In this document: positions 1 to 64,000 of the stretch, piece after piece
Position numbering within the stretch: the first letter of the stretch is position 1
Layout: each line of letters begins with the position of its first letter
Assembly (NCBI GenBank): GCA_040756745.1
Contig: JBFLYO010000003.1
Span: 15,072 to 79,071 of the forward strand
Direction of reading: 5' to 3'
DNA: 64,000 nt
Origin: Bacteroidota bacterium
Lineage (GTDB): Bacteria > Bacteroidota > Ignavibacteria > UBA10030 > UBA6906
The notes under the pieces: model-generated
What the model saw: the letters and a program-made list of their open reading frames with translations, nothing else
The model's database searches: none
What the model was told of the DNA's origin: nothing
Position numbers and translations under genes: made by a program

Positions 1-1
1 C

Positions 2-703
2 ACCGGCGACATCCGGAAGCGTCTCCGGACGCTGTTGGGCTGTTTTCTCTTCCGCGGCGACGACGTGTTCAAGAAGGTGGCCGTCCTGTCGGGCGGGGAA
101 AAGAGCCGCCTGGCGCTGGCAAAAATGCTCCTGCAACCAGCCAACCTGATCGTGCTTGACGAGCCGACAAACCACCTCGACATGCGGTCGAAGGGGGTGC
201 TGCGGGAGGCGCTCGCTGACTATGAGGGGAGCTTCGTCATCGTGTCGCACGACCGCGATTTCCTCGACCCGCTTGTGACAAAGGTGATCGAAGTGCGGAA
301 CGGCCGGCTCACGACCTATCTGGGGAATGTCAGTGACTATATCGATGCGAGACGCCGTGCGGATGAGACCGCCCTGGAACACCGTCCGGTTCGAAAACAT
401 CAACTCCCAACGGGTGCGAAGGAACGCAAACGGGCCGAGGCGGAGGAACGACAACGCCGCTATCGGCTGACCAAGCCATTGCAGGAGAAGATCGCGGCCC
501 TGGAACAGTCGCTCGAAGCCGCCGAGAAGGAGAAGGCGGAATTGGAACGGCTCATGGGCCAAGAGGATTTGTACAAAGACGCGGGACGAATAAGAACCGC
601 GACCGCCCGGTATCAGGAGCTGACGGGATTCCTCAACGATGGGTACTTCCGGTGGAACGAGCTCGTCAAAGAGCTCGAGCGACTGGCGGGGAACGGGGCG
701 TGA
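2..703 (+). CDS. ABC-F family ATPase (Uup/YheS/EttA-like), 5' end truncated by window edge
   Basis: The open frame runs from the window edge. It has the ABC signature [15 protein letters not shown] and a D-loop (LDEPTNHLD), followed by a charged coiled-coil C-terminal tail typical of ABC-F proteins. Confidence 0.8.
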
Positions 704-2127
704 TGAAGCGGGGCGACATCATCGAAGTAGAGATCGAACGCGCAGCGTATGAAGGGAAAAGCGTTGCACGCGTGGAAGGGCTCGTCGTCTTCGTGCATGG
801 CGGCGTTCCGGGTGACCGGGTGGCGGTCTGCGTGACAGCAGTGAAAAAGGCATTCGCAGAATCCGAGATCGAGCGAGTGGTGCGCCCATCACCCCTGCGT
901 GTGGAGCCGCGATGCCGGTATTTTGGTTCCTGCGGGGGTTGCCGATGGCAACATGTGGCATATTCGGCTCAACTGGAATTCAAGCGTCAGCAGGTCACCG
1001 ATGCACTTGAGCGCATAGGAGGATTCAACGGGATCGAGGTCCCTCACCCTCTCGGGGGACCCGACACGTTTCACTACCGGAACAAGATGGAGTTCTCGTT
1101 CGGGGAGCGGTGGCGCACGAGAGAAGAGATGGCTGCGCGAACGGACCCGGAGGGACGGCAACCGGCCGCGTTCGCGCTTGGACTTCATGTGGCGGAACGG
1201 TATGACAGGATCCTCGACCTTGAAGAGTGCTATCTTCAGTCAGAGGAAAGTGCGGCAATTGTGAACGAAGTACGGCGGTATTGCATCGAACGCGCACTAC
1301 CTGTCTATTCCACGCGGACACAGAGCGGCTATCTTCGGAACCTTGTGATCCGCGAAGCGCGACGGACCGGCGAGCGGATGATCAATCTGGTGACGCGGGA
1401 TGACCGACCCGACATCATGGGACCAATGGCAGAGCATCTGCATGCCCGGTTTCCGTCAACAACCACGATAGTGAACAACATCACTCAGCGGAGATCCCAG
1501 GTGGCGGTCGGAGAAACTGAGAAGGTCTATTTCGGCAGCGGGACCATCACGGATCGGATCGGAAATCGCACCTACAGAATCTCCGCGAATTCTTTTTTTC
1601 AGACGAACACCGAACGGACGGAGCGTCTGTACGACACGGCACGGCGAATGGCGGAATTTCGCGCCGAAGACACTGTCTACGATCTGTATTCGGGGACAGG
1701 AACCATCGCTCTGCATGTCGCGGACGATGTACGGAGCGTGTTCGGGATTGAAGCGGTTGCGGGCGCTGTCGCCGATGCCCGGCGCAACGCAGAACTGAAC
1801 GGTGTCGGGAATTGCACGTTTGTGGAAGGAGATCTGAAAGACACTCTGCTCCGTTCGCGCACGCAAGGGGGAACGATTCCGTCCCCTGATGTCGTCATCG
1901 TAGACCCGCCTCGTGCCGGCATGCACGAAAAAGTGGTGCGCGAACTGCTCGCATTGCGTCCTCGCCGGATTGTCTACATCAGCTGCAACCCGGCAACGCA
2001 GGCCCGCGATGCGAAAATCCTCTGCGAATCGTATGCCTACCGAATCGTGGAAGTCCAGCCGGTCGACATGTTCCCACACACGTACCATATCGAGAATGTT
2101 CTCTCGCTCTCGTTGAATCCTCTCTGA
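703..2127 (+). CDS. rlmD: 23S rRNA (uracil-5-)-methyltransferase RlmD/RumA family (TRAM domain, Fe-S cysteines, SAM MTase)
   Basis: An N-terminal TRAM-like domain (GDIIEVEIERAAYEGKSVARV) is followed by a CxxxxxxCxxC cluster (CRYFGSCGGCRWQH) and a class I SAM methyltransferase region (DLYSGTGTIAL, DPPRAGM). The ATG at 703 overlaps the upstream stop (TGATG). Confidence 0.8.
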   Translation: MKRGDIIEVEIERAAYEGKSVARVEGLVVFVHGGVPGDRVAVCVTAVKKAFAESEIERVVRPSPLRVEPRCRYFGSCGGCRWQHVAYSAQLEFKRQQVTDALERIGGFNGIEVPHPLGGPDTFHYRNKMEFSFGERWRTREEMAARTDPEGRQPAAFALGLHVAERYDRILDLEECYLQSEESAAIVNEVRRYCIERALPVYSTRTQSGYLRNLVIREARRTGERMINLVTRDDRPDIMGPMAEHLHARFPSTTTIVNNITQRRSQVAVGETEKVYFGSGTITDRIGNRTYRISANSFFQTNTERTERLYDTARRMAEFRAEDTVYDLYSGTGTIALHVADDVRSVFGIEAVAGAVADARRNAELNGVGNCTFVEGDLKDTLLRSRTQGGTIPSPDVVIVDPPRAGMHEKVVRELLALRPRRIVYISCNPATQARDAKILCESYAYRIVEVQPVDMFPHTYHIENVLSLSLNPL

Positions 2128-2222
2128 TTTCCGTTGATTCTTTGCGACGGAAAGAGTACATTGCGCGTTATTTCGTCCCCCGCCTGTGCTACGTGTTACC
2201 CATCTCTGGATAGCATCCTCGT

Positions 2223-4700
2223 ATGGCGAGGAATTCGCTCACGCTGGTCATACTCCTGATCTCCTCACCCCTTCTCGGCGTGGCGGAACCCTCACCGAAG
2301 AAAGCCATTGCGGTCCGGACGCTCTCGCCTCCCGTTATTGACGGGCTGGTGGATGACCCGCAGTGGGCGACCGCCCCGCCGCTCCTCGATTTCACTCAGT
2401 TTGACCCTGTCGAAGGGGTCCTGCCGACCGAACTGACATCGGTGCGGCTCCTCTACGACAACAGCGCCCTGTACGTCGGGGTCATCTGTTACGATGCTCA
2501 TCCGGAACAGATCGTCCGCCAACTCACGCGCAGAGACCGTAGCTCGGAGGCGGACAGGTTCAGCGTGATGATCGACTCGTACTTTGACCGGCAGACGGCG
2601 TTCGTATTTGTCACGAACGTGTCCGGGGTGCAGAGCGACGGCGTGCTCTCACAGGACGGCGCGCTCTACGATCTGAGCTGGGACGCGGTCTGGACAGTAC
2701 GGACACGAGTGTATCGCGACGGCTGGTCGGCGGAATTCGAAATTCCCTACAACGCGATCAGGTTTGCGGAACAGGCGAGAGGCGTGTACACCTGGGGGAT
2801 CAACTTCCGGCGCTACATCAGCCGCAAGAAGGAAACCGACGAATGGGTCATGGTACCGCGGCGCGAGATGCTGCAGATCTCCCGCTGGGGGACCGTGGAG
2901 GGGATCAAGGACATTACACCGCCGTTGCATCTGGAACTCCTTCCGTATCTCTCCGGCACCGCATCGTACCAGACGGCATATCCCGGGCGCCCATGGAATT
3001 CATCGTACAGCTGGCAGGGAGGTGTTGATCTGAAATACGGCATCGAGAGGAATTTCACCGTCGATGCAACGATCAATCCCGACTTCGGACAGGTGGAAGT
3101 GGATCAGTCGGTGCTCAATCTCACGGTCTTTGAAACACGGTTCCCCGAGAAGCGGCCCTTCTTTGTTGAAGGGGCCCAGCTCTTCACGTTCGGATCCGCC
3201 GTGGATAACACGCCGCTCTCGGTCTTCTTTTCGCGGCGCGTCGGGAAACGTCCCTCCGGCAGTCCGTTCGTCGTCGAACCGCCGGGCGGCAGCATCGAAG
3301 AAAATCCGCAGGTGACGACAATCTTTGGGGCCGTGAAGTTATCCGGGCGATCCCATTCCGGCTTCTCCATGGGACTGCTGAGCGCGGCGACGGATGAGGA
3401 GAAGGCGGTGCTCGTTGACTCTGCCGGTGCGCGCACCGGCACCGTTACGGAGCCGCGGGCCTCGTACAATGTCGTACGGCTGAAGCAGGATTTCGACGGC
3501 GGCTCGTGGCTCGGCGCGATCGGAACGCTGGCATCACGCAGAACGATGAACCCTGCATTCGCCGGCGGATTGGATTGGAACATCCGGCTGGATGGCGGCA
3601 CCTACACGATCGACGGGTACGGTGCGGCGGCGCATTCTTCGACGGAACGGGTTCTGCGCGACGGTTCGTCGGGGCGCGACGGCGGGGCGGGCCGTGTGCT
3701 GTTCTCCCGCATTGCGGCGGAGCACTGGCTGTACACCGGATCGTTTGATTTCTATACGCGCTATTTCAATCTGAACGACCTGGGCTTCTTCGCCCAGCCG
3801 CATGACTACGGCGGATACACGCAGCTGCTCTACCGGGAGAATTTCGGAACCGGTCTCTTCCGGCGCTATGCGATCTCGGCCGTCCCGGAAGCGCGATGGA
3901 ACTGGGACGGCGTGTTGACGAACGCTTTGTCGGACCTGTCGTTCACCGGCGAGTTCATGAATTTCTGGCGGCTGGTGCTGGTCTACGACCTTGCGTTCCG
4001 CGCCTACGACGATGAAGAGCGGGGGATCATCGGCCTCTACCGGCGGCCACTCAGCCACACCTTCCGCACGCAGGTCAAAACCGACGAGCGCAGGAATATT
4101 TCTGCCACACTCACGCTGTCGTATGCATTTGATGAACGGCGGAAGCAGTCATGGAGCGGATCGCTCGGGCTCACCATCCGGCCGGTGTCATGGATTGAAT
4201 TGAGCCCGTCTCTGTTATGGACGCAAACGCGGGGCGAAGAGGCCTGGGCATTCCCGGCGGGGAACGTGTTCGATCCGGCGGTAAGCGCAACGCCCTTCAG
4301 CGTGTTCGGCGACAGGGATCTTGATCAGGTGGACGTGGAACTCCGGGGGATTGTCACATTCTCGAGGACGCTCTCGCTACAGTTCTTCTCGCAAATCCTG
4401 CTCGCCCGCGGCACATACCTGGACTACAGGCGATTCGATGGGCCACGAGCGATCCCGTATGACTTTGCCTCGTCTGCCGGGTACATTAGTCCCAATTTCA
4501 ATGAAGCGGTCTTCAACGCAAACGTTCTTCTCCGGTGGGAGTACCTGCCGGGGAGCACGCTGTATCTGGTCTGGACGCAGGGGAGGTTCGGCGATTCAGG
4601 CAATCCTGCGACAGGATTTGAGCGGCGGCTGCGCGATACGTTTGCGCTTCCGCACGATGACGCGCTGCTGCTGAAGATCAGCTACTGGTTCCCGCTCTGA
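2223..4700 (+). CDS. secreted DUF5916-type protein with N-terminal carbohydrate-binding family 9-like domain and large C-terminal beta-rich domain
   Basis: It has a signal peptide. The N-terminal region (DDPQWATAPP...LLYDNSALYVGVICYD) resembles CBM9-like domains of Bacteroidota DUF5916 proteins. The ORF is 825 aa with a clean start. Confidence 0.55.
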   Translation: MARNSLTLVILLISSPLLGVAEPSPKKAIAVRTLSPPVIDGLVDDPQWATAPPLLDFTQFDPVEGVLPTELTSVRLLYDNSALYVGVICYDAHPEQIVRQLTRRDRSSEADRFSVMIDSYFDRQTAFVFVTNVSGVQSDGVLSQDGALYDLSWDAVWTVRTRVYRDGWSAEFEIPYNAIRFAEQARGVYTWGINFRRYISRKKETDEWVMVPRREMLQISRWGTVEGIKDITPPLHLELLPYLSGTASYQTAYPGRPWNSSYSWQGGVDLKYGIERNFTVDATINPDFGQVEVDQSVLNLTVFETRFPEKRPFFVEGAQLFTFGSAVDNTPLSVFFSRRVGKRPSGSPFVVEPPGGSIEENPQVTTIFGAVKLSGRSHSGFSMGLLSAATDEEKAVLVDSAGARTGTVTEPRASYNVVRLKQDFDGGSWLGAIGTLASRRTMNPAFAGGLDWNIRLDGGTYTIDGYGAAAHSSTERVLRDGSSGRDGGAGRVLFSRIAAEHWLYTGSFDFYTRYFNLNDLGFFAQPHDYGGYTQLLYRENFGTGLFRRYAISAVPEARWNWDGVLTNALSDLSFTGEFMNFWRLVLVYDLAFRAYDDEERGIIGLYRRPLSHTFRTQVKTDERRNISATLTLSYAFDERRKQSWSGSLGLTIRPVSWIELSPSLLWTQTRGEEAWAFPAGNVFDPAVSATPFSVFGDRDLDQVDVELRGIVTFSRTLSLQFFSQILLARGTYLDYRRFDGPRAIPYDFASSAGYISPNFNEAVFNANVLLRWEYLPGSTLYLVWTQGRFGDSGNPATGFERRLRDTFALPHDDALLLKISYWFPL

Positions 4701-5608
4701 CCGGCAACCCGATCGACGAAGAACTCCAGGACCCGCCGCCAGTATTCCACCCCCCCCACGTCGGCAATGTCGTTGTGCCGCGCCCCCTGTATGAGCCAGA
4801 GCTCCTTTGGCTCATTCGCGTTGGCAAAGACCGTTTCCGAATACGTGTACCTGATCAGGTTGTCAGCGGTTCCGTGGATAATGAAGATCGGAACACGAAC
4901 GTCTTTCACGGCTTCCAGTGGCGACACGGCGTTCGCCTTGAAGTGCGCGAGATGCTCCGACCGCTTGATGACGATGTTCCGGAGGTAATGCCAGGGCAGC
5001 TTGATCATCCGTCGCTGGTAATCGTCGAAGATGGTACGTAGTGTAGCGAAACCGCTCTCGGCGACGAGCGCGACAACGCGATGATCGATCGCGGCGACCT
5101 GGATTGCCACTGCGGCCCCCATGGAGGTTCCGAAGAGGCCAACCCGTCCCGTGCGCAGATCCTTTCTGTCGAGCAGCCAGGAGATCGCCGTCGTTGCGTC
5201 GTGCTTCTCGTAGAAGCCGTAGGTGCAGTACTTCCCCCCACTGTCACCGTGGCGCCGTGAATCGTAGAGGAAGACATTGAATCCAAGGTCGTGGAGCTGC
5301 TTTGCCATCGGCAGACCGACGATCTTGCACTCGCTGACGCCGTGGAGATACACAATGGTGCCCCGGGGCTCTGCCGGTGCCTGGATGAACCAGCAGCTCA
5401 ATGCAATGCCCTCGGGGGTCTTCAACGTGACCTCTTCAAATGGAAGGCCGAGGTCCGAAGGGTGGAAGACGGAGGTGAACCTGCGGTAATACTCAATGGT
5501 CCTGCGGTGAGGCTGGAGCAGCATCCCCGGGCCAATCACCAGCAGCACGGCGGACACGAAGACCATGAAGAGCACCGCCCATCCGAGCAGGAGCAGGAAG
5601 ACGGTCAT
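4682..5608 (-). CDS. membrane-anchored alpha/beta hydrolase
   Basis: It has the GxSxG nucleophile elbow (GTSMGAA) and an HGTADN acid/His region, with an N-terminal TM helix. The ORF track extends to 5785. I prefer the ATG at 5608 (MTVFLLLLGW...), which sits immediately before the TM segment; alternatives are 5647 and 5785. Confidence 0.65.
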   Translation of the reverse strand: MTVFLLLLGWAVLFMVFVSAVLLVIGPGMLLQPHRRTIEYYRRFTSVFHPSDLGLPFEEVTLKTPEGIALSCWFIQAPAEPRGTIVYLHGVSECKIVGLPMAKQLHDLGFNVFLYDSRRHGDSGGKYCTYGFYEKHDATTAISWLLDRKDLRTGRVGLFGTSMGAAVAIQVAAIDHRVVALVAESGFATLRTIFDDYQRRMIKLPWHYLRNIVIKRSEHLAHFKANAVSPLEAVKDVRVPIFIIHGTADNLIRYTYSETVFANANEPKELWLIQGARHNDIADVGGVEYWRRVLEFFVDRVAGQSGNQ

Positions 5609-5723
5609 TCGTACAGCGCCGGTGGGGTGGTCGGTGCGTCCATGCATCAATATACACCCCCCCGGCAAGGGAAGCAACCTTGCGCGTTGCTTCTCCCGGA
5701 GGTCGTCTGTATATTGATACGCC

Positions 5724-6875
5724 ATGAACTCCGGAGCGGCCGGGCCGCAGCGCATCGCCATCGTGCACGAATGGTTCACCTCCATGCGGGGGGGCGAGAA
5801 GTGCGTCGAGGCGATGTGTGAAGCGTTCCCGCACGCGGATGTGTATGCCCTCCTTCACGTTCCGGGAACAGTCTCATCCGTGATCGAGCGGGCGATCGCA
5901 GGGACGTCGTTCATCCAGCACCTTCCCGCCGCGGCGACCCGATACAGGAACTACCTTCCCCTCTTTCCTCTCGCCGTCCGACGTTTTGATCTCAGCGGCT
6001 ACGATCTCGTCATCAGCTCGAACCACTGTGTTGCCAAAGGAGCGCGCACAGGAAGGAACACACTGCACCTCTGTTACTGCTACACCCCCATGCGGTACAT
6101 CTGGGGACTGTACGACGAATACTTCGGCAAGGGGCGCGCAGGGCTTCTGACGAGGGGTGCGATGCGGGCGTTCGTCGGGCCGCTCCGGCGGTGGGATCTG
6201 GCTACGGCGCGCAATCCTCATCGCTTTGTGGCGATCTCTCACAATGTCCGCCGGCGGATACAGGAGATCTATGGCCGTGACGCGGACGTGATCTACCCTC
6301 CGGTAGACACATCTCGGTTCACGCTCTCGCGCGATGACGATGGCTACTATCTGATCGTGAGTGCTCTCGTGCCGTACAAGGCGGTTGATCTTGCGATCGC
6401 GGCGTTCAATGCTTCGGGGGATCGGTTGGTGATCGTCGGAGAGGGGCCGGATCGCCGCAGACTGGAGGCGCTGGCAGGTCCCACCATTCAGTTTGACGGG
6501 TGGCAATCCGACGACCGGCTGGCCGAATATTATGCCGGCTGTTCCGCTGTGATCTTTCCAGGGGAAGAGGATTTCGGCATCGTGCCGGTGGAGGCGATGG
6601 CGACCGGAAAGCCGGTTCTCGCCTATGCGCGGGGGGGAGCGCTCGAGACCGTGGTGGACCGCCCCGGGCTCCGGGCCGGAGTATTTTTCCATGAGCAGAC
6701 GGTCGCGTCGCTCCTGGAGGGACTTGAAAAGTTGAAGAGGACTGAATTCGATGCTTCGGCGCTGCGGCGGCATGCGCTGACATTCGACCGGGAATTGTAC
6801 AAGTCGCAACTCATGGACTTCTGTCTCAGACGGTGGCGGGAATTCACTTCCGGATCCCTTCAAGCGTATATCTGA
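5724..6875 (+). CDS. glycosyltransferase family 4 (GT-B, EX7E motif)
   Basis: The GEEDFGIVPVEAMATGKPV motif is typical of GT4/group 1 glycosyltransferases. It is divergent from the hydrolase gene. Confidence 0.8.
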   Translation: MNSGAAGPQRIAIVHEWFTSMRGGEKCVEAMCEAFPHADVYALLHVPGTVSSVIERAIAGTSFIQHLPAAATRYRNYLPLFPLAVRRFDLSGYDLVISSNHCVAKGARTGRNTLHLCYCYTPMRYIWGLYDEYFGKGRAGLLTRGAMRAFVGPLRRWDLATARNPHRFVAISHNVRRRIQEIYGRDADVIYPPVDTSRFTLSRDDDGYYLIVSALVPYKAVDLAIAAFNASGDRLVIVGEGPDRRRLEALAGPTIQFDGWQSDDRLAEYYAGCSAVIFPGEEDFGIVPVEAMATGKPVLAYARGGALETVVDRPGLRAGVFFHEQTVASLLEGLEKLKRTEFDASALRRHALTFDRELYKSQLMDFCLRRWREFTSGSLQAYI

Positions 6876-6954
6876 GAAGGTGTTATCGGGTTTTCTCGTT
6901 GACTTTCCCGGCGGATTTCCATATATTTAGAGTCCAAATTTTCTAAGGTTGTGA

Positions 6955-7869
6955 ATGCCCCAGGAGGGAACCCGGCAGAGGAAATCGCCGCGTCTCTATA
7001 ACGTCGTCGTCGTGCCGGTGGAGGAGGGAGGGACGACCCGGACCTTCCGGACCAGCCGGCTGACGATTGGCGCACTTCTCCTTCTTGGTTTTCTTGCCAG
7101 CGTCGCCGTCACGCTGGGCATCCTCGTCTACACTCCCCTCGCGATGTACGTTCCGATCCCGAACCCCGGGCTCGAAGAACGATATGGGCGCCAGATCGTC
7201 GAAACGCAGCAGCGGCTCAACGCCCTGGCGGAAGACGTCGTGCTGTTGAGGGATTACAATAACCAGCTGCGCAAAGCGCTGGGAGAAGGGGGAGCGCGCG
7301 ACTCCTCCGCCGCACGGCATCTTCCCCGGATGCGCGATCAGCGGGATGAGGGTGTTCGCGCCGCACCGCCCCCGTCGCTGGTCGGGGACCCCGATCTGGG
7401 CATGCCGCTTGACGTTGGGCTCGAGACTGGTGAATCACCGGCGCAGTATGTGAGCGTCTCCACTGCAGCCCCTCCATCGCGGGCGTCCTTCCCTCTGCTG
7501 ATGCCGGTGCAGGGATTCGTGACGCAGGGGTTCGACCCCTCGCGCAACCACTTCGGCATGGACATCGCTGCCCGGCGCGGAACCCCTGTGCATGCGCCGG
7601 GCGACGGCGTCGTCCTCTTTGCGGGGTGGACGTACGACGACGGCAACATGCTCATCATCGCTCACGGGGCGGGGTATCTGACGGTGTACAAACACAACCA
7701 GGCATTGCTGAAGAATGCGCTGAGCGGCGTGCGGCGCGGTGAACCGATTGCGCTCCTCGGAACATCGGGGAAAACGAGCCTGGGCCCTCATCTGCATTTT
7801 GAGGTGTGGAAAAACGGGACACCGCAGGACCCCGACAACTATCTTCTCGTCCCCACGCGCACGCACTAA
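6955..7869 (+). CDS. M23 family metallopeptidase (LytM domain) with N-terminal TM and coiled-coil
   Basis: The C-terminus carries the LytM motifs HFGMDIAA...GTPVHAPGDGVV...GPHLHFEV (HxxxD, HxH). There is an N-terminal membrane anchor. Confidence 0.8.
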   Translation: MPQEGTRQRKSPRLYNVVVVPVEEGGTTRTFRTSRLTIGALLLLGFLASVAVTLGILVYTPLAMYVPIPNPGLEERYGRQIVETQQRLNALAEDVVLLRDYNNQLRKALGEGGARDSSAARHLPRMRDQRDEGVRAAPPPSLVGDPDLGMPLDVGLETGESPAQYVSVSTAAPPSRASFPLLMPVQGFVTQGFDPSRNHFGMDIAARRGTPVHAPGDGVVLFAGWTYDDGNMLIIAHGAGYLTVYKHNQALLKNALSGVRRGEPIALLGTSGKTSLGPHLHFEVWKNGTPQDPDNYLLVPTRTH

Positions 7870-7887
7870 GGGAGGCAGAGGAGCACC

Positions 7888-8265
7888 ATGGCAGAAAAGA
7901 ACCAGACGGCCGGCACCTTCAGCGTTATCGGCACCGGTACGGTGATCAACGGCAACATCAAGACGGAAGGGAGCATCCGTGTCGACGGCAAGATCGTCGG
8001 CAACGTGGTCACGCAGGCCGATGCGGCCGTCGGCCTGAGCGGAGTGGTGGAGGGATCGGTCGATGCGCGCAATATCACTGTGGCGGGCAAGGTCCTCGGT
8101 ACCTTGACCGCAGCGCAGAAGCTGGTGCTTGAGAGCCGGGCGGTGATTCGCGGCGATCTCCGCACGACCCGTCTCGTGGTGGATGAGGGGGCCGTCTTCG
8201 ACGGGAAGAGCACGATGGCCGGAGCTCCTTCCGCGTCGTCTCCCCCGGCCCGCGATTCCCGGTGA
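7888..8265 (+). CDS. bactofilin (CcmA-like polymer-forming cytoskeletal protein)
   Basis: Repetitive beta-helix bactofilin/DUF583 pattern (VIGTGTVINGNIKTEGSIRVDGKIVGNV...AGKVLGTL...). A Pro/Ser-rich tail follows. Confidence 0.8.
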   Translation: MAEKNQTAGTFSVIGTGTVINGNIKTEGSIRVDGKIVGNVVTQADAAVGLSGVVEGSVDARNITVAGKVLGTLTAAQKLVLESRAVIRGDLRTTRLVVDEGAVFDGKSTMAGAPSASSPPARDSR

Positions 8266-8269
8266 CGTC

Positions 8270-8542
8270 ATGGCTGAAGAAGGGAAGCCGAAACCGTGGA
8301 GCGTCGTCTACGGCCCCTTCCTGACCCTTGGCCTGCAACTGGCCATAACTGCGGTCGCGTTCTTCTTCGTCGGGCGGTGGCTTGACGATGCGCTGGGGAC
8401 GGCTCCCTGGCTCATGCTGGCCGGGCTTGCAGTGGGTGTCGCCGGCGGGTTGATCAGTTTCCTGCGAACGGCGATTGCACTGGGGAAGGAGCAGGACCGG
8501 GAGACCGAGGAACGACGAAAGGGATCGGAGGATGAAGAATAA
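8270..8542 (+). CDS. AtpZ/AtpI-family small membrane protein (putative F0F1-ATPase-associated subunit)
   Basis: 91 aa with two TM helices and an LxxGxWLD motif (FFFVGRWLDDALGTAPW), typical of AtpZ encoded ahead of atpI. The start was chosen at the ATG after the bactofilin stop. Confidence 0.55.
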   Translation: MAEEGKPKPWSVVYGPFLTLGLQLAITAVAFFFVGRWLDDALGTAPWLMLAGLAVGVAGGLISFLRTAIALGKEQDRETEERRKGSEDEE

Positions 8543-8921
8543 GGGGAGATTCCCCCTCCAGGTGGGAATGGTCCTCGCGGGGTCCGCTGCACTGATTGCC
8601 TTTCCGCTGGTGCAGTATGGCACGCCGGAGATCGTGTGGGCGGTTGCGGCAGGCGCACTTCTGAGCACTGTCAATGTGCTGCTCGGATACGTTGCAATCG
8701 AATACAGCTTCGAGAAGTCGTACACAACGTTTGTGAAAGCCGTGCTGGGGGGAATGGGGCTGCGCATGGCGGCCATGCTTGCTGCCCTGACGGCCCTCAT
8801 CGTGTTCGGCGGGATGCACGCCGTGGCGTTGACGGTGTCAGTGATGGGGTTCTACGCAGTGTATCTTGTGATGGAAATTGTTTTCATCCAGCGGAAAGTT
8901 TCGCTCAAGAACCGGGAATAG
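8532..8921 (+). CDS. atpI: ATP synthase protein I (AtpI), hydrophobic
   Basis: Small four-TM hydrophobic protein immediately upstream of atpB. The start was chosen at MKNKGRF. Confidence 0.6.
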   Translation: MKNKGRFPLQVGMVLAGSAALIAFPLVQYGTPEIVWAVAAGALLSTVNVLLGYVAIEYSFEKSYTTFVKAVLGGMGLRMAAMLAALTALIVFGGMHAVALTVSVMGFYAVYLVMEIVFIQRKVSLKNRE

Positions 8922-8927
8922 ACAGAC

Positions 8928-9833
8928 GTGTCCATGATGGTGTTTGAGGATGGGGCCAAGGTGCTTCTCCCCGCCGGCGCCGATACTCTTCGGGCGGCTG
9001 CGGAGCATGCGGGGGGGCATGAGGCGAGCGGAGAGCTGTTCACAGAACTGCTCCACCACGTGCAGGACTCCCATGAGCTTGAGCTCCCCTATCTCCATGT
9101 GTCGCTTCCCCGGTTCACGCCCTTCGAGGTTGCAGGGATCACCATCGATATGTCGATCACCAAGCACGTGGTCTTCCTCTGGGTTGCCGCGGCCATCCTC
9201 TGTGTCACCGCAATGCTCATCGCCCGCAGCAACACCCGCCGTGCGGTCCCGCGGGGGTTCGGCAACCTCTTCGAGATGTTCATCGTCTTCATTCGTGATG
9301 AGATTGCTCTGCCCAACATGGGGCCCCAGGGCCTTCGCTATCTCCCGTACCTGCTGACGACCTTCTTTTTCATCCTGATCATGAATCTTCTCGGCCTCGT
9401 CCCTTATGGGGCATCGGCCACGGGGAACGTATCGGTCACGGCCGGACTGGCATTCATTGCCTTCATCATGATTCAGGTGTCGGCCATCCGGGCGCAGGGG
9501 CTCGGCCCCTACCTGGCGCACCTGAGCGGCGGCGTACACTGGTCGCTCTGGCCCATCATGATCCCTATTGAGATCCTCGGCCTGTTCACCAAGCCCTTCG
9601 CGCTCTGCATCCGTCTGTTCGCGAACATGACGGGAGGGCACATCGTGATCGTCTCGCTGATCGGGCTGATCTTCATTTTCCAGTCGTACCTCATCGCGAT
9701 CGCTCCCATCGGGTTTGTCGTCGGCATCAATTTTCTGGAGCTGTTTGTCGCATTTCTGCAGGCATACATATTTGTGATGCTGACGTCGCTCTTCATGGGA
9801 CTCGGCATTCAGGCGGGCGGTCACGGGCATTGA
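8928..9833 (+). CDS. atpB: F0F1 ATP synthase subunit a
   Basis: Conserved subunit a motifs (LCIRLFANMTGGH, essential Arg) in a multi-TM protein. Confidence 0.95.
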   Translation: MSMMVFEDGAKVLLPAGADTLRAAAEHAGGHEASGELFTELLHHVQDSHELELPYLHVSLPRFTPFEVAGITIDMSITKHVVFLWVAAAILCVTAMLIARSNTRRAVPRGFGNLFEMFIVFIRDEIALPNMGPQGLRYLPYLLTTFFFILIMNLLGLVPYGASATGNVSVTAGLAFIAFIMIQVSAIRAQGLGPYLAHLSGGVHWSLWPIMIPIEILGLFTKPFALCIRLFANMTGGHIVIVSLIGLIFIFQSYLIAIAPIGFVVGINFLELFVAFLQAYIFVMLTSLFMGLGIQAGGHGH

Positions 9834-9897
9834 GCGGCACCCTACCGCAAAGTTCACCGACACCACAACAATCACCGTACTCTGAAGGAGGAACATC

Positions 9898-10128
9898 ATG
9901 GATCCCAAAGCACTCGGCTACCTGGCAGCAGGCATCGGCGCAGCGTTGACCGTCATCGGCGCGGGCATCGGTATCGGGAAGCTTGCGGCGGCGGCGATGG
10001 AAGCCAGCGGCCGGCAGCCCGAAGTGGCGGGACAGGTCCGCACCTCCATGCTGATTGCCGCGGCGCTGATCGAAGGCGCAACCTTCTTCGCGCTGGCCAT
10101 CTGCATCATCCTTGCCACGAAGTCCTAA
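9898..10128 (+). CDS. atpE: F0F1 ATP synthase subunit c
   Basis: 76 aa hairpin proteolipid with the AIGIGxLG and conserved Glu (LIEGATFFALA) motifs. There is a strong RBS GGAGG. Confidence 0.95.
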   Translation: MDPKALGYLAAGIGAALTVIGAGIGIGKLAAAAMEASGRQPEVAGQVRTSMLIAAALIEGATFFALAICIILATKS

Positions 10129-10143
10129 CGCCGGAGAAGCGGC

Positions 10144-10638
10144 ATGCTGGACATCAATCCGGGTCTGATACTCTGGACCATCATTACCTTTCTCATCGTC
10201 CTGGTGGTGCTCCGCGCGGTGGCGTGGAAGCCCCTGCTGGGCGCGCTGACGGCGCGCGAGGAATCGATCCGCACGGCGCTCCGGAAGGCAGAGGAGGCGC
10301 AGGCCGAGGCGCAGCGGATGCTGGAGGAACAGCGCCGGCACCTGGCGCAGGCGGAGGAACGCTCACAGCGGCTGATGAAAGAGGGACGCGATATGGGAGA
10401 GCGGCTGAAGTCTGAGATCCTGGAGAAGGCCTCGTCGTCGTCGCGGCACATGATCGACCAGGCAAGGGACGAGATCCGCCGAGAGAAGGAAGCCGCGCTC
10501 CAGGAGCTGCGCGAGGAGGTAAGCGATCTCGCCGTTGCCGCGGCGGGGAAAATCCTGGACGCCAACCTGGACACGCCGAAACAGCGTGCGCTTGCCGAAG
10601 CGGCGATCAGGGAAATCACAGGGAAGAAGGCCAGATGA
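10144..10638 (+). CDS. atpF: F0F1 ATP synthase subunit b
   Basis: N-terminal TM helix followed by a long charged coiled coil. Its position in the atp operon fits. Confidence 0.85.
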   Translation: MLDINPGLILWTIITFLIVLVVLRAVAWKPLLGALTAREESIRTALRKAEEAQAEAQRMLEEQRRHLAQAEERSQRLMKEGRDMGERLKSEILEKASSSSRHMIDQARDEIRREKEAALQELREEVSDLAVAAAGKILDANLDTPKQRALAEAAIREITGKKAR

Positions 10639-11180
10639 AGAACGTCCGGGTGGCGCGGCGCTATGCGGCCGCGCTCATGGCGGTCGCGGAAGAATTGCAT
10701 TCGGTGCAGAGCATCGATGCGGACCTTAACCTGATCGAGAGAACAGTGAAAGCCTCGCGTGAACTCCGCCTCCTGATCGCAAGCCCCGTCGTTTCACCCG
10801 CCCGGAAACAGGGGGTCATCCACGCACTGTTCGACGGGAAGGTCGGGGTCGCCACGATGAGCTTCCTCGAACTCCTGATCGGAAAGCAGCGCGAATCGCA
10901 CATCCCGGGAATCGTGGAGCAGTATCGCGCGCTTCGCGACGATCGGCTGGGGATCGTGAGCGTAGAGGTCACTGCCGCGGTTGCGCTCACGCCTGAACAG
11001 GAGAAGGAACTGGCGGCCGGGCTCGAACGGACGATGGGGAAACAGGTGCGGCTGCACATCAGGGTTGAGGGGGGGATACGGGGAGGACTCGTGTTGCGGG
11101 TCGGCGATACAGTGCGCGATGCAAGCGTGCGGCGCCAGCTCGAAATCCTTCGCGAACGGTTCCGCACCGGCGGGAATTAA
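10635..11180 (+). CDS. atpH: F0F1 ATP synthase subunit delta
   Basis: OSCP/delta-like fold sequence ([12 protein letters not shown]...). It overlaps the atpF stop and precedes atpA. Confidence 0.85.
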
Positions 11181-11203
11181 TCGGCACTCACAAGGACAGG
11201 ACA

Positions 11204-12760
11204 ATGGCTGAAGTCAGACCAGACGAGGTATCCGCAATCCTCCGCAGACAGCTCGCGGGATTTGAGAAAGAGGTGGACGTGTACGATGTCGGCACCGTGC
11301 TCCAGATCGGTGACGGCGTTGCACGCGTGTACGGGCTGTCGAAGGCGCTGATGAGCGAGCTCGTTGAATTCCCCCACGGCGTGTACGGCATGGTGCTGAA
11401 CCTTGAGGAAGACAACGTCGGATGCATCCTCTTCGGTGAAAGCAGCGAGATCAAGGAGGGGGACACGGTCAAGCGAACAGGCCGCGTTGCTTCCCTTCCC
11501 GTGGGCGAAGGCATGCTCGGGCGCGTAGTGAACCCGCTCGGCCAGCCGGTTGATGGCCGCGGGCCGATCGCCACGGAGAAACTGATGCCGATTGAGCGGA
11601 AAGCGCTCGGCGTCATCCAGCGCCAGCCGGTGAAGGAGCCGCTGCAAACGGGCCTCAAGGCGGTGGACGGGATGATCCCGATCGGGCGCGGCCAGCGCGA
11701 GCTGATCATCGGGGACCGGCAGACCGGGAAGACAGCCATTGCGATCGATACCATCATCAACCAGCGGTACACGCACACCGATAAGGCAATGCGCGAGGGA
11801 GTGCAGCCGGTCTATTGCATCTACGTCGCGGTCGGTCAGAAGAGCTCCACCGTGGCGCAGGTCGTGGACAAGCTCCACACGGAAGGCGCCATGGAGTACA
11901 CAACCATCATCGCCGCAACCGCAAGCGATCCCGCCCCCATGCAGTTCATTGCGCCGTACTCAGGCGCCACGCTCGGCGAATATTTTCGGGACAACGGCCG
12001 CCATGCGCTGGTCGTCTACGACGATCTCTCAAAGCAGGCACAGTCGTACCGCCAGGTCTCGTTGTTGCTCCGCCGTCCGCCGGGGCGCGAAGCGTATCCG
12101 GGCGACGTGTTCTACCTTCACTCACGCCTGCTCGAGCGCGCCTCCAAGCTGAGCGACGAGCTGGGAGGGGGGAGCCTCACGGCGCTTCCCGTCATCGAGA
12201 CGCAGGCGGGCGACGTCTCCGCGTACATCCCCACGAACGTGATTTCGATTACCGACGGACAGATCTATCTCGAGCCGGGCATGTTCAATTCCGGCATCCG
12301 GCCGGCAATCAACGTCGGCATCTCCGTCTCCCGCGTCGGCGGCAACGCGCAGATCAAGGCAATGAAGAACGTGGCGGGCCGTCTACGCATCGAGCTTGCG
12401 CAGTATCGGGAGCTGGAAGCGTTTGCAAAATTCGGGTCCGACCTGGATAAAGCAACGCTGGCACAGCTCCGGCGTGGCTCGCGGCTGGTGGAGCTATTGA
12501 AACAAGGACAGTTCGTGCCGATGCCGGTGGAGAAACAGGTAGCCAGCATCTTCGCAGGGACAAACGGCTTCCTCGATGAGATCCCCGTGGACGAGGTGCA
12601 GCGCTATGAGAAGGAAATGCTGGAGGTGCTCGACCTCAAGCACCCGGATCTCCTCTTGGCCATTGCGGAGAAGAAAGATTTGACGGATGAGATAACGGCA
12701 CGGTTGAGGAAGGTGCTTGCCGAGTTTACCGAGTCGTTTAAGGCGTCGGTGAAGGCCTGA
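11204..12760 (+). CDS. atpA: F0F1 ATP synthase subunit alpha
   Basis: Walker A GDRQTGKT and canonical alpha-subunit motifs throughout. Confidence 0.97.
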
Positions 12761-12761
12761 G

Positions 12762-13646
12762 ATGGCGACGCTGCGGGAAGTGCGCAGGCGCATCGGCGGG
12801 GTCAGGAAAACCCAGAAGATCACGCGCGCGATGAAGATGGTCGCGGCGGCAAAGCTGCGCCGCCGGCAGGCGGCGGTGATTGCGGCCCGGCCGTATGCCC
12901 GCAAGATGAAAGAGCTCCTTGCCCACCTCTCCGGGATTCCGGAAGCTGCGTCATCCGATCTGATGACGCCGCGCGAAATCAAATCGATTGCGCTGATCGT
13001 GGTGACTTCCGACCGCGGATTCTGCGGTGCGTTCAACGCCAACCTCCTGAAGGCCGCCGTAGCGCATGCGGAGGCACAGCCGGATGAGACGGGGACCGGC
13101 AAGGCGTTGAAGATATTCTCGATCGGCAAAAAGGGAACCGACTTCTTCACCAAACGTCAGTACAACATTGCCAGCAGGCGCGTCGGCCTCTTCGCCCGAC
13201 TTGATTTCACCGCGGCGAAGGAAATCGCCGGGGAGGTGACGGAGGGATATCTGCGCGGCGAGTACGACCGCGTGGATATCGTGTACAATGAGTTTAAAAC
13301 CGTTGCCCAACAGCGGATCGTGATCGAACAGTACCTGCCGATCCCGCAGTCGGACACGGGGCGGCGCGGAGGACCTGCGGCGGAGTACATCTACGAGCCG
13401 GGCCGCCATGAGATCCTTCTTTCGCTGATTCCCCGTCACCTGAACTTTCAGCTCTGGCGCGTGCTCCTGGAGTCGAATGCCGCTGAAGAGGGGGCGCGGA
13501 TGGCAGCGATGGAGAATGCCACAGAGAACGCGCGCGAACTGATCACCTCACTGCAGCTGCAGTACAACAAGGCCCGGCAGGCCTCGATTACAAAGGAACT
13601 TCTGGAGGTAGTTGCAGGTGCGGAGGCGCTTTCCGCCGGGGAGTAA
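12762..13646 (+). CDS. atpG: F0F1 ATP synthase subunit gamma
   Basis: Canonical N-terminus MATLREVRRRIGGVRKTQKITRAMKMVAAAKLRR and C-terminal helix. No atpD/atpC follows. Confidence 0.95.
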   Translation: MATLREVRRRIGGVRKTQKITRAMKMVAAAKLRRRQAAVIAARPYARKMKELLAHLSGIPEAASSDLMTPREIKSIALIVVTSDRGFCGAFNANLLKAAVAHAEAQPDETGTGKALKIFSIGKKGTDFFTKRQYNIASRRVGLFARLDFTAAKEIAGEVTEGYLRGEYDRVDIVYNEFKTVAQQRIVIEQYLPIPQSDTGRRGGPAAEYIYEPGRHEILLSLIPRHLNFQLWRVLLESNAAEEGARMAAMENATENARELITSLQLQYNKARQASITKELLEVVAGAEALSAGE

Positions 13647-13670
13647 GGACATCGGATGAGGCGTTTGTGA

Positions 13671-13700
13671 CCGCCGGAAGCACTCTCCGGCGGTTTTTTT
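13671..13700 (+). terminator. Rho-independent terminator after atpG
   Basis: Stem CCGCCGGA/TCCGGCGG with a 7-nt loop, followed by TTTTTTTGTGG. Confidence 0.7.
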
Positions 13701-13813
13701 GTGGTTGCGGCGCTCCTTGGGGATTGTTGCATTTCGACAGAGTTTTGCGTAGCTTTTAAATCCCTTGCGGGTTTCGCGGCGCTGTAAGCCATTGTCTCCA
13801 GAGAGGTTGAGGG

Positions 13814-15118
13814 ATGTTCGACGAACTGAGCCGGAAGCTTGACGCCGTCCTGAAAAAGCTGCGGGGACAAGGGAAGATCACGGAGGCCAACGTCGCTGAG
13901 ACGCTCCGTGAGGTCCGGCGCGTTCTCCTGGATGCCGACGTCAATTATAAGGTTGCGCGGGAGTTCATCGACGGCGTCCAGAAGAGAGCTATTGGCCAGG
14001 AGGTCTTACAGAGCATCACTCCCGGCCAGCTCGTCGTCAAGATCATTTTCGACGAGCTGGTGACACTGCTCGGGAGGTCGGCCGTGGAGATTGCCGTTTC
14101 GTCCACTCCCCCCACAGTGGTACTCGTTGCCGGCCTGCAGGGCTCGGGGAAGACGACGTTTTGTGCAAAGCTCGCGCGGCACTACGGGAGCCGCGGGCGA
14201 CATCCTCTCCTCGCCGCGGCGGACGTTCACCGTCCGGCAGCCATCCAGCAGCTTGCCTCGCTGGGAGCGCAGGCCGCCATCCCGGTCTTCTCCCTGCCGG
14301 GTGCGGGGGCGGTGGCGGTCGCAGGGGCGGCAGTCGAGCATGCGCGCAAGAACGCGCGGGATCTGGTGATCATCGATACCGCGGGCCGTCTGCACGTGGA
14401 TGAGGAGATGATGAGGGAGGTGGAAGCGGTCAGAGAGGCCGCACGCCCTCACGAGATTCTGTTTGTCGTTGACGCGATGACCGGACAGGATGCGGTCAAC
14501 ACCGCGCGAGTGTTCAACGAGCGACTCAACTTCGACGGCGCGGTGCTGACCAAGATGGACGGCGACGCGCGCGGGGGTGCAGCCCTCTCACTGCGGGCGA
14601 CCGTCGGGAAACCGATCAAGTTCCTGAGCATCGGCGAAAAGCTGGATGCGCTCGAGCGGTTTCACCCTGACCGGCTCGCATCCCGCATCCTCGGTATGGG
14701 CGACATCGTTACGCTCGTCGAGCAGGTGCAGGAGCGTGTCGACCAGGAGAAGGCGGTCCGACTCGAGGAGAAGCTCCGAAAGTCGCAGTTCACCCTCGAG
14801 GATTTCCTCGACCAGCTCCGGGAGGTCCGGAAGATGGGGCCGCTCAACCAGGTGCTGGGGATGCTTCCCGGCATGCACCGCCTCCCCTCGGACGCGCAGG
14901 TCGATGAAAAGGTGCTGGTGCGCATCGAAGCGATTATCCAGTCGATGACCCCCGAGGAGCGCCGCCGGCCCGCGATCATCAACGGGAGCAGGCGCAAGCG
15001 CATCGCGGGGGGAAGCGGGACAACGGTGCAGGATGTGAACAGGCTGATGAAACAGTACGAACAAATGCAACGGATGGTGAAACGGATGAGCGTAGGGGCG
15101 CGGTCCCCGCGCCCGTAG
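13814..15118 (+). CDS. ffh: signal recognition particle protein Ffh
   Basis: N and G domains (GLQGSGKTT, DTAGR) and a Met-rich M domain. Confidence 0.95.
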   Translation: MFDELSRKLDAVLKKLRGQGKITEANVAETLREVRRVLLDADVNYKVAREFIDGVQKRAIGQEVLQSITPGQLVVKIIFDELVTLLGRSAVEIAVSSTPPTVVLVAGLQGSGKTTFCAKLARHYGSRGRHPLLAAADVHRPAAIQQLASLGAQAAIPVFSLPGAGAVAVAGAAVEHARKNARDLVIIDTAGRLHVDEEMMREVEAVREAARPHEILFVVDAMTGQDAVNTARVFNERLNFDGAVLTKMDGDARGGAALSLRATVGKPIKFLSIGEKLDALERFHPDRLASRILGMGDIVTLVEQVQERVDQEKAVRLEEKLRKSQFTLEDFLDQLREVRKMGPLNQVLGMLPGMHRLPSDAQVDEKVLVRIEAIIQSMTPEERRRPAIINGSRRKRIAGGSGTTVQDVNRLMKQYEQMQRMVKRMSVGARSPRP

Positions 15119-15196
15119 GTGGGTTGTAGGGGCGCGGTCCCCGCGCCCAACAGAGGAATGATGAGAGAAGAGAGAAAAACATAAGGAGAAACGTTC

Positions 15197-15637
15197 GTGG
15201 CAGTACGGATCAGATTACGACGCATCGGAAAAAAGAAGCTTCCGATGTATCAGATCGTGGCGGCGGATTCCCGCGCGGCACGCAACGGCAAGTTCCTCGA
15301 GGTCGTCGGCCGGTACGAACCGCTCAAGCATCCCATGCTCATCAGCGCCAGGGAAGAGCGGGTCTTCCACTGGCTGAAGAACGGCGCTCTGCCGACCGAC
15401 ACCGTGCGCAGCCTGTTCCAGCGAAACGGGCTCTGGCTGAAATGGACGATGACCAGGCGGGGCGCGGAAGCCGGAGCGATCAGTGCAGAGATGGAGAAGT
15501 GGGAAATGGCGCGCGCTGAGAAAATGAGACGTGACGAGGAACGTCGCACACGTCGGCACGCGGCACGCAAGAAGGCCCGGAAGGCGGCAGGCGAGGCCGC
15601 TCCGCCCCCGGCCGCGGAGACACCTGCGGCGCAATAG
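15197..15637 (+). CDS. rpsP: 30S ribosomal protein S16 with basic C-terminal extension
   Basis: GTG start with RBS AAGGAGA. The protein begins MAVRIRLRRIGKKKLPMYQIV. Confidence 0.9.
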   Translation: MAVRIRLRRIGKKKLPMYQIVAADSRAARNGKFLEVVGRYEPLKHPMLISAREERVFHWLKNGALPTDTVRSLFQRNGLWLKWTMTRRGAEAGAISAEMEKWEMARAEKMRRDEERRTRRHAARKKARKAAGEAAPPPAAETPAAQ

Positions 15638-15754
15638 CTCAGGCGGCAGCCGGGAGATTCAGCGCCGAACGGTCTCTCGGCCGTGAGTGTGCGGGAGGCA
15701 AGTCGTGGAGAGCGTCATGCCCTGTGTACGCGACCTGTAACTGTGGAGGGGAGG

Positions 15755-15991
15755 ATGACTATGAAGGAATTTGTCGAGTTTATCGCGCGCCACCTTGTTG
15801 ATCACCCGGAACTCGTCGGCCTTGAGAGCGCAGTGCGCGATGACAAGGTGATCTTCACGCTGAAGGTGGCGACACAGGACATCGGTAAAGTCATCGGACG
15901 GAAAGGACGGACGGCACAGGCCATGCGCGTTTTGCTGGCAGCGGTCGCTGCCCGGGAAGGAAAACGGGTCATACTCGAAATCGCGGAATGA
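15755..15991 (+). CDS. KH domain RNA-binding protein (YlqC/UPF0109 family)
   Basis: The GxxG KH motif (VIGRKGRTAQAMRVL) in a conserved position between rpsP and rimM. The start was chosen at the ATG preceded by GGAGGGGAGG. Confidence 0.75.
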   Translation: MTMKEFVEFIARHLVDHPELVGLESAVRDDKVIFTLKVATQDIGKVIGRKGRTAQAMRVLLAAVAAREGKRVILEIAE

Positions 15992-16509
15992 CGTTCGCGC
16001 CTCCCGATCTGTATGCCGTGGGAACGATTGCCAAGGCGTACGGCGTCAGGGGGGATGTCGTCGTCCAGCCGCTGACGGATTCGGCGGCACGCTTCCGGAA
16101 GCTGCGGAACGCGTGGCTGGGGAGGGACACCGTGGCGGCACGGGAAGTGCGGATTGAACGGGCGACCGTCGATTCGCGCGGCGTCCGGTTGAAACTGGAG
16201 GGGATCGACGACCGGACGGCGGCCGGCGAGCTCCGCGGCATGATGCTGTTCGTGGACAAGACCCACCGTGTGCGCCTCCCTGCGGGGAGTTATTTCGTCC
16301 ATGATGTGATCGGACTTGCGGTGCGCGACCGGGACGGCGCTGATCTTGGCACGGTGGCGGACGTGTTGCGGTACCCCGCGAACGACGTCTATGTCGTTCG
16401 CGGCAACGGGAGGGAATTCCTCCTGCCGGCGGTAAGAGAGTTCGTGACGGCCATCGATCTCGCGACGCGCACCATGACCGTCCGCCTCATCGAGGGAATG
16501 GTGGAATGA
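15988..16509 (+). CDS. rimM: 16S rRNA processing protein RimM
   Basis: RimM N-terminal beta-barrel plus PRC barrel ([15 protein letters not shown]...). The operon position fits. Confidence 0.85.
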
Positions 16510-17192
16510 GCATCCGGATCGACGTGGTGACGGGATTCCCGAAGCTCCTCGAAGGGCCGCTGCATGAAAGCATCCTGAAGCGGGCGCAGGAAAAGGGGAT
16601 TGCGACGATCGCCGTGCACGACCTCAGGGCGTATGCTCAGGACCGGCACCGGACGATTGACGACGTGCCCTACGGCGGCGGCGCGGGAATGATCCTGAAG
16701 CCGGAACCAGTGTTCGCCTGCGTCGAAGCGCTGACGAAGGAGCGCCGGTACGACGACGTCATCTACCTGTCGGCTGACGGCGAACGCTTCACCCAGGGGA
16801 TGGCGAACGCGCTCTCCCTGCGTGAGGCGGTAATCCTCCTGTGCGGGCACTATAAGGGAATCGACGAGCGGATCAGGCAGTCGCTCGTGACCCGGGAGAT
16901 TTCGATCGGCGACTATGTCCTGACCGGCGGAGAACTCCCGGCGCTGGTGGTGATCGATGCAGTGGTGCGGCTGATTCCGGGTGTGCTCAACGACGGAGAA
17001 TCGCTCCTCACCGATTCGTTTCAGGACGGGCTGCTCGATGCGCCGTCGTATACGCGGCCTGCGGAGTTCCGGGGGATGCGGGTGCCGGAGGTACTGCTCT
17101 CGGGAAACCACGAAGAGATCGCGGACTGGCGCATGGAACAGCGACGGGAGCGGACGGAAGAACGCCGCAAGGATTTGTCTGAACATTCATAA
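16506..17192 (+). CDS. trmD: tRNA (guanine37-N1)-methyltransferase TrmD
   Basis: SPOUT knot motifs ([26 protein letters not shown]). Confidence 0.95.
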
Positions 17193-17215
17193 ACGTTTGC
17201 AGAGCGGAGAACGCC

Positions 17216-17557
17216 ATGGAGAAACTTAAACTCGTCGACGCCACCCAGATGAAGAGCGGGATCCCCGCCTTTGCCCCGGGTGACACGATCAACGTGCACG
17301 TGCGCGTTGTGGAAGGGGACAAAGAGCGCATCCAGCAGTTCCAGGGAGTCGTCATCGGGCGCCACGGCTCCGGCATGAGCGCAACATTCACAGTGCGGAA
17401 AGTGTCCGACGGCGTCGGAGTGGAGCGCATCTTCCCGCTGCACTCCCCCCGCATTGCAAAGATCGAGAAGATCAAGGAAGGAGCGGTCCGGAGAGCAAAA
17501 CTGTACTATCTCCGAGACCTCGCAAGCAAGGCGATCCGACAAAAGACCAACGCGTGA
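17216..17557 (+). CDS. rplS: 50S ribosomal protein L19
   Basis: Canonical L19 sequence ([29 protein letters not shown]). Confidence 0.95.
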
Positions 17558-17668
17558 CCCGGTGCGCCCCCTCACAGGCGGCTCACATCGTTCATTGATA
17601 TAGATAGTGGGACCGGCGTCCATCGACACCGGCGTTCTCATTCATTCACACACTCGGGGAGGTCCGCA

Positions 17669-18985
17669 ATGATGAAGCGAATGCGAATGGTGTGCACGAT
17701 CTGTGCGGCGGTCATGACAGCGGGATTCCTTGCGTCGGGGTGTAAGAGCAGTGATACCCCCGCCGGACCGGGAGGAGGAGGTGGGGGCACTGGCCTCACC
17801 GTGGTGGGCAAGGTCCTCGGCCAGAACAACCAGCCCGTGGCAGGAGTCCCGGTGCTCATCAAGGGGATCCCCTCGACCAACACCGACGCCAACGGCAACT
17901 TCACCTTCACCAACGTTTCCGCCCCGTACGATGTCACCGTCATCGACGGCACCGGAAAGACCGCGTTCATGTACAAAGGGGTCACGCGAACCGACCCCAC
18001 GCTCAGTTTCCTGGGCATGAGTCCGGGAACCCCTCGGAACGCCAACATCACCGGCAAAGTGTTCGGCGGCGCATTCAGTCCGACGCAGCCAGCGGATCAT
18101 ACCACCCAGGTTGCATTTATCTCGCCCGAAGCCATGAACAACACGACAACGGCGGCGGATGGGACGTTCGGCCCCATGGGCATTAACTGGGCGAGTGCGA
18201 CCACAACCACAGGGGCGCTTTATGCCCTTCAGTTCCAGAGGGATGGAGCGGGGCTTCCTGTCGCCTCCGGCTTCAAAGGGTACGGCGTCCGCAACAACGT
18301 AGTGCTGACCGACGCCAACCCGCTGATCAATCAGTTCGATACGCTCCAGGCCATCGGCACCGGCCAGATGACGGGGACGGTGTCAGTGGCAAGCGGATAT
18401 ACGGTGTACACCAAGGTGATCTTTGCCCGCGTTTCCGCGAACGGGACCCTTCGAGTATTCAGCGATAACACCCCCACAACGAACTTCTCCTACTATACTC
18501 CTAACATCACAGGGGTCGCTCTCATCCTCGGTGCCGGTGCGCAGAAGACGGGGAACCAGTCGGTCATCTTCAAGACCGGCTTGTCGGCCAACGCGACCGG
18601 CCTCGCAGTCTCCGTTCCTGCCGCTCCAGAGCAGAGCCTTCCCATTGCTGGCGCTACGGGAGTCGATACGACCGTCGCGTTTTCCTGGACGGCATATACC
18701 GGCGGCGTACACCTGGTATACTTCCAGGCCGGTGGAACCAATCCGAAGTTCTACATTCTCACATCGGGAACGAGCGCCACGATTCCCAATCTTCAGCCCT
18801 TTGGCCTGGGACTCCCTCCGTCCACAACCTATACATGGCAAATCTACGGCTTTGCCCCGTATGCGAGCGTTGATGCAGCGGCGGCTCCGGGAGGATTCCT
18901 GGCCGGACTGCTCAACCCCGCATTGCTTGGCGCCGATTCGTATCTTGCGCTCTCTGCCTCGCGCAATTTCGTGACGAAACCGTAA
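17669..18985 (+). CDS. lipoprotein with carboxypeptidase-regulatory-like (CarbopepD_reg) domain, Thr/Gly-rich, function unknown
   Basis: Signal peptide with lipobox LASGC and a Gly-rich linker. The segment VVGKVLGQNNQPVAGVPVLIKGIPSTNTDANGNFTF matches the CarbopepD_reg fold. It is low complexity otherwise. Confidence 0.6.
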   Translation: MMKRMRMVCTICAAVMTAGFLASGCKSSDTPAGPGGGGGGTGLTVVGKVLGQNNQPVAGVPVLIKGIPSTNTDANGNFTFTNVSAPYDVTVIDGTGKTAFMYKGVTRTDPTLSFLGMSPGTPRNANITGKVFGGAFSPTQPADHTTQVAFISPEAMNNTTTAADGTFGPMGINWASATTTTGALYALQFQRDGAGLPVASGFKGYGVRNNVVLTDANPLINQFDTLQAIGTGQMTGTVSVASGYTVYTKVIFARVSANGTLRVFSDNTPTTNFSYYTPNITGVALILGAGAQKTGNQSVIFKTGLSANATGLAVSVPAAPEQSLPIAGATGVDTTVAFSWTAYTGGVHLVYFQAGGTNPKFYILTSGTSATIPNLQPFGLGLPPSTTYTWQIYGFAPYASVDAAAAPGGFLAGLLNPALLGADSYLALSASRNFVTKP

Positions 18986-19108
18986 GAGAGGGCCATCGCT
19001 CTCTCATTTGCACGCTCCGGAGCGTACGGCAGAGTTGCCGTGCGCTCCGCTGTTTGTTGACCACACGCGCAATGCAGAAAGAATCCGTGAGAATCGGTAT
19101 ATTGGTTC

Positions 19109-19900
19109 ATGCAGTCGGCCAAACATCTCGGCATTCCGGAAAGCCTCTATTGCCGCCCCTTCATCGAAGGACTTCGCGACGAAGACAGCTTCCGGCTGGT
19201 CCACGAACAGCCGGCTGAGATCGCCCGCCGCCTCGAGACGCGCGGCCTGGATGCCGCCTTCCTTTCGCCGATCGATTATGCCCGCAATGCGTCCGAGTAT
19301 TTGATCATCCCGGGGAGTGCAGTCTCCTCTGCCGAAGGGAACAACGCCGTCGTCATCCATTTCCGCGAGGGAGCGACAAACGTGCGCACCCTTGCGGTCC
19401 GGCCCTCTTCCGCCTCCGATATCGTCCTTGCGCGTATCATGCTCGCGGAGCGGTTTGATCTCAACCCGCGTATCGTCCCGGTGATGGGCGCGCTCGAAGA
19501 GATGCTGGCGAAAGCCGATGCCGCACTTCTCACCGCCGATGCCGCCATGGAGTATGCGCTGTCGCGGCCTAGCGCCCTCGACCTCGTGGAAGAGTGGATC
19601 GCAGCGACCGACCTTCCGTATGTTCATGGGTTCTGGGCAGGACGGGAGGATTCGCTCTCAAAGCATGAATGGGATATCATCGCCGGTGCGGCGGACCGGG
19701 GGTACACCTCGCTGCAGGCACAGGGAGAACCTGTGGCGGGAGCGCTCGAAACGTTTTCGTATGATCTCACCGACGACGTGCAGGAAGGGATCCGCGAGTT
19801 CCTCCGTTACGCATACTATCACGGCATCCTTCCTGATGTCCCCGATCTCCGCTTCTTCGGGACCGACGTCGATTCCCCCTCACGGCCCGCGCTGAACTGA
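19109..19900 (+). CDS. MqnA/MqnD family menaquinone biosynthesis protein (futalosine pathway; likely chorismate dehydratase MqnA)
   Basis: Periplasmic-binding-like VitK2_biosynth pattern (LSPIDYARNASEYLIIPGSAVSSAEGNNAVVIHF). The length of about 260 aa fits. Confidence 0.55.
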   Translation: MQSAKHLGIPESLYCRPFIEGLRDEDSFRLVHEQPAEIARRLETRGLDAAFLSPIDYARNASEYLIIPGSAVSSAEGNNAVVIHFREGATNVRTLAVRPSSASDIVLARIMLAERFDLNPRIVPVMGALEEMLAKADAALLTADAAMEYALSRPSALDLVEEWIAATDLPYVHGFWAGREDSLSKHEWDIIAGAADRGYTSLQAQGEPVAGALETFSYDLTDDVQEGIREFLRYAYYHGILPDVPDLRFFGTDVDSPSRPALN

Positions 19901-19979
19901 CGCCGCCCACCCGCTCGCCGGGAGCGCGCTTCCGGCCACCGCAAATTGTATCTTTTGCAAACAATGGGTAGATTGACGC

Positions 19980-21695
19980 ATGCTCAAGTCTCTGTCCATT
20001 AGGAACTATGCCCTGGTGGAGGAACTCGAGGTCGAGCTCTCCAGCGGGCTGGTCATCCTCACGGGCGAAACCGGGTCCGGCAAATCCATCATCATCGGCG
20101 CTCTCAGCCTGCTCCTCGGTGACCGCGCGAGCAGCGACGTGGTGCGGAAGGGAGCCGAGAAGGCGGTCGTCGAGGGGGTGTTCCAGACCGCAGACAATGC
20201 CCGGCTCCGCTGGCTTATGGAAGAGAACGGGCTTCAACCGGAGGATGAACTGATTGTGAGGCGGGAAGTTTCGGCAAAGGGCCAGAGCCGATGCTTTGTT
20301 GCCGATTCTCCGGTCACGCTGGCGCTCCAGAAGCAGATCGGGGAGCTCCTTGTCGACCTGCACGGCCAGCACGAGCACCAGTCGTTGCTGCGTGTCGACA
20401 CCCATATCGCGATGCTTGACGATTTCGGCGGGCTGGACGGGATGGTGGAGGAGTTCCGGGGACTGCGGAAGAAGCTGAATGATGTGACCGCCCGGCTCGA
20501 GGAACTGCGCCAGCGTGAACGACAGCTTGCGGAAAAGAAGGAGTTCTACGAGTTCCAGATTCGCGAGATCGACGCCGTCGATCCGAAGCCGGGGGAAGAA
20601 GGTCGGCTGGAGGGGGAGCTGAAGATCCTCGAGAATGCAGAGAAGCTCTTCAGCGCGACGGGGACGCTCTATGGTCTCCTCTCCGACGGAGAACAATCGG
20701 TCCGTGATATGCTGGTGATCGTGCGGAACCAGTTGCAGGACCTGGCAGGGATCGACAAGGAGTTTGGCGAGGCCGCGCACGAGTGCGCCTCAGCAGAAGC
20801 AGTGGTGAGCGAGCTGGCCAAGTTCATCCAGTCGTACAATGCACGGATTGAGTTCAATCCCGAGCGGCTGGAAGAGCTCCGTGAGCGACTGGGACGTCTC
20901 GCGATGCTCAAGCGAAAATATGGCGGCTCCATCGAGAGCACGATCGCACACCGGGAAAAGATCGGGCAGGAAGTCCTGCTGGCGGAGAACTTCGGCGATG
21001 TGCTTTCCCGCCTCAGCACGGAACAGGAGGAGGCCCGGCAAGCCTGTGCGGCCGTTGCACAGCGTCTGTCCTCAAAACGCCACGATGTTGCAAAGAAGGT
21101 GGACAGGGCGATCGTCGGCGAGCTGGAAAAGCTCGGGATACGGAACGCGCGGTTCTCAACGCGCATCACCCAGGAGGAGATCGATGGAGCGGGAGAAGGG
21201 GTCGATTTCCTCCGGATGGGGCGCAAGAGTCTCCGGATGAATCCGCGCGGCTGCGATACCGTGGAGTTCTTTATCTCGACAAACCTTGGTGAAGAGGAAA
21301 AACCGCTCGCTAAGGTTGCCTCGGGGGGCGAGATCTCGCGCATCATGCTCGCGTTAAAAAGCATCCTTGCAAAGTCCGACCGGCTTCCCGTGCTCATATT
21401 TGATGAAATCGACGTCGGCGTGAGCGGGCGCGTTGCGCAGACGGTAGGCCAGAGCTTGAAATCCCTTTCCGGATTCCACCAGGTCGTGGCTATCACCCAC
21501 CTGCCGCAGATCGCGGGGCTGGCGGACACGCACTTCGTGGTTTTGAAAACTGAGCAGGGAAGGAGGACGGTGACGACCATGCGCCGGCTGACACTGGAGG
21601 AGCAGGTCGAAGAGGTGGCGCGACTGATGAGCGGCGCGGAGGTCACCGACGCTGGCTTACAGGGCGCACGGGAGTTAATGGGGCTGGAAGAATGA
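19980..21695 (+). CDS. recN: DNA repair protein RecN
   Basis: SMC-like N-terminus (LTGETGSGKSIIIGAL), long coiled coils and a C-terminal ABC signature region. Confidence 0.95.
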   Translation: MLKSLSIRNYALVEELEVELSSGLVILTGETGSGKSIIIGALSLLLGDRASSDVVRKGAEKAVVEGVFQTADNARLRWLMEENGLQPEDELIVRREVSAKGQSRCFVADSPVTLALQKQIGELLVDLHGQHEHQSLLRVDTHIAMLDDFGGLDGMVEEFRGLRKKLNDVTARLEELRQRERQLAEKKEFYEFQIREIDAVDPKPGEEGRLEGELKILENAEKLFSATGTLYGLLSDGEQSVRDMLVIVRNQLQDLAGIDKEFGEAAHECASAEAVVSELAKFIQSYNARIEFNPERLEELRERLGRLAMLKRKYGGSIESTIAHREKIGQEVLLAENFGDVLSRLSTEQEEARQACAAVAQRLSSKRHDVAKKVDRAIVGELEKLGIRNARFSTRITQEEIDGAGEGVDFLRMGRKSLRMNPRGCDTVEFFISTNLGEEEKPLAKVASGGEISRIMLALKSILAKSDRLPVLIFDEIDVGVSGRVAQTVGQSLKSLSGFHQVVAITHLPQIAGLADTHFVVLKTEQGRRTVTTMRRLTLEEQVEEVARLMSGAEVTDAGLQGARELMGLEE

Positions 21696-23140
21696 TCCAG
21701 GTGTACAATACGCTGAAGCGAACGCTGGAACCGTTCGTGCCCCTCCACGAAGGATTCGTCGGCATCTATGTCTGCGGCCCGACGGTCTACGGACACTCGC
21801 ACCTCGGTCATGCAAAAAGTTACGTCTCATTCGACGTCGTGGTCCGCTACCTCCGCGCGAGCGGTTTCAAGGTCCTCTACGTGCAGAACATCACCGACGT
21901 GGGGCACCTCACCGACGACGCAGACGAGGGTGAAGACAAGCTCGTCAAGCAGGCGCGTGCGGACCGTATCCATCCGATGCAGCTTGCGGAGCTGTACACG
22001 CGGAGTTACTTCGAGGACATGGATGCGCTGAACGTGATCCGCCCCGACATCGTGCCACGGGCGACAGGGCACATCACGGAGCAGATCGCCATGATCCGCG
22101 TGTTGCAGGAGAAAGGGCTGGCCTATGAAGTCCACGGGTCTGTCTACTTCGACGTGGAGAAATTCCCCGGATATGGGAAGCTCTCGGGACGCTCTGTCGA
22201 TGAGCTGAATGCGGGCGCGCGGGTGCAGGTCAACGAAGACAAGCGACACCCGGCGGACTTTGCGCTCTGGAAAAGAGCGGAACCGGGGCACATCATGCGC
22301 TGGCCAAGCCCGTGGGGTGAGGGTTTCCCGGGATGGCACATCGAATGCTCCGCCATGTCCATCAAGTATCTCGGAGACAGCTTCGACATCCACGGCGGCG
22401 GGCTGGAGAATCAGTTTCCTCATCACGAGTGCGAGATCGCGCAGAGCGAAGCCGTCACGGGGAATCCGTTCGTGCGGTACTGGCTCCACAACAATATGGT
22501 GACCGTCGACGGACGCAAAATGGGGAAGTCGCTCGGGAACTTCATTACGCTCAAGGATGCCTTTAAGAAATGGGAGCCGCAGGTGGTGCGGTTCTTCATC
22601 CTGCAGAGCCATTACCGGAGCACGCTGGACTTCAGCGATACGGCGGTCGAGGCGTCGGCGGCCGGCTACGGGAAACTCCTGAACGCGGTAAAGAACCTCC
22701 GCGATCGCGTCAGGACAGCGGGCAATGAGGGCGAGTCGCACGGCATCGATCTCACGCGGTACGCGACAGACTTCCAGGCCGCCATGGACGAAGATTTCAA
22801 CACGCCGAAAGCCATCGCTGCGCTCTTCGACCTGGCACGTGAGGTGAACCTCCTGCTGAGCGACGGCCGCACGTACGCGAAGGCCGGTCTGCGGGCGATC
22901 GAACAGCACTTCGATACCAATGCCGGTGACATCCTTGGACTGACGCTCGGTGCCGGGGAACAATCGGCGGGCGATGCAACCCTTGTGGCGTCGCTGATGG
23001 AGCTGCTCATCGGCATCAGGGCGGAGATCCGCGCGCAGAAACTCTGGGGACTCTCGGACAGGATACGGGACGGCCTGGCAAAGCTAGGGATCGCGCTCGA
23101 AGACAAGAAGACGGGGACATCCTGGAAAAAGGCTTCCTGA
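21692..23140 (+). CDS. cysS: cysteine--tRNA ligase
   Basis: HIGH-like ([14 protein letters not shown]) and KMSKS (KMGKSLGN) motifs, plus zinc-binding cysteines. Confidence 0.95.
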
Positions 23141-23277
23141 TACTGGCAGACGGGCTGGTCCTCACCTGCGACGGCACGAACAGGGGTGGGCGGCTCAGCC
23201 TTCTTATCCGCGACGGCCGGATCGTCGATATCGCCTCCGAGTCAGCCCCGTTCGCGTCGCTCTATCCCAATGCGCGT

Positions 23278-24645
23278 GTGGTCGACGCTTCCGCACACCT
23301 TCTCACTCCCGGGTTCGTCAACGTCCATTGCCACAGCGAGAGCATCATCCTCCGGTTTGTCACCGGACAACGCCCCTTTGCGGAGTGGCCCTCCCTTGCT
23401 CCTCTTCGGGAAGCAATTGCGACGCTCCGTTCCCCCGCAGTCGTGTCGCGCGTGGCGGAACTCTACACCGTGGCCGGCGTATACCACTTACTCGGCGGGA
23501 CTACGTCCCTCGGCGAATATCCCCTTCCCTATGAGCCGGAGGGAATCAACGCGACATTGACCGGCCTAGCACGCGGCGGTGTCAGACACAGAGTTGTCCT
23601 GCAGGAGTGGGAACAGATTGCCGCAGCGCGCGCCCGACCGGACGCGGCAACGTTGTTCACGATCTCGCTCGGTCCCGAAGAAGCATACACCGTTTACAGC
23701 TTCGAAAATCTCTTGCGTGCTGCGCGCGAGATCCAGTGCCCCCTGACGGCACACATCGGCGAACAACGACGGGAGACCGACACACTGCGGCGAAACTTCA
23801 AGAAAGCGCCACTCGCGGTCCTGAACGAGTTCGGTGCACTCTCGGCGTCAACCCAGATTCTCCATGCGAACCATCTGGGCGGCGCCGACCTTGATGCGGT
23901 GCGTGACGTGGACGGGACCATGACCCTCTGCGCCTGCTCGGGCGCGACGAAACAAACCGGGTATCCCGTGTTCACCCACCTGACGTCACACGATGTGCGG
24001 CTCAGTCTGGGGACGGACTGGGGGGTGGGGTCGATCCTCGGCGAGATCAAATTCCTCCGTGCCCTCCCGCAACTCGCACCGGGGGTTCGCCGCTTCCAAC
24101 CGACGGAATTGCTCCGCATGGGAACGATCAACGGCGCCCATGCCCTCGGGATCGCGCACCAAACCGGTTCGCTTGAGGTGGGGAAGAAGGCGGATCTGGT
24201 GATGTTCGCGCTGGATGATCTCCGGCTGCCTCCGTTGAGGCATTCCGCGACTTCCGCGGATCTCGCGTCTTTCCTGGTGGACCATATAGGCCCTGCGGCG
24301 ATCACCGACGTCATGGTGGACGGCAGGTTTCTCATCCGTAACCGGCGGCCGGGCAATCTCGACGAGGCGGAAATCAGACAACATGCACAATCACTATACA
24401 GCATGCTGGTATCGCACACGCCCATGGAGGAAGTCGTTCTGCGGGCAGTAAAATCTGATAGAGTATCCCTGGAAGAACCGAGTGCATTCCTCCGCGGCCC
24501 CCAGAGCTCTTCCCCGGATCCTGATCCCGCACATCGGGCGAACCTGGAACCCCCAACTGCCGCACCTCCTCCGGCACGCACATCACGCATGCCTGAACTT
24601 TCGCGCACCGTCAAGAAGGTCTTCGGCGAGGATGACGCGGGATGA
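23278..24645 (+). CDS. metal-dependent amidohydrolase (MtaD/SsnA/cytosine deaminase-like). The true N-terminus very likely extends upstream to about 23122-23143 without a canonical start codon
   Basis: HxH (VNVHCHS), a conserved His, and GKKADLV near the C-terminus. The in-frame upstream sequence [19 protein letters not shown]...LLIRDGRIVDI is the canonical amidohydrolase N-terminus but contains no ATG/GTG/TTG. Confidence 0.8.
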   Translation: MVDASAHLLTPGFVNVHCHSESIILRFVTGQRPFAEWPSLAPLREAIATLRSPAVVSRVAELYTVAGVYHLLGGTTSLGEYPLPYEPEGINATLTGLARGGVRHRVVLQEWEQIAAARARPDAATLFTISLGPEEAYTVYSFENLLRAAREIQCPLTAHIGEQRRETDTLRRNFKKAPLAVLNEFGALSASTQILHANHLGGADLDAVRDVDGTMTLCACSGATKQTGYPVFTHLTSHDVRLSLGTDWGVGSILGEIKFLRALPQLAPGVRRFQPTELLRMGTINGAHALGIAHQTGSLEVGKKADLVMFALDDLRLPPLRHSATSADLASFLVDHIGPAAITDVMVDGRFLIRNRRPGNLDEAEIRQHAQSLYSMLVSHTPMEEVVLRAVKSDRVSLEEPSAFLRGPQSSSPDPDPAHRANLEPPTAAPPPARTSRMPELSRTVKKVFGEDDAG

Positions 24646-25430
24646 GCGTCGCGTCGCGACACAAGCTCGGGTGTACAGTGGTTGCCGTGTGCCTGGCTGT
24701 TACCTCCCACCACGCTTTCGCACAGGGCTCAGCAGGCACAGCCGGCAAGCTTGAGCCGAGGTATCTCACCGACGTCCCGACTGCCGGGATGATCGATAAG
24801 GGAAATTTCGCGGTCGATATCGATTTCTACCGCGCGGGAGGCGTCCTCGTCGGATTCTCAGCCGGGATATTCAACCGCGTCAGCATGGGCATCTCGTACG
24901 GAGGGTCGAAGCTCATCGGCGGAGAATCGCCCGAGTTGAATGAAACGCCCGGCGTGAACGTGAAGATACGCGTGGCGGAAGAAGGGATGCTCTTTCCCGC
25001 GCTGGTTCTTGGCTTCGACTCGCAGGGGAAAGAGGGGTATATCAAATCCCTCAGCCGGTATGCGATCAAATCACCGGGGCTGTACGCGGTCGTCAGCAAG
25101 AACTACGCTGCGCTCGGCTACCTCAGTCTTCACGGTGGGGTGAACTACTCGTTCGAGCGTGCGGATGGCGATAAGGATCCGAACGTGTTTGTCGGCCTCG
25201 AAAAGACCATCGGACCGATCGTGTCGATGACGGTCGAGTACAGCCTCGGGCTGAACGACAACGGAGGTGACGCGATAGGGAGAGGAAAAGGGTACCTCAA
25301 TGCCGCACTGAAAGTGACTCTCGGCAGCGGCCTGACGCTCGGCGTGAACATGAAAGACCTCCTGAAGAACGGAGAGGATCTGAACATCGCCAACCGGACC
25401 GTGCACATTGAATTCTCAAAGCCCTTTTAG
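24642..25430 (+). CDS. outer membrane beta-barrel protein, function unknown
   Basis: Signal peptide (…HHAFAQGS), alternating beta-strand pattern and C-terminal aromatic (…SKPF). The start overlaps the upstream stop (ATGA). Confidence 0.5.
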   Translation: MSVASRHKLGCTVVAVCLAVTSHHAFAQGSAGTAGKLEPRYLTDVPTAGMIDKGNFAVDIDFYRAGGVLVGFSAGIFNRVSMGISYGGSKLIGGESPELNETPGVNVKIRVAEEGMLFPALVLGFDSQGKEGYIKSLSRYAIKSPGLYAVVSKNYAALGYLSLHGGVNYSFERADGDKDPNVFVGLEKTIGPIVSMTVEYSLGLNDNGGDAIGRGKGYLNAALKVTLGSGLTLGVNMKDLLKNGEDLNIANRTVHIEFSKPF

Positions 25431-25617
25431 CGTTGTAAACACAGGAAGGGCGCTGTGCTCTTAAATGAACGGTCGGTCGATAGGTGTCCAAAAATATGCA
25501 CATGGGAGAGCGCAACTCCTTCTCCCTCCTCTATTTTCAGGGCATTCTGATGGCACCCTTCTTGCAAACAAATTGGATACACCCACCGGACGGTCTCTCA
25601 ATGGAGGAGAGAACGAT

Positions 25618-26481
25618 ATGAACGCCAGATATGCAGCGATAGTCCTTGTTGCGATGGGAGCCCTCGGCGCCATCGCGCTCACAGGTTGTTACACTCAGTT
25701 CGGCACTCTTACCGAAGACAAGGAGCCCGGGGTCACGTCAGAGCCGGAGGAGTACGGGGAAGGAGTGACAGACGAAGAGTATGCCGAGGCACGGCAGCGG
25801 TTTTACTATGATTCGTATTATCCTGCTATCGATGTCGGGTTCTCGTTTGGGTGGGGCTATCCCTGGTACGGCTACCATCGTCCATGGTACGGCTACGGAT
25901 TTGGCTCCCCCTGGTATGGATACGGGTATCCCTGGTATTACGACCCGTTCTATTATGGCAATTACTATGGAGTCTATTCTCCATGGTACGTCGGGCCCTT
26001 CTACCGCGGCGGCTATTATTCTGATAGGGCACCGAGTGTGAACACGACCCGGAGGATCGGATCGACGAGGACGCTCGGCGGGACGCGCGGTTCCACGGAT
26101 TATCGGGGGACCTCCACCGAGTTCGCTCCGCTTCCGACGGGGAAGAGATCGAGTGGCACGGTGACCACGGGCTCATCCGCGCCGACGTCGGGCGGTCGGT
26201 CAGGGGTGAACACGGGCCGCAGGGGGACGGCGGGGGAGCGGCGGGATGGATCGCAGGGGCGCACGGTCAGCACTCCCCCAAAGGGAGGTTCGCGTGAGCA
26301 AGCGGCTCCTGCACCTTCTTCCGATACGCGACGAGGAAGTTCGGGTGGAAGCAGGACGCCGTCGTACACTCCACCACCTTCTTCTCCTCCTCCCTCAAGC
26401 GCTCCTTCTTCGGGGGGCAGCCGTGGCGGTGAAAGTCGCGGCGGAAGCGGTGGAGGCAACAGGGGCGGCGGCCGGCGGTAA
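25618..26481 (+). CDS. lipoprotein with Tyr/Trp/Gly-rich aromatic repeat block (PWYGY-type) and Ser/Gly/Arg/Pro-rich disordered tail
   Basis: RBS GGAGG before the ATG at 25618 and lipobox LTGC. The aromatic block is GWGYPWYGYHRPWYGYGFGSPWYGYGYPWYYDPFYYGNYYGVYSPWYVGPFY. The C-terminus is RGG/SGG-rich. Confidence 0.55.
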   Translation: MNARYAAIVLVAMGALGAIALTGCYTQFGTLTEDKEPGVTSEPEEYGEGVTDEEYAEARQRFYYDSYYPAIDVGFSFGWGYPWYGYHRPWYGYGFGSPWYGYGYPWYYDPFYYGNYYGVYSPWYVGPFYRGGYYSDRAPSVNTTRRIGSTRTLGGTRGSTDYRGTSTEFAPLPTGKRSSGTVTTGSSAPTSGGRSGVNTGRRGTAGERRDGSQGRTVSTPPKGGSREQAAPAPSSDTRRGSSGGSRTPSYTPPPSSPPPSSAPSSGGSRGGESRGGSGGGNRGGGRR

Positions 26482-26520
26482 TGCATCAGTGCACCCTCTG
26501 CTCTTGACACGAGGACGACA

Positions 26521-27948
26521 ATGAAACGATCAGTTGTTGCAGTAGCACTCGTTGCCCTGCTGGGGGGTTCCGCGCAGGCGCAGTTCCCCGAAGACGCTCT
26601 CCGGTTTGCGACGCCCGGGCTGGGTGTCGGTGCGCGGGCGATCGGCATGGGCGGCGCGTACACCGGCGTTGCCTCCGACTACAGCGCCATCTTCTGGAAC
26701 CCGGCGGGTCTGGCACAGGCGACGTACGGCGAATTCTCCGCCGGGCTGTCCTATGCGGCGAACGACAACACGAGCTCCTTCTTCAACGCCCAGCAAGGAT
26801 TCTCCACCAACGCCACAAACCTCAACACACTGGGGATTGTGCATCCCCTGCCGGTCCGACGGGGGAGCGCGGTCCTCGCGTTCGGCTTCCATCGGCAGAG
26901 CTCGTTTGCGAATGGCGTCTCCTTCTCGGGATTTAACGGCAACAGCTCCATCATCCAGACGTTTGCGCCGGACGGCGGCTTCTATCCTTCCGATCTGTCC
27001 GGCAATGTCGCCTATCAACTCTATCTTGCGAACCTGGATACCACGACGGGCAGGTTCGACAGTCCCATCAGGGACCGTCTGACACAGATCGGCAAGGTCG
27101 TGGAAGGTGGAGGGCTGAACAACTGGTCGATCGCCGGCGCAGTGGACGTGGCGAAGAACTTCGCGGCCGGGATGACGCTGACCTATCTGGGAGGGAGCTA
27201 CCGGTACGACAGGAATTACCGGGAAGAGGATACCCGTGGTGTCTACCAGGCGTTCCCGTTCGATTTCTCCTCAATGACGCTGGACGATTTCATTGAGAGC
27301 GACATCGCGGGATGGAATGCGAAGTTCGGAATCATGTTCCGGGAAGAGAACCGCTTCCGTATTGGATTTGCGGTGAGAACTCCCACAGAGTTCACCATCC
27401 GGGAGAAATTCGGGACGACCGCGCGCAGCTACTTTGACAACGGCGATATGAGACCGGCTGATGCCCCGTTCAACACAGAGTTTTCGAGCGAATATGACGT
27501 TGTGACCCCCTGGGTACTCAGCGGAGGAGTCTCGGTGATCATCCGGGACCTCGTGCTCTCGGGCGACGTCGAATTCACCGACTGGACTACGCTGGAATTC
27601 CGCAAAGCGAATTCCGACGTGATGGCGCAGAACGCGGACATGAAGACGATCTTCCAGCCGGCGGTGAATTACCGGGCCGGCGCGGAATTCGACATCCACG
27701 ATATCGGGCTCAGGCTCCGTGGCGGATTCGTCTATAACAAGTCTCCCTTCCGCAGCGACCCCGTCTCCTTTGACCAGAAGTATATCACCGGAGGGCTGGG
27801 AATCCTTGTGGGAGAGTCGACGATGATCGACATTGCGTATGCGCGGGGCTGGTGGGAGACCTTCGTGTACAATTATAACGCGACGTCGCGCGTGAACGAA
27901 TCGATGAAGACAAACACATTCATGCTGACGCTGACGCACCGCTTCTGA
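26521..27948 (+). CDS. FadL/PorV-like outer membrane beta-barrel protein
   Basis: Signal peptide. The N-terminal conserved block GMGGAYTGVASDYSAIFWNPAGLA is typical of FadL/TodX/PorV-like barrels. The terminal residues …THRF end in Phe. Confidence 0.6.
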   Translation: MKRSVVAVALVALLGGSAQAQFPEDALRFATPGLGVGARAIGMGGAYTGVASDYSAIFWNPAGLAQATYGEFSAGLSYAANDNTSSFFNAQQGFSTNATNLNTLGIVHPLPVRRGSAVLAFGFHRQSSFANGVSFSGFNGNSSIIQTFAPDGGFYPSDLSGNVAYQLYLANLDTTTGRFDSPIRDRLTQIGKVVEGGGLNNWSIAGAVDVAKNFAAGMTLTYLGGSYRYDRNYREEDTRGVYQAFPFDFSSMTLDDFIESDIAGWNAKFGIMFREENRFRIGFAVRTPTEFTIREKFGTTARSYFDNGDMRPADAPFNTEFSSEYDVVTPWVLSGGVSVIIRDLVLSGDVEFTDWTTLEFRKANSDVMAQNADMKTIFQPAVNYRAGAEFDIHDIGLRLRGGFVYNKSPFRSDPVSFDQKYITGGLGILVGESTMIDIAYARGWWETFVYNYNATSRVNESMKTNTFMLTLTHRF

Positions 27949-28018
27949 CCCATCAGGTTGCACGGAACGCGCCCGTTTGATATATTGAAGTCCATCGCTC
28001 GATGGACTTCATTGTTTT

Positions 28019-30433
28019 ATGACCAAGCGCGCGCGGGTGCTCACAGGCACGGTCGGGGTTCTCCTCGCCCTCCTCCTGGCCGCCGCCCTCTTCCTCCGCT
28101 ATCAGATTCGAAAGTCCTTTCCCGTTGACTCGGGCCTCCTGTCCGTCCCGGGACTCGACAGCGCGGTCACCGTGTCGCGAGACCCATACGGAGTTCCCGT
28201 CGTCGATGCGCGCAATGAACATGATCTGATGTTCGCCACGGGGTTCGTGCACGCACAGGACCGGCTCTGGCAAATGGACCTCGTTCGCCACGCGGGCGAG
28301 GGGCGTCTCTCGGAGCTCTTCGGACAATCCACCGTGCCGTTCGACAGGATGTTTCGCATCGTCGGGATCAGGCGTACTGCCGAAGCGATCGCTGCAACAA
28401 TGAGCCCCGCATCTCTGGAACGGCTCCAGTGGTATGCGGACGGGGTCAATGCGTGCATAGCGACAGCCGGCGGCGACCTCCCGGTGGAGTTCGATCTCCT
28501 CGGTTACCGGCCGGAACCCTGGACGCCGGTACACAGCATTCTCGTTGGACGTCTCATGGCGTGGGAACTGAACCTGTCCTGGTGGACCGATATCACGTAC
28601 GGCCTCGTCGCAGACAAAGTCGGCCCGCTGCGGGCCCTTGATCTGATGCCCGCCGATCCTCCGGAAGTCCCCCCCGCAGTTCCTGCAGGAGAATGGCGTG
28701 CGTATGCCTCCCTGGGGCGTTCGTATCTTCATGTCGCGCGGTCATACGCCGAGCGGTTCGGCAGAGCCTCCGTGATGGGGGGGAGCAATGCATGGGTGAT
28801 CGGCAGAGGGCGTTCATCGTCCGGGGCGGTCATCCTTGCCAACGATACCCACCTGCAGCTTGAATCTCCCTCGCGCTGGTACGAAATCCAGATGCAGATG
28901 CCCGGCATCCGCGTCCGGGGGATGTCGATCGCCGGTGTCCCCGCGGTGGTCTGCGGCAGGAACGGGTCTCTTGCGTGGGGGGTGACGAACGTGATGGCGG
29001 ACGACGCGGATTTCTATGCCGAGCAATTGGATTCCACGGGTGGAACCAGCTATGCCTACGGCGCCACATGGCGTCCCATCCGCGAGCTCCGGGAGGAGAT
29101 TAGCGTACTCGGTGACAGCGCCGTGCCACTTACGATCCGGATGACGCACCATGGACCTATCATTTCCGACGTTGACTATCCCCTGAAACGCGCACAGGTC
29201 CCCTATGTTGTGAGTATGCGATGGACCGGCAATGAACAAGACGACCAGTTCGGCGCGATCACTGCCATCAACCGTGCGACGAACTGGAAGGAATTTATTG
29301 CAGGGGTGCATGAATTCGCAGTGCCGGGACAGAACTTTGTGTATGGCGACTCCGCGGGGAACATCGGCTACTGGTGCGGCGCGAAGATTCCCCTCCGTGC
29401 CGCGCGGAGTTCATTGCTGCCGCTGCCCGGGTGGGACCCCGCCGCGGAGTGGCGGGGATACGTTCCCTTCGCGCGCCTCCCCCATCGCTTCAATCCTCCT
29501 GAGGGATTCATTGCGATGGCGAACAACAAGCTCGTGGACGATAGCTATCCCTACCGGATCAGCGATCTCTGGGAACCCTCCTCGCGCATCGAGCGGCTGA
29601 ATACGGTCCTCGGACGAACGGGCGACCGGTTTGCACTGCAGGATTTTGAATGGCTGCAGAATGACGCCTACTCGTACTATGCGAGGGAGATCGTCCCATT
29701 TATCCGGGAGGCATTCGCCGACAGTGGTGCGGGATTCCCCGGGAGCACACGCGTATTCGAGTATTTCAACAACTGGAACTTCCAGTTCGCGAAAGAAGAC
29801 ATTGCCACATCGATACTCCAGATGTTCCTCGTCCGGCTCGTGCGGAACGTCTACGCCGATGAGATGGGAGAGGATCTTCTCCATGACTGGGTGATGCTCT
29901 CCAACATTCCGCTCCGCGTAACGGCAAAGCTGCTCCGCGAGGGAACTTCTCCGTGGTTCGACGACGTCACGACTGAGGCTGTTGAAACGCGGGATGTCAT
30001 CATTCGCAGAAGTCTCCGCGAAGCGATGGAAGAACTCGACCATCGGTTCGGGAGCGATACGAAGCTCTGGCGCTGGGGAGAACTGCACACCGTCGTGCTG
30101 GAACATCCTTTCGGCAAACGCAGGCCGCTCGACCGGGTTTTCAACATCGGTCCCTTCCCGGTGAATGGTGCCTCGACGGCGCTGGTGAGCGGCGAATACA
30201 ATTTCAACGATCCCTTCAAGGTGACGGTCGGTCCTTCGTTCCGCCAGATCTTCGATTTTGCCGGAGACGGTCCCGTGCGGTCGGTGCTCCCCTCCGGTCA
30301 ATCGGGGCAGGCGTTTCACCTTCATTACGACGACCAGGTGCAGCTCTGGCTCAACGGAGGGTATCGCATCTCTTCCTTCTCTCACCCGGTGAGCGTGGGA
30401 GCGGCGATCCTCACACTGACGCCGCGTCAATGA
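28019..30433 (+). CDS. penicillin acylase family Ntn-hydrolase (penicillin amidase / acyl-homoserine-lactone acylase-like)
   Basis: An N-terminal TM/signal region is followed by the alpha-subunit motif FVHAQDRLWQMD and the beta-subunit nucleophile GGSNAWVIG. The protein is 804 aa. Confidence 0.85.
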   Translation: MTKRARVLTGTVGVLLALLLAAALFLRYQIRKSFPVDSGLLSVPGLDSAVTVSRDPYGVPVVDARNEHDLMFATGFVHAQDRLWQMDLVRHAGEGRLSELFGQSTVPFDRMFRIVGIRRTAEAIAATMSPASLERLQWYADGVNACIATAGGDLPVEFDLLGYRPEPWTPVHSILVGRLMAWELNLSWWTDITYGLVADKVGPLRALDLMPADPPEVPPAVPAGEWRAYASLGRSYLHVARSYAERFGRASVMGGSNAWVIGRGRSSSGAVILANDTHLQLESPSRWYEIQMQMPGIRVRGMSIAGVPAVVCGRNGSLAWGVTNVMADDADFYAEQLDSTGGTSYAYGATWRPIRELREEISVLGDSAVPLTIRMTHHGPIISDVDYPLKRAQVPYVVSMRWTGNEQDDQFGAITAINRATNWKEFIAGVHEFAVPGQNFVYGDSAGNIGYWCGAKIPLRAARSSLLPLPGWDPAAEWRGYVPFARLPHRFNPPEGFIAMANNKLVDDSYPYRISDLWEPSSRIERLNTVLGRTGDRFALQDFEWLQNDAYSYYAREIVPFIREAFADSGAGFPGSTRVFEYFNNWNFQFAKEDIATSILQMFLVRLVRNVYADEMGEDLLHDWVMLSNIPLRVTAKLLREGTSPWFDDVTTEAVETRDVIIRRSLREAMEELDHRFGSDTKLWRWGELHTVVLEHPFGKRRPLDRVFNIGPFPVNGASTALVSGEYNFNDPFKVTVGPSFRQIFDFAGDGPVRSVLPSGQSGQAFHLHYDDQVQLWLNGGYRISSFSHPVSVGAAILTLTPRQ

Positions 30434-31191
30434 GTGCCTCACTGTGCTCGGCGCGGCTCATCGCGAAGCTTCGCTCGGCGGAGTCGATCGTGGCATTTAC
30501 CGGTGCGGGCATGTCGGCGGAAAGCGGAGTCCCGACATTCCGCGGAACGGACGGCATCTGGGCCAGGTTCAAACCGGAAGAGCTGGCGAACATGGAAGCG
30601 TTCATGAGAAACCCCGCGCTGGTGTGGGAGTGGTACGCGGCGAGGAAGAAGATCATTGCGGAGGTCCAGCCCAACGCCGGCCATCGCGCGCTGGCCCGCA
30701 TGGAGGAGATCGTCCCGCGGTTCGCCATTATCACGCAGAACATTGATAACCTGCACCGCAGGGCCGGGAGCCGCACGGTCCACGAGCTGCACGGCAATAT
30801 CGAGCGGAACTACTGCATGAAGTGCGGCAAAGTCTACGGGAACGAGGATGTGCTCGGCCGAACCGGTCCGCTGGCGTGCAATGCCTGCGGCGGCTTGATC
30901 CGTCCCGACGTTGTCTGGTTCGGCGAGATGCTGCCGGAAGAGGAGTGGGACGCGTCGGTCCGTGCAGCGGAAGGGGCGGATCTGTTCCTCTCCATCGGAA
31001 CCTCCGGCGTCGTCTATCCGGCAGCGTCCATCCCGCTGATGGCCCGGCGGGCCGGTGCGTACATTGTGGAAATCAACCCCGAGCAAACACCGTTGACGCC
31101 GTATGTGGACGAGTTCCTTGAGGGAGCAGCAGGCAGCGTGCTGCCGGCGCTGGTCAAAGCCATGGCGGAGCTCAGGGAGAGCAAGGAGTAG
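30430..31191 (+). CDS. cobB: NAD-dependent protein deacylase (sirtuin, CobB family)
   Basis: GAGMSAESGVPTFRG, the QNIDNLH motif, a zinc-ribbon CxxC...CxxC and HG. The start overlaps the acylase stop (ATGA). Confidence 0.9.
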   Translation: MSASLCSARLIAKLRSAESIVAFTGAGMSAESGVPTFRGTDGIWARFKPEELANMEAFMRNPALVWEWYAARKKIIAEVQPNAGHRALARMEEIVPRFAIITQNIDNLHRRAGSRTVHELHGNIERNYCMKCGKVYGNEDVLGRTGPLACNACGGLIRPDVVWFGEMLPEEEWDASVRAAEGADLFLSIGTSGVVYPAASIPLMARRAGAYIVEINPEQTPLTPYVDEFLEGAAGSVLPALVKAMAELRESKE

Positions 31192-31194
31192 GCG

Positions 31195-31335
31195 GTAGGC
31201 AGAAGTCAGTAGGCAGAAATCAGAAGTCAGTAGGCAGAAATCAGAAGTCAGAAAGAAGCCCTAAACCTTAACCTTAATCTCAATCTCGATCTCAATCTCA
31301 ATCTCACTCTCGTTCTCAATGCCCCTCAAACGCTC
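31195..31335. repeat. Intergenic repeat block, family 1: GTAGGCAGAA in three copies (21-bp tandem unit GTCAGTAGGCAGAAATCAGAA), then CCTTAACCTTAA, then ATCTCAATCTCGATCTCAATCTCAATCTC
   Basis: Read directly from the sequence between the cobB stop and the pyk start. The same motifs recur at 32776-32884, 42440-42560, 43042-43100, 43340-43400, 47729-47815 and 47905-48003. Confidence 0.8.
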
Positions 31336-31344
31336 CCACCTGCT

Positions 31345-32781
31345 ATGACTGCGCAACCGAGCAGAACCCGGATTGTATGCACGCTTGGGCCTGCGTCGAG
31401 CAGCGTCGAGACGCTGACGGCGCTCATCGGGGCCGGGATGGACGTTGTGCGGCTGAACTTCTCGCACGGCACGCACGAGGAACACCGGGAGGCGCTGAGA
31501 AACGTCCGGGAAGCCGTGCGCGTGACCGGTCATGAAGTGGCGGTCCTCCAGGACCTCCAGGGACCGAAGATCAGAATCGGCGAACTGGAGGTGCCGTCGA
31601 TCGAGCTCCGTCAGGGAGAGGAATTCACGATCACGACGGACCCGGTCGTTGGCGGACGGGGGCGGGTCTCCACGACATATGCGGGGCTTCCTCACGATGT
31701 CCATCCGGGTGCGGATATCTTGCTCGATGATGGCCGGCTTCGGCTCCGGGTTCTCCGCGTTTGGGGAAATGATGTGGAGTGCGAGGTGATTGTCGGGGGA
31801 ACGCTCAGCTCCCACAAAGGGATAAACCTCCCGGGAGTAGCGGTCAGCGCGCCATCGTTCACGGACAAAGACCTGGATGACCTTGCGTTCGGGCTTGCCA
31901 GCGAGGTCGACTATCTCGCGCTCTCGTTCGTCAGGACGGCGGAAGACATCCGTCTCCTCCGTGCAGCAGCAGCACAGGCACCCCAGCATGCACGTATGCC
32001 GGTGATTGCGAAGATCGAAAAACCGCAGGCGGTAGCCAACATCGATGAGATCATTGCAGAGGCGGACGGAATCATGATTGCCCGCGGCGATCTGGGTGTA
32101 GAGCTTCCGCCGGAGGACGTCCCGGTTCTCCAGAAGATGATCATCAGGCGGTGCAACAACGCCGGCAAACCGGTGATCATCGCGACACAGATGTTGGAAT
32201 CCATGATTGCGAGCCCGATGCCGACACGGGCAGAGGCCAGCGACGTCGCCAATGCCGTGGTCGACGGGGGCGATGCGGTCATGCTGAGCGGCGAGACGTC
32301 GGTGGGAAAGTACCCCATTGACGCCGTTCGGATCATGGAGCGGATCATCCGGAAGGTCGAATCGGAACGGCTGGTGCGCCCCAGAATCCCCGCTGAACCC
32401 CGGTCGAGCGTAACAGACCGGCACGACGCCCTCGGCCGTTCGGCGTGTGTGCTTGCGGAACAGATGAGAGCGGCGGCGATCGTCACGGTGACCAACTCAG
32501 GCCAAACGGCGAGAGTGCTGGCGCGCTATAGGCCTGACCCGCAGATCATCGCCATCACCGACAGTCCAAGAACACTCCGGATGCTGAACATTGTCTGGGG
32601 GGTACGCGGGTTGCTGGTGGAGGGACTCGATGAAGACTCCGATCATGCGCTCGCCAGGGTGCAGGAACGGCTCGTGGCATCGGGTCTGGTGAAGCGGGGA
32701 GAATACATCGTGTTGCTTGCGGGGCAGCCGTTCTTCGCGAGGGGGGGGACGAATTTTATCAAGGTGGAAAAGATAGGTTAA
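31345..32781 (+). CDS. pyk: pyruvate kinase
   Basis: Canonical N-terminus (TRIVCTLGPASSSVETL...GMDVVRLNFSHG) and the MLSGETSVGKYP motif. Confidence 0.95.
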   Translation: MTAQPSRTRIVCTLGPASSSVETLTALIGAGMDVVRLNFSHGTHEEHREALRNVREAVRVTGHEVAVLQDLQGPKIRIGELEVPSIELRQGEEFTITTDPVVGGRGRVSTTYAGLPHDVHPGADILLDDGRLRLRVLRVWGNDVECEVIVGGTLSSHKGINLPGVAVSAPSFTDKDLDDLAFGLASEVDYLALSFVRTAEDIRLLRAAAAQAPQHARMPVIAKIEKPQAVANIDEIIAEADGIMIARGDLGVELPPEDVPVLQKMIIRRCNNAGKPVIIATQMLESMIASPMPTRAEASDVANAVVDGGDAVMLSGETSVGKYPIDAVRIMERIIRKVESERLVRPRIPAEPRSSVTDRHDALGRSACVLAEQMRAAAIVTVTNSGQTARVLARYRPDPQIIAITDSPRTLRMLNIVWGVRGLLVEGLDEDSDHALARVQERLVASGLVKRGEYIVLLAGQPFFARGGTNFIKVEKIG

Positions 32782-32884
32782 GGATAAGGTTAAGGTCAAG
32801 GTCGGTTGTCGCTTGAGGAGTGTGGATTGACAATTGTGGATTCCTCCCCTTAACCTTAACCTGCTCCATCCCTTAACCTTCTCA
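32776..32884. repeat. Family 1 inverted-repeat element (GGTTAAGGATAAGGTTAAGGTCAAGGTC ... CCCCTTAACCTTAACC ... CCCTTAACCTT) spanning the convergent pyk and STAS gene ends. Probable bidirectional terminator
   Basis: The arms are reverse-complementary AAGGTTAAGG/CCTTAACCTT runs about 40 bp apart. They overlap the stop codons of both flanking genes. Confidence 0.7.
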
Positions 32885-33205
32885 GTGCTTCACCCCCGCC
32901 TCCTGGATCTCAAACAACCTGTCCAGCATCGAGATCTTGAGCAGGCTGGTGACTTTCTTGTGGACGTGTACGAGCTTCACCCTCCCTCCATGTTCCTTCA
33001 TCTTCCGCTCGGCAATGAGGAGAGCGCTCAGACCGCTGCTGTCGCAGAAGTCCACTTCTGCGAGGTCGACAACGAGCGTTTCAACTTTCGGTTTGCAGAT
33101 GAGAAGAAACTCCCCCTTCAGTTCAGGGGCGACGGTGGAGTCGAGTTTCTTCTCCTTGAGTTTCAGCGTCGTGGACGCTCCGTTGTGCATGACTTCGAAC
33201 TTCAT
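32882..33205 (-). CDS. STAS-domain anti-sigma-factor antagonist (SpoIIAA-like)
   Basis: MKFEVMHNGASTTLKLKEKKLDS...VDLAEVDFCDSSGLSALL matches the SpoIIAA family. The start was chosen at MKFEV with an upstream GGAAGAGGG. Coordinates are taken from the ORF track (see the formatting note in the summary). Confidence 0.75.
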   Translation of the reverse strand: MKFEVMHNGASTTLKLKEKKLDSTVAPELKGEFLLICKPKVETLVVDLAEVDFCDSSGLSALLIAERKMKEHGGRVKLVHVHKKVTSLLKISMLDRLFEIQEAGVKH

Positions 33206-33765
33206 ACGCCCTCTTCCGCGAAGAACATCGTGAGACAATGCGCGAGCCGCTCGTAGGCATTTCCTCGGTGTGAGTCGGGGTCCAGTCGGACCTGGAAGTT
33301 ATAAAAAGTGTCTGCGTGCGGGTTGGCAAAGCCCGCGCGAATGCGCGCGTGACTTTCCCTACAAATATAGCCGGAGGGAAGGATGAAGTCAAGGTTAAGG
33401 TCCACGGCCAGGTCGTACTGACGGGCATGGACGCGGTCGATGACGACCTGGCGCGGCAGGAAGAACGGGTTCACCTCGTCCGGCGCAATCGTGATCACAC
33501 GGCTGCGGGGAAGAAGGCGTTCGAAGGAATCGCGGGAAAGCGTCGTGACCACGGTCATGTGTCCCTCCTCGAAGCGGGCCCGATACGGTGCGAGAAGCAC
33601 GAGATGATCGGCCCCGGCGGCAGGCCAGAGCGGCAGGATAATCAAAACCGACTCCGCTTCCGGGAGTGCGTGAGAAAACGAAATCACTTTCTCGCGGGAC
33701 TTTCGGTAACGGAATCGGGCCGCCAGCATGCCGACGGATCGGCGCAGAGATCGGAGCATCAACAC
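33202..33765 (-). CDS. hypothetical protein (no family recognised) between ligA and the STAS gene
   Basis: 187-aa ORF with a GTG start 1 nt after the ligA stop; its stop abuts the STAS start. No motif recognised. Confidence 0.4.
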   Translation of the reverse strand: MLMLRSLRRSVGMLAARFRYRKSREKVISFSHALPEAESVLIILPLWPAAGADHLVLLAPYRARFEEGHMTVVTTLSRDSFERLLPRSRVITIAPDEVNPFFLPRQVVIDRVHARQYDLAVDLNLDFILPSGYICRESHARIRAGFANPHADTFYNFQVRLDPDSHRGNAYERLAHCLTMFFAEEGV

Positions 33766-33766
33766 C

Positions 33767-36530
<2,764 letters not shown>

Positions 36531-36534
<4 letters not shown>

Positions 36535-38783
36535 GGCATCTGCGCCTCCGCCGCTGCTGGCGCCCGCGCGTCGAGTACTTGACGCACTTTCATGGCGAGC
36601 AGTTCAAGCTGGAACGGCTTCTGCACGAAGCCGTTGACTTGCGTCGAGAAGCTCGATGTTTCCACTCCCTCGCGGCCGTAGCCGGTGACGATGATAATGC
36701 GGACGGAAGGATTAATGCTGCGGAGCACCTCGAAGGCCTGCTTTCCTCCCATCACGGGCATGTTGATGTCGAGCAGGACAAGGTCAATCGATCCCTGCCG
36801 GGTGCGGTAGAGATCCGCCCCCGATTTCCCGTCGTGCTCCACGTAGATGGTGTAGCCGAGGCCCGCCAGCATGTCCCGTGCAATCTCGCACACGCTGATC
36901 TCGTCATCGATGATGAGAATGTTTTCGCGGCCGCGTGGCAGGCGTTGGCGGCGCTGGCGAGCTGCAGCGGGAGCTGTAGCTATGGAGCGGGGGAGGTAGA
37001 CGGAAAACGTCGTCCCACGGTGCGGTTGACTCTCCAGATTGATAAAGCCGCCGTGACTTTGCACGACGCCGTACACCACGGAAAGGCCGAGCCCCGTGCC
37101 GGAGTCCTTGGTGGTAAAGAACGGCTCGAAAACGCGGTTCTGGATTGAGCGCTCTATGCCATGCCCGGTGTCGGTGACCTGGATGAGGACGAACGGTCCC
37201 GGCTTGATGGAGGAGAACTGGCTGGTGGTATGCGCATCGGCGATCGTTACGCTGGTCGAGACGGTGAGCGTGCCGCCGTTCGGCATGGCGTCGCGGGCAT
37301 TCAGAAACAGATTGAGCAGGGCCTGCTGGATTTGCCCGTCGTCCCCGTCCACCGCTGCAACCGCCGGGGTCAGGTTGGTCACCACGGCGATCTCCTTGGT
37401 AACGCTTCGCTGAAAGAGGTGGAGTGTTTCCTCGATCAGGGCGTTGATATTGACCGGCTTGACGATGGTCTCCGTCTTGCGCGCGAACGTGAGGAGCTGG
37501 CGGGTGAGGGCGGACCCGCGCCGGGCGGATGACTCGATGATCTCGACGTATTTGTAGAGCTTAGATTTCTCGGTGAGCCGGCGGCGCATGATCGATGCGG
37601 AACCGAGAACAGCCGCCAGGATGTTGTTGAAGTCATGGGCGATCCCGCCGGCAAGGTTTCCGATGCTGTCGATCTTCTGGGCGTGGAGGAGAGCTCCTTC
37701 CATCTTCTTGCGCTCGGTGATGTCGCGCGCGACGATGCGGGCATTGACCGTCGCCCCCTGCTCGTCGAACACCAGCGACGAATTGAGTGTGACAAAGAGG
37801 TGCTGGCCATCGCGCGTGGCAAGCTGCTCCTCGACGTCCTTGAGGCCCTTGCCCTCGGCAAACATCGCCTCCACGAGTGCACGCACCTCGCTACGGCGGC
37901 TCTCGACGAAGAACTGCTCAAAGGGCTTGCCGGTGATCTCCTGCTTCGGCCTTCCCATGATTGCCGCCCCCGTCGTGTTGCAGCCGACGACAATATGCTG
38001 CCGGCTGACGCTCAGGTAGATATCGGGAGCATTTTCAAAGAGGTCGATGTACTGCTTCTCTGATTCCTTCAGCCGGTCAAACAGCCGGGCGTTGTTGAGG
38101 GCAACGCTGATCTGGTTGCCGAAGGCCTCAACGAGCTCGGCCTGCTTGAGAGTGAACATCTCGTAGTCACGCCCGGCGACGATCAGCGCGCCGGCCACAG
38201 TGTCTTTGACTTTCAGCGGGACCGACGCCCAGAACTGTACGCCCATTGCCTTGAACACGGGATCGATATGCCCGAGCCGTTCGTGCTGACGCTCTCTCTG
38301 CACATGGGGCTGCTGGAGCCAGAGTCCCGGCGTACTCGACGAGGGATCGTTGGCGGGAAGGAAGCGCAGCGTGGTGCCTTTGGAGAACTTCTGGATAAGC
38401 GAATCACCCTCCAGCATGTAGATCCACCCGAAGTCGGTCCCCAGCAGCTCGGTAATCTTATCCAGCGCCGTCTGGAGGACGACGTCGAGGTCGACCACCT
38501 GGTTGACAGCTTCTGCGATGGTGTTCATGGCGAGCAGCTGGCGGCGCTGCTCGTCGAGCTGGCGGCTGTAGCGAAGCGAGAAGTAGACGTTGGTAAACCC
38601 TATCGTCCCCACCGTGAGGATGCTGATGAAGTCCATCAGCCGCGGCGACTGCCCGGTGACGACCATAGCGCTGATGATCGTCGCCATTGAGACGATCACC
38701 GCCGTCGAGGCCACAATCTGCGCCTGTTCGACCGGCCCGAGGTTTTTGATGAACTGGCGAAGGACGGAAAAGGGATTCTTCAT
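36531..38783 (-). CDS. hybrid sensor histidine kinase (TM, GAF, PAS, HisKA, HATPase_c, C-terminal REC)
   Basis: H-box GGIAHDFNNIL, G-boxes DTGHGIE and GTGLGLSVV, and a receiver domain (LIIDDE...DLVLLDINMP). Confidence 0.85.
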
Positions 38784-38847
38784 CAGCGCTAAGGTAGGAA
38801 AACGGGACGTAAAGAAAAAGAGGAGAGAGAGGAGAAAGAATTTCGGA

Positions 38848-38950
38848 AGGCGGAGTGCGGATTGCGGAACGGAAGTTCAGATGTGCGATTTGTGATTTCG
38901 GATGTGCCTTTACTTCATTCCGCAATCCGCGCTCCGCAATCCGCAATATA
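38848..38950. repeat. Family 2 palindromic element (GGCGGAGTGCGGATTGCGGAACGGAAG ... CATTCCGCAATCCGCGCTCCGCAATCCGCAATA) between the hybrid kinase start and the hup stop
   Basis: Imperfect inverted repeat about 100 bp long built from TGCGGATTGCGGA/TCCGCAATCCGCA units. Related copies are at 48455-48482 and 56692-56782. Confidence 0.7.
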
Positions 38951-39012
38951 GTGCAGCCCCACCGGGGGAAGGCAGGGCTGCGGTGCTTGCTGCGTATAAG
39001 CCCGCGAGGGGG

Positions 39013-39309
39013 TTACATGACGGGCTTCTTCGGCAGCACGGCTTCTTTGCATGCCTTGGCGACGCGGAACTTCACGACGGTCTTTGCCGGAATCTGAATC
39101 TGCTCGCCCGTCTTCGGATTGCGTCCGATGCGCGCCTTGCGATTCACGAGCACGAGCTTGCCGATGCCGGGAATCGTGAAGGAATTCTTCGCCTCCTTGT
39201 AAGCAAGATTCGCGAGCTCCTCGAACATCGACGCCACCATCTTCTTCTTCAAATCGAACTTCTTGGCAAAGTGCGCGATGGTCGCGGTCTTCGACATTTG
39301 TTTACCCAT
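39013..39309 (-). CDS. hup: HU family DNA-binding protein
   Basis: Canonical HU/IHF sequence with the arm RNPKTGEQIQIPAKTVVKFRVAK. Confidence 0.9.
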   Translation of the reverse strand: MGKQMSKTATIAHFAKKFDLKKKMVASMFEELANLAYKEAKNSFTIPGIGKLVLVNRKARIGRNPKTGEQIQIPAKTVVKFRVAKACKEAVLPKKPVM

Positions 39310-39520
39310 TGAACCTCCCTACAAGAATTGTGATTGAATTCGTTTTCAGTCCGGCAGCAAAATCACCCTTGTATTTGCAAGGGAGTTGCTGCAATGCCGG
39401 CTCGTTTCAGACAAATAAACGAAAAAAAGGCCAATAAATACAAGGGAAAATCAAACTGTTACCGGATCGAACAGAAGTTGAATCCGCTGTAAATCGTGTA
39501 AGCCGCTGATAAATAATGGG

Positions 39521-41539
39521 TTATTGGTCAGAAGGCTCGACGACCGTAGTCTCTCCGTCGGCCCCCAAAATCTCAACCGGACAGCGTGGAAGCGAGGAAA
39601 TGAAGGCCCTGCCGTAACTTTTGTGCAGGATGCGGGAATCGAGCACCGTGACCACCCCTTTATCGTCACGGGTTCTGATGAGTCGCCCGGCACCCTGCTT
39701 GAATTTTAGGACGGCTTCTGGCAGCACGTATTCGAGGAAGGAATTCCCACCTCGTGCGGCGATCGCTTCAAGCCGCGCTTCTATCAGCGGATGGTTCGGG
39801 GCTGCAAAAGGAAGTCGAGTGATGATCACATGCTCGAGCGCCTCGCCCGGCACGTCCACGCCCATCCAGAAACTGTCAAGGCCGAAGAGAACTGAGCTGA
39901 TGTCTTCCTTGAAGTTCTCAAGCAGCTCATGACGTTGTCCATCGATCCCCTGCACCATCATGCGGATTCCCCGCTCGGAGAGTTCGGGGGCAAGTGTGGC
40001 GGCCGCAGAGCGCATCATTGCGGCGCTTGTGAAGAGCACCAGGGCTTTCCCCTGGGTCCGTTCAATGCTCCGGAGAATCCACCCTGGAAGTTCCTGCGCG
40101 TGCGCATCGCTGTCCGGCTCCGGGACATCTCGTGCGAGGCAGAGGGTCATCTGCCGCGAGTGGTCAAAGGGGGAGCCGAGGATAAGGGGCGTCGCATCAT
40201 CGGCGCCGACGCGGGCGCGGAAATAATCGAGCGAGCCATTCACAGAGAGTGTCGCACTCGTCATGATGACCGGCGTTTGCTCGCGAAACAGACGAGGACC
40301 CAGAACCTCCCCGACGTCAGAGGGAGACGCAACGAGCATCACATTTCCTGAAGGCGGAAGCTCCACCCAGTACGTGAGCTGGTCTCCGGTCTGATCGAGG
40401 AATGCCTGAACGCTGGTGCGCACCTCCTGCAATGATCGGCGGGCGGAGGCGAGCTCCTGGGACTGGAAGAGGTCGGCCGACTTTTCTTCGGCCTGCTTGA
40501 GGAAGCTCTCGACGGCGAGGAACGGTTCATCGATGGCATTGACCGCGACGCCGGGGGCCCTGATACGAATCTCCTGCCTGGGACCGTAGCCGCTGCCCGA
40601 TGGGGGCGCGAGAGCGCGTGCTGCCCGCGAGATGGTTCCGAAGAATTCATCGATCGCCGCTTCGGCCGACTCGAATATTGCCACCGGCTTTCTACGTCGT
40701 CCGCCGAGGAGCCCCTTCTTCGTCTTCGGATTATAGATTCTGTGGAGGGCCAGCAGGGCGGCTCGGCGCGACAGCTTCAGACCGAGCCCTGCCCCCGCGA
40801 CCGCCTCGAGCGTATGGGCCTCATCGAATATGACAAAATCGTCCGGGAAGATGAAGTGGTCTTCAGATTCATTAATGGCGAAGAGGGAAAAGAAGAGGGC
40901 ATGGTTCAGGATCAGCAGGTGGGCTTCGCGTGCCCGCACTTTCGCCCGCTGGAAGAAACATCGCTGACCGCAGACGCCGGAGCTGCAGGTTCCCTGCTCG
41001 GAGCAGACCATTTCCCAGACATCGGGACGAGGTGAGAAATCGAGTCCCTCCATGTCGCCGTCGGGCGTGTGTGATGCCCAGGCCTGTATGCGCGCAAGCT
41101 GTTCCGCGCCATTCAGATCGAACATCGACGATGGTGAAGCGACGGCATGAGCAAGGCGGGTGGTGCAGAGGTAGTTACGGCGACCCTTGAGGGTCGCAGC
41201 CACGACGGGCTTTCCTATCAGCGAGCGGGCGATCGGGATGTCTTTCTGGATCAATTGCTCCTGCAGGTTCTTGGTGTGGGTGGAGACGATCGCCTTCTGG
41301 TTTCGCTCGAGGGCGTACAGAAGGGCAGGGACAAGGTAGGCAAGGGTCTTGCCGACGCCGGTGGGGGCTTCCACGATAAGGTGGCTTCGCTCCTCCAGAG
41401 CCGAGGCGACCGCCGCGGCCATCTCCTCCTGCTGGGGCCGATGTTCATATCCTTTGCGCTGAGCGAGCGTGCCTGATGGAGAGAAGATGTGTTCAACCGT
41501 GGAGCGGAGGTGTTCCATATCCAATTGCAAGGTAACCAT
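39521..41539 (-). CDS. dinG: ATP-dependent DNA helicase, DinG/Rad3 family
   Basis: Walker A EAPTGVGKTLAYLVPAL, DEAH-like FIFDEAH, and a helicase C_2 region with TSATL and GRLIR-like motifs. Confidence 0.8.
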   Translation of the reverse strand: MVTLQLDMEHLRSTVEHIFSPSGTLAQRKGYEHRPQQEEMAAAVASALEERSHLIVEAPTGVGKTLAYLVPALLYALERNQKAIVSTHTKNLQEQLIQKDIPIARSLIGKPVVAATLKGRRNYLCTTRLAHAVASPSSMFDLNGAEQLARIQAWASHTPDGDMEGLDFSPRPDVWEMVCSEQGTCSSGVCGQRCFFQRAKVRAREAHLLILNHALFFSLFAINESEDHFIFPDDFVIFDEAHTLEAVAGAGLGLKLSRRAALLALHRIYNPKTKKGLLGGRRRKPVAIFESAEAAIDEFFGTISRAARALAPPSGSGYGPRQEIRIRAPGVAVNAIDEPFLAVESFLKQAEEKSADLFQSQELASARRSLQEVRTSVQAFLDQTGDQLTYWVELPPSGNVMLVASPSDVGEVLGPRLFREQTPVIMTSATLSVNGSLDYFRARVGADDATPLILGSPFDHSRQMTLCLARDVPEPDSDAHAQELPGWILRSIERTQGKALVLFTSAAMMRSAAATLAPELSERGIRMMVQGIDGQRHELLENFKEDISSVLFGLDSFWMGVDVPGEALEHVIITRLPFAAPNHPLIEARLEAIAARGGNSFLEYVLPEAVLKFKQGAGRLIRTRDDKGVVTVLDSRILHKSYGRAFISSLPRCPVEILGADGETTVVEPSDQ

Positions 41540-41599
41540 TCGGGCGGTTGCATGCCACCGCCTGTATTTTCTGCAGTATTTCTCTTATCATGGAACCTC

Positions 41600-42433
41600 A
41601 TGCGCAGACCAGTTATGGTTACAGTATTCGTTTCGACGACCTTTTGCAGCACCGCCTGGTGCGGGGGCGTTGATACTCTGGCAGCGAGCCGGCCGTCGGC
41701 AATCTCGAACATGGAGAAGGATGGTCTGACGTTTCTTCGAGGTGCAGGGCATATTTTCTCAGCACCCGGACGATGGGGGGGAGAGGATTGGTTGATGGCG
41801 GGCGCCGTTGGGGTGGGGACAGGAGGGGCAATGTTCCTGGACAACGACATGCGGGAGTTGATGCAAAGGAGTCAGAGCGGTGGGGCAGACAAGATCAGCG
41901 ACATTTCCGTCGAGTACGGTTCGGGCGTGAATATGCTCCTTCTTTCTGCCGGCGGATATGCAGCGGGGTTGATCTTTGAGGAGGACTGGCTACGTGAGAC
42001 GGCGATGCTGAGCGGGTCGGCGATACTGATTGCGGGTGTGGTGTCCACCGTGACGAAGGTTGTGGCCGGCAGGGCGCGCCCCTACACCGGCTTGGGATCA
42101 GGGATGTGGAGGCCGTTTTCGCTCAAGGTCGATTACGAGTCGTTCCCCTCGGGTCATGTGATCGTCGCGTTTGCAGTCAGCGGGGTGCTTGCCGAGCGGA
42201 TCGGGAATCCCTGGGCGACGGTCGGGTTGTACGGCCTCGCGGCGGCTACCGCCTGGTCGCGGATGTACACCGACCATCACTGGTTTTCGGACGTCATCCT
42301 CGCCGCGGCGATATCGGTGTCGGTGAGCAGGTCGCTAGTCCAATGGTATGAAGGGGAGAGCAAGGGGGAGAGTGATGAGGGGATTGGAATTGTGCCGATG
42401 CGTGGGGGGATCGGATTAATCCTGGTGTTCTGA
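41600..42433 (+). CDS. PAP2 family (type 2 phosphatidic acid phosphatase-like) membrane protein
   Basis: PAP2 motifs KVVAGRARP, PSGH and SRMYTDHHWFSDV. The start was chosen at MRRPVMV (41600), after the divergent dinG start. Confidence 0.75.
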   Translation: MRRPVMVTVFVSTTFCSTAWCGGVDTLAASRPSAISNMEKDGLTFLRGAGHIFSAPGRWGGEDWLMAGAVGVGTGGAMFLDNDMRELMQRSQSGGADKISDISVEYGSGVNMLLLSAGGYAAGLIFEEDWLRETAMLSGSAILIAGVVSTVTKVVAGRARPYTGLGSGMWRPFSLKVDYESFPSGHVIVAFAVSGVLAERIGNPWATVGLYGLAAATAWSRMYTDHHWFSDVILAAAISVSVSRSLVQWYEGESKGESDEGIGIVPMRGGIGLILVF

Positions 42434-42440
42434 AGAATAC

Positions 42441-42560
42441 CGCAGAGACGCAGAGTGATAGCCTGAACTCGAGCCCTGGATTCAGATTGAGGGGATGGGC
42501 CCTCACCCTCACCTCAAACTCAATCTTGATCTCAATCTGAATCTTCTCTGCGTCTCTGCG
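42441..42560. repeat. Nested palindromic family 1 element upstream of the DUF2147 gene
   Basis: Outer arms CCGCAGAGACGCAGAG / CTCTGCGTCTCTGCGCCTCTGCGG. Inner arms GATTCAGATTGAGGGG / CTCAAACTCAATCTTGATCTCAATCTGAATC. Confidence 0.7.
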
Positions 42561-42585
42561 CCTCTGCGGCAAAAATAACAAAGGG

Positions 42586-43041
42586 GTGTCTATGCGCTTT
42601 CTGCTGGTCCTTTCGCTCCGGATCCTGGGTTTAACGTTTGCCCGGGATGATCCTCGTGCCGGCGATGCGATTCTTGGCCAATGGCTCACGGCCGAGTCTG
42701 AATCACGGATCGAGATCTACAAATGCGACAGCATCACCTACTGCGGCCGGATTGTCTGGCTGCGCGACCCACTGAAGGAGGGGAAGCCGGTGGTGGACGA
42801 TAAGAACCCGGAGGAATCATTACGGAACCGGCCGGTGATGGGGCTGGAGCTGCTGAGGGGCTTCACCTACGACGGGGACGGCGTTTGGGCGGGCGGGAAG
42901 ATTTACGATCCGAAGAGCGGGAATGATTACAGTGCGAAGATGCGGCTGACCAGTGATTCAACGCTGAACCTTCGCGGGTATGTACTCATTCCGCTCTTTG
43001 GCAGGACTGAGGGGTGGGTGCGGGTGAAGAAAGCAGATTGA
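42586..43041 (+). CDS. DUF2147 domain-containing secreted protein
   Basis: Signal peptide. The pattern GQWLTAE...IEIYKCDSITYCGRIVWL...GGKIYDPKSGNDYSAKMRL...LNLRGY matches DUF2147. Confidence 0.7.
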   Translation: MSMRFLLVLSLRILGLTFARDDPRAGDAILGQWLTAESESRIEIYKCDSITYCGRIVWLRDPLKEGKPVVDDKNPEESLRNRPVMGLELLRGFTYDGDGVWAGGKIYDPKSGNDYSAKMRLTSDSTLNLRGYVLIPLFGRTEGWVRVKKAD

Positions 43042-43110
43042 GATTTAGATTGAGATTAAGATTAAGGTTAAGGGGTGAGGCAGGTTAAGGTTAAGGGGAT
43101 CAAGCTCGTC
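43042..43110. repeat. Family 1 repeat block (GATTGAGATTTAGATTGAGATTAAGATTAAGGTTAAGGGG...GGTTAAGGTTAAGGGG) immediately after the DUF2147 stop
   Basis: Direct reading of the sequence. It is followed by a perfect hairpin GGATCCGCC-ATCGA-GGCGGATCC at 43147-43169. Confidence 0.75.
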
Positions 43111-43440
43111 GGTCATTGCGAGCGCTCTTTGCGAAGTCCGCCTCTTGGATCCGCCATCGAGGCGGATCCCGGGGGGCGGACAATCTCTGGTTAGGCAGAC
43201 AGAGGTTGCTTCGTCGCTGAGAAACGCTCCTCGGTGACCGGAAAGTGAGACGGAATGTCTGGAGCCTGAACAAGTGGCCTCGGGCAGCGAAGCTATTTTT
43301 CTCCTTGACATTCTTTTTTATAGACGCAATGACAAAGTGCTCTGTGGTTATCCTCTCAACCATACTCTCAATCTTGATCTCAATCTCAACCGTAACCCTC
43401 GTTCCCCTCAGTCCGCTCCTTGTTCTGCACTGTTCCCACC

Positions 43441-44853
43441 TCACTTCTTCCGAAACGTCACCGCCCGCTCTGATGCGGTCTCCAGTTCCATGAGGAGTTG
43501 AACCAATTTGTTGTAGTCCTCAGGGGGGATAACCTGTGATGTGAGATCCAGCGTAGCCGTTAGGCGCACGTCGTCTCCATCCCGCTTGCAAGCAATTGAG
43601 CCTCGCCCACCTGCAAAACCGCGCATGGTGGTGTCTCTCGGAGACTCAGTTACCACGTACCCCTCTGGATGATGAATACGCCATTCGATCGTCATCGTGT
43701 ACGGTTCGGGAAACACGACGTCGTTCGTACGTGACGGGGCGAATAGCTCATCCCGCAGCTGCCGCAGCAGGTGATTGGCAGGTCGAACACTGACGTATTT
43801 TTCGATGGTGGTCACCGCTGCCCTTGAAGTTCCCTTCGCGGCAATACTGACAAGGCCCTCCTCAAAAAACGGCGAGTAGCGAAGATCGCCCGCGTTTTCA
43901 AGACATTTGCCCAACACTGCTCGCTCGAAAAACGACTCCAGGTCCTTTCCCTTCAGCGCATAACCCCCGTTGCGCCACTCTTCAACCGGAGCACCGCGTC
44001 CGCTCGTTGCCATGCTGTCGAGGACGGCGAACCGGTCGCTGAACCTGAGGTCATGTGACTCTCGGATCCAAGCCTCGCCTGCCCTTGCGGCAGGCGTGGT
44101 CACCGATTGACACCCGTCGTTGCTGATCACCATGGCGGTGATTCCCTTCAGGAACCATGGGGTGCTATAACGGTTCGGGATCGCCCTGTCGAAGTCATAC
44201 AGCCGTTCGACTCCCCCAATTCTTACCTGCACGCCGATCCTGTCAAACCATCGGACCGTCGGCACGCTTGTTTCATACACCCCCTTCCGCCTGTCGCGGA
44301 TCCACCCTGCCTTCGCGTCCACCTCCCATTGGCGTAGGATCTTGTAGAAGATCGCTGAAAGATCAGACGCATCGCCGCTCCCGTCATCGAAGACCTTATC
44401 CAGATCATCGACTAGCGGGTAGAGACTGTTCACAGGGTCAAGCACGATCGCATGTCGCAAGGCAGTATAAAGACTGTCAACGCGCGCAAAGGTAACCGGC
44501 GATCCTAATGGAGCAAGGCCCAGCTGCCTGATACGGGAGTCTTTGACGTGACCCTTGTCGAGGTTCTCCTCCCAGTATGTCTTCGCGAGCGAGGACCAGT
44601 CCGTAGAACCACGAAACGCCAGATCGGACACAAATGCCGTCATCATGGAGAGTTCTTCAAATGGCGGTGCGTACGGTTCGGCGGGGATCGCATTGAGATT
44701 TCTCACGCTCCAGAACCGTGTGTCTCCCGATCCGAGCGTCGTTGCGATTTCAGAGATCTTCGGCTCGCCGATGCGGTCGGCAGGGAAGCTGAATACCCGG
44801 ATTTCATCACGCGCCTGACCGGTAATCGCGAGATTCGAAAAGAGCACGGGCAT
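43441..44853 (-). CDS. DUF3858-like / degenerate transglutaminase-like C-terminal module protein (B2). It is in-frame with and 2 codons downstream of the B1 stop
   Basis: 470 aa with no signal peptide. The C-terminal region resembles the DUF3858 end of Bacteroidota DUF3857-TGase-DUF3858 proteins. It may be the C-terminal part of a gene interrupted by a TAG codon. Confidence 0.5.
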   Translation of the reverse strand: MPVLFSNLAITGQARDEIRVFSFPADRIGEPKISEIATTLGSGDTRFWSVRNLNAIPAEPYAPPFEELSMMTAFVSDLAFRGSTDWSSLAKTYWEENLDKGHVKDSRIRQLGLAPLGSPVTFARVDSLYTALRHAIVLDPVNSLYPLVDDLDKVFDDGSGDASDLSAIFYKILRQWEVDAKAGWIRDRRKGVYETSVPTVRWFDRIGVQVRIGGVERLYDFDRAIPNRYSTPWFLKGITAMVISNDGCQSVTTPAARAGEAWIRESHDLRFSDRFAVLDSMATSGRGAPVEEWRNGGYALKGKDLESFFERAVLGKCLENAGDLRYSPFFEEGLVSIAAKGTSRAAVTTIEKYVSVRPANHLLRQLRDELFAPSRTNDVVFPEPYTMTIEWRIHHPEGYVVTESPRDTTMRGFAGGRGSIACKRDGDDVRLTATLDLTSQVIPPEDYNKLVQLLMELETASERAVTFRKK

Positions 44854-44859
44854 GCGGTC

Positions 44860-45411
44860 CTAATAGTAGAAGATGCCGCTATAGGTCCGCGAAAAAGGCT
44901 CCGTCAGAGAATACTCTAGCTGGACGATGTCTCCGGGCATCAGGTCAGGAACTTTGAACAGCGCTTTGCGGGCGATCGGCTCGCCATGCTTGTCCTGGTG
45001 GGAGACAATCACCGACACATCGCGATCCGGCATCACGATCACTGACCCGTCCGGTTTCTGCACACGAGCCCTTGCGGCAAACCCCGCCGGAATCTCATTG
45101 CCGAAATACTCCTTATACTCAAACTCAAATGATCCCAGGCGACGCACGCCTGCCTCGTTGAAGACCTTCGCGATCAGCACCGTGGTCCGCGTCATGGCGA
45201 TCCCGACAAGATCGACGCCGCGGTACGTTATTTCACTTCTGTGGACGTTGAGAGACTGTTCCTTGAGAACAATCACCCCATCGGCGCTTGGGAAGGCGTT
45301 TTGCGTCAACTGCGCGGCGAAAGTTGCGTTGGGGAGAGGTCGCAGGAACTCCTGAGCAGTAGCAACCTGCAGCATAAGACACCAGAGCAGAACTGCGATC
45401 GGTGAGTTCAT
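44860..45411 (-). CDS. DUF3857 domain secreted protein (B1)
   Basis: Signal peptide (…QVATAQEF). A DUF3857-like region ends in the aromatic motif SGIFYY, followed by a TAG stop. Confidence 0.6.
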   Translation of the reverse strand: MNSPIAVLLWCLMLQVATAQEFLRPLPNATFAAQLTQNAFPSADGVIVLKEQSLNVHRSEITYRGVDLVGIAMTRTTVLIAKVFNEAGVRRLGSFEFEYKEYFGNEIPAGFAARARVQKPDGSVIVMPDRDVSVIVSHQDKHGEPIARKALFKVPDLMPGDIVQLEYSLTEPFSRTYSGIFYY

Positions 45412-45414
45412 GAG

Positions 45415-46428
45415 CTATCCTTTCTTCATGAGACGTATGGTCTGTGCCGCCTTGACGGCTTCGTTCGCGTAACTCCGGAGGAATTCGGATCGTGATCGTT
45501 CATCAAACGGGCCAGGGGGAAGAGCAAACCGATCCTCCCATCGGAATTCCCCATCGTGGCTTGGCGAGCGAAAGCCGGGGATTACTACCGCCACTGCGAC
45601 GCGCGCATAGCCCGGATAATAGAACACATCATTATGCTCAAGGCCAGGGTCTTCCTGAGGGAGGATTTTGTCGAACAGCTTGTCGAACCGGACATACACA
45701 TTCCCGCCGGCATGCCAGAGCGCATTGCGGAATCGGCATGCCGCGTTAATGACGAACGTTGTGCTGTCGACAGCCCAACTGACATCTGCAATAGTGATTT
45801 GCGAAGCGATATTTTTCTCGATCCACTTTGTGAGTGTTGCTTTCATTGACGTGTTGTTCATCCATCGACGTATGGTCAGAAAAGCGACGGCATACTGTCC
45901 TTGGAGCCTGACGGTAAGCGCCCCCATTAAATCGTCTTCGATTACCTGTAGGGTGCCGGAGACCGAGGCAAGGTTTTCAGGCAATTCAGCGATCGTTGCG
46001 AGGCTGGAGGCGCCCGTGTGGAGTATTAGTGCACGAGCGTTGACCACATCTTCGTCCGGCACGCCGATGGCCTCAGGGGGGTTCGTCCCATCGAACCAGT
46101 ATTCACGCCCCGGCGTCTGCCAGTGAACGATCATGTGATTGAACTGGTTGAGGGCGACCGGCAGGCCGTCGAAGAAAGGATGACCGTTCCCGCGCCAGCA
46201 GAGGGCGAGATCGGGATGGAGACCCGCTATGCGCGCCATCACGACCATGAGCGTTGAATAGTCTTTGCAATCGCCGTACCGGTGTCGGAACACGAATGGC
46301 GCCGCATTCGGTATGAACTCGCCGCCGCTGAGGTATGCCTGTTCGTATCGGATGTTTGACTGGCAGTAGCGGGCAATTGCGAACATTTTCTGTTCGTCGG
46401 TCATCTGATCGCTCACAATCTCCTGCAC
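45415..46428 (-). CDS. transglutaminase-like cysteine protease domain protein (A2). It has no own signal peptide and is in-frame continuation of A1 after a TAA
   Basis: Transglutaminase-like core YGDCKDYSTLMVVMARIAGL with downstream His/Asp. The 51 in-frame codons upstream (46429-46581) read as protein but contain no start codon. Confidence 0.65.
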   Translation of the reverse strand: MQEIVSDQMTDEQKMFAIARYCQSNIRYEQAYLSGGEFIPNAAPFVFRHRYGDCKDYSTLMVVMARIAGLHPDLALCWRGNGHPFFDGLPVALNQFNHMIVHWQTPGREYWFDGTNPPEAIGVPDEDVVNARALILHTGASSLATIAELPENLASVSGTLQVIEDDLMGALTVRLQGQYAVAFLTIRRWMNNTSMKATLTKWIEKNIASQITIADVSWAVDSTTFVINAACRFRNALWHAGGNVYVRFDKLFDKILPQEDPGLEHNDVFYYPGYARVAVAVVIPGFRSPSHDGEFRWEDRFALPPGPFDERSRSEFLRSYANEAVKAAQTIRLMKKG

Positions 46429-46581
46429 TGCCGCCGCGATCTGATCGTCCGGTCGCAGCTTCGCGTCGATGGTGCTCAGGAACCATTCGCCGAACGCTCT
46501 CCAACTGTCAGGTCCCCGGCTGGGCGTGATCGCATAGAGACGCGGAGCGGTGTCGTCGCTGGTAAAACGGTGCCGGGACGC

Positions 46582-47250
46582 TTACCGCTGTACATTGTGC
46601 CAGTCAAACCGATAGAGTGTCGAATGTTCGCTCCTGAGGACAGACGGGACAGTCCCGAGCGTGTCGTTGACGAGCCGGGCGATCACTGTATCCCCGGGCG
46701 GAACTTCCATGAGGCATGATGCATGGAGTACCCCGTCCCCCGCGTCTGCAGGCGAGAATGATACGCCAAGTTGCGGTAGTGCGAGGCGATGTTCGGAAAC
46801 GAACTCGACGAGGTCGCCCGATCCCGGCACGCGCTCAAGTCTGACGCTTCTGGAGAGCCGCTGCGAAATGACAATTCGGTTGCTCAATGTGCTCGAGGCG
46901 AGGTCGCTCAGGTCATAGGACTCCAGCGAGCCGTCGGCGTGTACGACGCGCGCCTCGTAGCCGGTCAGTTGCACCATGGAGCCATCCTCCACCGACAGGG
47001 TGCTGAATGTGCCCGCCGATCCGACTCGTATGATCCTGTGCGTGCGCAGTGTCGCAGCTCCCGTCCGATCATAGCGATAGTGTTCCTCGTGGAGCCGGAT
47101 CTCATCCTCCTGATTGCCAATTCCCTGGACTGCCTGCGGGGGAGGATCTGTCAGGAAACGATACCCTCCACAGCCGGGTAAGGAAAGGAGAAGGATGAGG
47201 CCAAGGGTGAGGATGTGAAGAATGGTGCGGATGAGCGGAGAGGTCATCAT
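46582..47250 (-). CDS. DUF3857 domain lipoprotein (A1)
   Basis: The start was chosen at MMTSPLIRTILHILTLGLILLLSLPGCGG (lipobox LPGC). A DUF3857-like region ends in the aromatic motif …LYRFDWHNVQR, followed by a TAA stop. Confidence 0.6.
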   Translation of the reverse strand: MMTSPLIRTILHILTLGLILLLSLPGCGGYRFLTDPPPQAVQGIGNQEDEIRLHEEHYRYDRTGAATLRTHRIIRVGSAGTFSTLSVEDGSMVQLTGYEARVVHADGSLESYDLSDLASSTLSNRIVISQRLSRSVRLERVPGSGDLVEFVSEHRLALPQLGVSFSPADAGDGVLHASCLMEVPPGDTVIARLVNDTLGTVPSVLRSEHSTLYRFDWHNVQR

Positions 47251-47572
47251 GCCGTCGCTCCTGAGTACGGGGAAACTTGTTATGGAAAAAACGGACTGCT
47301 CCCGCAGTGGATACCACTGCCGAGCATGTGGAGGCCGGGACCACACGTTCTCGCGCCGGGGGAGTTACAGCAAATGGCGCGTCAGGTTGCTACGAATCAA
47401 ATGGGAGAGCAGAATGCTGCAGCAGAATTACAGCGTCCGGCTTGCCGGGGGGTCGGACGCCGCAAAGACAACTCGCCGCAGAAAAACCACAGTAGAAGAT
47501 ACACCGCTCAGCAATTACTGTCAAGACGGAGCGGGATTATTCTGTCGATGTCACCCATGTCGGGATTCTTCA

Positions 47573-47606
47573 TAAAGAAAAAGGGCATCGGTTGTTGCGA
47601 TGCCCA
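47573..47606 (-). terminator. Rho-independent terminator on the minus strand (downstream of tRNA-Pro)
   Basis: The plus strand reads AAAGAAAAAGGGCATCGGTTGTTGCGATGCCC. On the minus strand this is an 8-bp GC stem (GGGCATCG/CGATGCCC) followed by TTTTTCTTT. Confidence 0.65.
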
Positions 47607-47728
47607 CGAGAAGAGATTTTGGTCGAAAGGATCAGGTCAAGGGGAGATTGCAGGTTGAGATCAAGACTCAGATCTTCGGATCTCCGTTGGGGCAGAATAT
47701 ATTCTGCGCTTACAGAGCCGATCTCTCC

Positions 47729-47815
47729 CTACTGACTTCTGCCTACTCCCCGCTTCTCCGTTCGCCCTACCTCCCTACCCCATACCTCCTTACCCCCTAC
47801 CTCTTTCTTCTTTAC
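47729..47815. repeat. Family 1 repeat block on the opposite strand: reverse complement of GTAGGCAGAAGTCAGTAG, followed by (CCTAC[C])n runs
   Basis: CTACTGACTTCTGCCTAC (47729-47746) is the exact reverse complement of the 18-mer GTAGGCAGAAGTCAGTAG at 31195-31212. It is followed by CCCTACCTCCCTACCCCATACCTCCTTACCCCCTACCTC. Confidence 0.75.
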
Positions 47816-47822
47816 TGCTCTG

Positions 47823-47896
47823 TCGGAGCGGGGGGATTTGAACCCCCGACCCCCTGAACCCCATTCAGGTGCGCTACCGGGCTGCGCTACGCTCCG
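47823..47896 (-). tRNA. tRNA-Pro (anticodon GGG)
   Basis: The reverse complement folds as a cloverleaf. The acceptor stem is CGGAGCG/CGCTCCG, the D-stem GCGC/GCGC, the anticodon stem CCTGA/TCAGG with loop ATGGGGT (U33, G37), and the T-arm GGGGG-TTCAAAT-CCCCC. The discriminator is A and CCA is not encoded. Confidence 0.85.
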
Positions 47897-47964
47897 AAAT
47901 ATAAAGTTGAGGATAAGGATAAGGTTAAGGGGACAAGTCGCGACGCCACATCATTCCTTCTTTT

Positions 47965-48003
47965 CCTTAACCTTAACCTTAACCTTAACCTTAACCTTAA
48001 CCT
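47965..48003. repeat. (CCTTAA)6 hexanucleotide microsatellite (family 1) overlapping the 3' end of the merR-like gene
   Basis: CCTTAACCTTAACCTTAACCTTAACCTTAACCTTAACCT is read directly. It is preceded by GAGGATAAGGATAAGGTTAAGGGG at 47909-47932. Confidence 0.9.
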
Positions 48004-48380
48004 ATCTTCTTCAACAACTCCTGCAAAAACTGCTTCGTCTCCTCCACGTCCGCGCGGAGCTGCTCGTCTTTGATTTTTGCGCGGGACTTCGGCGCGTCGA
48101 TGAGCTCGAGCTGCTCCCCCGTGTCCCCCTCCGGCGTGTAACTCTTCAGCACCTGCTTTGCCCCCTCAATCGTGTACCGCTCGTCCCGCAGCAGCTTCTT
48201 GATATAGAGGATCAGCTTAATGTCCCGGTTTGTGTAAATCCGGTTCCCCGCCCTGTTCTTCTGGGGCTTCAGATGCTCAAACTCCGACTCCCAGTACCGC
48301 AGCACGTACTGCTCGAGATCGGTGATCTTCGCCACCTCGCTGATCGAGTAATACAGCTTCTTGATGCCAAGCGATTTCAT
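47997..48380 (-). CDS. MerR family transcriptional regulator
   Basis: N-terminal MerR HTH (YSISEVAKITDLEQYVLRYWESEF) and a C-terminal coiled coil. Confidence 0.75.
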   Translation of the reverse strand: MKSLGIKKLYYSISEVAKITDLEQYVLRYWESEFEHLKPQKNRAGNRIYTNRDIKLILYIKKLLRDERYTIEGAKQVLKSYTPEGDTGEQLELIDAPKSRAKIKDEQLRADVEETKQFLQELLKKIG

Positions 48381-48482
48381 CGCGCGCTAGAGCCCAATAT
48401 ACCACGTCAAGCTACGAAAAACATGTCTGACTTGCAACCGACGCCGGCCGACAGTTCCGCAATTCGCATTCCGCAATCCGCA

Positions 48483-49040
48483 TTATTTTCTCGTCCTGCT
48501 CTTCGACAGCTTGACATCGATCTCCTTCATGCGCTTCAGCTCCTGCTGTACCTGCTGCAGGTCGGCTTCAAGATCCTGCAGGCGCCGCATGTCGGTCATG
48601 ATGGTGCCGCTCTGCCTCTTGGCGAGAGTCGTCAGGCTGTCGACCGAAGCGGTCTTCCGGGCAAGACTCTCCTGCAGCGTCCTCACCCGGCGAAGGAGGG
48701 AGACGAACATCTGGAAATGCTCACGGTCCGCTTTCTTCATCGGGAGATTGAGACACGCCGTGAACCAGTAGAGGGCGAGACTGTCGTTTCGCGCCGGGTT
48801 GAACTCGCTCGCATAGAGCAGGGCAGCCTTCCGCGCGGCAACCGGGAAGGCCGTTGATTGCGGAAATTCTGTCGCCACCACGACATAATGCTCGGCCGCA
48901 CCCTTGAGCGCCATCTCCTGCTCAAGGCTGTCGGCGAGCCGCATGTGATAGTTGACCAGATTCGCCGTCCGGCTTCCTTCGGTCCCCCCGCAGCCGGCAA
49001 GAACGCTCACGAGCAGCACGCCTGCGATCCATCGGTTCAT
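48483..49040 (-). CDS. lipoprotein with coiled-coil C-terminus, function unknown
   Basis: Signal peptide with lipobox LAGC. The first gene... (see finding) it is the last gene of a minus-strand operon. Confidence 0.55.
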   Translation of the reverse strand: MNRWIAGVLLVSVLAGCGGTEGSRTANLVNYHMRLADSLEQEMALKGAAEHYVVVATEFPQSTAFPVAARKAALLYASEFNPARNDSLALYWFTACLNLPMKKADREHFQMFVSLLRRVRTLQESLARKTASVDSLTTLAKRQSGTIMTDMRRLQDLEADLQQVQQELKRMKEIDVKLSKSRTRK

Positions 49041-50485
49041 GATGCCTTCTTTCTCCCCGCGGCGCGGGCCGTGGGAAACTCTACCGTGAATGTCGACCCA
49101 ACCCCGGGCTTGCTCGAAGCGGACACCTTCCCCCCCTGTCCCTCTACGAGCGCCTTCACGAACGCAAGCCCGATCCCCGTTCCTTTTTTCCGCTCTTGCA
49201 CGGCGCTGGAAGCTCGATAAAATTTCGTAAAGACCTTGGGGAGCTCAGCTGCAGGAATCCCCGCCCCCGTGTCGCGTACCGTCAGGTGCACGCCGCGTGG
49301 CGACGGGCCGACGATCACCTCGACGGTTCCCCCTTCATCCGTGTACTTCAACGCGTTGTTGATCAAATTGGATGCGATCTGGCTGCACTTCTCCGCGTCC
49401 ACGACCACCTCGGGGGCCGGGAAAGGAAGGAAGCTGAGCGTAATCTGCTTCCGCGCTGCGAGGGCCTCCGCCTCGCTGACCGCCGGTCGTATGACCTTGG
49501 CAAGATCCGCGCTGACCAGGTTGTACTCCATCATCCCTGCCTCGACCTTTGAGAGATCGAGGAACTGATTGCTGAACTTCGCGATCTTGTCCACGCTCTC
49601 CATCATGTTGTCGAGCAGCTTCCGCTGCTGCTCGGTTACGGGCCCCGCCTTCTGCTCCGTCAGCAGATAATAGACCGAATGGATGGTCTGAAGCGGCATC
49701 CGGAGCTCGTGGGAGATGTGCTGCATCATTTCCGCACGGAAGCGGTTCAGCGCGTCAAGGCTCGCGCTCATGGAGTTGAAGGCCGCGGCGAGGTCGGCGG
49801 TCTCGTCCTTCGAATTGACCCGTATGCGCGTGAATGAGCCGCCGGCAATCTCCTTGGTCCCGGCAACCAGCGTCCGGAGCGGACGGGTAATGGTGCGCGC
49901 GATGATGAACGCCGTTGCGATGGCGGCAAGGAGAGTCGTGGCCGCGATGATCAAGGCGACGCGGAAGGAGCGCTGCGTCGCGGTGTCGATGTCGTCGACT
50001 GTGGCGCGCACAGTTCGTTGTTTGGTGGTGATAAGAGCGTCTAGCGAGCGGTGCATGGCGTCCACGGTGTCCGTCCGCGCCTTCTCGGTCCCCGCCGGGT
50101 TGTAGGGGTCGGCTTCGGAGACGGCCGTGAAGTGCCAGTCGTGCCGGCGCCCGATGCGCTCGATGAGCTGCCGGTCGCGTTCGTCGGGGAGCATTCCTGC
50201 CAGAGAGTCCAGGAAACGGTTGAAGATCCGGTTGTTGTCGGCGAAAATGACGTGGTACGTCGTGTCCTGCGAGATGAGGTACTTCTGCGCGTAACGCTCT
50301 TCCTCGTACAGAATCGTCCGCATCTGCTTGGCAAGATCGATCGCCTGGACGTCGACCGTAAGCACGCTGCGTGTAGTCTCGGAAATGTGGCTCAGCTCCA
50401 GGAGACCGAACGCGCTTGCAACAAACATCAGCAGGATGATGACCCCGAACCCGATCATCACCTTCCGGTAGATGGTGAGCTTCAC
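49037..50485 (-). CDS. sensor histidine kinase (TM sensor, HAMP, HisKA, HATPase_c)
   Basis: H-box ISHELRMPLQTI and G-boxes DTGAGIP and GTGIGLAFVK. Confidence 0.85.
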   Translation of the reverse strand: MKLTIYRKVMIGFGVIILLMFVASAFGLLELSHISETTRSVLTVDVQAIDLAKQMRTILYEEERYAQKYLISQDTTYHVIFADNNRIFNRFLDSLAGMLPDERDRQLIERIGRRHDWHFTAVSEADPYNPAGTEKARTDTVDAMHRSLDALITTKQRTVRATVDDIDTATQRSFRVALIIAATTLLAAIATAFIIARTITRPLRTLVAGTKEIAGGSFTRIRVNSKDETADLAAAFNSMSASLDALNRFRAEMMQHISHELRMPLQTIHSVYYLLTEQKAGPVTEQQRKLLDNMMESVDKIAKFSNQFLDLSKVEAGMMEYNLVSADLAKVIRPAVSEAEALAARKQITLSFLPFPAPEVVVDAEKCSQIASNLINNALKYTDEGGTVEVIVGPSPRGVHLTVRDTGAGIPAAELPKVFTKFYRASSAVQERKKGTGIGLAFVKALVEGQGGKVSASSKPGVGSTFTVEFPTARAAGRKKAS

Positions 50486-50859
50486 CGTCGTCCGTCCTCA
50501 ATGACAACCATGGCCACGACGTGGCTGTCGGAATGCGACATGGAGAGCATCACGGTGGCGCCTGCGAGGTGCGCGCGCAGTGAGCCGTGGAGCGTGATGC
50601 GCGGCTGGCCGGAGGGCTCGTTGGTAATCTCGACATCCTTCCATCGAAATTCCCCGGCCCAGCCGGTGGAGAGGGCCTTGCTGAGCGCTTCCTTGGCGGC
50701 AAACCGCGCCGCGTAATGCTGGTAGCGGTGCGCCTTCGCGTCGCAGTATGCGATCTCCGACGGGGTGTAGACCTTCTGGACAAAGTGGTCCCCGATCGTC
50801 TCCACGCTCTTCTTGATCCTGTCGATCTCAATGATATCCACACCGATGCCGCGCACCAT
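50482..50859 (-). CDS. acpS: holo-[acyl-carrier-protein] synthase (4'-phosphopantetheinyl transferase)
   Basis: AcpS motifs GIGVDIIEIDRI...FAAKEA. 125 aa. Confidence 0.85.
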   Translation of the reverse strand: MVRGIGVDIIEIDRIKKSVETIGDHFVQKVYTPSEIAYCDAKAHRYQHYAARFAAKEALSKALSTGWAGEFRWKDVEITNEPSGQPRITLHGSLRAHLAGATVMLSMSHSDSHVVAMVVIEDGRR

Positions 50860-50863
50860 GTCC

Positions 50864-51559
50864 TCAGGCCCCCTTCCCGCGGGCGTTGACCCGGTCGATG
50901 ACGTCGAGCAGCGCCGAAACGTCGGTCAGATCGTAATCGGCATGCGACTCTACAGTGCCGAACGTATCTCCGTACCGCGCAAATGCCGTGGTCATGCCCA
51001 GATTGGCTGCACCGACCACGTCACGCTCTGCCCAGTCACCTACCATGATTGCCTCGTGCGGGTGCACGTTCAACAGCTCGAGTGCGCGCCGGAAGGGGGC
51101 CGGGCTCGGCTTGCGTTCTCCCGTGTCTTCGAACACCACGACGTGGTCAAACAATTGATGGAAGTTCAGGTAACAGAGCCGCAGCCATGCCTCGCGGGCA
51201 GGCGCATCGGAGACGACAGCCAGCTTGATCCCCCGCTTCAACAGCGCCACCAGCGTCATGTTCACGTGCGGGTACGGCACGAGGGCGGCTTCGCGTGCCC
51301 GCCGGTAGGCAATCACCCCCGCCGAGAGAATCTTGTAATCGACCTTCTGGAAGACGTCGTAGATGAGCTGGTCGAACACGTTCTGGAACTCAATGCCGCG
51401 CTCCTGGTAGATGGCGTCGATGCGCGCGCGGGCCTCCTCGGTGGTCAATCCCAGACCGGCATCGATCATGGCATTGATCGCGGCCGAGACGGCGAGCCGC
51501 TTCATGCTCATGAAATCGACGAGCGTGTTGTCGAGATCGAAGATAACCGCTTTGACCAT
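50864..51559 (-). CDS. HAD superfamily hydrolase
   Basis: HAD motif I (FDLDNTLVD) and motif IV (VGDWAERD). Confidence 0.8.
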   Translation of the reverse strand: MVKAVIFDLDNTLVDFMSMKRLAVSAAINAMIDAGLGLTTEEARARIDAIYQERGIEFQNVFDQLIYDVFQKVDYKILSAGVIAYRRAREAALVPYPHVNMTLVALLKRGIKLAVVSDAPAREAWLRLCYLNFHQLFDHVVVFEDTGERKPSPAPFRRALELLNVHPHEAIMVGDWAERDVVGAANLGMTTAFARYGDTFGTVESHADYDLTDVSALLDVIDRVNARGKGA

Positions 51560-51574
51560 GGGGTTCCGGGCGGT

Positions 51575-51847
51575 TCAGCGCGGGGACCGTGCGGACCGGG
51601 CAACCTCATCTTCGATGAACCCCCGTACGGCGGGCTTCAGGTAGAGGTTGTCAAGGCCGATTTCGTTCAGCGCTGTGGCGAGAACGGCCGCCTTCCGCTG
51701 AGGCAGAAGTCTCCTGTTGATGAGCAGCAGTTTCTGTTCCTTGAGAATGCAATACCCCCCTTCAAAATCCCCCCGCTCATAGCGGATGGTGACGCCGAGC
51801 TGACGGGCGACGCCGCCCAGCTCCACGATGAGCTCTTCGTGCTTCAT
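51575..51847 (-). CDS. small hypothetical protein (90 aa)
   Basis: ORF with tight spacing in the minus-strand operon; its start overlaps the upstream stop. No family recognised. Confidence 0.4.
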   Translation of the reverse strand: MKHEELIVELGGVARQLGVTIRYERGDFEGGYCILKEQKLLLINRRLLPQRKAAVLATALNEIGLDNLYLKPAVRGFIEDEVARSARSPR

Positions 51848-52371
51848 GCCTTCGCTTGTGCAGGTCGGACAAAGGGGCGGAACACTGCAAGCGCGATGAT
51901 CGTGTAGTAGCAGAGCAGGGCGATCACCGGCGCGCCGGCGAGCGCGGCCAAACGGGCGATGAAGAGTTCGCGGAACACCTCATTCCCAGCGGTGGTAAAA
52001 AATTCCATGTACACCATCTCAGCGTCCAGATACATCGTGAACAGTTCCACAGGGACAAACGCATAGAACAGGATCGCGCTCATCATGAGCCAGCCGTTCT
52101 CCTTGAGGCGGAGGGGGGTCGTTACCAGGAACAGCGTCGCGCTGACGAGGACGACCGCATAGCTGATCATGATGATGACGGAGGCGAACGACATCAGACG
52201 GAAGATCTCCCGTTCTGCTTCAGGGGCGAGGTATTCCTCGAACTCGAGCGTCCCCGTCTTGAGCATGTCGTCCCCGATCATGGCACGGATGTTCACCCCC
52301 CCCAGCCACACGATAGCGCCGACGATCATGATGAAGAGGGCCGCCCGGGAGAGACGAGGGGACGGTGTCAT
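51844..52371 (-). CDS. hypothetical polytopic membrane protein
   Basis: Four to five hydrophobic helices. The start was chosen at MTPSPRLSRAALFIMIV (52371); the track ORF extends to 52422. Confidence 0.5.
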   Translation of the reverse strand: MTPSPRLSRAALFIMIVGAIVWLGGVNIRAMIGDDMLKTGTLEFEEYLAPEAEREIFRLMSFASVIIMISYAVVLVSATLFLVTTPLRLKENGWLMMSAILFYAFVPVELFTMYLDAEMVYMEFFTTAGNEVFRELFIARLAALAGAPVIALLCYYTIIALAVFRPFVRPAQAKA

Positions 52372-52802
52372 GTGCTCTCCGCGCGGGTCCTGCCGGCGTC
52401 GATCAGCCAGTTCTTGTACCACGCAAGGTCATGGCAAAGCGCCAGGAGACTCTCCACGCCCCCATGTGTCATGACGAGGTACGTCCGTTCGAAGCGCTCG
52501 CGCGCGTCAGCCGGAGCGTCCTTGAGCATTCCTGTGATCAGCGCCACAGCGTGATCGAGACTCCGGGCAAACTCGGATGCCAACCGGTCGTACCCTTCTC
52601 CGTTAGGGCCGATCCGGTTCATGATCCCGTACGCGCGGTGGAGGAACTTGGATTGAAAGCAAAGCTCCTCCAGCGTCTGCCGCCGCGCCGGGGCACGGCC
52701 GAGGTCCAACAGCATCCCCAGATCGTCACGCCTCCCGAGTGTGCCGCCTGACAAGACGTCCAACTCTGACAGCAACGATTCCGTAGCCGGGGAGAATTGC
52801 AT
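52368..52802 (-). CDS. hypothetical helical protein (first gene of the minus-strand acpS operon)
   Basis: 144-aa ORF. Its stop overlaps the start of the downstream membrane protein gene. Confidence 0.4.
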   Translation of the reverse strand: MQFSPATESLLSELDVLSGGTLGRRDDLGMLLDLGRAPARRQTLEELCFQSKFLHRAYGIMNRIGPNGEGYDRLASEFARSLDHAVALITGMLKDAPADARERFERTYLVMTHGGVESLLALCHDLAWYKNWLIDAGRTRAEST

Positions 52803-52967
52803 GATGTAATATAGAGAATAGGGGAAGGAGTTTCAAACACGCGGTGGAACTTCGCTGCGTACAAGCCGCTTTACAGTGCGGGGACGTCCCCTGACCCCGT
52901 TTTGATTCTGAGGACTCAAAACACTACTTTAGCCAGGCAGAACGGAACCAGTGGACAGGAGTCGGGC

Positions 52968-54527
52968 GTGCGCCTCACCAGGAAAATCCTCATTGCGATC
53001 GTCCCCGTCTTTCTCATCTTCATCACCGTCAGCGTCGTGCTCCAGAATCAGTTCCAGGAACGGGAAATGATGGAAGAGGCACAGGTTGCAGCACACACCT
53101 ACGCCGACATCGTCAAAGAATCGCTCGTCAGCATGATGCTGAAGAACTACGAGGTGGACAGCAGCTTCATCGACCGCGTGAATATGTTGAAGCAGATTGA
53201 TACGCTTCGCGTGTTCGTCAATAATCTGAGAATCCGTGATGAGCTGCTGACTCCGGAACGGTACCTGCGCCTGCAACTGAAGTATGCGACCCTTCGCCCG
53301 AAAGACATGATAGAGAAGCGGGTGCTGGAAGGCGGCGAGCCCTTCTTCGAGCGGGAAGGAGAGTACTTCAGGGGCGTGATTCCCTTCACGGCCACGTCGG
53401 TCTGCCAGAAATGCCACGCCGTCCCGGTCGGGTACGCGCTGGGTGCGGCGGACATCCGGATCTCGTTTGCGCGGGTGTCGGCGGCCACGGCTCAGAACTG
53501 GAGCCGGTCGCTGATCATCTTTGTGGTCTTCGCGGCTGTCGTGATCGGCGTCGCGGTGATGATGTTCCGGATCTTCGTTTCCAAGCCCGTGCGCGGCCTG
53601 GTCGGCGCTACGTTTCAGATCAGCCGGGGGAACCTCGACACCCCGGTACCGGGGGCGGAGGTGCTTCGTCCCGGCGAAGACGAGCTTGCCGTGCTGTCCC
53701 TCCGATTCGATGAAATGAGAATCTCCCTCAAGGAAAAGATCGACCAGCTTGACCACGCCAACCGGTCGCTCTCCGACCGAAATACCGAGCTCGAAAGAGC
53801 TCTGGACCGCCTCCGCAAGGCGCAGGAGGATCTCGTCCGCAGCGAGCGTCTTGCCGTGACAGGGAAGCTGACCGCACAACTTTCACACGAGATCAACAAT
53901 CCGATCCACAATATCCAGAGTCTCCTGGAGTCCGCCCTGCGCAAGGTGAACGGCAACGTCGCCCTCCGGGAACTCATCGGCGTCGCTCTTGAAGAAGTGT
54001 CCCGGATGGCAAAGCTGACCCGCCAGATGCTCGATTTCTACCGGGGGTCAGTGGTCGAACACGAGCAGGATGAAGTGGATCTCCGGAGTCTTCTTGTGGA
54101 AACCGCGCGCAGCTACACGCCCCAGCTCGAACAGGCGGGGATCACGGTGGTCCTCGAAGCGAACGAGCCGGTTCCCCCCGTGCGTGGGTCGCGCGACAAG
54201 CTGAAGCAGGTGCTGATCAATCTCGTGATCAATGCGCGCGACGCCATGGACTCTGGCGGGATGCTGGCCCTGCGCTGCCGGGCAAACCGTGGGAGCGTCT
54301 GCGTCGAGGTTGCGGACACCGGCGTGGGGATTCCGGAAGAGAACATGGGGCGGATCTTCGAGGCGTTTTTCACCACCAAGAAGGAAGTGAGTGGCGTGGG
54401 TCTGGGACTAGCCGTCAGCTATGGCATCGTCCAGGCGCACCAGGGCACCATCGCCGTCCGCAGCACAATCGGGAAAGGGACGACGTTCATTATCGAACTC
54501 CCGGCATCGGCCGACGTCCATGTCTGA
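52968..54527 (+). CDS. sensor histidine kinase with periplasmic CxxCH heme-binding PAS-like (Tll0287/DUF3365-like) sensor domain
   Basis: TM helix, then a sensor region carrying VCQKCHAVPVGYALGAADI (CxxCH), a second TM, HAMP, H-box LSHEINNPIHNI and G-boxes DTGVGIPEEN and GVGLGLAVSYG. The start was chosen at the GTG at 52968 (RBS AGGAG). The track begins at the TTG at 52902. Confidence 0.8.
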   Translation: MRLTRKILIAIVPVFLIFITVSVVLQNQFQEREMMEEAQVAAHTYADIVKESLVSMMLKNYEVDSSFIDRVNMLKQIDTLRVFVNNLRIRDELLTPERYLRLQLKYATLRPKDMIEKRVLEGGEPFFEREGEYFRGVIPFTATSVCQKCHAVPVGYALGAADIRISFARVSAATAQNWSRSLIIFVVFAAVVIGVAVMMFRIFVSKPVRGLVGATFQISRGNLDTPVPGAEVLRPGEDELAVLSLRFDEMRISLKEKIDQLDHANRSLSDRNTELERALDRLRKAQEDLVRSERLAVTGKLTAQLSHEINNPIHNIQSLLESALRKVNGNVALRELIGVALEEVSRMAKLTRQMLDFYRGSVVEHEQDEVDLRSLLVETARSYTPQLEQAGITVVLEANEPVPPVRGSRDKLKQVLINLVINARDAMDSGGMLALRCRANRGSVCVEVADTGVGIPEENMGRIFEAFFTTKKEVSGVGLGLAVSYGIVQAHQGTIAVRSTIGKGTTFIIELPASADVHV

Positions 54528-55920
54528 TCAGGCATCCATCCTCGTGGTCGACGACGACAAGGCCTTCCGCGTCGCCACCAAAACTCTGCTGGAAGATGAA
54601 GGATTTGTCGTAGCGACTGCTGCAAGCGGCGACGAAGCGCTGACGAAGATGGAGACAGAGCAGTTCGATCTGGTGCTCTCTGATATGGTAATGGGAAAGA
54701 TGAGCGGCGTGGAACTGCTTGCCAACGTCAAAGCGAAGCGCCCCGACCTCCCCGTCATCATGGTCACCGGCTTCGGCTCCATTCAGACGGCGGTGGAGGC
54801 GATGCGGCTTGGTGCGTCGGATTACCTGACGAAACCATCCAACAACGACGAGCTGCTCATCAAGATCCGCCGCGCCCTGGAGATGCAGGACAAGGAGCGT
54901 CAGCTCCGCTCGCTTCGTGAGGAGCTGCAGGGGACCTACAGCTTCGGCAACATGGTGAGCCGCAGCCCGGTAATGCAGGAAGTGATACGTCAGGTGCAGC
55001 AGGTGGCCGACACCGACGTGACGATCCTCATCCAGGGGGAAAGCGGGACAGGCAAGGAGCTCGTCGCGCGCGCGCTCCACTTTAACAGCAAACGCTCCCT
55101 GAAACCGTTCGTCGTCGTCAACTGCTCGGCGATCCCCGAAAATCTGCTGGAGAGCGAACTCTTTGGGTATGAGCGCGGCGCCTTCACGGGAGCGACCCGC
55201 CAGCGGGCAGGAAAGTTCGAAGAAGCGAACAACGGTACACTCTTCCTGGATGAGATCGGGGACATCTCACCCGCCGTTCAGACCAAGCTGCTCCGGGCCC
55301 TTCAGGATAAAACCTTTGAGCGGGTCGGCGGAACGGGATCCATCAGCGTGAACACCCGCGTCGTTGCTGCAACCAACCGGAACCTTGATGTGATGGTCCG
55401 TCAGGGGGACTTCCGCGAGGATCTGTTCTATCGCCTCAATGTCTTCCCGATTGTACTTCCTCCGCTGCGCGAACGACTTGAAGACATCCCGCTCCTGACG
55501 GAACATTTCCTGCACCGCCATGCGGACCTGGCAGGAGGGACGGTGAAGTCAGTGGCCACCGCCGTGATCAGCGACATGATGAACTATACGTGGCGGGGGA
55601 ACATCCGCGAACTGGAGAATCTGATCAAACGCGCCATCATCAAGACCCCCGGCGAGGTGATCACGTCGCTCGAACTTCCCAACGTCGAGCCCGCCGCGCC
55701 GTCATCCGGGGAGCCCGCCGAGGGCGTCAACCTGAACACTCCGTATAAAGACTACATCGGCAGCATCATCCGCCATGCCGAGGAGCGGTACCTGGTCCGC
55801 ATGCTCCGCCTCTGCAAGGGGAACATCAACCAGGTGGCGAAGCTGATGGACGTAGACCGGAAGACCATTTATCGCAAGATGTCCGACTATTCGATCGATC
55901 CGGCCTCGTTCCGCGAATGA
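54520..55920 (+). CDS. sigma-54-dependent response regulator (NtrC family: REC, AAA+ with GAFTGA, Fis-type HTH)
   Basis: Receiver (ILVVDDD...DLVLSDMVM), Walker A GESGTGKE, GAFTGA, ESELFGYERGAFTGA and a C-terminal HTH. The ATG at 54520 overlaps the kinase stop by 8 nt. Confidence 0.9.
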   Translation: MSDQASILVVDDDKAFRVATKTLLEDEGFVVATAASGDEALTKMETEQFDLVLSDMVMGKMSGVELLANVKAKRPDLPVIMVTGFGSIQTAVEAMRLGASDYLTKPSNNDELLIKIRRALEMQDKERQLRSLREELQGTYSFGNMVSRSPVMQEVIRQVQQVADTDVTILIQGESGTGKELVARALHFNSKRSLKPFVVVNCSAIPENLLESELFGYERGAFTGATRQRAGKFEEANNGTLFLDEIGDISPAVQTKLLRALQDKTFERVGGTGSISVNTRVVAATNRNLDVMVRQGDFREDLFYRLNVFPIVLPPLRERLEDIPLLTEHFLHRHADLAGGTVKSVATAVISDMMNYTWRGNIRELENLIKRAIIKTPGEVITSLELPNVEPAAPSSGEPAEGVNLNTPYKDYIGSIIRHAEERYLVRMLRLCKGNINQVAKLMDVDRKTIYRKMSDYSIDPASFRE

Positions 55921-56061
55921 TCCCGCGTGTGGCATCACCGCCACACTACCGCTCGCCAGCGAGTTCCCTCCTGTGGTTTTGCTGCCCCACTCCCCGGTCG
56001 ACCTCGGTTGAATCGCCGCAAAAACCCCCCTCCCCGACTTCACCGATTGGTTTTCCTCCCT

Positions 56062-56077
56062 TGGCACAGTGGTTGAC
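56062..56077 (+). promoter_or_regulatory. candidate sigma-54 (-24/-12) promoter element TGGCACAGTGGTTGAC upstream of the ECF sigma gene
   Basis: TGGCAC-N5-TTGA compared with the consensus TGGCAC-N5-TTGCW. The GG to -12 spacing is correct but the -12 dinucleotide is GA rather than GC. It lies 53 nt upstream of the ATG at 56130 and directly downstream of the sigma-54 activator gene. Confidence 0.4.
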
Positions 56078-56129
56078 CCTGTTGATCCTACCAAACGACC
56101 ACGACGGCATACATACAGGGGGAACGGCC

Positions 56130-56690
56130 ATGATGACGACACGGTTCGAGCGGGAAGCCCTGACGCAGCTACCGGCGCTCCGTCACTACGCAGAGTCGCT
56201 GACGAAGGACCGGCAGCGATCTGACGACCTGGTGCAGGAAACGATGTTGAAAGCCCTCCGCTATTTCGACACGTACAGGGAGGGGACGAACTGCAGGGCG
56301 TGGCTGTTCCAGATATGCAAACACTCGTTCATCAACGAGTACCGTCGAAAGGAATACGAGCCGATCCTCGTCGATTTCCAGTCGGAGGCCGGCGGCGGAG
56401 ATGATGCGGGGGAATGGCATGGCGTGCACCCTTCGCTCAACGATGCCTCCGCGCAGCAGGATGACGGCGCGATGCTTGGAGACGAGGTGACCTCGGCGCT
56501 GCGAGGTCTCCCCCACGACTACCAGACCGTGCTGCTCCTGAACGACATCGAGGGATACACGTACGACGAGATTGCGGCGTTCATGCAGGTGCCCGTCGGC
56601 ACGATTCGCTCCCGTATCCACCGTGCCCGCAAGATGCTCGCGGCGAGGCTGGAGCGCTATGCTGAAGAGCTGGGATACAGACAGAACTAG
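56130..56690 (+). CDS. RNA polymerase sigma factor, ECF (sigma-70 group 4) family
   Basis: Region 2 (LVQETMLKALRYFDTYREGTNCRAWLFQICKHSFINEYRR) and region 4 (LLLNDIEGYTYDEIAAFMQVPVGTIRSRIHRAR). The start was chosen at MMTTRFE with RBS GGGGGAA. The track ORF extends upstream with no domain content. Confidence 0.85.
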   Translation: MMTTRFEREALTQLPALRHYAESLTKDRQRSDDLVQETMLKALRYFDTYREGTNCRAWLFQICKHSFINEYRRKEYEPILVDFQSEAGGGDDAGEWHGVHPSLNDASAQQDDGAMLGDEVTSALRGLPHDYQTVLLLNDIEGYTYDEIAAFMQVPVGTIRSRIHRARKMLAARLERYAEELGYRQN

Positions 56691-56691
56691 G

Positions 56692-56782
56692 GTGAAGCAC
56701 ATTCAATTCGGATTGCGGATTGCGAAGTGCGGAATATTCCGCAATCCACACTCCGCAATCCGCAATGCTGAGATTGCTTCAC
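56692..56782. repeat. Family 2 palindromic element between the ECF sigma stop and the cyc2-like gene start
   Basis: Outer arms GTGAAGCA...TGCTTCAC. Inner imperfect palindrome CGGATTGCGGATTGCGAAGTGCGGAATATTCCGCAATCCACACTCCGCAATCCG. Confidence 0.75.
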
Positions 56783-56850
56783 ACCGATGGCCTGAGTATA
56801 TTGCCCCGTTTCCTGTTCTTTTCCCGCAGACAGCTCACAAGGAGCGCATC

Positions 56851-57948
56851 ATGATGATCCGCCGGCCGATTATGCTCGTCCTTCTTGCGGCATCTGTGGC
56901 GTTCACCGCAGAAGCGCTGCCCCGGTTCTCCTCCCGCACCGGTTTCAAGTGTCAGTCCTGCCACGTCAACCCGTCAGGCGGGGCAATGCGCCTTGCCAAC
57001 GGGGTCCAGTACGGCAGGGAACAGCTTCCCGTTCCCGAGTGGTCAAAGGAGTTCGAAGTCGAAGACTTCTCCAACGTCATCACGAACATCCTGGGAGTGG
57101 GAGCGGACGTTCGGACCCTTTTTTTCTATCAGCGCCTGACCGACACAACGACGCTGAACGGTTTCTGGCAGATGCAGGGAGACATCTACCTGAATTTTCG
57201 AATCGCGAGAAAGATCAGCTTCTTCCTCAAGAAGGGACTGCGGGACGGGTTTGAAGCGTACGGACTCTTCTCCGTCCTCCCAGCGACGGGATACGTGAAG
57301 GTGGGGAAATTCCTCCCGAACTACGGACTCAGAATCGACGACCATACGACATACATCCGGCAGGTTACCGGCATGAGCCCTGAACGCGGCCGCGTGGAAC
57401 GGACCGGGTTGGAACTCGCCATATCCCCGGGTCCGCTCACGTTCAGCGGAGGGATGTACAATGCGGAAGAGGGGAACTTCCCAACGTCGTCAAGCAAGAA
57501 GGCCATTCTGGGACGCGCTGAAGGACTGTTCAACCTGGGCGAAGAGCTCTTCCTTGGGCTGGGAGGCAATGTGTTCATCAGGGAAGTGCAGGGAGTGAGG
57601 TCGACGTACTATGGCGGATTCGGCTCGTTCAGCGTGGGGCGGCTTACGGTATTTGGTGAAGCTGACCTGGTGAGGAACAAGACCCCTGGTGGGACGACGG
57701 TGAAGGAGCTGGTAACGTATGTGGAGGGGGACATGATGATCACCCAGGGGCTCGATCTGAAGCTCGCATTCGATTTCCACGATCTCGACCTGGATCTCAA
57801 GTCGGGAACAAAATCGCGTTACAGCGTCGGGTTTGAATTCTTCCCCGTGGGCGGCGTGGAGGTCCGACCGGTGTACCGGATTGTCAGGGAGAACCCGAGC
57901 GTGGGCAACAGGGACGAGTTTCATCTGCTTCTGCACTTGTATCTCTGA
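56851..57948 (+). CDS. outer-membrane beta-barrel protein with N-terminal CxxCH heme motif. Candidate Cyc2-like fused monoheme cytochrome-porin
   Basis: Strong RBS AAGGAG and a signal peptide MMIRRPIMLVLLAASVAFTAEA. CQSCH (KCQSCHVNPSGG) lies within 15 residues of the predicted mature N-terminus. It is followed by about 330 residues of alternating Gly/aromatic beta-strand-like sequence. The ORF track start at 56572 overlaps the sigma gene and was rejected. Confidence 0.5.
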   Translation: MMIRRPIMLVLLAASVAFTAEALPRFSSRTGFKCQSCHVNPSGGAMRLANGVQYGREQLPVPEWSKEFEVEDFSNVITNILGVGADVRTLFFYQRLTDTTTLNGFWQMQGDIYLNFRIARKISFFLKKGLRDGFEAYGLFSVLPATGYVKVGKFLPNYGLRIDDHTTYIRQVTGMSPERGRVERTGLELAISPGPLTFSGGMYNAEEGNFPTSSSKKAILGRAEGLFNLGEELFLGLGGNVFIREVQGVRSTYYGGFGSFSVGRLTVFGEADLVRNKTPGGTTVKELVTYVEGDMMITQGLDLKLAFDFHDLDLDLKSGTKSRYSVGFEFFPVGGVEVRPVYRIVRENPSVGNRDEFHLLLHLYL

Positions 57949-57954
57949 ACGAAC

Positions 57955-58407
57955 ATGGAGAAGCGCGTGTCTCTGCGTCTGGCGATCTCGATAATTCTTG
58001 TCGCGGCGCCGGTGTGCTCATTCGCTCAGAGCAAGAGTCGGGGTTTGATGAATCAAACCCCGACTCTGACGAAACCCGGAAAGACGATTTCGTTCAGGCA
58101 GGATGTGTTTCCGATCATCAGCAAGAACTGCCTTCCGTGCCACGCAGAGGACAACTTCAATCCGAGCGAGCTATCCCTTGATTCCTATGAGCTCTTGATG
58201 GAAGGAGGGAAGCATGGCCCGCCTGTTGTCGCGGGGAACGCGAAGGAGAGTCTCATCGTGAGGAAGACCGGGCTCAATCCGCCGTTTGGGGACCGGATGC
58301 CATTGAACTCCAAGCAGAAGATCGAATCGGGAAATGCCAAATGGCTCACGGAGGCGGAACTGAAGATCATCGCAGAATGGGTGGAGCAAGGGGCGAAGGA
58401 TAATTAG
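57955..58407 (+). CDS. small secreted monoheme c-type cytochrome with PSCyt1-like (planctomycete cytochrome c) heme-binding domain
   Basis: Signal peptide (…CSFAQS). DVFPIISKNCLPCHAED...LMEGGKHGPPVVAGNAKESLIVRK matches the PSCyt1 pattern around its CxxCH. Confidence 0.65.
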   Translation: MEKRVSLRLAISIILVAAPVCSFAQSKSRGLMNQTPTLTKPGKTISFRQDVFPIISKNCLPCHAEDNFNPSELSLDSYELLMEGGKHGPPVVAGNAKESLIVRKTGLNPPFGDRMPLNSKQKIESGNAKWLTEAELKIIAEWVEQGAKDN

Positions 58408-58417
58408 AAATGAGAGA

Positions 58418-58506
58418 TTCAGTCGGGGCTGAATATATTCAGCCCCGACTGAATCAGAAGTTGTCAATTGTCATTGCGGGGCCGGTGTGGGAGCACACCG
58501 GCCCCC
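58418..58506. terminator. two consecutive perfect hairpins after the cytochrome c gene (probable bidirectional terminator)
   Basis: The first is GATTCAGTCGGGGCTGAATAT/ATATTCAGCCCCGACTGAATC, a 19-bp perfect palindrome. The second is GGGGCCGGTGTG-GGAG-CACACCGGCCCC, followed by a T-rich tract. Confidence 0.6.
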
Positions 58507-58585
58507 TCGCTTATATCCTCTGATTTGATTCTCAAACGGAATCTCGCGATATTGTTTACATAATCTGCCTTTCATTTTTCTGCGC

Positions 58586-60925
58586 ATGCTTGAAGAGAAA
58601 CCCGGCATCAATCCGGGCCGGTTCTTCCGAAAGGAATGGATCGCTCCCGGCGTTCTTGTGAAGGTCGGCATTGGTCTGTCACTGACCACAGTGCTTGTGC
58701 TTCTGTTTCCACGCGGCGAGTCTATTGAGCTTGAATATCGCGTGGGAGCAGTCTGGGCGCAAAAAGACCTGATCGCTCCCTTTTCCTTCCCCATATTCCG
58801 TGACGAGCGTGAATATGCGCGTGATGTCGAAGAGGCCAGGAAGCGGGTGTTCAACGTCTTTGAGCGGGACACAGCCGGGAGCGAGATGCAGGTCGCGCAA
58901 CTCGACAGCTTCTTCGCGCGGCTCGAGGAGACGCTCGCGGCGCGGGCGCACCAGCGCAGGAACATGCGCAAAGGGGGGGGATCCGCATCAGAAGATTCCT
59001 CAAGGTTCAGCCGGCTTGCCTCCGCCCTTGACATTCCCTTCTCCGACAAGGAGTGGGATGCCCTCTCCTCGCTTGTCTCCTCGGGCCGTCTCCGTCAGAT
59101 GGGGCGGGTGCTGAGCAATCTTGCCCGTAGGTATCTTCACGTCGGGATCATCGACAGGCCGAAGAATGCACTCGGACGGCCCGACATCGCAATCCGCAAG
59201 GGTACGGTCGAGGAAATTCTTCCCGCGGCGCGCCTGCTCGACAACAACGACCTTCACGCGCTCCTGGAGAAGGAGCTCTCGGAGAGGTTCCCCGGCGACC
59301 ATGAGGCTGTCGGGATGGCCTACAAGATCGGCGTGATGCACATCAAGCCAAACGTGAAATTCAGTGCGGCGGCAACGGACCAGGCCCTTGCCGCAGCCGC
59401 CGACGCCGTGCCCCGGACTCTCGGCTTCGTTCAGGAGAACGAGCGGATCGTCAGCAAGCATGAGCGCATTACACAGGAAACCAGGCTGAAGCTGGAATCG
59501 CTGCGCCGTGCCCGCGCCGAACGGGGACCGGAGTCGGACCGACCGACACAATTCCTCGGGACGATCCTCCATGTGTCGATCGTGTTGGTCCTGTACGGCC
59601 TCTATTTGTTCCTCTTCCGGAAGGGGATCTTTGGCAGCAATCGGAAACTGGCACTCATCGCCGTCATTTTCGTGATGGAAGGAGCGTTTGCGTACCTGAC
59701 CCGCGAAGCCGACGTGAACGCCCCGCTTGAATTCCTCATCCTCGTGCCGGTGGCGTCGATGCTCCTCACCATCATCTTCGACTCCCGCGTTGGCTTTTAC
59801 GGCACAGTGATCATCTCGTACCTCGTGGCGGGGATCCGCGGGAACGACTATTCGGTCGCCCTCGCGTCGCTTGTTGCAGGTGCGATGGCGGTCTACACGG
59901 TCCGGGACATGAAAAACCGGACGCAGATCTTCCGGTCACTCGGCTTCATCTTCCTCGGGTATGGGATATCCATCACGGCGCTGGGGCTGGAGCGGTTCGA
60001 GTCCACGCCTATCGTCGTGGAACAACTGGCGTACGGACTGCTGAATGCGGTGATCTCCCCCGTGATGACCTACGGACTGCTGATCTTCCTGGAGAAGAGC
60101 TTCCGCGTGACGACCGACCTCGCCCTCATGGAGCTGGCGCATTTCAACCATCCGCTGCTCCGCCAGCTCTCAGAGCAGGCGCCTGGCACGTATCATCACA
60201 GCATGACGATGGCGACGCTTGCAGAAGCCGCCGCGGCGGCCGTGGGTGCGAACGAGGTGCTCGCCCGCGTGGGGGCCTATTTCCATGATGTCGGCAAGAT
60301 CGTGAAGCCGACCTATTTCGTGGAGAACCAGAAGACCTCCCGCAGCAGGCATGACAAGCTGTCGCCGCGCATGAGCTCCCTCATCATCGGCGCGCACGTC
60401 AAGGACGGGATTGCGCTGGCGCAAGAGCACCACCTTCCCGAGGAAGTGATCGAGTTCATCCCGATGCACCACGGCACCACACGGATGGACTACTTCTACA
60501 ACAAAGCGCTCGAACTGGCGCGGAACGATCCGGATGAAACCAAGATCGATGAGATCAAGGAGCAGGACTACCGCTACCCGGGCCCCAAGCCGCAGACAAA
60601 GGAGACGGGTATCATGATGCTGGCCGACGCGGTGGAGGCAGCGGTGCGGACGATCGACGACCCCACGCCCCAGCGCCTCGAGCAAGCAATCGACGAGCTC
60701 ATCAAGCTCCGGTTTGAAGAAGGGGAACTGGACGAATGTCCCCTGACGCTGAAGGACCTGACGCGCATTAAATCGGCCTTCCTTGGCGTCCTCGTCGGGA
60801 TTTACCACTCGCGGGTCAAATATCCCGACACGGCGCGCAGAAAGACACGCAAGACCACCACGCCGCCCGCCGAGCCCGCGGCGGAACGGAACACGAACAT
60901 CATCAGGGAGATCGATCGGCAATGA
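58586..60925 (+). CDS. PgpH-like 7TM receptor with intracellular HD phosphohydrolase domain (7TMR-HDED + HD/HDIG)
   Basis: Extracytoplasmic N-domain, 7 TM helices, then HD domain motifs (HSMTMATLAEAAA...GAYFHDVGK...HH). Confidence 0.8.
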   Translation: MLEEKPGINPGRFFRKEWIAPGVLVKVGIGLSLTTVLVLLFPRGESIELEYRVGAVWAQKDLIAPFSFPIFRDEREYARDVEEARKRVFNVFERDTAGSEMQVAQLDSFFARLEETLAARAHQRRNMRKGGGSASEDSSRFSRLASALDIPFSDKEWDALSSLVSSGRLRQMGRVLSNLARRYLHVGIIDRPKNALGRPDIAIRKGTVEEILPAARLLDNNDLHALLEKELSERFPGDHEAVGMAYKIGVMHIKPNVKFSAAATDQALAAAADAVPRTLGFVQENERIVSKHERITQETRLKLESLRRARAERGPESDRPTQFLGTILHVSIVLVLYGLYLFLFRKGIFGSNRKLALIAVIFVMEGAFAYLTREADVNAPLEFLILVPVASMLLTIIFDSRVGFYGTVIISYLVAGIRGNDYSVALASLVAGAMAVYTVRDMKNRTQIFRSLGFIFLGYGISITALGLERFESTPIVVEQLAYGLLNAVISPVMTYGLLIFLEKSFRVTTDLALMELAHFNHPLLRQLSEQAPGTYHHSMTMATLAEAAAAAVGANEVLARVGAYFHDVGKIVKPTYFVENQKTSRSRHDKLSPRMSSLIIGAHVKDGIALAQEHHLPEEVIEFIPMHHGTTRMDYFYNKALELARNDPDETKIDEIKEQDYRYPGPKPQTKETGIMMLADAVEAAVRTIDDPTPQRLEQAIDELIKLRFEEGELDECPLTLKDLTRIKSAFLGVLVGIYHSRVKYPDTARRKTRKTTTPPAEPAAERNTNIIREIDRQ

Positions 60926-61836
60926 TGCGGCATTGCGAGGATTACCTTCATTTCCTCGTCCTCGAAAAGAACGCCTCGCGCAATACCATTGCTTCGTACC
61001 GTCTCGACATCGGCCGGTACCTCCGCTTCCTGGAAGAGCGCGGCATCACGCAGCCCGGCCGGGTTGAGTCGGCTCACGTCGTGGCCTTTCTCGACACGCT
61101 GCGCGCTGCAAAGCTCTCGCCTCGTTCGGTCACCCGGTGCATCTCTTCGCTGAACGGCTTCCACAAGTTCCTGATCGGCGAAGGCCTTGTAACGGTCAAT
61201 CCGGTAGAAACCGTCGACGTCCCCAAACTCCAGCGGTCGCTCCCCGACGTTCTGAGTCAGGCGGAGGTGGAGTCGATTCTCAATCAGTTCGACCGTGAGC
61301 CCGCCCCTGCCAGCAGCCGGAAGCGGATGTTGCTGTTGCGGGACCGCGCCATCCTGGAAGTGTTGTATGCCACCGGCATCCGGGTCTCCGAGCTGATCAT
61401 CCTGAAACAACGTGACATTCTTGAATCGCAGGGGATCGTGCGCGTGTTCGGCAAGGGATCGAAGGAGCGCCTCGTGCCGATCGGGAAATCCGCGCTCTAC
61501 TGGATCGGCCGGTATCGCAGCGAGTGCCGCGCACTGCTGGAGACCCGGGGAGGCGGGCAGGATGCGCTCTTCCTCAATGCGCGGGGGAAGCCAATGACGC
61601 GGATGGCCATCTGGAAGATCACGCAATCATACACCCGCAAGGCGGGGATCGACAAGGAGGTGCATCCCCATACGTTCCGGCATTCGTTTGCGACACACCT
61701 GCTCGAAGGAGGAGCCGACCTGCGCGCAGTCCAGGAGATGCTGGGACATTCCGACATCTCCACGACGCAGATCTACACGCACATCGACCGGGAGTATCTC
61801 AAGGAAGTCCACCGGACGTATCACCCGCGGGGGTGA
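60922..61836 (+). CDS. xerD: tyrosine recombinase XerD/XerC
   Basis: N-terminal SAM-like domain and a C-terminal catalytic domain with R...HxxR...Y (LGHSDISTTQIYTHI). Confidence 0.9.
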   Translation: MMRHCEDYLHFLVLEKNASRNTIASYRLDIGRYLRFLEERGITQPGRVESAHVVAFLDTLRAAKLSPRSVTRCISSLNGFHKFLIGEGLVTVNPVETVDVPKLQRSLPDVLSQAEVESILNQFDREPAPASSRKRMLLLRDRAILEVLYATGIRVSELIILKQRDILESQGIVRVFGKGSKERLVPIGKSALYWIGRYRSECRALLETRGGGQDALFLNARGKPMTRMAIWKITQSYTRKAGIDKEVHPHTFRHSFATHLLEGGADLRAVQEMLGHSDISTTQIYTHIDREYLKEVHRTYHPRG

Positions 61837-61872
61837 TGTCATGATCTTACACTGATTGGCGCGAGCACTGCC

Positions 61873-63330
61873 ATGCACACATCGCAGCTCAGCGGGCATG
61901 CTGTCCGGGTCGCCGAGCTCCGCGGGGAGATCGTGGGGATCGACACCCGCGTCCCGGTCCTCAACGGGACCGAGCGTCCGTACGTCTTTCTCGACAATGC
62001 GGCAAGCACGCCGGCGTTCCGCGGAGTTCTGAAGGCGATCGGGGACTTCCTCCCCTGGTACTCCGGGGTGCACCGGGGCACCGGCTTCAAGTCGCTTCTT
62101 GCGACGGAGGTCTTCGACGCCGCGCATGACGCCGTCGGCGCCTTCGTTGGTGCCGATCCCACGACGAACACGGTCATCTTCACGAAGAACACGACGGAGT
62201 GCGTGAACAAGCTGGCGAACCGGTTCACCTTCCGGACGGGGGACGTGGTGGTGACGACGTTGATGGAGCACCATTCCAACGACCTGCCGTGGCGGAAGCA
62301 CGCCCGCGTTGTTCACGTCGGGATCACGGCCGACGGGCGGCTGGATCTGCATGCCCTGCGCGCTGCATTGGCGCGTGAGAAGGGACGCGTCAGACTTGTC
62401 GCGGTGAACGGTGCCTCCAACATCACAGGACTGTGCTCACCCATCCATGACATCGCGACGTGGACGCACGAAGCGGGGGCGAGAATGTTTGTGGATGCGG
62501 CGCAGCTGGCGCCGCACCGGCCCATCGACATGCGTCCGGACGACGATCCGGGACACATCGACTTCCTTGCCCTGTCGGCCCACAAAATGTACGCTCCCTT
62601 CGGCACCGGGGCGCTTGTGGGACCGGCGTCATTCTTCCGGGAAGGGGAACCGGATCTTGTCGGAGGTGGCGTAGTGGATGTTGTGACGCTCGATCGTGCG
62701 GTATGGAACAAGCCGCCTCACAAAGAGGAGGCAGGGAGTCCGAACGTGCTCGGGGGCGTCGCGCTCGCGGCGGCCATCAGAGTTTTGCGTGGGGTCGGCA
62801 TGGACGCGATTGCGGCGCATGAACGTGAGCTGCTGGAATACGGGTACGCAAAGCTGAAGAAGATCAGCAACATTCGGTTGTACGGCCCGACCGACCGGCT
62901 CGAGGAAAAGGTCGGCGTCATGACGTTCAACGTCGGCGACATGCATCATTCGCTCGTTGCGGCGATCCTGGGCACCGAGGGAGGGATCGGGGTCCGCGAT
63001 GGCTGCTTCTGTGCACATCCGTACGTCAAGGAGCTGTTGCGCGTCTCCCCGGCCGATGATGCCGTGCTGACGGCGGAGGTCATTGCAGGAGACAAATCAC
63101 GCATGCCCGGCATGGTGCGCGCGAGCCTGGGCTGTTACAACACGACCGGGGACATCGATGCCCTGGCCGAGATGCTGGAACGCGTGGCTGCGGGAGAATA
63201 CAAGGGACGGTACGTGCAGAACAGGGCAACGGGAGCGTTCCGGGCAGAGGGATTCGAGGTCGACTTCAGCAAGTACTGTTCGCTGGCCGTCCCCGGCGTT
63301 ACGGAGCGGACACATTCCGAAGCATCGTGA
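61873..63330 (+). CDS. aminotransferase class V-fold PLP-dependent enzyme (cysteine desulfurase/selenocysteine lyase-like)
   Basis: PLP-lysine region ALSAHKMYAPFGTGAL, HH and a conserved Cys (GCFCAHPY) in a class-V fold pattern. Confidence 0.75.
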   Translation: MHTSQLSGHAVRVAELRGEIVGIDTRVPVLNGTERPYVFLDNAASTPAFRGVLKAIGDFLPWYSGVHRGTGFKSLLATEVFDAAHDAVGAFVGADPTTNTVIFTKNTTECVNKLANRFTFRTGDVVVTTLMEHHSNDLPWRKHARVVHVGITADGRLDLHALRAALAREKGRVRLVAVNGASNITGLCSPIHDIATWTHEAGARMFVDAAQLAPHRPIDMRPDDDPGHIDFLALSAHKMYAPFGTGALVGPASFFREGEPDLVGGGVVDVVTLDRAVWNKPPHKEEAGSPNVLGGVALAAAIRVLRGVGMDAIAAHERELLEYGYAKLKKISNIRLYGPTDRLEEKVGVMTFNVGDMHHSLVAAILGTEGGIGVRDGCFCAHPYVKELLRVSPADDAVLTAEVIAGDKSRMPGMVRASLGCYNTTGDIDALAEMLERVAAGEYKGRYVQNRATGAFRAEGFEVDFSKYCSLAVPGVTERTHSEAS

Positions 63331-63995
63331 TCAACGAACTCCCGGTCCTTCCAATCCTGCTGTTCTCGGCGATCGTCCATGAGATCGCCCACGGGTGGGT
63401 GGCGCTGCGCCTTGGCGACCCGACCGCCCGCGACCTCGGGCGGTTAACGCTCAACCCGATCCCGCACATCGACCCGGTCGGATCCGTGCTGGTACCACTT
63501 GTGTCGCTCGTGGCGGCAGGGCATGTGTTCATCGCCTGGGCGAAGCCGGTGCCGGTAAACCCGGGGAACTTTCTGAACCCGCGGCGCGACAATGTGCTCG
63601 TGTCGGCTGCAGGACCGGCGTCGAACCTGGTGCTTGCGCTCGTGTGCTCAGTCGCCGTCATCCTGTTTGCCGCGCTCACGCGCGCCGCAGGGGGGGGAGG
63701 GCCTGAGATGGTGAACGATCTTCTGCACTTCATGGTGACGATGTTCTACGGGGGTGTCTACATGAATGTGGTGCTGGCCGTCTTTAATACCCTCCCCATC
63801 CCGCCGCTGGACGGGTCGCATCTGCTGGCTGCCGCCCTGCCCGCCGACGCCGCTCAGCAGTACATGAGGATTGGGTTTCTGGGCGTCATCCTGTTTCTCT
63901 TTCTTTTGAGAGTGCCGGCCGTCGCGCAGACATTCATGGCCCTCATCGGAGCCGTCTTCAGTCCGTTCCGCGCACTCGTGGAATTCTTTGTGTAA
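63327..63995 (+). CDS. site-2 protease family zinc metalloprotease (M50)
   Basis: HExxH in a TM segment (VHEIAHGW) and an LDG motif (PPLDGSHLL). It is polytopic. Confidence 0.8.
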   Translation: MINELPVLPILLFSAIVHEIAHGWVALRLGDPTARDLGRLTLNPIPHIDPVGSVLVPLVSLVAAGHVFIAWAKPVPVNPGNFLNPRRDNVLVSAAGPASNLVLALVCSVAVILFAALTRAAGGGGPEMVNDLLHFMVTMFYGGVYMNVVLAVFNTLPIPPLDGSHLLAAALPADAAQQYMRIGFLGVILFLFLLRVPAVAQTFMALIGAVFSPFRALVEFFV

Positions 63996-64000
63996 GCGAG

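Follow-up and report, generated by a model that had tools for sequence, protein, structure and literature searches.

infC, the gene of IF3, starts with AUU, a near-cognate codon that is kept by selection and lowers or tunes expression, IF3 discriminating against its own AUU. CTG has been verified as the initiation codon of two chromosomal genes of E. coli, hda and yfjD; yfjD had been annotated from a canonical codon further downstream until sequence conservation revealed where it really starts (EcoGene 3.0, PMC3531124). CUG initiation in E. coli reaches about 1–2% of AUG (bioRxiv 10.1101/063800). Coupled gene pairs overlap as ATGA or TGATG (PMC12548453, PMC6728339), with typical termination-reinitiation spacings of -4, -1 and -8 (PMC12548453), and Bacteroidia ribosomes disregard Shine-Dalgarno (SD) sequences (PMC6847099, PMC7797042).

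The window analysed here, a stretch of 64,000 nt from contig JBFLYO010000003.1 of a Bacteroidota bacterium (GCA_040756745.1), carries an amidohydrolase gene whose N-terminus is encoded where its frame has no canonical start codon. We estimate at about 0.78 the probability that this gene is intact and starts at CUG 23122, where initiation probably draws on ribosomes that translate cysS. An earlier note on this DNA had placed the true N-terminus upstream of GTG 23278, with a non-canonical start and an overlap with the 3' end of cysS. Each of these proposals gains support from the comparative data: the segment is under purifying selection, relatives have the same start-less N-terminus, the 19-nt overlap has the same geometry in all 11 loci with a CTG, and CTG 23122 is favoured among the candidate codons.

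The cysS–amidohydrolase junction

The locus comprises the following features (window coordinates, strand, description).

21692–21695, +, ATGA, the recN stop overlapping the cysS start
21692–23140, +, cysS, cysteinyl-tRNA synthetase, full length, with stop TGA at 23138–23140
23122–24645, +, proposed full amidohydrolase coding sequence, 507 aa plus stop, from CTG 23122
23122–23124, +, candidate initiation codon CTG, at the ortholog start position and conserved in 11/11 loci
23122–23140, +, 19-nt cysS/amidohydrolase overlap, the amidohydrolase being in the -1 frame relative to cysS
23125–23131, +, G_AAA_AAG, read in the cysS frame, resembling the dnaX -1 slippery site but judged to be no recoding signal
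23134–23136, +, TTC, Phe5 of the amidohydrolase, with its first T in the wobble position of cysS GCT 23132–23134
23141–23277, +, N-terminal coding segment (codons 8–52) that has no canonical start and lies beyond the cysS overlap, used for pN/pS and seen in the AF2 model
23278–23280, +, GTG, first canonical and annotated start, internal Val53 of the proposed protein
23326–23334, +, HxH metal-binding motif (H69, H71)
24642–24645, +, ATGA, the amidohydrolase stop overlapping the start of the downstream 262-aa gene

The upstream gene is a cysteinyl-tRNA synthetase gene that reaches its native C-terminus: its product matches Pfam tRNA-synt_1e (E=4.8e-116) and DALR_2, that is, a class I catalytic domain plus DALR, and its C-terminus aligns with the final residues of solved CysRS structures (3tqo, 461/462; 1li5, 460/461). 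Scans of the locus against Rfam and for tRNAs gave no match, and a promoter and terminator scan between cysS and the amidohydrolase gene was likewise empty.

Frame analysis agrees with the earlier note that the amidohydrolase frame lacks ATG, GTG and TTG over 22930–23277, the nearest upstream stop being TGA 22927–22929, and reproduces both its N-terminal translation and its position for the cysS stop. Among its candidate starts, ATA 23140 was placed correctly, while ATC and CTG were 3 nt off and lie at 23119–23121 and 23122–23124; two other CTG codons are found in this frame, at 23137 and 23143. The public annotation of the contig (P0001, 455 aa, NCBI 'MAG: Bacteroidota bacterium') begins at GTG 23278 because gene callers accept only ATG, GTG and TTG, and this start is shown by the comparisons below to be a gene-caller artefact.

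What would the GTG start remove? In an AF2 model of residues 1–507 (pLDDT 89.3), three strands (5–14, 22–30 and 33–38) and one helix (42–47) precede Val53 at pLDDT 93–97, so the expectation that part of the N-terminal beta-sandwich would be lost is borne out by the model. Query residue 26 aligns with residue 29 of the solved homolog 4f0r, and the N-terminal length therefore fits. The NCBIfam PRK08204 alignment starts at residue I (23140), at profile position 6. Foldseek matched AtzA and MTA/adenosine deaminases over the whole length (4v1x, 4dyk, 4gbd and 4f0r; E 2e-27 to 1e-24, TMt 0.75–0.85), Pfam Amidohydro_1 was found at E=2.5e-28, and the metal-site residues H69/H71, H211/E214, H248 and D299 (HxH, HxxE, His, Asp) are invariant or nearly so in 50 sequences. 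The model thus predicts a (beta/alpha)8 barrel with a beta-sandwich built from N- and C-terminal segments, as in the TRZ/ATZ-MtaD-guanine deaminase branch. Among named deaminase equivalogs (MtaD, SsnA, guanine deaminase, 8-oxoguanine deaminase, HutF) none reached its NCBIfam cut-off; the best score was 137 bits against a cut-off of 540 (PRK09045), and the best 25 of the 56 matched families all fell far below cut-off. With AtzA (4v1x) and the MTA/SAH and adenosine deaminases (4f0r, 4dyk, 4gbd) the protein shares the fold, the motifs and the strand-rich N-terminal segment that completes the beta-sandwich, although identity is just 22–25%. Unlike these solved deaminases, it carries about 70 additional, disordered residues as a tail, which ends in an invariant KKVFGEDD.

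Conservation of the start-less N-terminus and of CTG 23122

Ten further distinct loci, 11 with the window, have the order recN-cysS-amidohydrolase, the 19-nt overlap and no canonical start. They come from independent assemblies and different samples, and the amidohydrolases of the related loci are 43–58% identical to that of the window. The CTG clade, which consists of uncultured Bacteroidota, is monophyletic in 100/100 NJ bootstraps, its members having CysS proteins that are about 70–83% identical. At the exact position of the CTG, sister lineages have GTG (L092, L094) or ATG (L099), and these three canonical-start loci overlap cysS with the same 19-nt geometry; L093 and L100 have a separate ATG located after cysS. 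A profile search of genome contigs with the full-length alignment picked generic amidohydrolase motifs and returned only relatives of at most 30% identity, a metagenome search with the N-terminal alignment gave at least five new family loci, and a search of viral contigs for the cysS tail pattern gave 0 matches.

In the database, 21 of 21 protein clusters of the clade, among them that of the window's contig, have ragged, shortened N-termini that miss 7 to 128 residues, and the first canonical start falls in a different place in each relative, from residue 8 to residue 129. Outside the clade, 38 of 43 sequences start at residue -7 to +2 (five of the 43 are loci read here). The earlier note had named homologs beginning at V-D-A-S-A-H as evidence that would speak against its proposal. 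Three proteins, P0004, P0044 and P0048, do seem to begin there, and these starts look like gene-caller artefacts of the same absent start codon (for P0048, as for P0024, the gene coordinates were used). All three lie inside the clade whose annotated N-termini are ragged throughout, and the gene coordinates of P0048 are compatible with the same cysS-amidohydrolase geometry.

Over codons 8–52, where cysS no longer overlaps, pN/pS is 0.34 with a pS of 0.61 (55 pairs); for the remainder of the gene pN/pS is 0.49. This substitution pattern shows that the start-less segment is coding and under purifying selection. On the comparative evidence, the start-less N-terminus is neither chance, nor a sequencing error, nor a pseudogene.

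Inside the overlap, two cysS wobble bases bear on the start. (i) The Phe5 codon takes its first T from the wobble position of a cysS codon. In 11/11 loci that cysS codon has T in third place, as GCT, ACT, GTT or CTT (for Ala, Thr, Val or Leu); the overall share of T at third positions is 11.5%. Because this wobble T is forced across four different amino acids, the alignment shows that Phe5 is translated in the amidohydrolase frame and that the start lies upstream of 23134. (ii) The C of the CTG is the wobble base of cysS Ser TCC 23120–23122, its TG being part of Trp TGG 23123–23125. This C is invariant in 11/11 loci across the cysS codons TCC, ACC and AGC (Ser/Thr), a constancy seen in just 6 of 128 comparable cysS wobble columns and in 1 of 77 columns that are strictly four-fold. 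No near-cognate codon other than CTG 23122 is shared by all 11 loci. In four of them (L089, L090, L097 and L098) it is the sole near-cognate codon on the stretch from the preceding in-frame stop to Phe5, and in L081 and L084 a TGA interrupts this frame 8 codons upstream. The alignments thus show that the CTG is conserved and corresponds to the codon at which sister lineages start, and they suggest that CUG itself is the initiation codon.

As to codon usage, C accounts for 41% of third positions, and invariance of the C could partly stem from codon bias. A weak start throughout a clade is also unusual, in that a canonical one is a single substitution away: the C could become A, G or T with no effect on the cysS product. 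In 10 of the 11 loci whose DNA was read, a possible -1 shift sequence, TGG AAA AAR, accompanies the CTG.

Alternative starts and the frameshift hypothesis

Could translation begin at another codon? It seems unlikely that ATC 23119, CTG 23137, ATA 23140 or CTG 23143 replaces CTG 23122 or is used alongside it. ATA 23140 does overlap the cysS TGA as TGATA, much like the widespread TGATG arrangement of stop and start; initiation at AUA and AUC in E. coli about equals that at CUG, and CTG 23137 is conserved, as is ATA or ATC at 23140. However, Phe5 is strongly selected in the amidohydrolase frame; translation begins upstream of 23134, so that none of 23137, 23140 and 23143 can be the only start. 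Just 6 of 11 loci carry ATC 23119, the other five having CAC, AAC or GAG, and the ATG and GTG starts of orthologs align with 23122 and not with the other near-cognate codons. That the annotated GTG 23278 is real, the upstream homology being a decaying remnant, a pseudogene or the product of a read or assembly error that removed an ATG, is highly improbable and already contradicted by the comparative data. Indeed, no canonical start precedes GTG 23278 in the frame, and all of the Pfam Amidohydro_1 match (residues 68–409 of the translation from 23101) lies downstream of it. Yet the same CTG recurs in the eleven assemblies, the supposedly untranslated segment has its low pN/pS at near-saturated pS, the first canonical start wanders among relatives, and loss of residues 1–52 would strip three strands and a helix from a confidently modelled domain.

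Alternatively, a programmed -1 shift at G_AAA_AAG would let some ribosomes make a CysRS-amidohydrolase fusion of about 108 kDa, with no start codon needed. We consider this quite unlikely, and the comparative evidence disfavours it. In its favour, every locus has the amidohydrolase gene in the -1 frame relative to cysS; the dnaX slippery site is given as A_AAA_AAG (PMC1851650), and TGG is followed by AAA AAG or AAA AAA in 10 of 11 CTG loci, the overlapping GTG/ATG relatives having AAA CGG or AAA AGG. The motif itself, however, is not kept: L106 retains the CTG and the conserved N-terminus with TGG AAA AGA, which is not slippery, and a tree of CysS proteins mixes WKK-tailed and WKR-tailed members of the clade, WKR being found in about 13 of about 33 clusters and the two tails having switched independently at least 7 times. 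Of the 21 amidohydrolase clusters of the clade, 0 have a canonical N-terminus. Among relatives there is thus no conserved slippery heptamer X_XXY_YYZ (G in the window, AAA_AGA in L106, WKR tails). Conversely, L100 has TGG AAA AAG although its -1 frame stops immediately, and Lys-Lys is therefore merely a common CysRS tail. At the heptamer, whose first base is G, the P-site codon would need to re-pair on GAA with a mismatch. The locus has neither a stimulatory structure 5–9 nt downstream nor an upstream SD-like element, and downstream RNA structure is not conserved (fold z = -0.05; alignment fold -7 kcal/mol, 0 covarying pairs). No fusion was found in 65 family representatives (E<=1e-30, longest 539 aa) or in 59 family clusters, and the conserved CysRS Trp would be just 3 residues from beta-strand 1, leaving no linker. 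Frameshifting would also leave the invariant C of the CTG unexplained.

Transcriptional slippage was rejected, the A-run in the window being just 5 bases. Leaderless mRNA, which requires a 5'-AUG, was likewise rejected. A genome-wide relaxation of the start rule was considered with the 10 longest start-less 5' extensions in the window that an ATGA or GTGA overlap with the upstream gene does not explain, and was rejected: a canonical start precedes the Pfam domains in 8 of these 10 ORFs, one of the remaining two has no Pfam match and one is ambiguous (45415–46581, minus strand).

Probable coupling to cysS and comparison with known systems

What would make CTG 23122 usable as a start? The codon, 16 nt upstream of the cysS stop codon TGA and within a conserved 19-nt overlap, would most likely be read by initiator tRNA, giving an N-terminus Met-Glu-Lys-Gly-Phe-Leu-Ile-Leu. 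The clade ancestor would have had a GTG or ATG start that became CTG by a substitution silent in cysS, the CTG having been kept since. Almost no gene start in the window has an SD motif, and neighbouring genes overlap as ATGA. Because the lineage is nearly devoid of SD motifs and CUG is a poor start, the initiating ribosomes are probably those translating or terminating cysS, and such translational coupling would give low, cysS-linked amidohydrolase expression. The 19-nt overlap lies outside the spacings typical of termination-reinitiation (PMC12548453).

The fixed CTG suggests that, in this non-SD lineage, a weak or coupled start has been selected for, and selection may favour weakness as such. 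It is possible, if doubtful, that selection actively maintains the CUG, as opposed to a mere failure to revert, and thereby ties amidohydrolase synthesis to cysS translation. In an SD-blind lineage the CUG would then be used almost only by ribosomes fresh from translating or terminating cysS. If true, the enzyme would be made as a small, fixed fraction of CysRS output, the near-cognate restart codon acting as a hard-wired stoichiometric coupler. Comparative data seldom show, as they do here, that a deep bacterial clade has fixed a CTG start despite easy cysS-silent reversion, and the locus provides a concrete natural setting in which to examine near-cognate initiation and translational coupling in Bacteroidota. 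In practice, structure predictions, expression constructs and family models built from the truncated entries of the clade would be defective. A caution also follows for annotation: a dnaX-like AAA_AAG beside a start-less -1 frame mimics programmed frameshifting and here fails comparative tests.

How does the locus compare with described systems? As in dnaX and IS3-family -1 frameshifting (A_AAA_AAG), AAA_AAG stands in the upstream frame and the downstream gene is in the -1 frame; unlike in those systems, the first base is G and not A, the motif is not conserved, no stem-loop or pseudoknot is present, and the site lies 3 codons before the CysRS C-terminus. Like coupled overlapping pairs, recN, cysS, the amidohydrolase gene and the next gene form a co-directional overlap chain, but the window's overlap is 19 nt and not 4 or 1, the restart codon would be CUG, and the coupling is putative. 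As in infC and other conserved weak-start genes, a near-cognate start appears to have been retained by selection, the IF3-type autoregulatory logic being known for infC only. E. coli hda and yfjD are bacterial protein-coding genes with CTG as start, of which the candidate described here, drawn from sequence, is a further case. Unlike theirs, the window's CTG sits in cysS Ser/Thr-Trp codons within a 19-nt overlap, and every sequenced locus of its deep clade keeps it, although the lineage makes no use of SD motifs.

An N-terminus without a canonical start

In the amidohydrolase frame, which is the -1 frame of cysS, the closest stop 5' of GTG 23278 is TGA 22927. Frame analysis found no ATG, GTG or TTG from 22930 to 23277, bearing out the earlier note, which had placed the N-terminus upstream of any canonical start. 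This stretch overlaps the end of cysS (Pfam tRNA-synt_1e, E=4.8e-116; stop TGA 23138-23140), and its translation (59 protein letters, not shown) is left out of the contig's public annotation (P0001, 455 aa), which starts at GTG 23278.

The alignment to PRK08204 (NCBIfam) begins at Ile 23140, profile position 6. When the protein was read from CTG 23122 (507 aa), AlphaFold modelled it with a mean pLDDT of 89.3 (93-97 for residues 11-60), placing strands 5-14, 22-30 and 33-38 and helix 42-47 ahead of residue 53, which corresponds to GTG 23278. Foldseek matched the model over the full target length to AtzA (4v1x) and to MTA/adenosine deaminases (4dyk, 4gbd, 4f0r; TMt 0.75-0.85), and phmmer aligned query residue 26 opposite chain residue 29 of 4f0r; thus, a start at 23122 would give a normal N-terminal length. 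The conserved motifs are HxH (H69, H71), HxxE (H211, E214), H248 and D299, and no NCBIfam equivalog cut-off was approached among the matches listed (top score 137 bits vs 540). At the other end, a low-complexity tail of ~70 aa (window 24415-24645, residues ~432-507) is present family-wide and poorly modelled (mostly pLDDT 41-64, one short stretch 87). Its last residues are an invariant ...KKVFGEDD motif, in which F501 and G502 do not vary across 50 sequences; solved deaminase homologs are ~70 residues shorter and their alignments end ahead of the tail.

At the protein level, many close database homologs have ragged, shortened N-termini. We therefore read the DNA of their loci. Counting the window, 11 distinct loci were alike: the window and L081, L082, L084, L087, L089, L090, L096, L097, L098 and L106, whose amidohydrolases show 43-58% identity to that of the window. 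All share the gene order recN-cysS-amidohydrolase-(~260 aa) and a 19-nt amidohydrolase/cysS overlap, and in 11/11 the conserved N-terminus (LEK.FLI..G..LTCD) lacks a canonical start, gene callers having chosen a different downstream ATG, GTG or TTG at each locus. Codons 8-52, which lie 3' of the cysS stop and 5' of the window's first canonical start, had a pN of 0.21 and a pS of 0.61 (55 pairs), giving a pN/pS of 0.34 vs 0.49 in the remaining gene; this segment is translated. The start-less N-terminus is a conserved feature, not an error.

In the family tree, the clade defined by these loci (CTG clade) holds 21 clusters of database proteins, every one truncated at the N-terminus so that it begins at window residue 8 to 129; elsewhere in the tree, 38 of 43 other sequences start at residue -7 to +2 (5 of the 43 being loci that we read). 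The clade was monophyletic in 100/100 NJ bootstraps, indicating one ancestral NTG-to-CTG change, kept since. Two database entries outside the clade in the NJ tree, P0024 and P0054, also have truncated annotated N-termini (residues 13 and 29), and the P0024 gene coordinates are compatible with the same 19-nt cysS overlap. The start-less state may therefore be wider than the clade, or may have had two origins.

Start codons at the cysS boundary

Where does translation start? In sister lineages, GTG (L092, L094) or ATG (L099) occupies the exact position of CTG 23122 with the same 19-nt overlap, and in L093 and L100 the gene has an ATG of its own 3' of cysS. Written as NTG, the start triplet takes its TG from the invariant CysRS Trp codon and its N from the wobble position of the Ser/Thr codon just before; in the CTG clade this Ser/Thr codon is TCC, ACC or AGC, always ending in C. 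Across nine full-length clade cysS genes (identity about 70-83% in most pairs), the third-position composition was C 41%, G 37%, A 10% and T 11.5%, and 6 of 128 comparable wobble columns were invariant (1 of 77 strict four-fold ones). With so few invariant wobble columns, the constant C of CTG is under constraint. Two codons ahead of its stop, cysS has GCT, ACT, GTT or CTT, encoding four amino acids and always ending in the T that forms the first base of amidohydrolase Phe5. A T wobble forced across four amino acids means that Phe5 is translated and that the start lies upstream of 23134.

A translated Phe5 rules out CTG 23137, ATA 23140 and CTG 23143 as sole start, and ATC 23119 is missing in 5 of 11 loci. 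For L089, L090, L097 and L098, the CTG is the sole near-cognate codon from the upstream in-frame stop to Phe5, and in L081 and L084 an in-frame TGA lies 8 codons upstream. The locus comparison shows that the N-terminus is coding, that the gene is intact with a start upstream of 23134, and that the conserved CTG 23122 is homologous to the start codon of the orthologs; this CTG is itself most likely the translation start. The earlier suggestion of a non-canonical start overlapping cysS is supported and narrowed to this codon; of the candidates then proposed, ATA 23140 was correctly placed, whereas ATC and CTG were 3 nt off, lying at 23119 and 23122. A 4-bp hairpin (CGGG/CCUG) predicted at window 23112-23139 would sequester the CUG start; conserved in sequence, it shows no covariation and is too weak for any interpretation.

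Frameshifting as an alternative

The cysS frame ends in TGG AAA AAG GCT TCC TGA, and its G_AAA_AAG resembles the dnaX site; a -1 slip there would enter the amidohydrolase frame, giving a fusion to CysRS. In favor of slippage, AAA AAR is found at all CTG loci but one (10 of 11), and at this position the relatives with an overlapping GTG or ATG start read AAA CGG or AAA AGG. However, L106 has AAA AGA, yet keeps the CTG and the N-terminus, and L100 has TGG AAA AAG although its -1 frame stops at once. About 33 of the 120 closest CysS clusters carry the clade tail signature KKTGT.WK.xS, ~13 of them ending in Trp-Lys-Arg (WKR), not Trp-Lys-Lys (WKK); WKR tails are known from protein clusters, with DNA read for one such locus, L106. 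In a CysS tree computed with the tail columns left out, WKK and WKR tails were intermingled, having switched independently at least 7 times, and despite this switching no clade amidohydrolase has a canonical start. Because the Lys-to-Arg change is silent in the amidohydrolase frame and varies freely, no slippery-site constraint acts here. Downstream RNA structure is unconserved (z = -0.05; alignment fold -7 kcal/mol, covariation nil), and no CysRS-amidohydrolase fusion was found among 65 family representatives (E<=1e-30; longest 539 aa). Moreover, the CysRS tail aligned to the final residues of solved CysRS structures, and in a fusion the conserved Trp would be separated from beta-strand 1 by just 3 residues. 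Frameshifting is thus disfavoured relative to initiation at CTG 23122.

Genomic context and expression

We ranked the window ORFs by the length of their start-less 5' extension, setting aside those accounted for by an ATGA/GTGA overlap with the gene upstream, and checked the top 10. Pfam domains started after a canonical start in 8 of them; one had no Pfam match and one was ambiguous. A start-less N-terminus is not the norm in this window, and the amidohydrolase is exceptional.

The ambiguous ORF and its surroundings
45415-46581, minus strand: ambiguous ORF, preceded by an in-frame TAA
45415-46428, minus strand: ORF with a GTG start and a Transglut_core match from the first residue
46585-47346, minus strand: ORF of 254 aa, no Pfam match, ended by in-frame TAA 46584-46582

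Between this TAA and the GTG of ORF 45415-46428 lie 51 start-less codons in the same frame; 45415-47346 may hold either a single gene interrupted by a stop (pseudogene or assembly error) or two neighbouring genes.

The order recN-cysS-amidohydrolase-~260-aa protein holds in 16 family loci as far as their DNA reaches (window 19980-27948), persistently linking the amidohydrolase to cysS. For the ~260-aa protein, YjbH gives a faint match in some relatives, and the window copy has no Pfam match; where loci extend further downstream, a FadL/Toluene_X outer-membrane protein follows, except in L089.

How might the CUG be used? It would be read by initiator tRNA, with ribosomes translating or terminating cysS as the main supply. 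We think such coupling likely because ATGA overlaps flank the pair (recN/cysS and amidohydrolase/next gene) and no promoter or terminator signal was found between cysS and the amidohydrolase; a 19-nt overlap is atypical as a coupling distance (PMC12548453). SD motifs are almost never present at window gene starts (e.g. 19980, 21692, 24642, 30430, 55917, 60922), in line with the SD-blindness of Bacteroidia ribosomes (PMC6847099, PMC7797042). ATGA overlaps are frequent among adjacent window genes, consistent with SD-independent initiation and frequent translational coupling.

In E. coli, CUG initiates at ~1-2% of AUG (bioRxiv 10.1101/063800). One cysS-silent change would recreate ATG, GTG or TTG, and none of the 11 loci has it, suggesting that the CTG is kept through selection for weak expression, codon bias contributing. 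What stands out is a CTG fixed across a deep clade and embedded in the Ser/Thr-Trp codons of cysS, and the systematically truncated database entries that result from it. The window amidohydrolase most likely joins the known class of bacterial CTG-start genes, verified in E. coli for hda and yfjD (PMC3531124).

Follow-up and report, generated by a model that had tools for sequence, protein, structure and literature searches.

A barrel–lipoprotein–barrel gene trio with a sigma-54-type promoter, conserved in Ignavibacteria-type bacteria

Here, we describe three genes in a 64 kb stretch of DNA (the whole stretch analysed, hereafter the window) that are best explained as an outer-membrane module particular to one lineage, that of Ignavibacteria-type FCB bacteria. 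They encode a small barrel, a lipoprotein of unusual composition and a FadL-superfamily barrel, in an order that is conserved among relatives, and a conserved sigma-54-type promoter element precedes the lipoprotein gene. The reading that we favour, and hold tentatively, is that of a sigma-54-controlled barrel–lipoprotein envelope complex, whose function and topology we infer from sequences and structural models.

Results

Gene order across related genomes

All three open reading frames are found on the forward strand where the first-pass annotation of this DNA had placed them (Table 1). This includes the start of the middle gene, for which the longest open reading frame opens at 25465 and the ATG at 25618 is favoured by homologue N-termini and by a GGAGG 9 nt upstream.

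Table 1. Features of the gene trio, in window coordinates
Feature	Position	Strand	Description
Small outer-membrane barrel	24642..25430	+	262 aa; signal peptide cleaved between AFA and QGSAG; 12 predicted strands; FapF-family-like
Palindrome TGTCC-N8-GCACA	25485..25502	+	Putative sigma-54 activator-binding site
Sigma-54-type −24/−12 promoter element TGGCACCCTTCTTGCA	25551..25566	+	Exact TGGCAC-N5-TTGCW
Lipoprotein precursor	25618..26481	+	287 aa; open reading frame, GGAGG ribosome-binding site, family alignment
FadL-superfamily barrel	26521..27948	+	475 aa; signal peptide cleaved between AQA and QFPEDALR; NPAGLA motif 60–65; C-terminal Phe
Terminator-like hairpin	27986..28011	+	11-bp stem, then TTGTTTT

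Among related Ignavibacteria-type genomes, the order barrel–lipoprotein–barrel is kept in 73 of 73 loci, and the trio was seen wherever the DNA allowed a look, so the earlier concern that the three genes might never be co-located in relatives did not materialize. Both flanks are variable, with cysS upstream in 44/64 loci, an amidohydrolase upstream in 24/64 and an acylase (an Ntn-hydrolase of the penicillin/AHL-acylase family) downstream in 58/66; the last two are the neighbours of the trio described here. A distant member of the lipoprotein family still has the FadL-like gene 3′ of it, and just a 69-aa gene fragment is visible upstream. The open reading frames scanned across the window place the trio among core and housekeeping genes. 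The wider neighbourhood is also largely syntenic among relatives, so some of the linkage within the trio may be inherited rather than selected.

The tight spacing first described for the trio holds between the lipoprotein and FadL-like genes, which are 39 nt apart (family median 32 nt), and fails between the small barrel and the lipoprotein, where the gap of 187 nt contains the promoter-like element.

A sigma-54-type promoter and two putative expression units

Sigma-54 promoters follow the consensus TGGCAC-N5-TTGCW, with GG at −24 and GC at −12. The element in Table 1, 51 nt before the lipoprotein ATG, is the sole exact match in the 64 kb window. The pattern TGGCA[CT]-N5-TTG[CT] is present in 64 of 72 intergenic regions from orthologous loci, at a median of 40 nt 5′ of the lipoprotein start codon, with a −12 element reading TTGT, not TTGC, in 43 of these 64. 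Elsewhere, it is found in 1/61 regions 5′ of the small-barrel gene and 0/53 downstream of the FadL-like gene. On these sequence grounds, it is a conserved sigma-54-type promoter that the first-pass annotation missed. A similar palindrome lies 5′ of the −24 element in 41/64 intergenic regions (1.8 ± 1.4 in shuffles), its centre at a median of 81 nt upstream. An NtrC-type activator (REC + Sigma54_activat + HTH_8) is encoded at 54421–55920, and no rpoN was found across the 64 kb.

Within 90 nt past the stop codon of the FadL-like gene, the strongest hairpin has a median energy of −18.9 kcal/mol and reaches −16 kcal/mol or lower in 53/73 loci. The corresponding controls gave −10.5 kcal/mol (3/73) inside the FadL-like gene and −9.0 kcal/mol (7/73) past the small-barrel stop. 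With the sigma-54-type element, the palindrome and the terminal hairpin, the lipoprotein and FadL-like genes look like an inducible two-gene operon. The promoter would thus divide the trio into two expression units, and the small barrel, which falls outside the sigma-54 unit and whose gene shares 4 nt with that of the amidohydrolase, may be just a conserved neighbour.

A lipoprotein family with an aromatic block and an arginine-rich tail

The lipoprotein carries a signal peptide (residues 1–23) and a lipobox, LTG before C24, that follows the bacterial pattern [LVI][ASTVI][GAS]C, with MNARYAAIVLVAMGALGAIALTG immediately preceding C24 and a mature start of CYTQFG. G23 and C24 are invariant among 28 homologues, the motif [GASTL]C[YF]T is present in 83/83 loci, and Y25, T26, Y55, R145, G148, R151, G154, R282 and R287 are also invariant in the family alignment. 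An acidic linker (residues 25–51), with Asp/Glu making up 23–27% of the first two deciles of the mature sequence, leads to an aromatic block at residues 70–135 (nt 25825–26022), which is 48–50% Tyr/Trp/Phe and 11–15% Pro. The aromatic peak per 60 residues is 0.50, whereas the 91 window open reading frames of at least 200 aa have a median peak of 0.12. An (xTRxxG)x3 motif follows at residues 143–158 (nt 26044–26091), and the tail, rich in Arg/Ser/Gly/Pro with SRGG/NRGG repeats, ends in GGGRR-COOH.

This layout is common to 78 species-level genomes: an invariant Cys-Tyr-Thr start, an acidic linker, a short helix, an aromatic block with about 44–50% Tyr/Trp/Phe, the (xTRxxG)x3 motif and an Arg/Ser/Gly/Pro tail that mostly terminates in RR. 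Given this recurrence, and the 416 representative clusters at 50% identity found by a profile search, the layout is not due to chance. The family has no match in Pfam (0/28 members at E ≤ 0.1), NCBIfam or the PDB, which bears out the view that such a composition is rare, and the search for homologues of the block matched no known enzyme fold there.

With 28 homologues as input, the AlphaFold2 model of the lipoprotein has a mean pLDDT of 51.7, with 178 of 287 residues below 50, and is confident only for the signal peptide and a helix at residues 52–67. As modelled, the protein is almost wholly disordered. Composition and model together uphold the original description, in which the linker is acidic, the block is dense in Tyr/Trp/Gly/Pro and the tail is both basic and disordered. 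A functional amyloid subunit of the CsgA/FapC type, recognized by imperfect Gln/Asn/Gly/Ala-rich repeats matching curlin or Fap models, is disfavoured by the lack of Pfam matches among the 28 members and by the proline content of the block.

The mature lipoprotein is basic (family median net charge +10, range −1 to +37), with Arg far above Lys (10% versus 0.7%), and its tail deciles hold about 11–21% Lys/Arg versus 0–6% Asp/Glu. On an interfacial energy scale, the aromatic block scores −26 kcal/mol, compared with −6.4 to +8.7 for twelve other window proteins. The Bacteroidota lipoprotein export signal consists of at least two acidic residues among the six after the lipidated Cys (PMC12578637), and is absent from 83/83 family members: 67 have no acidic residue in these positions, as with YTQFGT in the window protein, and 16 have one. 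Surface exposure by the usual Bacteroidota route is thus not predicted.

One alternative, which we consider unlikely, follows from this: the lipoprotein may stay in the inner leaflet of the outer membrane as a periplasm-facing tether or spacer, with its aromatic block on the inner-leaflet interface and its Arg tail bound to peptidoglycan or anionic phospholipids, while the barrels merely share the membrane. The missing export signal, the basic and nearly Lys-free composition and the housekeeping genomic context all fit such a tether. However, the export rule comes from Bacteroidia and Flavobacteriia, lineages other than Ignavibacteria, the C-terminal residue is Arg and not the Lys required for Lpp-type cross-linking, and both the close coupling to a BamG/PorV-like barrel and the invariant FapF-like neighbour would be left unexplained.

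Curated models place the downstream barrel closest to BamG and PorV

By sequence, the downstream barrel is a member of the FadL superfamily, nearest to the BamG and PorV/PorQ models and far below their cut-offs, in line with its first description as FadL/PorV-like. It scores 44.4 bits against Pfam Toluene_X (PF03349; cut-off 29.7), and N60, P61 and A62 are invariant across 27 orthologues; this NPA motif in the N-terminal hatch is a hallmark of the FadL/Toluene_X superfamily. BamG (NCBIfam NF053685, an equivalog model) is the best curated model for 27/27 orthologues, weakly (best E-value 7e-26), and gives 66.5 bits on the window protein against a cut-off of 250. The PorV/PorQ family model (PorV_fam, NF033709) gives 41.6 against 90, PorV2 is also matched by 27/27 orthologues, and the N-terminal region GARxLGMG...NPAGLA matches both PorV and PorV2. 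The AupA model scores 19 bits, well under BamG and PorV, and none of the six NCBIfam families matching at E ≤ 1 is FadL-named. In the PDB, the family profile finds TbuX (3e-6), FadL (3e-5), PgBAM chain F (0.036) and PorV (0.039).

These structural matches bring in another improbable alternative, the uptake of hydrophobic compounds, in which the downstream barrel would be a true FadL/TodX/TbuX channel and the small barrel a COG4313-type channel, the lipoprotein would gather hydrophobic or aromatic compounds on the surface of the membrane and the Ntn-hydrolase would supply fatty acids. It draws on the Toluene_X score, on TbuX and FadL as the best solved-structure matches, on the invariant NPA motif, on the frequent downstream acylase and on the promoter, as sigma-54 promoters also drive tbuX and xylN. 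Yet the curated transporter models score well under BamG and PorV, a conserved hairpin lies between the lipoprotein/FadL-like unit and the acylase, no catabolic genes or operon were found near the trio among the window open reading frames scanned, which are housekeeping genes, and transport gives no account of why a disordered, Arg-rich tail of some 150 residues is conserved. TbuX, TodX and XylN are FadL-type aromatic-hydrocarbon channels of the same superfamily, and we know of no lipoprotein partner for any of them.

BamG and BamH offer the closer parallel, an FCB FadL-superfamily barrel paired with a lipoprotein whose lipidated N-tail it holds in the solved complexes (PMC12611786, PMC12578637); for BamH, the tail lies in a groove of BamG (PMC12611786). 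The paralogous pair BamG2/BamH2 of B. thetaiotaomicron is Bt1785/Bt1786 (PMC12578637), consecutive tags from which we infer neighbouring genes, as in this module. It is nonetheless very unlikely, in our view, that the module is a divergent BAM accessory pair, with the FadL-like barrel as the BamG of this lineage and the disordered lipoprotein replacing BamH in association with BAM. BamG being the best curated model, the report of BamG and BamH in six of seven other FCB phyla (PMC12611786) and the presence of the module among core genes wherever it could be looked for would support such a pair. However, the scores reach one quarter of the cut-off set for BamG, BamH folds into two domains and is carbohydrate-binding-like (PMC12611786), unlike the disordered lipoprotein here, and a conditional sigma-54 promoter, on which expression here appears to depend, is unexpected for an essential housekeeping machine. 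There is no known BamA link here, and no BAM genes lie within the 64 kb window.

PorV and PorQ, the docking and shuttle barrels of the T9SS, belong to the same FadL sub-group and themselves carry surface proteins, not small molecules. Besides the score below cut-off, the present case differs in that the lipoprotein lacks a T9SS C-terminal domain and no T9SS genes occur among the window open reading frames scanned.

The small upstream barrel resembles FapF

The model of the upstream barrel has 12 strands, not the 8–10 first described, in a fold nearest to FapF, the Pseudomonas amyloid polypeptide transporter, to which it is ~14% identical. About 27 residues precede strand 1, without the N-terminal coiled-coil of FapF, and the lumen is lined with Gly/Ser/Asn and more conserved than the lipid face. 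Pfam YjbH is weakly matched by 107/120 members (best 1.4e-7); for YjbH/GfcD (PF06082), the window protein scores 14.5 bits against a gathering cut-off of 24 and aligns to profile positions 10–99 of 658 only. The N-terminal barrel of YjbH/GfcD is reported as FapF-family, and the same operon encodes the natively unstructured GfcA. In contrast to the two-barrel architecture of YjbH/GfcD (about 660 positions), there is a single barrel here. No recognizable fapA-E or gfc/yjb partner is present among the neighbouring genes scanned, and the protein beside the small barrel is lipid-anchored and aromatic/Arg-rich, unlike the Gln/Asn-rich repeat amyloid of the Fap system. The kinship of this barrel with a polypeptide transporter, and of the FadL-like barrel with BamG and PorV, which dock surface proteins, lends indirect support to the suggestion of a dedicated export or anchoring partner.

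A candidate envelope complex

In the envelope complex that we favour, the sigma-54-type promoter and upstream palindrome would drive the lipoprotein/FadL-like unit, with the hairpin as its terminator, as these sequence motifs suggest. The lipoprotein and FadL-like barrel would form a stable complex, in which the lipidated, invariant N-terminus Cys-Tyr-Thr-Gln-x-Gly may dock on the barrel as the BamH tail does on BamG. The conserved gene order, short gap and consistent ranking of BamG among curated models count for such a complex, and the missed BamG and PorV cut-offs and the place of the transporters TbuX and FadL as best solved-structure matches count against it. With less confidence, the FapF-family barrel could be a third subunit, its lumen accommodating or passing part of the unfolded chain, either helix 52–67 or (xTRxxG)x3. 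From its composition, the Tyr/Trp/Phe block, which is not a transmembrane segment, is strongly predicted to partition at the membrane interface or stack on the aromatic girdles of the barrels. The Arg-rich, nearly Lys-free tail may in turn attach to anionic polymers of the envelope or to aromatic blocks on adjacent copies of the protein. Overall, the envelope would be remodelled inducibly, in a cohesive or adhesive manner.

Tyr and Arg form the residue pairing that drives cation–π self-association. In its Tyr/Gly-rich block, Arg/Gly/Ser-rich tail and preference for Arg over Lys, the lipoprotein is reminiscent of eukaryotic FUS-type low-complexity proteins, which combine a Tyr-rich and an RGG domain, a likeness of composition and not homology, the block here being Trp/Pro-rich and the protein a bacterial, lipid-anchored envelope one. 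A more far-reaching and quite unlikely possibility is that the lipoprotein is a new envelope component, whose block and tail self-associate by cation–π contacts into a gel- or condensate-like outer-membrane coat. Lacking the usual export signal, it would arrive at the surface by threading through the FapF-type barrel, with its lipid end held by the BamG/PorV-like barrel, and a sigma-54 activator would switch on the whole system. GCYT and STRG would then serve as a handling signal specific to the module, which some genomes would use again in a small CXXCH haem lipoprotein.

RcsF is threaded through OmpA/C/F. Together with the loop of BamP that sits inside BamA (PMC12611786), this sets a precedent for an extended lipoprotein segment in a barrel lumen, in barrels of other families than the one through which threading is conjectured here.

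In four genomes, a second lipoprotein is found inside the module, sharing the GCYT and STRG motifs with the main one.

A conserved three-gene arrangement

When species-representative genomes were scanned with an alignment of the small barrel, 390 loci were confirmed, 80 of which were fetched. The small-barrel gene is thus known from about 390 species-level genomes, in a lineage that is largely uncultured, and labels on the related loci read Ignavibacteria, Ignavibacteriota or Bacteroidota. Of the 80 loci examined, 73 were verified as carrying the trio; HMMs for its three members recover the order of small barrel, then lipoprotein, then FadL-like barrel at all 73 loci with sufficient downstream DNA. 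The first-pass annotation was to be refuted if the three genes were never co-located in related genomes; they stay together despite variable flanks: upstream, cysS is found at 44 of 64 loci, a TRZ/ATZ-type amidohydrolase at 24 and neither at 19, and downstream a penicillin/AHL-acylase-family gene is found at 58 of 66. As the flanks are less stable, the trio is the most stable unit of a broadly syntenic region. Even for a distant member of the lipoprotein family (E about 3e-10) the FadL-like gene still lies 3′; upstream, its short contig shows just a 69-aa gene fragment.

In the window, the amidohydrolase stop and the small-barrel gene share a 4-nt overlap, a gap of 187 nt separates the small barrel from the lipoprotein gene (median 188 nt in related loci), and 39 nt separate the latter from the FadL-like gene. 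The trio is followed by the penicillin-amidase-family gene, a SIR2-family gene and pyruvate kinase. Although ORF analysis allows an alternative start for the lipoprotein, homologue N-termini and a GGAGG 9 nt upstream support the ATG at 25618 as the probable start. Current annotations of the three genes read only 'hypothetical', 'YjbH domain' or 'fatty acid transporter'.

Features of the trio, its surroundings and related loci (window positions unless a locus is named)
Feature	Position	Strand	Remark
DUF5916 protein	2223-4700		825 aa
Amidohydrolase ORF	23278-24645		455 aa
Small barrel ORF	24642-25430	+	262 aa
Gln codon, small barrel	24723-24725		AFA/QGSAG
Alternative lipoprotein start	25465
Palindrome TGTCC-N8-GCACA	25485-25502	+	upstream of -24/-12 element
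Sigma-54-type -24/-12 element TGGCACCCTTCTTGCA	25551-25566	+	sole exact TGGCAC-N5-TTGCW in 64 kb
Lipoprotein ORF	25618-26481	+	287 aa
Segment aligned to the D-[ST]-[AILVMT] triplet	~25750-25775		residues ~45-52, just before helix
FadL-like barrel ORF	26521-27948	+	475 aa
Gln codon, FadL-like barrel	26581-26583		AQA/QFPED
Terminator-like hairpin	27986-28011	+	3′ of FadL-like stop
Acylase gene	28019-30433
ORF without Pfam match	43441-44853		470 aa
Histidine kinase	52902-54527
NtrC-type activator	54421-55920		REC + Sigma54_activat + HTH_8 domains
ECF-type sigma-70 factor	55917-56690
Tyrosine recombinase	60922-61836		XerC/D type
Extra lipoprotein gene	L072:5576-6211		related locus
Extra lipoprotein gene	L076:6050-6805		related locus
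Extra lipoprotein gene	L078:4327-4938		related locus
Extra lipoprotein gene	L080:6371-7513		related locus

A disordered lipoprotein family with conserved composition

The lipoprotein precursor carries a signal peptide and lipobox (LTG/C24), and has no relatives among known families: Pfam and NCBIfam give no match to the window protein even at E <= 1, none of 28 family members matches Pfam at E <= 0.1, and single-sequence and profile searches of the PDB return nothing related. An exact-sequence look-up likewise finds no record, whereas both barrels do have exact matches. A word-indexed search yielded 35 homologues of 271-364 aa. When the first 160 residues served as query for an exhaustive profile search, 416 clusters (50% identity) were recovered, of which 140 had E <= 1e-10; nearly all of the 150 matches listed begin at or near the protein N-terminus.

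The family alignment is anchored by a conserved lipidation site, G-C-Y-T(-Q), with Cys-Tyr/Phe-Thr in all 83 loci, followed by the motif 'EY..AR.RFY.D.YYP', a hexad-like (xTRxxG)x3 in which R145, G148, R151 and G154 are invariant, a frequent PPPS stretch and a C-terminus of the form ...GGSRGGxRR. Computed by tenths of the mature chain over 78 species-level proteins, median composition runs from 20-26% Asp/Glu in tenths 1-2, through 44% Tyr/Trp/Phe, with Gly and Pro at 11-15% each, in tenths 3-4, to 11-21% Lys/Arg, 22-29% Ser/Thr and 12-25% Gly in tenths 5-10. Arg makes up 10% of the mature proteins against 0.7% for Lys, and their median net charge is +10. Peak aromatic content over 60 residues reaches 50% in the window lipoprotein (family range 38-57%); the remaining long ORFs of the window have a median of 12%. 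Composition is thus conserved even though sequence is not. Codons for Tyr, Phe and Trp are AT-rich, yet the genome is about 60% G+C, so the aromatic block has probably been kept by selection on composition. A spurious ORF is ruled out by the layout kept in 78 species and by the ribosome-binding site.

AlphaFold2, run on a 28-sequence alignment, gave a mean pLDDT of 51.7, with only the signal peptide and a helix (residues 52-67) confident, in keeping with a largely disordered protein. The first-pass annotation was to be refuted by a match of the aromatic block to a known enzyme fold; database and structure searches gave no such match, none emerges from the model, and we reject an enzyme fold. 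On the Wimley-White interfacial scale the block (residues 70-135) sums to -26 kcal/mol and the best 60 residues of each family member have a median of -23.5 kcal/mol, against -6.4 to +8.7 kcal/mol for twelve other window proteins including both barrels. On the basis of this comparison, the block, which is no transmembrane segment, should adsorb strongly to the membrane interface.

Several other sorting routes were considered and rejected: the lipoprotein lacks the C-terminal domain of a type IX secretion substrate, has no C-terminal transmembrane segment ahead of the RR as in PEP-CTERM/rhombosortase signals, and ends in Arg rather than the Lys of Lpp-type cross-linking. The export-signal rule for Bacteroidota surface lipoproteins (PMC12578637) is obeyed by 0 of 83 members, which would count against surface exposure, with the proviso that the rule is untried in the lineage of the window. 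A role as a periplasm-facing tether, in favour of which the same observation speaks, seems unlikely to us.

In four related genomes the aromatic lipoprotein gene is separated from the FadL-like gene by an extra lipoprotein gene, whose product has a GCYT start, an STRG motif in a Ser/Thr/Pro-rich tail and a CXXCH haem-binding motif (NCLNCHS or NCLSCHS). As GCYT and STRG are shared with the aromatic lipoprotein, they may be module-specific handling signals, with the reservation that the other lipoproteins in the fetched loci number just 9, too few to judge the module specificity of Cys-Tyr-Thr. Separately, a D-[ST]-[AILVMT] triplet, which we take to be the general O-glycosylation sequon of Bacteroidetes, lies among the first 70 mature residues in 49 of 78 family members (as in ADSVSDEEY); the window lipoprotein reads GEGVTDEEY at the aligned position, without the triplet.

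Two barrels of different families

The small barrel is far better conserved than the lipoprotein, with 818 matches, of which the 120 listed are 57-100% identical. Its AlphaFold2 model from 120 sequences (pLDDT 79.4, pTM 0.75) has 12 strands, which corrects the 8-10-strand type of the first-pass annotation. Along the strands, hydrophobic residues that face the lipid alternate with Gly/Ser/Asn-rich positions that face the lumen, and conservation is higher on the lumen face than on the lipid face (0.84 versus 0.65). For this protein, neither single-sequence nor profile searches of the PDB gave a match. In Foldseek searches with the model, FapF chains take the first 15 places (E 3e-7 to 1.5e-5), followed by NanC (2.4e-5). 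At the sequence level, Pfam YjbH is the only family matched, weakly and in its N-terminal part, by 107 of 120 members, and the YjbH/GfcD N-terminal barrel is FapF-family according to Solan et al., who also describe GfcA, encoded in the YjbH/GfcD operon, as natively unstructured. Since these independent lines of sequence and structure evidence agree, the small barrel is, by prediction, a stand-alone FapF-type barrel. It differs from FapF in having no coiled-coil and no Fap partner genes at the locus, and from the Gfc system in the absence of Gfc partner genes.

The FadL-like barrel exceeds the Pfam Toluene_X cut-off and has an invariant NPA motif. Its family profile finds TbuX (3e-6), FadL (3e-5), PgBAM chain F (0.036) and PorV (0.039) in the PDB, whereas the single sequence gives a spurious match only. 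A hydrophobic-compound uptake system, which these first matches call to mind, is in our estimate improbable. The best curated NCBIfam model is BamG, at 66.5 bits against a cut-off of 250, followed by PorV_fam (41.6 bits, cut-off 90) and PorV2, and the BamG and PorV2 models are both matched by 27 of 27 orthologues tested. We file the protein, from its sequence, in the FadL superfamily, closest to the BamG/PorV group of the FCB bacteria but as neither a BamG nor a PorV. No BAM or type IX secretion genes occur among the window ORFs scanned; that the trio contains a divergent BamG pair, despite the uniform BamG matches, strikes us as very improbable.

In both barrels the predicted signal-peptidase cleavage leaves Gln as the first residue (64 of 72 orthologues of the small barrel, 38 of 38 of the FadL-like barrel), which fits the 'Q-rule' of Bacteroidetes, whereby the N terminus becomes pyroglutamate.

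Putative transcription signals

Within the gap before the lipoprotein, TGGCA[CT]-N5-TTG[CT] occurs in 64 of 72 loci, a median of 40 nt ahead of the start codon, and is kept in GC-rich and AT-rich relatives despite diverged surroundings; it occurs once in 61 loci 5′ of the small barrel and in 0 of 53 3′ of the FadL-like gene. This is the sigma-54 -24/-12 consensus, with the caveat that 43 of 64 loci have T at the -12 position. Of 64 loci, 41 also have a TGTCC-N8-GCACA palindrome, at a median distance of 81 nt upstream, where shuffled sequences give 1.8 +/- 1.4; it is a plausible activator-binding site. A consensus scan found no + strand sigma-70 match between the genes, an Rfam scan of 24500-28100 gave a single sub-threshold chance match only, and a literature search gave no useful paper on sigma-54 at outer-membrane genes of Bacteroidetes.

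Downstream, the hairpin after the FadL-like stop has a family median of -18.9 kcal/mol, compared with -10.5 inside the FadL-like gene and -9.0 after the small-barrel stop, and this conserved hairpin lies between the module and the acylase gene. Given the conserved -24/-12 element, upstream palindrome and terminal hairpin, the lipoprotein and FadL-like barrel look like an inducible two-gene unit. We conclude that the small barrel is probably expressed with its upstream neighbours; no terminator is evident ahead of the promoter. The window encodes an NtrC-type activator, flanked by a histidine kinase gene and an ECF-type sigma-70 factor gene.

A possible mechanism and its significance

FadL-type barrel-lipoprotein pairs, namely BamG-BamH, PorV-PorU and PorQ-PorZ, have only recently been recognized as central to the FCB outer membrane. 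We propose that the co-expressed lipoprotein and FadL-like barrel may form a complex, with the invariant CYTQxG tail docking on the barrel, while the FapF-type barrel could accommodate or pass part of the unfolded lipoprotein chain. FapF with its unfolded client, and autotransporter barrels, offer analogies for such passage. A precedent for the docking comes from solved BAM complexes, in which the lipidated tail of BamH sits in a groove of BamG; a BamP loop also lies inside BamA (PMC12611786), an analogy for a chain in the small-barrel lumen. BamG2/BamH2 of B. thetaiotaomicron are Bt1785/Bt1786 (PMC12578637), presumably neighbouring genes. The aromatic block would sit at a membrane interface, and the Arg-rich tail might bind anionic polymers or adjacent aromatic blocks.

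We regard the module as a third, uncharacterised example of FadL-type barrel-lipoprotein pairing. In it the lipoprotein is almost wholly disordered, with an extreme aromatic-plus-arginine composition, and a FapF-type polypeptide-channel homologue always adjoins the pair. Both FapF-type barrels and such pairs have precedents; the novelty lies in the lipoprotein family and the extremes of its composition, in its constant association with the two types of barrel and in the predicted sigma-54-type control. If the proteins do form a complex, the module would be a compact system for studying how the outer membrane deals with disordered lipoproteins, and could reveal clients of FapF-type barrels other than amyloid subunits. 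The conserved sigma-54-type promoter and palindrome offer a direct route to the activator and its signal.

Other features of the window

The remaining genes are housekeeping (ATP synthase, ffh, recN, cysS, ligA, rodZ), alongside a DUF5916 protein, a tyrosine recombinase and an ORF without Pfam match. The amidohydrolase is shorter than its orthologues (472-534 aa) and ends in a Pro/Ala-rich low-complexity tail that covers the overlap with the small-barrel start. The acylase has an N-terminal hydrophobic segment, and its stop overlaps the start of the SIR2-family gene.

Follow-up and report, generated by a model that had tools for sequence, protein, structure and literature searches.

The dispersed intergenic repeats in the window, i.e., the whole 64,000-nucleotide stretch of DNA analysed here, are probably long simple-sequence repeats of the LSSR/STRR kind, assembled from units of 6, 7 and 8 nt. 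This reading is favoured because the cores of the elements are unique, no transposase is present among the 10 neighbouring proteins scanned, and perfect expansions occur together with graded variants of the units. The finding adds a case to a phenomenon that is already known but still poorly understood.

The initial annotation had described three motif types, A, B and C, recurring at several loci, and arrays were indeed found at all of these loci by Tandem Repeats Finder (TRF) and a repeat search. Expected motif counts were taken from dinucleotide-preserving shuffles of the 64-kb window. The window contains 13 exact matches of AAGGTTAAGG vs. 0.00 expected, 12 matches of GAGATTGAGAT with at most one mismatch vs. 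1.48, and 4 matches of GTAGGCAGAARTCAG vs. 0.14, the last figure including the reverse-complement copy at 47732-47746. This A-type copy by tRNA-Pro had been noticed by eye as an exact 18-mer reverse-complement match to the focal locus; the match is real, and its blastn extension covers 27 nt at 92.6%. The distinction between motifs B and C was lost, as both are variants within one hexamer array that keeps a single register (31260-31319).

The arrays are 24-70 nt in size and are iterated head to tail, as is characteristic of LSSR/SSR, with TRF periods of 6, 7, 8 and 21, 2.5-7.7 copies, and scores of up to 104. Their units comprise heptamer A (CAGTAGG/CAGAAGT/CAGAAAT), a hexamer family grading from CCTTAA to TCTCAA, octamers, and a second heptamer family, TCCGCAA/CGGATTG, which occurs at three loci. 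The octamer arrays (CGCAGAGA, CCCTACCT) and the TCCGCAA/CGGATTG family have the same architecture as the other arrays. The expansions (CCTTAA)6.5 and a 21-nt unit repeated 2.5 times are both perfect (100% in TRF). In the hexamer arrays, one strand is almost G-free.

Gene gaps were defined by a crude GC3-based gene call, which places 10 of 10 arrays in gaps; ~90% of the window is coding, as estimated from the same gene calls. All heptamer and octamer arrays are located in gaps, in keeping with the confinement of non-triplet units of LSSR/SSR to non-coding DNA, and the hexamer arrays of the window are likewise intergenic. The intergenic location claimed at the outset therefore stands for every array, the sole exception being a lone AAGGTTAAGG at 33391-33400 inside an ORF, where it encodes D-L-N-L-D; it was rejected as a member of the family. 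The G+C content of the window was measured at 60.4%, not 65% as had been stated. The composition described as AT-richer is that of the hexamer and A-type arrays (26-43% G+C) but not that of the octamer and TCCGCAA arrays (50-67%).

The focal gap between cobB, the product of which has a SIR2 Pfam match, and pyk contains two arrays on the forward strand. The heptamer array (31186-31255) consists of 10 units (GAGTAGG, CGGTAGG, CAGAAGT, CAGTAGG, CAGAAAT, CAGAAGT, CAGTAGG, CAGAAAT, CAGAAGT, and CAGAAAG), is detected by TRF with periods of 7 and 21 (100% match), and includes a perfect 21-nt higher-order repeat present 2.5 times. The cobB stop codon TAG (31189-31191) falls within its first unit, GAGTAGG. 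The hexamer array (31260-31319) starts four bases after the heptamer array, is almost without G, and comprises 10 units in one register (CCTAAA, CCTTAA, CCTTAA, TCTCAA, TCTCGA, TCTCAA, TCTCAA, TCTCAC, TCTCGT, and TCTCAA); 25 nt separate its end from the pyk ATG at 31345. With these two arrays, the cobB-pyk gap (31192-31344) is an unstructured 153-nt spacer: the fold of 31192-31340 has an MFE of -15.8, whereas the shuffles average -23.0 (z +2.2), all 200 of them folding at least as well. The adjacent A and B/C modules are two independent arrays that are neighbours by chance, since 344 kb of foreign loci yielded no instance of the two together. The composite A/B/C element of the initial annotation, with A and B/C travelling together, was rejected on the same ground.

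Similar arrays are found at the other loci. An inverted hexamer pair (32775-32880) made of an AGGTTA-type array (32775-32804), a 40-nt loop and a CCTTAA-type array (32845-32880) sits in the gap of the convergent pyk and STAS genes, and the last codon and stop codon of pyk (GGT TAA, 32776-32781) are the start of the left arm, the AGGTTA-type array. The PAP2-DUF2147 gap contains a long hairpin on the forward strand (42441-42568) with an octamer outer stem (CGCAGAGA/TCTCTGCG) and an inner stem that includes a CTCAAT-type hexamer array (42513-42544). On the other side of DUF2147, a forward-strand hexamer array (43035-43099; AGATTG AGATTT AGATTG AGATTA AGATTA AGGTTA ... GGTTAA GGTTAA) begins at the stop codon of this gene (GAT TGA, 43039-43041) and is 92% complementary to 31266-31304, and a forward-strand array of the CTCAAT/CTTGAT type (43353-43392) is inverted with respect to it.

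The tRNA-Pro gene (47822-47896, reverse strand) is flanked by arrays as well. Immediately 3' of it lies a forward-strand octamer array (CCCTACCT x5, 47765-47803), and the trailer downstream carries the second A-type heptamer copy (GTAGGCAGAAGTCAGTAG, 47729-47746, reverse strand) and degenerate GAGATT-like hexamers at ~47645-47672. Between the MerR-family gene and tRNA-Pro there is an inverted hexamer pair (47905-48003), namely AGGATA/AGGTTA units at 47905-47933 and the perfect (CCTTAA)6.5 at 47965-48003 (TRF 100%, score 78). The MerR gene ends in GGT TAA, and its stop codon (TAA, 47997-47999, reverse strand) is inside the perfect (GGTTAA)6.5. The same architecture with a different unit is seen at 38840-38947, where heptamer arrays CGGATTG/TCCGCAA are inverted, and the repeat search and TRF revealed sister copies of these at 48455-48484 and 56704-56767. 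Between loci of the window, the repeat search detected stretches of 36-39 nt that are ~92% identical.

The stop codons of cobB, pyk, DUF2147 and MerR are all within the first array units, and that of STAS is 3 nt off an array. The pyk and MerR genes share the end AAGATAGGTTAA followed by GG. The idea that the C-terminus of MerR was overwritten by the array was rejected: the position of the stop codon is native because the relatives have the same length (127 aa) and the same ending, LLKK[L/I]x. The C-termini of both pyk and MerR keep their native length.

Convergent pairs of arrays that share a unit and could form a stem-loop are present at 32775-32880, 47905-48003, 38840-38947, 56704-56767 and 42441-42568. 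The fold z-scores are -4.3 on the reverse strand and -1.9 on the forward strand for 32765-32890, -4.3 for 47897-48010, -5.6 for 42436-42572 (-57.7 kcal/mol), -8.1 for 38835-38950, and -6.2 for 56700-56770. The arrays at 43035-43099 and 43353-43392 close a 370-nt structure (43030-43400, z -7.7); 43035-43099 alone is unstructured (z +0.7). The hairpins ascribed to the elements in general are thus formed by the inverted array pairs (z -4.3 to -8.1) but not by single arrays, including the focal 31195-31335 (z +2.2). The description of the elements as spanning convergent gene ends applies to 32776-32884 and to no other locus, this being the only one between convergent protein genes. At the gathering score of Rfam 15, nothing in the window matched apart from tRNA-Pro, and relaxed Rfam scans of 42400-43500 and 47300-48500 returned only sub-threshold chance matches to eukaryotic miRNA and lncRNA models.

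The orthologous gaps were compared in relatives that keep the gene order and have 79-81% pyk identity or 92-94% MerR identity. In the nearest available relatives these gaps turned out to be short and repeat-free, which bears out the presence/absence difference envisaged earlier. The cobB-pyk gap is 153 nt here vs. either a 4-nt overlap, found in three of five relatives, or 44-46 nt; the pyk-STAS gap is 100 nt vs. 9-59 nt; the PAP2-DUF2147 gap is 152 nt vs. 23 nt in a relative; and the MerR-tRNA-Pro gap is 100 nt vs. 13 to ~50 nt. The gap to the right of DUF2147 is a synteny break, with a different right-hand neighbour in the relative, and was excluded from this comparison. No array was found in ~100 kb of the relatives' DNA, as compared to 10 in the 64-kb window. 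Since the gene order is maintained in the relatives and their gaps are short and free of arrays, the arrays are recent gains of the source lineage. The pyk protein is 100% identical to MEW6509706.1, which is encoded on a 159-kb contig of an NCBI "Bacteroidota bacterium" MAG. Homologues that are further removed (67-75% identity for pyk, 88-93% for MerR) carry the labels Bacteroidota, Ignavibacteria or Ignavibacteriae.

The same units occur in unrelated bacteria. An exact-pattern search of GTDB representative genomes, made without permuted-pattern controls and with crude ORF calls in the foreign loci, gave 30 loci in at least 10 phyla for the A 18-mer GTAGGCAGAAGTCAGTAG. All but one or two of them are in-phase heptamer arrays with a median of 5 units (CAGTAGG, CAGAAGT, CAGTAGA and others). 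According to the record titles, the hosts include Bacteroidales, Neomarinimicrobiota, Acidobacteriota, Planctomycetota (Humisphaera), NC10, Chloroflexi, a cyanobacterium (Leptolyngbya), Thermodesulfobacteriota, Omnitrophota, and others; one array was found on a viral contig. The foreign A arrays are located at gene boundaries, often abut a stop codon and often have an inverted partner, and gaps near them contain other arrays with periods of 7, 8 and 9, often as inverted pairs. CAGTAGG-type units adjoin CAGTTAT, which is TAACTGA read on the opposite strand, in one Caldilineaceae locus (L120).

The B-C junction 22-mer, searched for in the same manner, gave 27 metagenome loci, 25 of them distinct, with 35-61% G+C. 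Almost without exception they are (AAYCTY)n arrays in which G makes up 0-5%, and 13 of the 25 distinct loci lie at most 100 nt upstream of the start of a same-strand ORF, as called crudely. Of the focal hexamer stretch, 40 of 41 positions are identical in one metagenome contig (L136), a better match than the 92% of the sister copy within the window. One foreign hexamer array (L139) is in frame within a coding sequence. The units CCTTAA, AATCTC, CAGTAGG and CAGAAGT contain no start codons, every one of the three frames of a heptamer array meets a stop within 21 nt, and the hexamers provide in-frame tandem stops. A general avoidance of start codons by arrays was nevertheless rejected, as bystander arrays such as AATGTGCT and GAGGATG contain ATG or GTG. 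As a family probe, AAGGTTAAGG N{0,30} AAGGTTAAGG proved to be non-specific, its 82 viral matches being mostly chance or giant-virus microsatellites. The composite AGATTGAGATT N{0,20} AAGGTTAAGG gave only chance matches in coding DNA of viral contigs, and when the unit sequences were looked for in the full text of the literature, the only matches were unrelated primers and siRNAs.

The initial annotation interpreted the repeats as a lineage-specific REP/MITE-like family. In such a reading, the A/B/C composites would be copies of a non-autonomous element spread by a transposase or a REP-associated tyrosine transposase (RAYT). Such a family would account for copies at seven gaps in both orientations, for the near-identical 36-39-nt stretches shared between loci, and for the orthologous gaps of the relatives that lack the elements; like REP/BIME and MITEs, the arrays are short, dispersed and intergenic, lie in both orientations, and form hairpins at gene ends. 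Moreover, the A unit contains GTAG, the tetranucleotide at the head of E. coli REPs, and 43030-43400 appears to be bounded by inverted arrays. Yet this reading, which we regard as very unlikely, meets with neither a conserved full-length unit nor a fixed boundary. A REP is a conserved imperfect palindrome of ~20-40 nt in many near-identical copies, whereas here the repeat search recovers no fixed unit, the stems are tandem repeats of variable length and copy number, and the loops and cores are unique: in blastn, the loops, the 250-nt core 43100-43345 and the tRNA trailer match nothing else in the window and nothing in the fetched loci. The sole MITE candidate, 43030-43400, was rejected, since its ~250-nt core is single-copy; it has neither fixed terminal inverted repeats nor a conserved multi-copy core, and target-site duplications are visible neither there nor elsewhere among the arrays. 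A Pfam scan of 10 neighbouring proteins detected no transposase or Y1 gene, the neighbours being ordinary, unrelated housekeeping genes. The similarity between loci does not demonstrate transposition because the same units sit in unrelated phyla; unrelated organisms give equal or better matches, so this similarity is no sign of common descent, and the separate occurrence of A and B/C in the foreign loci also speaks against a mobile composite. That the arrays are an assembly artefact can be considered extremely improbable. The source is indeed a metagenome-assembled genome (MAG), and breaks at such repeats are frequent in the contigs of relatives and of other genomes with arrays. Typical short sequencing reads are, however, longer than the 24-70 nt of the arrays, the flanks are unique, the ORFs are intact and syntenic, and similar arrays are present in MAGs with long contigs (2.4 and 14.3 Mb, and a chromosome of 5.6 Mb) as well as in the isolate Leptolyngbya sp. 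BC1307.

Other alternatives assign a function to the arrays. The inverted ones could have been selected as terminators of adjacent or convergent genes that work in both directions by the hairpin alone, a possibility that we consider unlikely. Strong hairpins do lie exactly at gene ends (32765-32890, 47897-48010, 42436-42572, 38835-38950; z -4.3 to -8.1), just past the stop codon as in Rho-independent terminators, the pyk-STAS gap has no other terminator-like structure, and in Xanthomonas G4-forming heptamer repeats were the site of transcript starts or stops more often than non-G4 control repeats were (PMC4692102). An intrinsic terminator, however, combines a G+C-rich hairpin with a downstream U tract, whereas the array hairpins have long (30-50 nt), AT-rich, imperfect stems, and a scan of the window for a hairpin plus T-run found no U tract behind any of them, though canonical hairpin+U terminators occur elsewhere in the same window (e.g., 47605-47583). 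The focal element and 43035-43099 are unfolded, and the relatives manage without such structures at the same gene ends. The terminator role suggested at the outset is therefore plausible for the hairpin subset only. With a somewhat lower probability, the arrays might be binding sites for a trans-acting factor that controls the flanking genes post-transcriptionally or transcriptionally, a role of the kind suggested for TAACTGA repeats. On RNA, this factor could be ribosomal protein S1, Rho, a cold-shock protein or a CsrA-like regulator; otherwise it could be a DNA-binding protein. The restricted vocabulary of units across phyla is consistent with this proposal, and so is the mostly sense orientation of the G-free hexamer arrays just upstream of starts (13 of 25 foreign loci, as well as pyk and DUF2147). 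Rho and S1 favour C-rich, G-poor, unstructured RNA, and the G-free arrays fit it. In Nostoc reporter constructs, deletion of heptamer repeats upstream of recO altered expression and changed the responses of the promoter (bioRxiv 10.1101/2022.06.06.494920). On the other hand, the factor is only putative, the units vary between arrays and genomes, the flanking genes are unrelated housekeeping genes, and any role must be dispensable, since relatives do without the arrays. It is more doubtful still that the cross-phylum vocabulary (at least 10 phyla, 35-68% G+C) goes back to a common mechanism that has escaped recognition and not to slippage in each case independently. This vocabulary comprises CAGTAGG/CAGAAGT heptamers and, separately, G-free AAYCTY hexamers beside stop and start codons. 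The mechanism may involve a conserved factor that selects or binds the units, or templated copying, possibly borne by phages or horizontal gene transfer, which is conceivable because one array is on a viral contig. In that case, the arrays would function as insulators of translation and transcription, with stops in all three frames and no start codons in the units named above.

For simple-sequence repeats, the preferred reading, a route of origin can be proposed. Perfect, recent expansions together with graded variants look like the signature of duplication in place. Most likely, the arrays would arise by tandem duplication of short units through replication slippage or unequal exchange. Mutation of a unit followed by its re-duplication would give graded arrays, e.g., CCTTAA to TCTTAA to TCTCAA, and template switching or gene conversion between arrays would probably bring the same units to other gaps. 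The AAGATAGGTTAA plus GG shared by the ends of pyk and MerR hints at such copying between gaps; array sequence could have been pasted in there rather than grown from a local seed. Slippage alone is insufficient, since the same few units occur in several gaps and across phyla, and a constraint or a copying process is needed. Nucleation would take place at or beside stop codons, where a duplication of 6-8 nt harms no ORF, and arrays would persist only outside genes. On RNA, the inverted pairs may serve as barriers or stabilisers at 3' ends, or else as weak terminators, and single arrays as open, G-poor, structure-free spacers with repeated stop codons. We assume that the focal array would uncouple pyk from cobB and provide an unstructured leader for pyk.

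In practice, gaps of this type should be annotated as simple-sequence repeat arrays, not mobile elements, and sequence matches between arrays should not be taken as homology. With this uncultured Ignavibacteria-like Bacteroidota lineage, the array-rich bacteria, which are scattered, gain a further member. An explanation has to account for the starts at stop codons, the hairpins of inverted arrays, the G-poor, structure-free spacer between two genes that overlap in three of five relatives, and the identical units across phyla. The presence of the same units beside stop and start codons in many unrelated phyla is an intriguing loose end.

Among the published systems, heptamer arrays with the units GGGAATC in Xanthomonas and GGGGA(C/T)T in Nostoc are intergenic like those of the window. 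Rehm et al. (2015, PMC4692102) reported 70-75 convergent inverted pairs of GGGAATC repeats per Xanthomonas genome that are able to form stem-loops, as well as a strong bias of the repeats downstream of ORFs to positions at or over the stop codon, and found them not to be conserved between related species. Inverted pairing and stop-codon bias are thus shared with Xanthomonas. The Xanthomonas and Nostoc units are, however, G-rich and form G-quadruplexes, whereas CAGTAGG, CAGAAGT, CCTTAA, TCTCAA and TCCGCAA have no G3 runs.

MacGregor (2015, PMC4679880) described TAACTGA repeats in Beggiatoaceae, cyanobacteria and some Bacteroidetes, mostly just upstream of starts, with shorter, repeat-free orthologous gaps in relatives. 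As in the window, these are intergenic heptamers that carry a stop codon, are often in sense orientation upstream of starts, are mixed with other heptamers, and occur in distant phyla. The unit is different, and inverted pairing is rare in TAACTGA (1 of 170 repeat sets).

STRR, as cited in PMC4692102 from Mazel et al. (1990), are tandemly amplified heptanucleotides of cyanobacteria dispersed in non-coding DNA. They resemble the window arrays in being tandem heptanucleotides in non-coding DNA and differ in units and phylum; the label is cyanobacterial, and the arrays may be placed under it by analogy only. LSSR with 5-11-nt units, in the summary of Mrazek, Guo and Shah (2007) given in PMC4679880, are sporadic among bacteria, with heptamers being the commonest and slippage the proposed origin. 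So far as that summary goes, the likeness extends to head-to-tail units, the prominence of heptamers, a mainly intergenic location, and the occurrence of array-rich genomes beside array-poor relatives. What distinguishes the window from LSSR is that hexamer, heptamer and octamer arrays are mixed in one gap, that many of them form inverted pairs, and that the host is an uncultured Ignavibacteria-like Bacteroidota MAG.

Heptamer arrays of the CAGTAGG/CAGAAGT type were found in at least ten phyla among the matches of the heptamer 18-mer to contigs of GTDB representative genomes (L094-L123; e.g., L098 5551-5714, L096 and L121). In the Neomarinimicrobiota MAG CSMAG_2876, five contigs carry such arrays, which reach as many as 25 units and show a super-period of 21 nt. 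A Humisphaera MAG carries them on four contigs, two of which have hairpin pairs. An array of the same type is located on the viral contig IMGVR_UViG_3300025030_000139 from IMG/VR (L093 2889-2920; 62% G+C), apparently between two genes; the repeat vocabulary therefore extends beyond cellular chromosomes.

Within the gap between the PAP2 and DUF2147 genes, positions 42441-42568 of the window form a hairpin with a folding energy of −57.7 kcal/mol (z −5.6), the outer stem of which is built of the octamer repeats CGCAGAGA / TCTCTGCG. An Acidobacteriota locus (L097 3288-3344) contains an inverted pair made from CACAGAGA / CTGTGTCT, a unit resembling this octamer. To the right of DUF2147, three consecutive ORFs on the minus strand (43441-46428) match transglutaminase-core, DUF3857 and DUF3858, whereas a relative has an Rce1-like neighbour, so synteny ends directly right of DUF2147.

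At locus L139 (882-923), a hexamer array of the (AACCTT) type lies in frame within a long ORF and adds the residues N-L-N-L-D-L-N-L-N-L to the product, which, judging from its sequence, is apparently a nucleotide-sugar epimerase/reductase. In the window, an apparent 1.09-kb gap in the crude gene call at 25618-26480 (+) is not non-coding DNA but encodes a low-complexity protein, probably a lipoprotein, which has aromatic-rich repeats of the GYPWYGY type and a tail rich in Gly, Ser and Arg.

A second dispersed family in the window consists of TCCGCAA / CGGATTG heptamers (38840-38947, 48455-48484 and 56704-56767). Two of its copies consist of inverted arrays that pair almost perfectly, and their folds are very strong (z −8.1 and −6.2). 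The architecture is like that of the main arrays, but the G+C content differs, being 50–62% in the TCCGCAA / CGGATTG family.

In the closest relative by MerR (L151 1277-1292; 97% identity), the contig stops 13 nt past the stop codon, within GGGCGATGGGGCGA, which may be a different repeat that breaks the assembly at the same position. In two other relatives (L154 10571-11596 and L155 10567-11643), a phage-integrase gene directly follows the conserved MerR-tRNA-Pro pair, and tRNA-Pro therefore looks like an integration site. Where these two relatives have the integrase gene, the tRNA-Pro trailer of the window instead contains a canonical terminator (47605-47583, minus strand) alongside repeat arrays.

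Follow-up and report, generated by a model that had tools for sequence, protein, structure and literature searches.

TCCGCAA heptamer arrays as apparent lineage-specific insertions in an Ignavibacteria genome, and their recurrence across bacterial phyla

Heptanucleotide repeats and REP elements described so far

The over-representation of heptamer repeats in bacteria has been known since 2007; as that work is relayed in a later paper, heptanucleotide repeats are the most abundant class of long SSRs in most bacterial genomes, with slippage as the proposed explanation (Mrazek 2007, in PMC4679880). In Xanthomonas, GGGAATC repeats mostly consist of four units and are ~90% intergenic. On average 28 nt separate them from the upstream ORF, to which they are much nearer than to the downstream one; they seldom occur between divergent genes, and each genome has 70–75 convergent pairs, which could form stem-loops (PMC4692102, Rehm et al. 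2015). Geobacter metallireducens carries 49 'four tandem heptanucleotide' elements (Gmet_H4##, consensus GGACCGG), located both between and within genes, as well as five-heptamer MTYCTGA sites, and the authors called these elements putative global regulatory elements (PMC2700814, Aklujkar et al. 2009). REPs, for their part, stabilise 3′ ends, and where they lie no further than 15 nt from a stop codon they stall ribosomes (PMC12306157).

Here, we describe arrays of the heptamer TCCGCAA (TTGCGGA when read on the opposite strand) at three loci, A, B and C, of an Ignavibacteria genome. They lie in what we call the window, i.e. the whole stretch of 64,000 nucleotides that was analysed, and copies were thus counted as three loci within 64 kb of a 159-kb contig. 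The interesting part of these elements is their recurrence across phyla combined with their regular architecture.

Anatomy and lineage distribution of the three loci

The three loci comprise five arms (Table 1), each made of about four tandem TCCGCAA/TTGCGGA heptamers and each 28–32 nt long; for every one of the five, Tandem Repeats Finder (TRF) reported a period of 7 and 3.6–4.3 copies. The preliminary description had placed at these loci a dispersed family whose members are imperfect palindromes with TGCGGAT/TCCGCAA as units, and it was right as to the family, the coordinates and the sequence. What it called a half-copy, at 48455–48482, is the single arm of locus C, whose partner is absent. 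Allowing two mismatches or fewer, the 13-mer TCCGCAATCCGCA occurs 20 times in the window, as compared with 3.5 ± 1.9 times in shuffled sequences, none of 100 of which reached 20, and 14 of the 20 matches fall within the three loci. There is no copy of the heptamer module inside an ORF of the 64-kb window.

Table 1. Coordinates of the repeat arms and of neighbouring features in the window
Feature	Position	Strand	Remarks
Locus A, G-rich arm	38840..38869		TTGCGGA-type on + strand; ~4 heptamers, outer ones decayed
Locus A, spacer/loop	38870..38917		48 nt; partly decayed heptamers GATGTGC GATTTGT GATTTCG GATGTGC
Locus A, C-rich arm	38918..38947		TCCGCAA TCCGCGC TCCGCAA TCCGCAA T
HU terminator hairpin	38953..38981	-	GC-rich stem-loop just past HU stop codon; outside repeat family
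Locus C, single arm	48455..48484		C-rich on + strand
Locus B, outer stem left half GTGAAGCA	56692..56699		1–2 nt 3′ of sigma stop TAG
Locus B, G-rich arm	56704..56735		ATTCGG ATTGCGG ATTGCGA AGTGCGG AAT
Locus B, C-rich arm	56736..56767		TCCGCAA TCCACAC TCCGCAA TCCGCAA
Locus B, outer stem right half TGCTTCAC	56775..56782		overlaps -35-like hexamer of next gene
Promoter-like motif TTGCTT-17 nt-TATATT	56774..56802	+	conserved in relatives without repeat; not part of element

The spacers of the two paired elements are unrelated: at locus A, 30-nt arms with a complementarity of 87% are separated by 48 nt, whereas the 32-nt arms of locus B (81%) abut directly. An outer stem with 8/8 pairing extends the palindrome of locus B to 56692–56782. 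The C-rich arms of loci A and B are 94% identical, the variant second unit included. Read along the minus strand, on which the neighbouring genes lie, the arm of locus C is the G-rich form AATGCGGATTGCGGAATGCGAATTGCGGAA. No target-site duplication flanks locus A or locus B, and GTAG/CGTC is absent from the arm ends at all three loci. When folded as RNA, locus A gave −80.8 kcal/mol (z = −7.0), for a stretch that includes the neighbouring HU terminator hairpin, and locus B gave −49.4 kcal/mol (z = −7.4), with a predicted stem of ~30 bp for each of the two. Locus C did not fold (z = +2.5). The hairpins anticipated in the preliminary description are accordingly predicted to be strong at A and B, and the single-arm copy fails to share them. 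An Rfam search of the elements returned nothing at the gathering threshold, sub-threshold matches being confined to generic long-hairpin (miRNA precursor) models, and a sigma-70 consensus scan gave no promoter at the three loci.

The orthologous sites were compared in syntenic contigs of relatives, namely L121, L124 and L127 for loci B and C (67–72% identity of the 365-aa ORF that follows element B) and L208, L210 and L211 for locus A (82–86% identity of the kinase). The named relatives are Ignavibacteria. The element is missing at the B and C sites in the first three contigs and at the A site in the other three, and the flanking terminator and promoter-like motifs are kept in all of them. With each of the three orthologous sites empty in the syntenic relatives, the comparison of sequences indicates that the elements were inserted in this lineage specifically, in the gap that separates a stop codon or terminator from the promoter of the following gene, and we consider the identity and history of the elements secure. 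In 118 kb of relatives, there were 0 arrays of the TCCGCAA family and almost no repeats of period 6–8, as against 27 TRF rows of periods 5–9 in the window. The lack of conservation among relatives argues against an important function, and the hairpin is not needed for insertion, since locus C has none.

Short-period tandem repeats of other units crowd the gaps between genes of the window (31180–31330, 32765–32880, 42500–42570, 43025–43100, 43353–43404 and 47720–48013), with hexamers (CCTTAA/AATCTC/AGATTG), heptamers (GTAGGCA/GAAGTCA) and octamers (CCCTACCT/TCTCTGCG) as units. Arms belonging to different loci are 82–92% complementary, e.g. 31266–31304 with 43035–43073, and when two arms share one gap the purine/G-rich arm comes first. 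These gap repeats are nearly absent from the syntenic relatives. Two related 34-nt palindromes behind genes (47683–47716 and 58419–58452, e.g. TCAGTCGGGGCTGAATATATTCAGCCCCGACTGA) resemble ordinary hairpins of the terminator type and do not belong to the heptamer family.

At the site corresponding to locus A, the relatives possess a canonical HU terminator, GCAGTCCCG...CGGGACTGC followed by a T-run, and a TTGAAT-17-TACATT motif ~8 nt before the kinase ATG. In the window, the stem of this terminator is kept, the T-run has given way to the palindrome, and the −35-like hexamer can no longer be recognised. The minus strand at 38783–38840 retains a −10-like box, TACCTT, and has lost the −35-like hexamer; to judge from these letters, expression of the kinase may rely on read-through from HU across palindrome A. 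The arm of locus C begins 0 nt past the TAA stop codon of a 185-aa ORF and upstream of a conserved GGTTGCA(T/A) box of merR, a site occupied in the relatives by 5 nt or by an unrelated purine-rich stretch. The part of the window that is richest in repeats also contains tRNA-Pro(GGG) (47822–47896, minus strand) as a neighbour of merR, and in L127 (1–1021) a phage-type integrase gene adjoins merR on the corresponding side. The tRNA-Pro/merR region could be an integration hot spot.

A Pfam scan covering nine ORFs of the window confirmed the labels hybrid His-kinase, HU, ECF-type sigma and MerR given to the neighbouring genes in the preliminary description. The ORF it called 'cyc2-like' had no Pfam match, and an outer-membrane beta-barrel domain was found in a few homologues. 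This 365-aa ORF after element B is locus tag AB1428_02095 (100% identity), and the kinase after element A likewise matches a protein on record at 100% identity. In L121, L124 and L127, where the heptamer element is absent, the ORF is preceded by TTGCWT-17 nt-TATATT, and in L127 the stop codon of the sigma gene runs straight into this motif. Its promoter-like status is a matter of conservation only. In the window, the motif sits at the 3′ edge of palindrome B, outside the heptamer arms, and the palindrome spans the gap from the sigma stop codon (56688–56690) to the −35-like hexamer. Since the motif lies at that edge, a transcript starting from it would be devoid of hairpin B, which is predicted instead to belong to the 3′ UTR of the sigma transcript, beginning at the sigma stop codon (a distance of 0–2 nt). 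The sequence TTGCTT-17 nt-TATATT seems to be the promoter consensus of the lineage, and a divergent pair recurs near 5.68 kb, at 5677 (−) and 5687 (+).

The sigma gene itself is located downstream of a sigma-54 activator gene (54421–55920) and is preceded in four genomes by a sigma-54-type box, TGGCAC-N5-TTGA (56062–56076 in the window). Its ORF most likely starts at ATG 56130 (186 aa), and not at 55917, as far as the sequence tells; the sigma protein is 187–194 aa long in two of the three relatives, the call in L124 being 235 aa. This arrangement suggests a cascade leading from the kinase/activator via sigma-54 and the ECF sigma factor to the porin-cytochrome operon.

The heptamer in other genomes and in viral contigs

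One genome per species (596 Gb) was scanned with TCCGCAA-N7-TCCGCAATCCGCA, a pattern of 20 specified bases for which ~1 chance match is expected, and at least 120 stretches were found. Among the matches listed, 80 of 80 record titles denote MAGs, and the heptamer-bearing MAGs represent at least 12 phyla. Acidobacteriota, Planctomycetota, Verrucomicrobiota, Gemmatimonadota, Bacteroidota (including Ignavibacteria and Saprospiraceae), Nitrospirota, Chloroflexota, Desulfobacterota, Binatia, Armatimonadota, Hydrogenedentota and Gammaproteobacteria all occur among the matches listed. Several matches are on contigs of 0.7–4.5 Mb, including those of long-read assemblies. An assembly artefact is ruled out by the long-read assemblies and the contigs of 1–4.5 Mb, and the reading frame kept inside genes with Pfam domains on both sides likewise speaks against it. 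In viral contigs, the heptamer accounted for 58 stretches, as compared with 3, 13 and 6 for three control heptamers that were composition-matched and stop-free in all six frames, which makes it 4–20 times commoner. Arrays of period 7 were ~10 times commoner in the fetched loci than those of periods 5, 6, 8 and 9, also when the TCCGCAA family was excluded. With element B as query, BLAST returned no match among plasmids or cultured phages, in a search where the low-complexity filter may hide matches.

The length of the arms is sharply peaked. Ascertained arms peak at 31–33 nt, and 36 of the 52 partner arms, which were not ascertained, measure 30–33 nt; the peak in other genomes and in viral contigs lies at 30–33 nt, and it stays there with an 18-nt seed. 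With an 18-nt seed and tolerant length, four units were counted in 57 of 95 arms, three units in 20 and five units in 5. A variable unit at a fixed place of the module was considered and rejected: viral scans in which unit position 2 or 3 was left free returned 58 and 68 stretches, respectively, without asymmetry.

The polarity of the arms is equally regular. Whichever strand is read, the order within inverted pairs is 5′-(TTGCGGA)n...(TCCGCAA)n-3′, in a ratio of 60:2, and both pairs of the window obey this G-rich-first rule. In 40 pairs of other heptamers (plus two hexamer pairs, split 1:1), the G-rich arm precedes its partner by 29:6. Inverted pairs of CGGGAAC occur four times in L217 (2670–5473), AGGCTGT is found in L173, and L016 contains further inverted heptamer pairs. 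Because single viral or genomic contigs carry several pairs of other heptamers, heptamer-array hairpins are a general feature of such organisms and not one specific to AATCCGC.

Position relative to genes follows the orientation of the arm. When ORFs of at least 100 aa are considered, 20 of 52 paired elements have a stop codon 10 nt or less upstream of their G-rich arm. For single arms, the count is 11 of 78 with the G-rich form and 2 of 78 with the C-rich orientation. The unit is stop-free in all six frames, and single arms deep inside long ORFs have TCCGCAA on the sense strand in a ratio of 33:7, encoding SAIRNPQ repeats. Pfam domains flank in-frame arms on both sides in HrpA, a Ser/Thr kinase (activation loop), IleRS, UvrA, an AAA_12 helicase and a PSD1 protein. 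Individual in-frame copies from MAGs of other phyla are exemplified by L090 (4098–7046), L119 (2689–7044), L053 (2094–4949), L058 (1392–3275) and L048 (523–3633), with UvrA, IleRS, the ATPase domain of a histidine kinase and the activation loop of a Ser/Thr kinase as host proteins; the peptides added by such modules are NPQSAIRNPQ or LRIADCG...SAIRNPQ. Whole palindromes are in frame in L053, whose flank, read by eye, we take to be UvrA, and in L058, whose flank is presumably the N-box-to-G1-box stretch of a histidine kinase. In L039, the stretch between the two arms consists of 21 residues that are genuine PSD1 sequence, identified as such by Pfam.

The loops of the paired elements in other genomes are unrelated between copies or, as in L039, consist of host coding sequence, and their length ranges from 12 to 150 nt, as compared with 0–48 nt in the window. 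Inverted duplication including the flanks can be discarded as a general route, flank complementarity being 5.10 of 10 against a null value of 4.70. On the sequence, the 8/8 outer stem of element B would be an exception to this absence of flank complementarity, or a coincidence. A literature search for the heptamer, covering all 14 rotations and 14-mers, produced chance primer-type matches only, and no paper in it mentions the heptamer. The occurrence across phyla and in viral contigs, the discrete length of ~32 nt, the polarity, the abutment on stop codons and the in-frame copies in housekeeping genes have apparently gone unreported before.

Origin, possible effects and relation to known systems

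The explanation that we favour, with a probability of roughly 0.55, is that these are four-heptamer modules inserted recently in the gaps between a stop codon or terminator and the next promoter, selfish or neutral in themselves and REP-like if paired. Each arm would represent one copy of a discrete module of ~30–32 nt, four tandem TCCGCAA, and the receiving gaps would be short and selectively permissive. Two convergent modules, G-rich first, would give loci A and B a 3′ UTR stem of ~30 bp, and the one module of locus C, being without hairpin, would probably have no structural effect. The hairpin of a paired element may block 3′-to-5′ exonucleases and/or end or pause read-through transcripts, and element B, at the stop codon, might in addition impede a ribosome that terminates at the end of the sigma ORF. 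All in all, the sigma-54-driven transcription unit of the sigma gene would be insulated from the downstream promoter, and sigma expression could be lowered or insulated; element A could provide the same insulation between HU and the kinase. On this analysis, a REP-like effect on RNA stability, termination or translation is plausible. Neutral slippage does not account for the peaked length, the fixed polarity or the use of one and the same heptamer in different phyla; these features hint at some active mechanism or at a bound factor.

One such mechanism would be the copying of a discrete mobile module, ~32-nt (AATCCGC)x4.5, to new sites by some enzymatic route, e.g. a transposase or RAYT-like enzyme, templated 3′-end addition at DNA breaks or gene conversion. 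The module would then behave like the Rickettsia palindromic elements or REPINs, and hairpins and regulation would be by-products. We put this forward tentatively, as a possibility well short of even odds. It would account for a length that peaks at four units instead of decaying, for the near-identity of the right arms of A and B down to their variant second unit, for the excess of one identical heptamer over its controls in so many phyla and in viral contigs, for the in-frame arrays in UvrA, IleRS, HrpA, kinases and others, whole palindromes included, for the polarity of this and other heptamers, and for a burst that is restricted to one lineage among its relatives. However, neither target-site duplication (at A or B) nor a conserved interior accompanies the copies, their complementarity stops short of the flanks, no candidate enzyme emerged, and the similar behaviour of dozens of heptamers is not explained by a single templated enzyme. 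A mobile-module or break-healing mechanism would thus explain the peaked length, the polarity and the shared heptamer, and would do so without target duplication, conserved interior or enzyme. It is tempting to go further and to speculate that (AATCCGC)x4.5 is a ~32-nt module written by a horizontally shared mechanism into at least 12 phyla and their viruses, with the G-rich strand toward the centre of the pair, in the first bases after stop codons and with in-frame copies tolerated in essential genes. This is doubtful; if true, the long-noted excess of four-unit heptamer repeats in bacteria would have been left by a so far undescribed activity of DNA insertion or break healing, and not by polymerase slippage. 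Alternatively, the heptamers could be arrays of binding sites, recognised by a protein or a small RNA, that unite the kinase, MerR and cytochrome-porin genes in a post-transcriptional or transcriptional regulon, as proposed for the TAACTGA and Nostoc heptamers. Such proposals for other heptamers (PMC4679880; bioRxiv 10.1101/2022.06.06.494920) lend the idea some weight, as do the preference of the G-rich form for positions after stops and of the C-rich form for positions before starts or on the sense strand of ORFs, and the complementarity of arms from different loci, which makes pairing in trans possible. We nevertheless hold a regulon to be improbable: relatives with the same genes and promoters lack the elements at the orthologous sites, the neighbouring genes are functionally unrelated, a spacing of 7 bp is out of step with the helical phasing that a DNA-binding dimer would need, paired copies bury the sites in their stem, and copies also lie inside housekeeping ORFs of other phyla.

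The remaining two explanations attribute a conventional regulatory role to the hairpins, and we regard both as very unlikely. According to the preliminary description, element B sits exactly where one would expect an ECF-dependent promoter or an attenuator for the cytochrome-porin gene. Its location, with the ECF sigma gene on one side and the probable target gene on the other, and the overlap of the right outer stem with the −35-like hexamer, agree with this. However, TTGCWT-17-TATATT is kept in three relatives that have no heptamers, and its place downstream of the palindrome would put hairpin B upstream of the predicted transcription start; no ECF motif of the GGAAC/CGT type is seen in element B by eye, and the same module stands behind unrelated genes at A and C and in many phyla. 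The proposal is therefore not supported, and with it a false regulatory lead is removed, since palindrome B would be neither promoter nor leader of the cytochrome-porin gene; the sigma-54 promoter before the ECF sigma gene and TTGCWT-17-TATATT before the porin gene are better candidates. It is still sensible to ask whether the predicted hairpin B curbs read-through out of the sigma gene. The elements might also be canonical intrinsic (Rho-independent) terminators, built from repeats by chance, given their strong stems downstream of ORFs and the pyrimidine-rich tract that follows element A on the gene strand. Against this, a terminator scan found no terminator-like site at any of the three loci and there was no T enrichment after 50 paired elements of other genomes, which together make efficient intrinsic termination unlikely; moreover, 30-bp stems with loops of such varied length are atypical, HU has its own conserved terminator stem, and locus C is stemless.

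The inserted modules that we favour offer four handles, i.e. a unit common to many phyla and to viral contigs, a sharp four-unit length, arm polarity and abutment on stop codons, and the strict polarity of the arms holds for ~40 other heptamer families too. The choice between slippage, active insertion and a bound factor is thus testable by comparative genomics and simple reporters.

Compared with described systems, the elements are most similar to the GGGAATC repeats of Xanthomonas and the GGGGAYT repeats of Nostoc, with which they share a 7-nt unit, a modal number of four units, proximity to an upstream ORF and convergent pairs; sites that differ among related species are a further likeness to the Xanthomonas repeats. 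In contrast to GGGAATC, TTGCGGA has no G-tracts, so that no quadruplex is possible, and TCCGCAA is common to many phyla whereas GGGAATC belongs to one genus; nor does the Xanthomonas paper report stop-codon abutment or in-frame housekeeping copies (PMC4692102). The Geobacter elements, a multicopy set, are likewise four-heptamer modules, and differ in the unit, in coming from one isolate and in the lack of an analysis of polarity or position. TAACTGA/STRR repeats of Beggiatoaceae, cyanobacteria and Bacteroidetes are also mainly intergenic tandem heptamers, with one heptamer common to distant lineages without an evident mechanism of transfer (MacGregor 2015, PMC4679880). However, these are direct repeats of 2–6 or up to 43 copies, with one inverted case, placed just upstream of start codons, whereas the TCCGCAA elements are mostly paired or just downstream of stop codons.

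REP and BIME sequences of enterobacteria and pseudomonads are, like the paired elements, dispersed intergenic 3′-UTR hairpins, many of them within 15 nt of a stop codon. A REP, however, is a single imperfect palindrome of 20–40 nt with a conserved GTAG/CGTC head and linked to RAYT transposases, whereas the stem of the present elements arises from two separate tandem arrays with a variable spacer and no GTAG head. Membership of the REP/BIME family was rejected, the single arm of locus C not being self-folding and the arm ends lacking the head motif, and so was membership of the MITEs, in view of the missing duplication at A and B and of spacers and loops that are unrelated. The Rickettsia palindromic elements are said to be palindromic repeats in frame inside conserved genes, tolerated as extra peptide loops; they are reportedly 100–150 bp long, with conserved internal sequence, and confined to one genus. 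The likeness to them lies in the TCCGCAA copies in frame inside genes of other phyla, not in those of the window. With a period of 7, about four units, an intergenic position behind ORFs and convergent pairs, the elements therefore belong with the four-unit heptanucleotide repeats and are a new sequence family in this known, poorly understood class.
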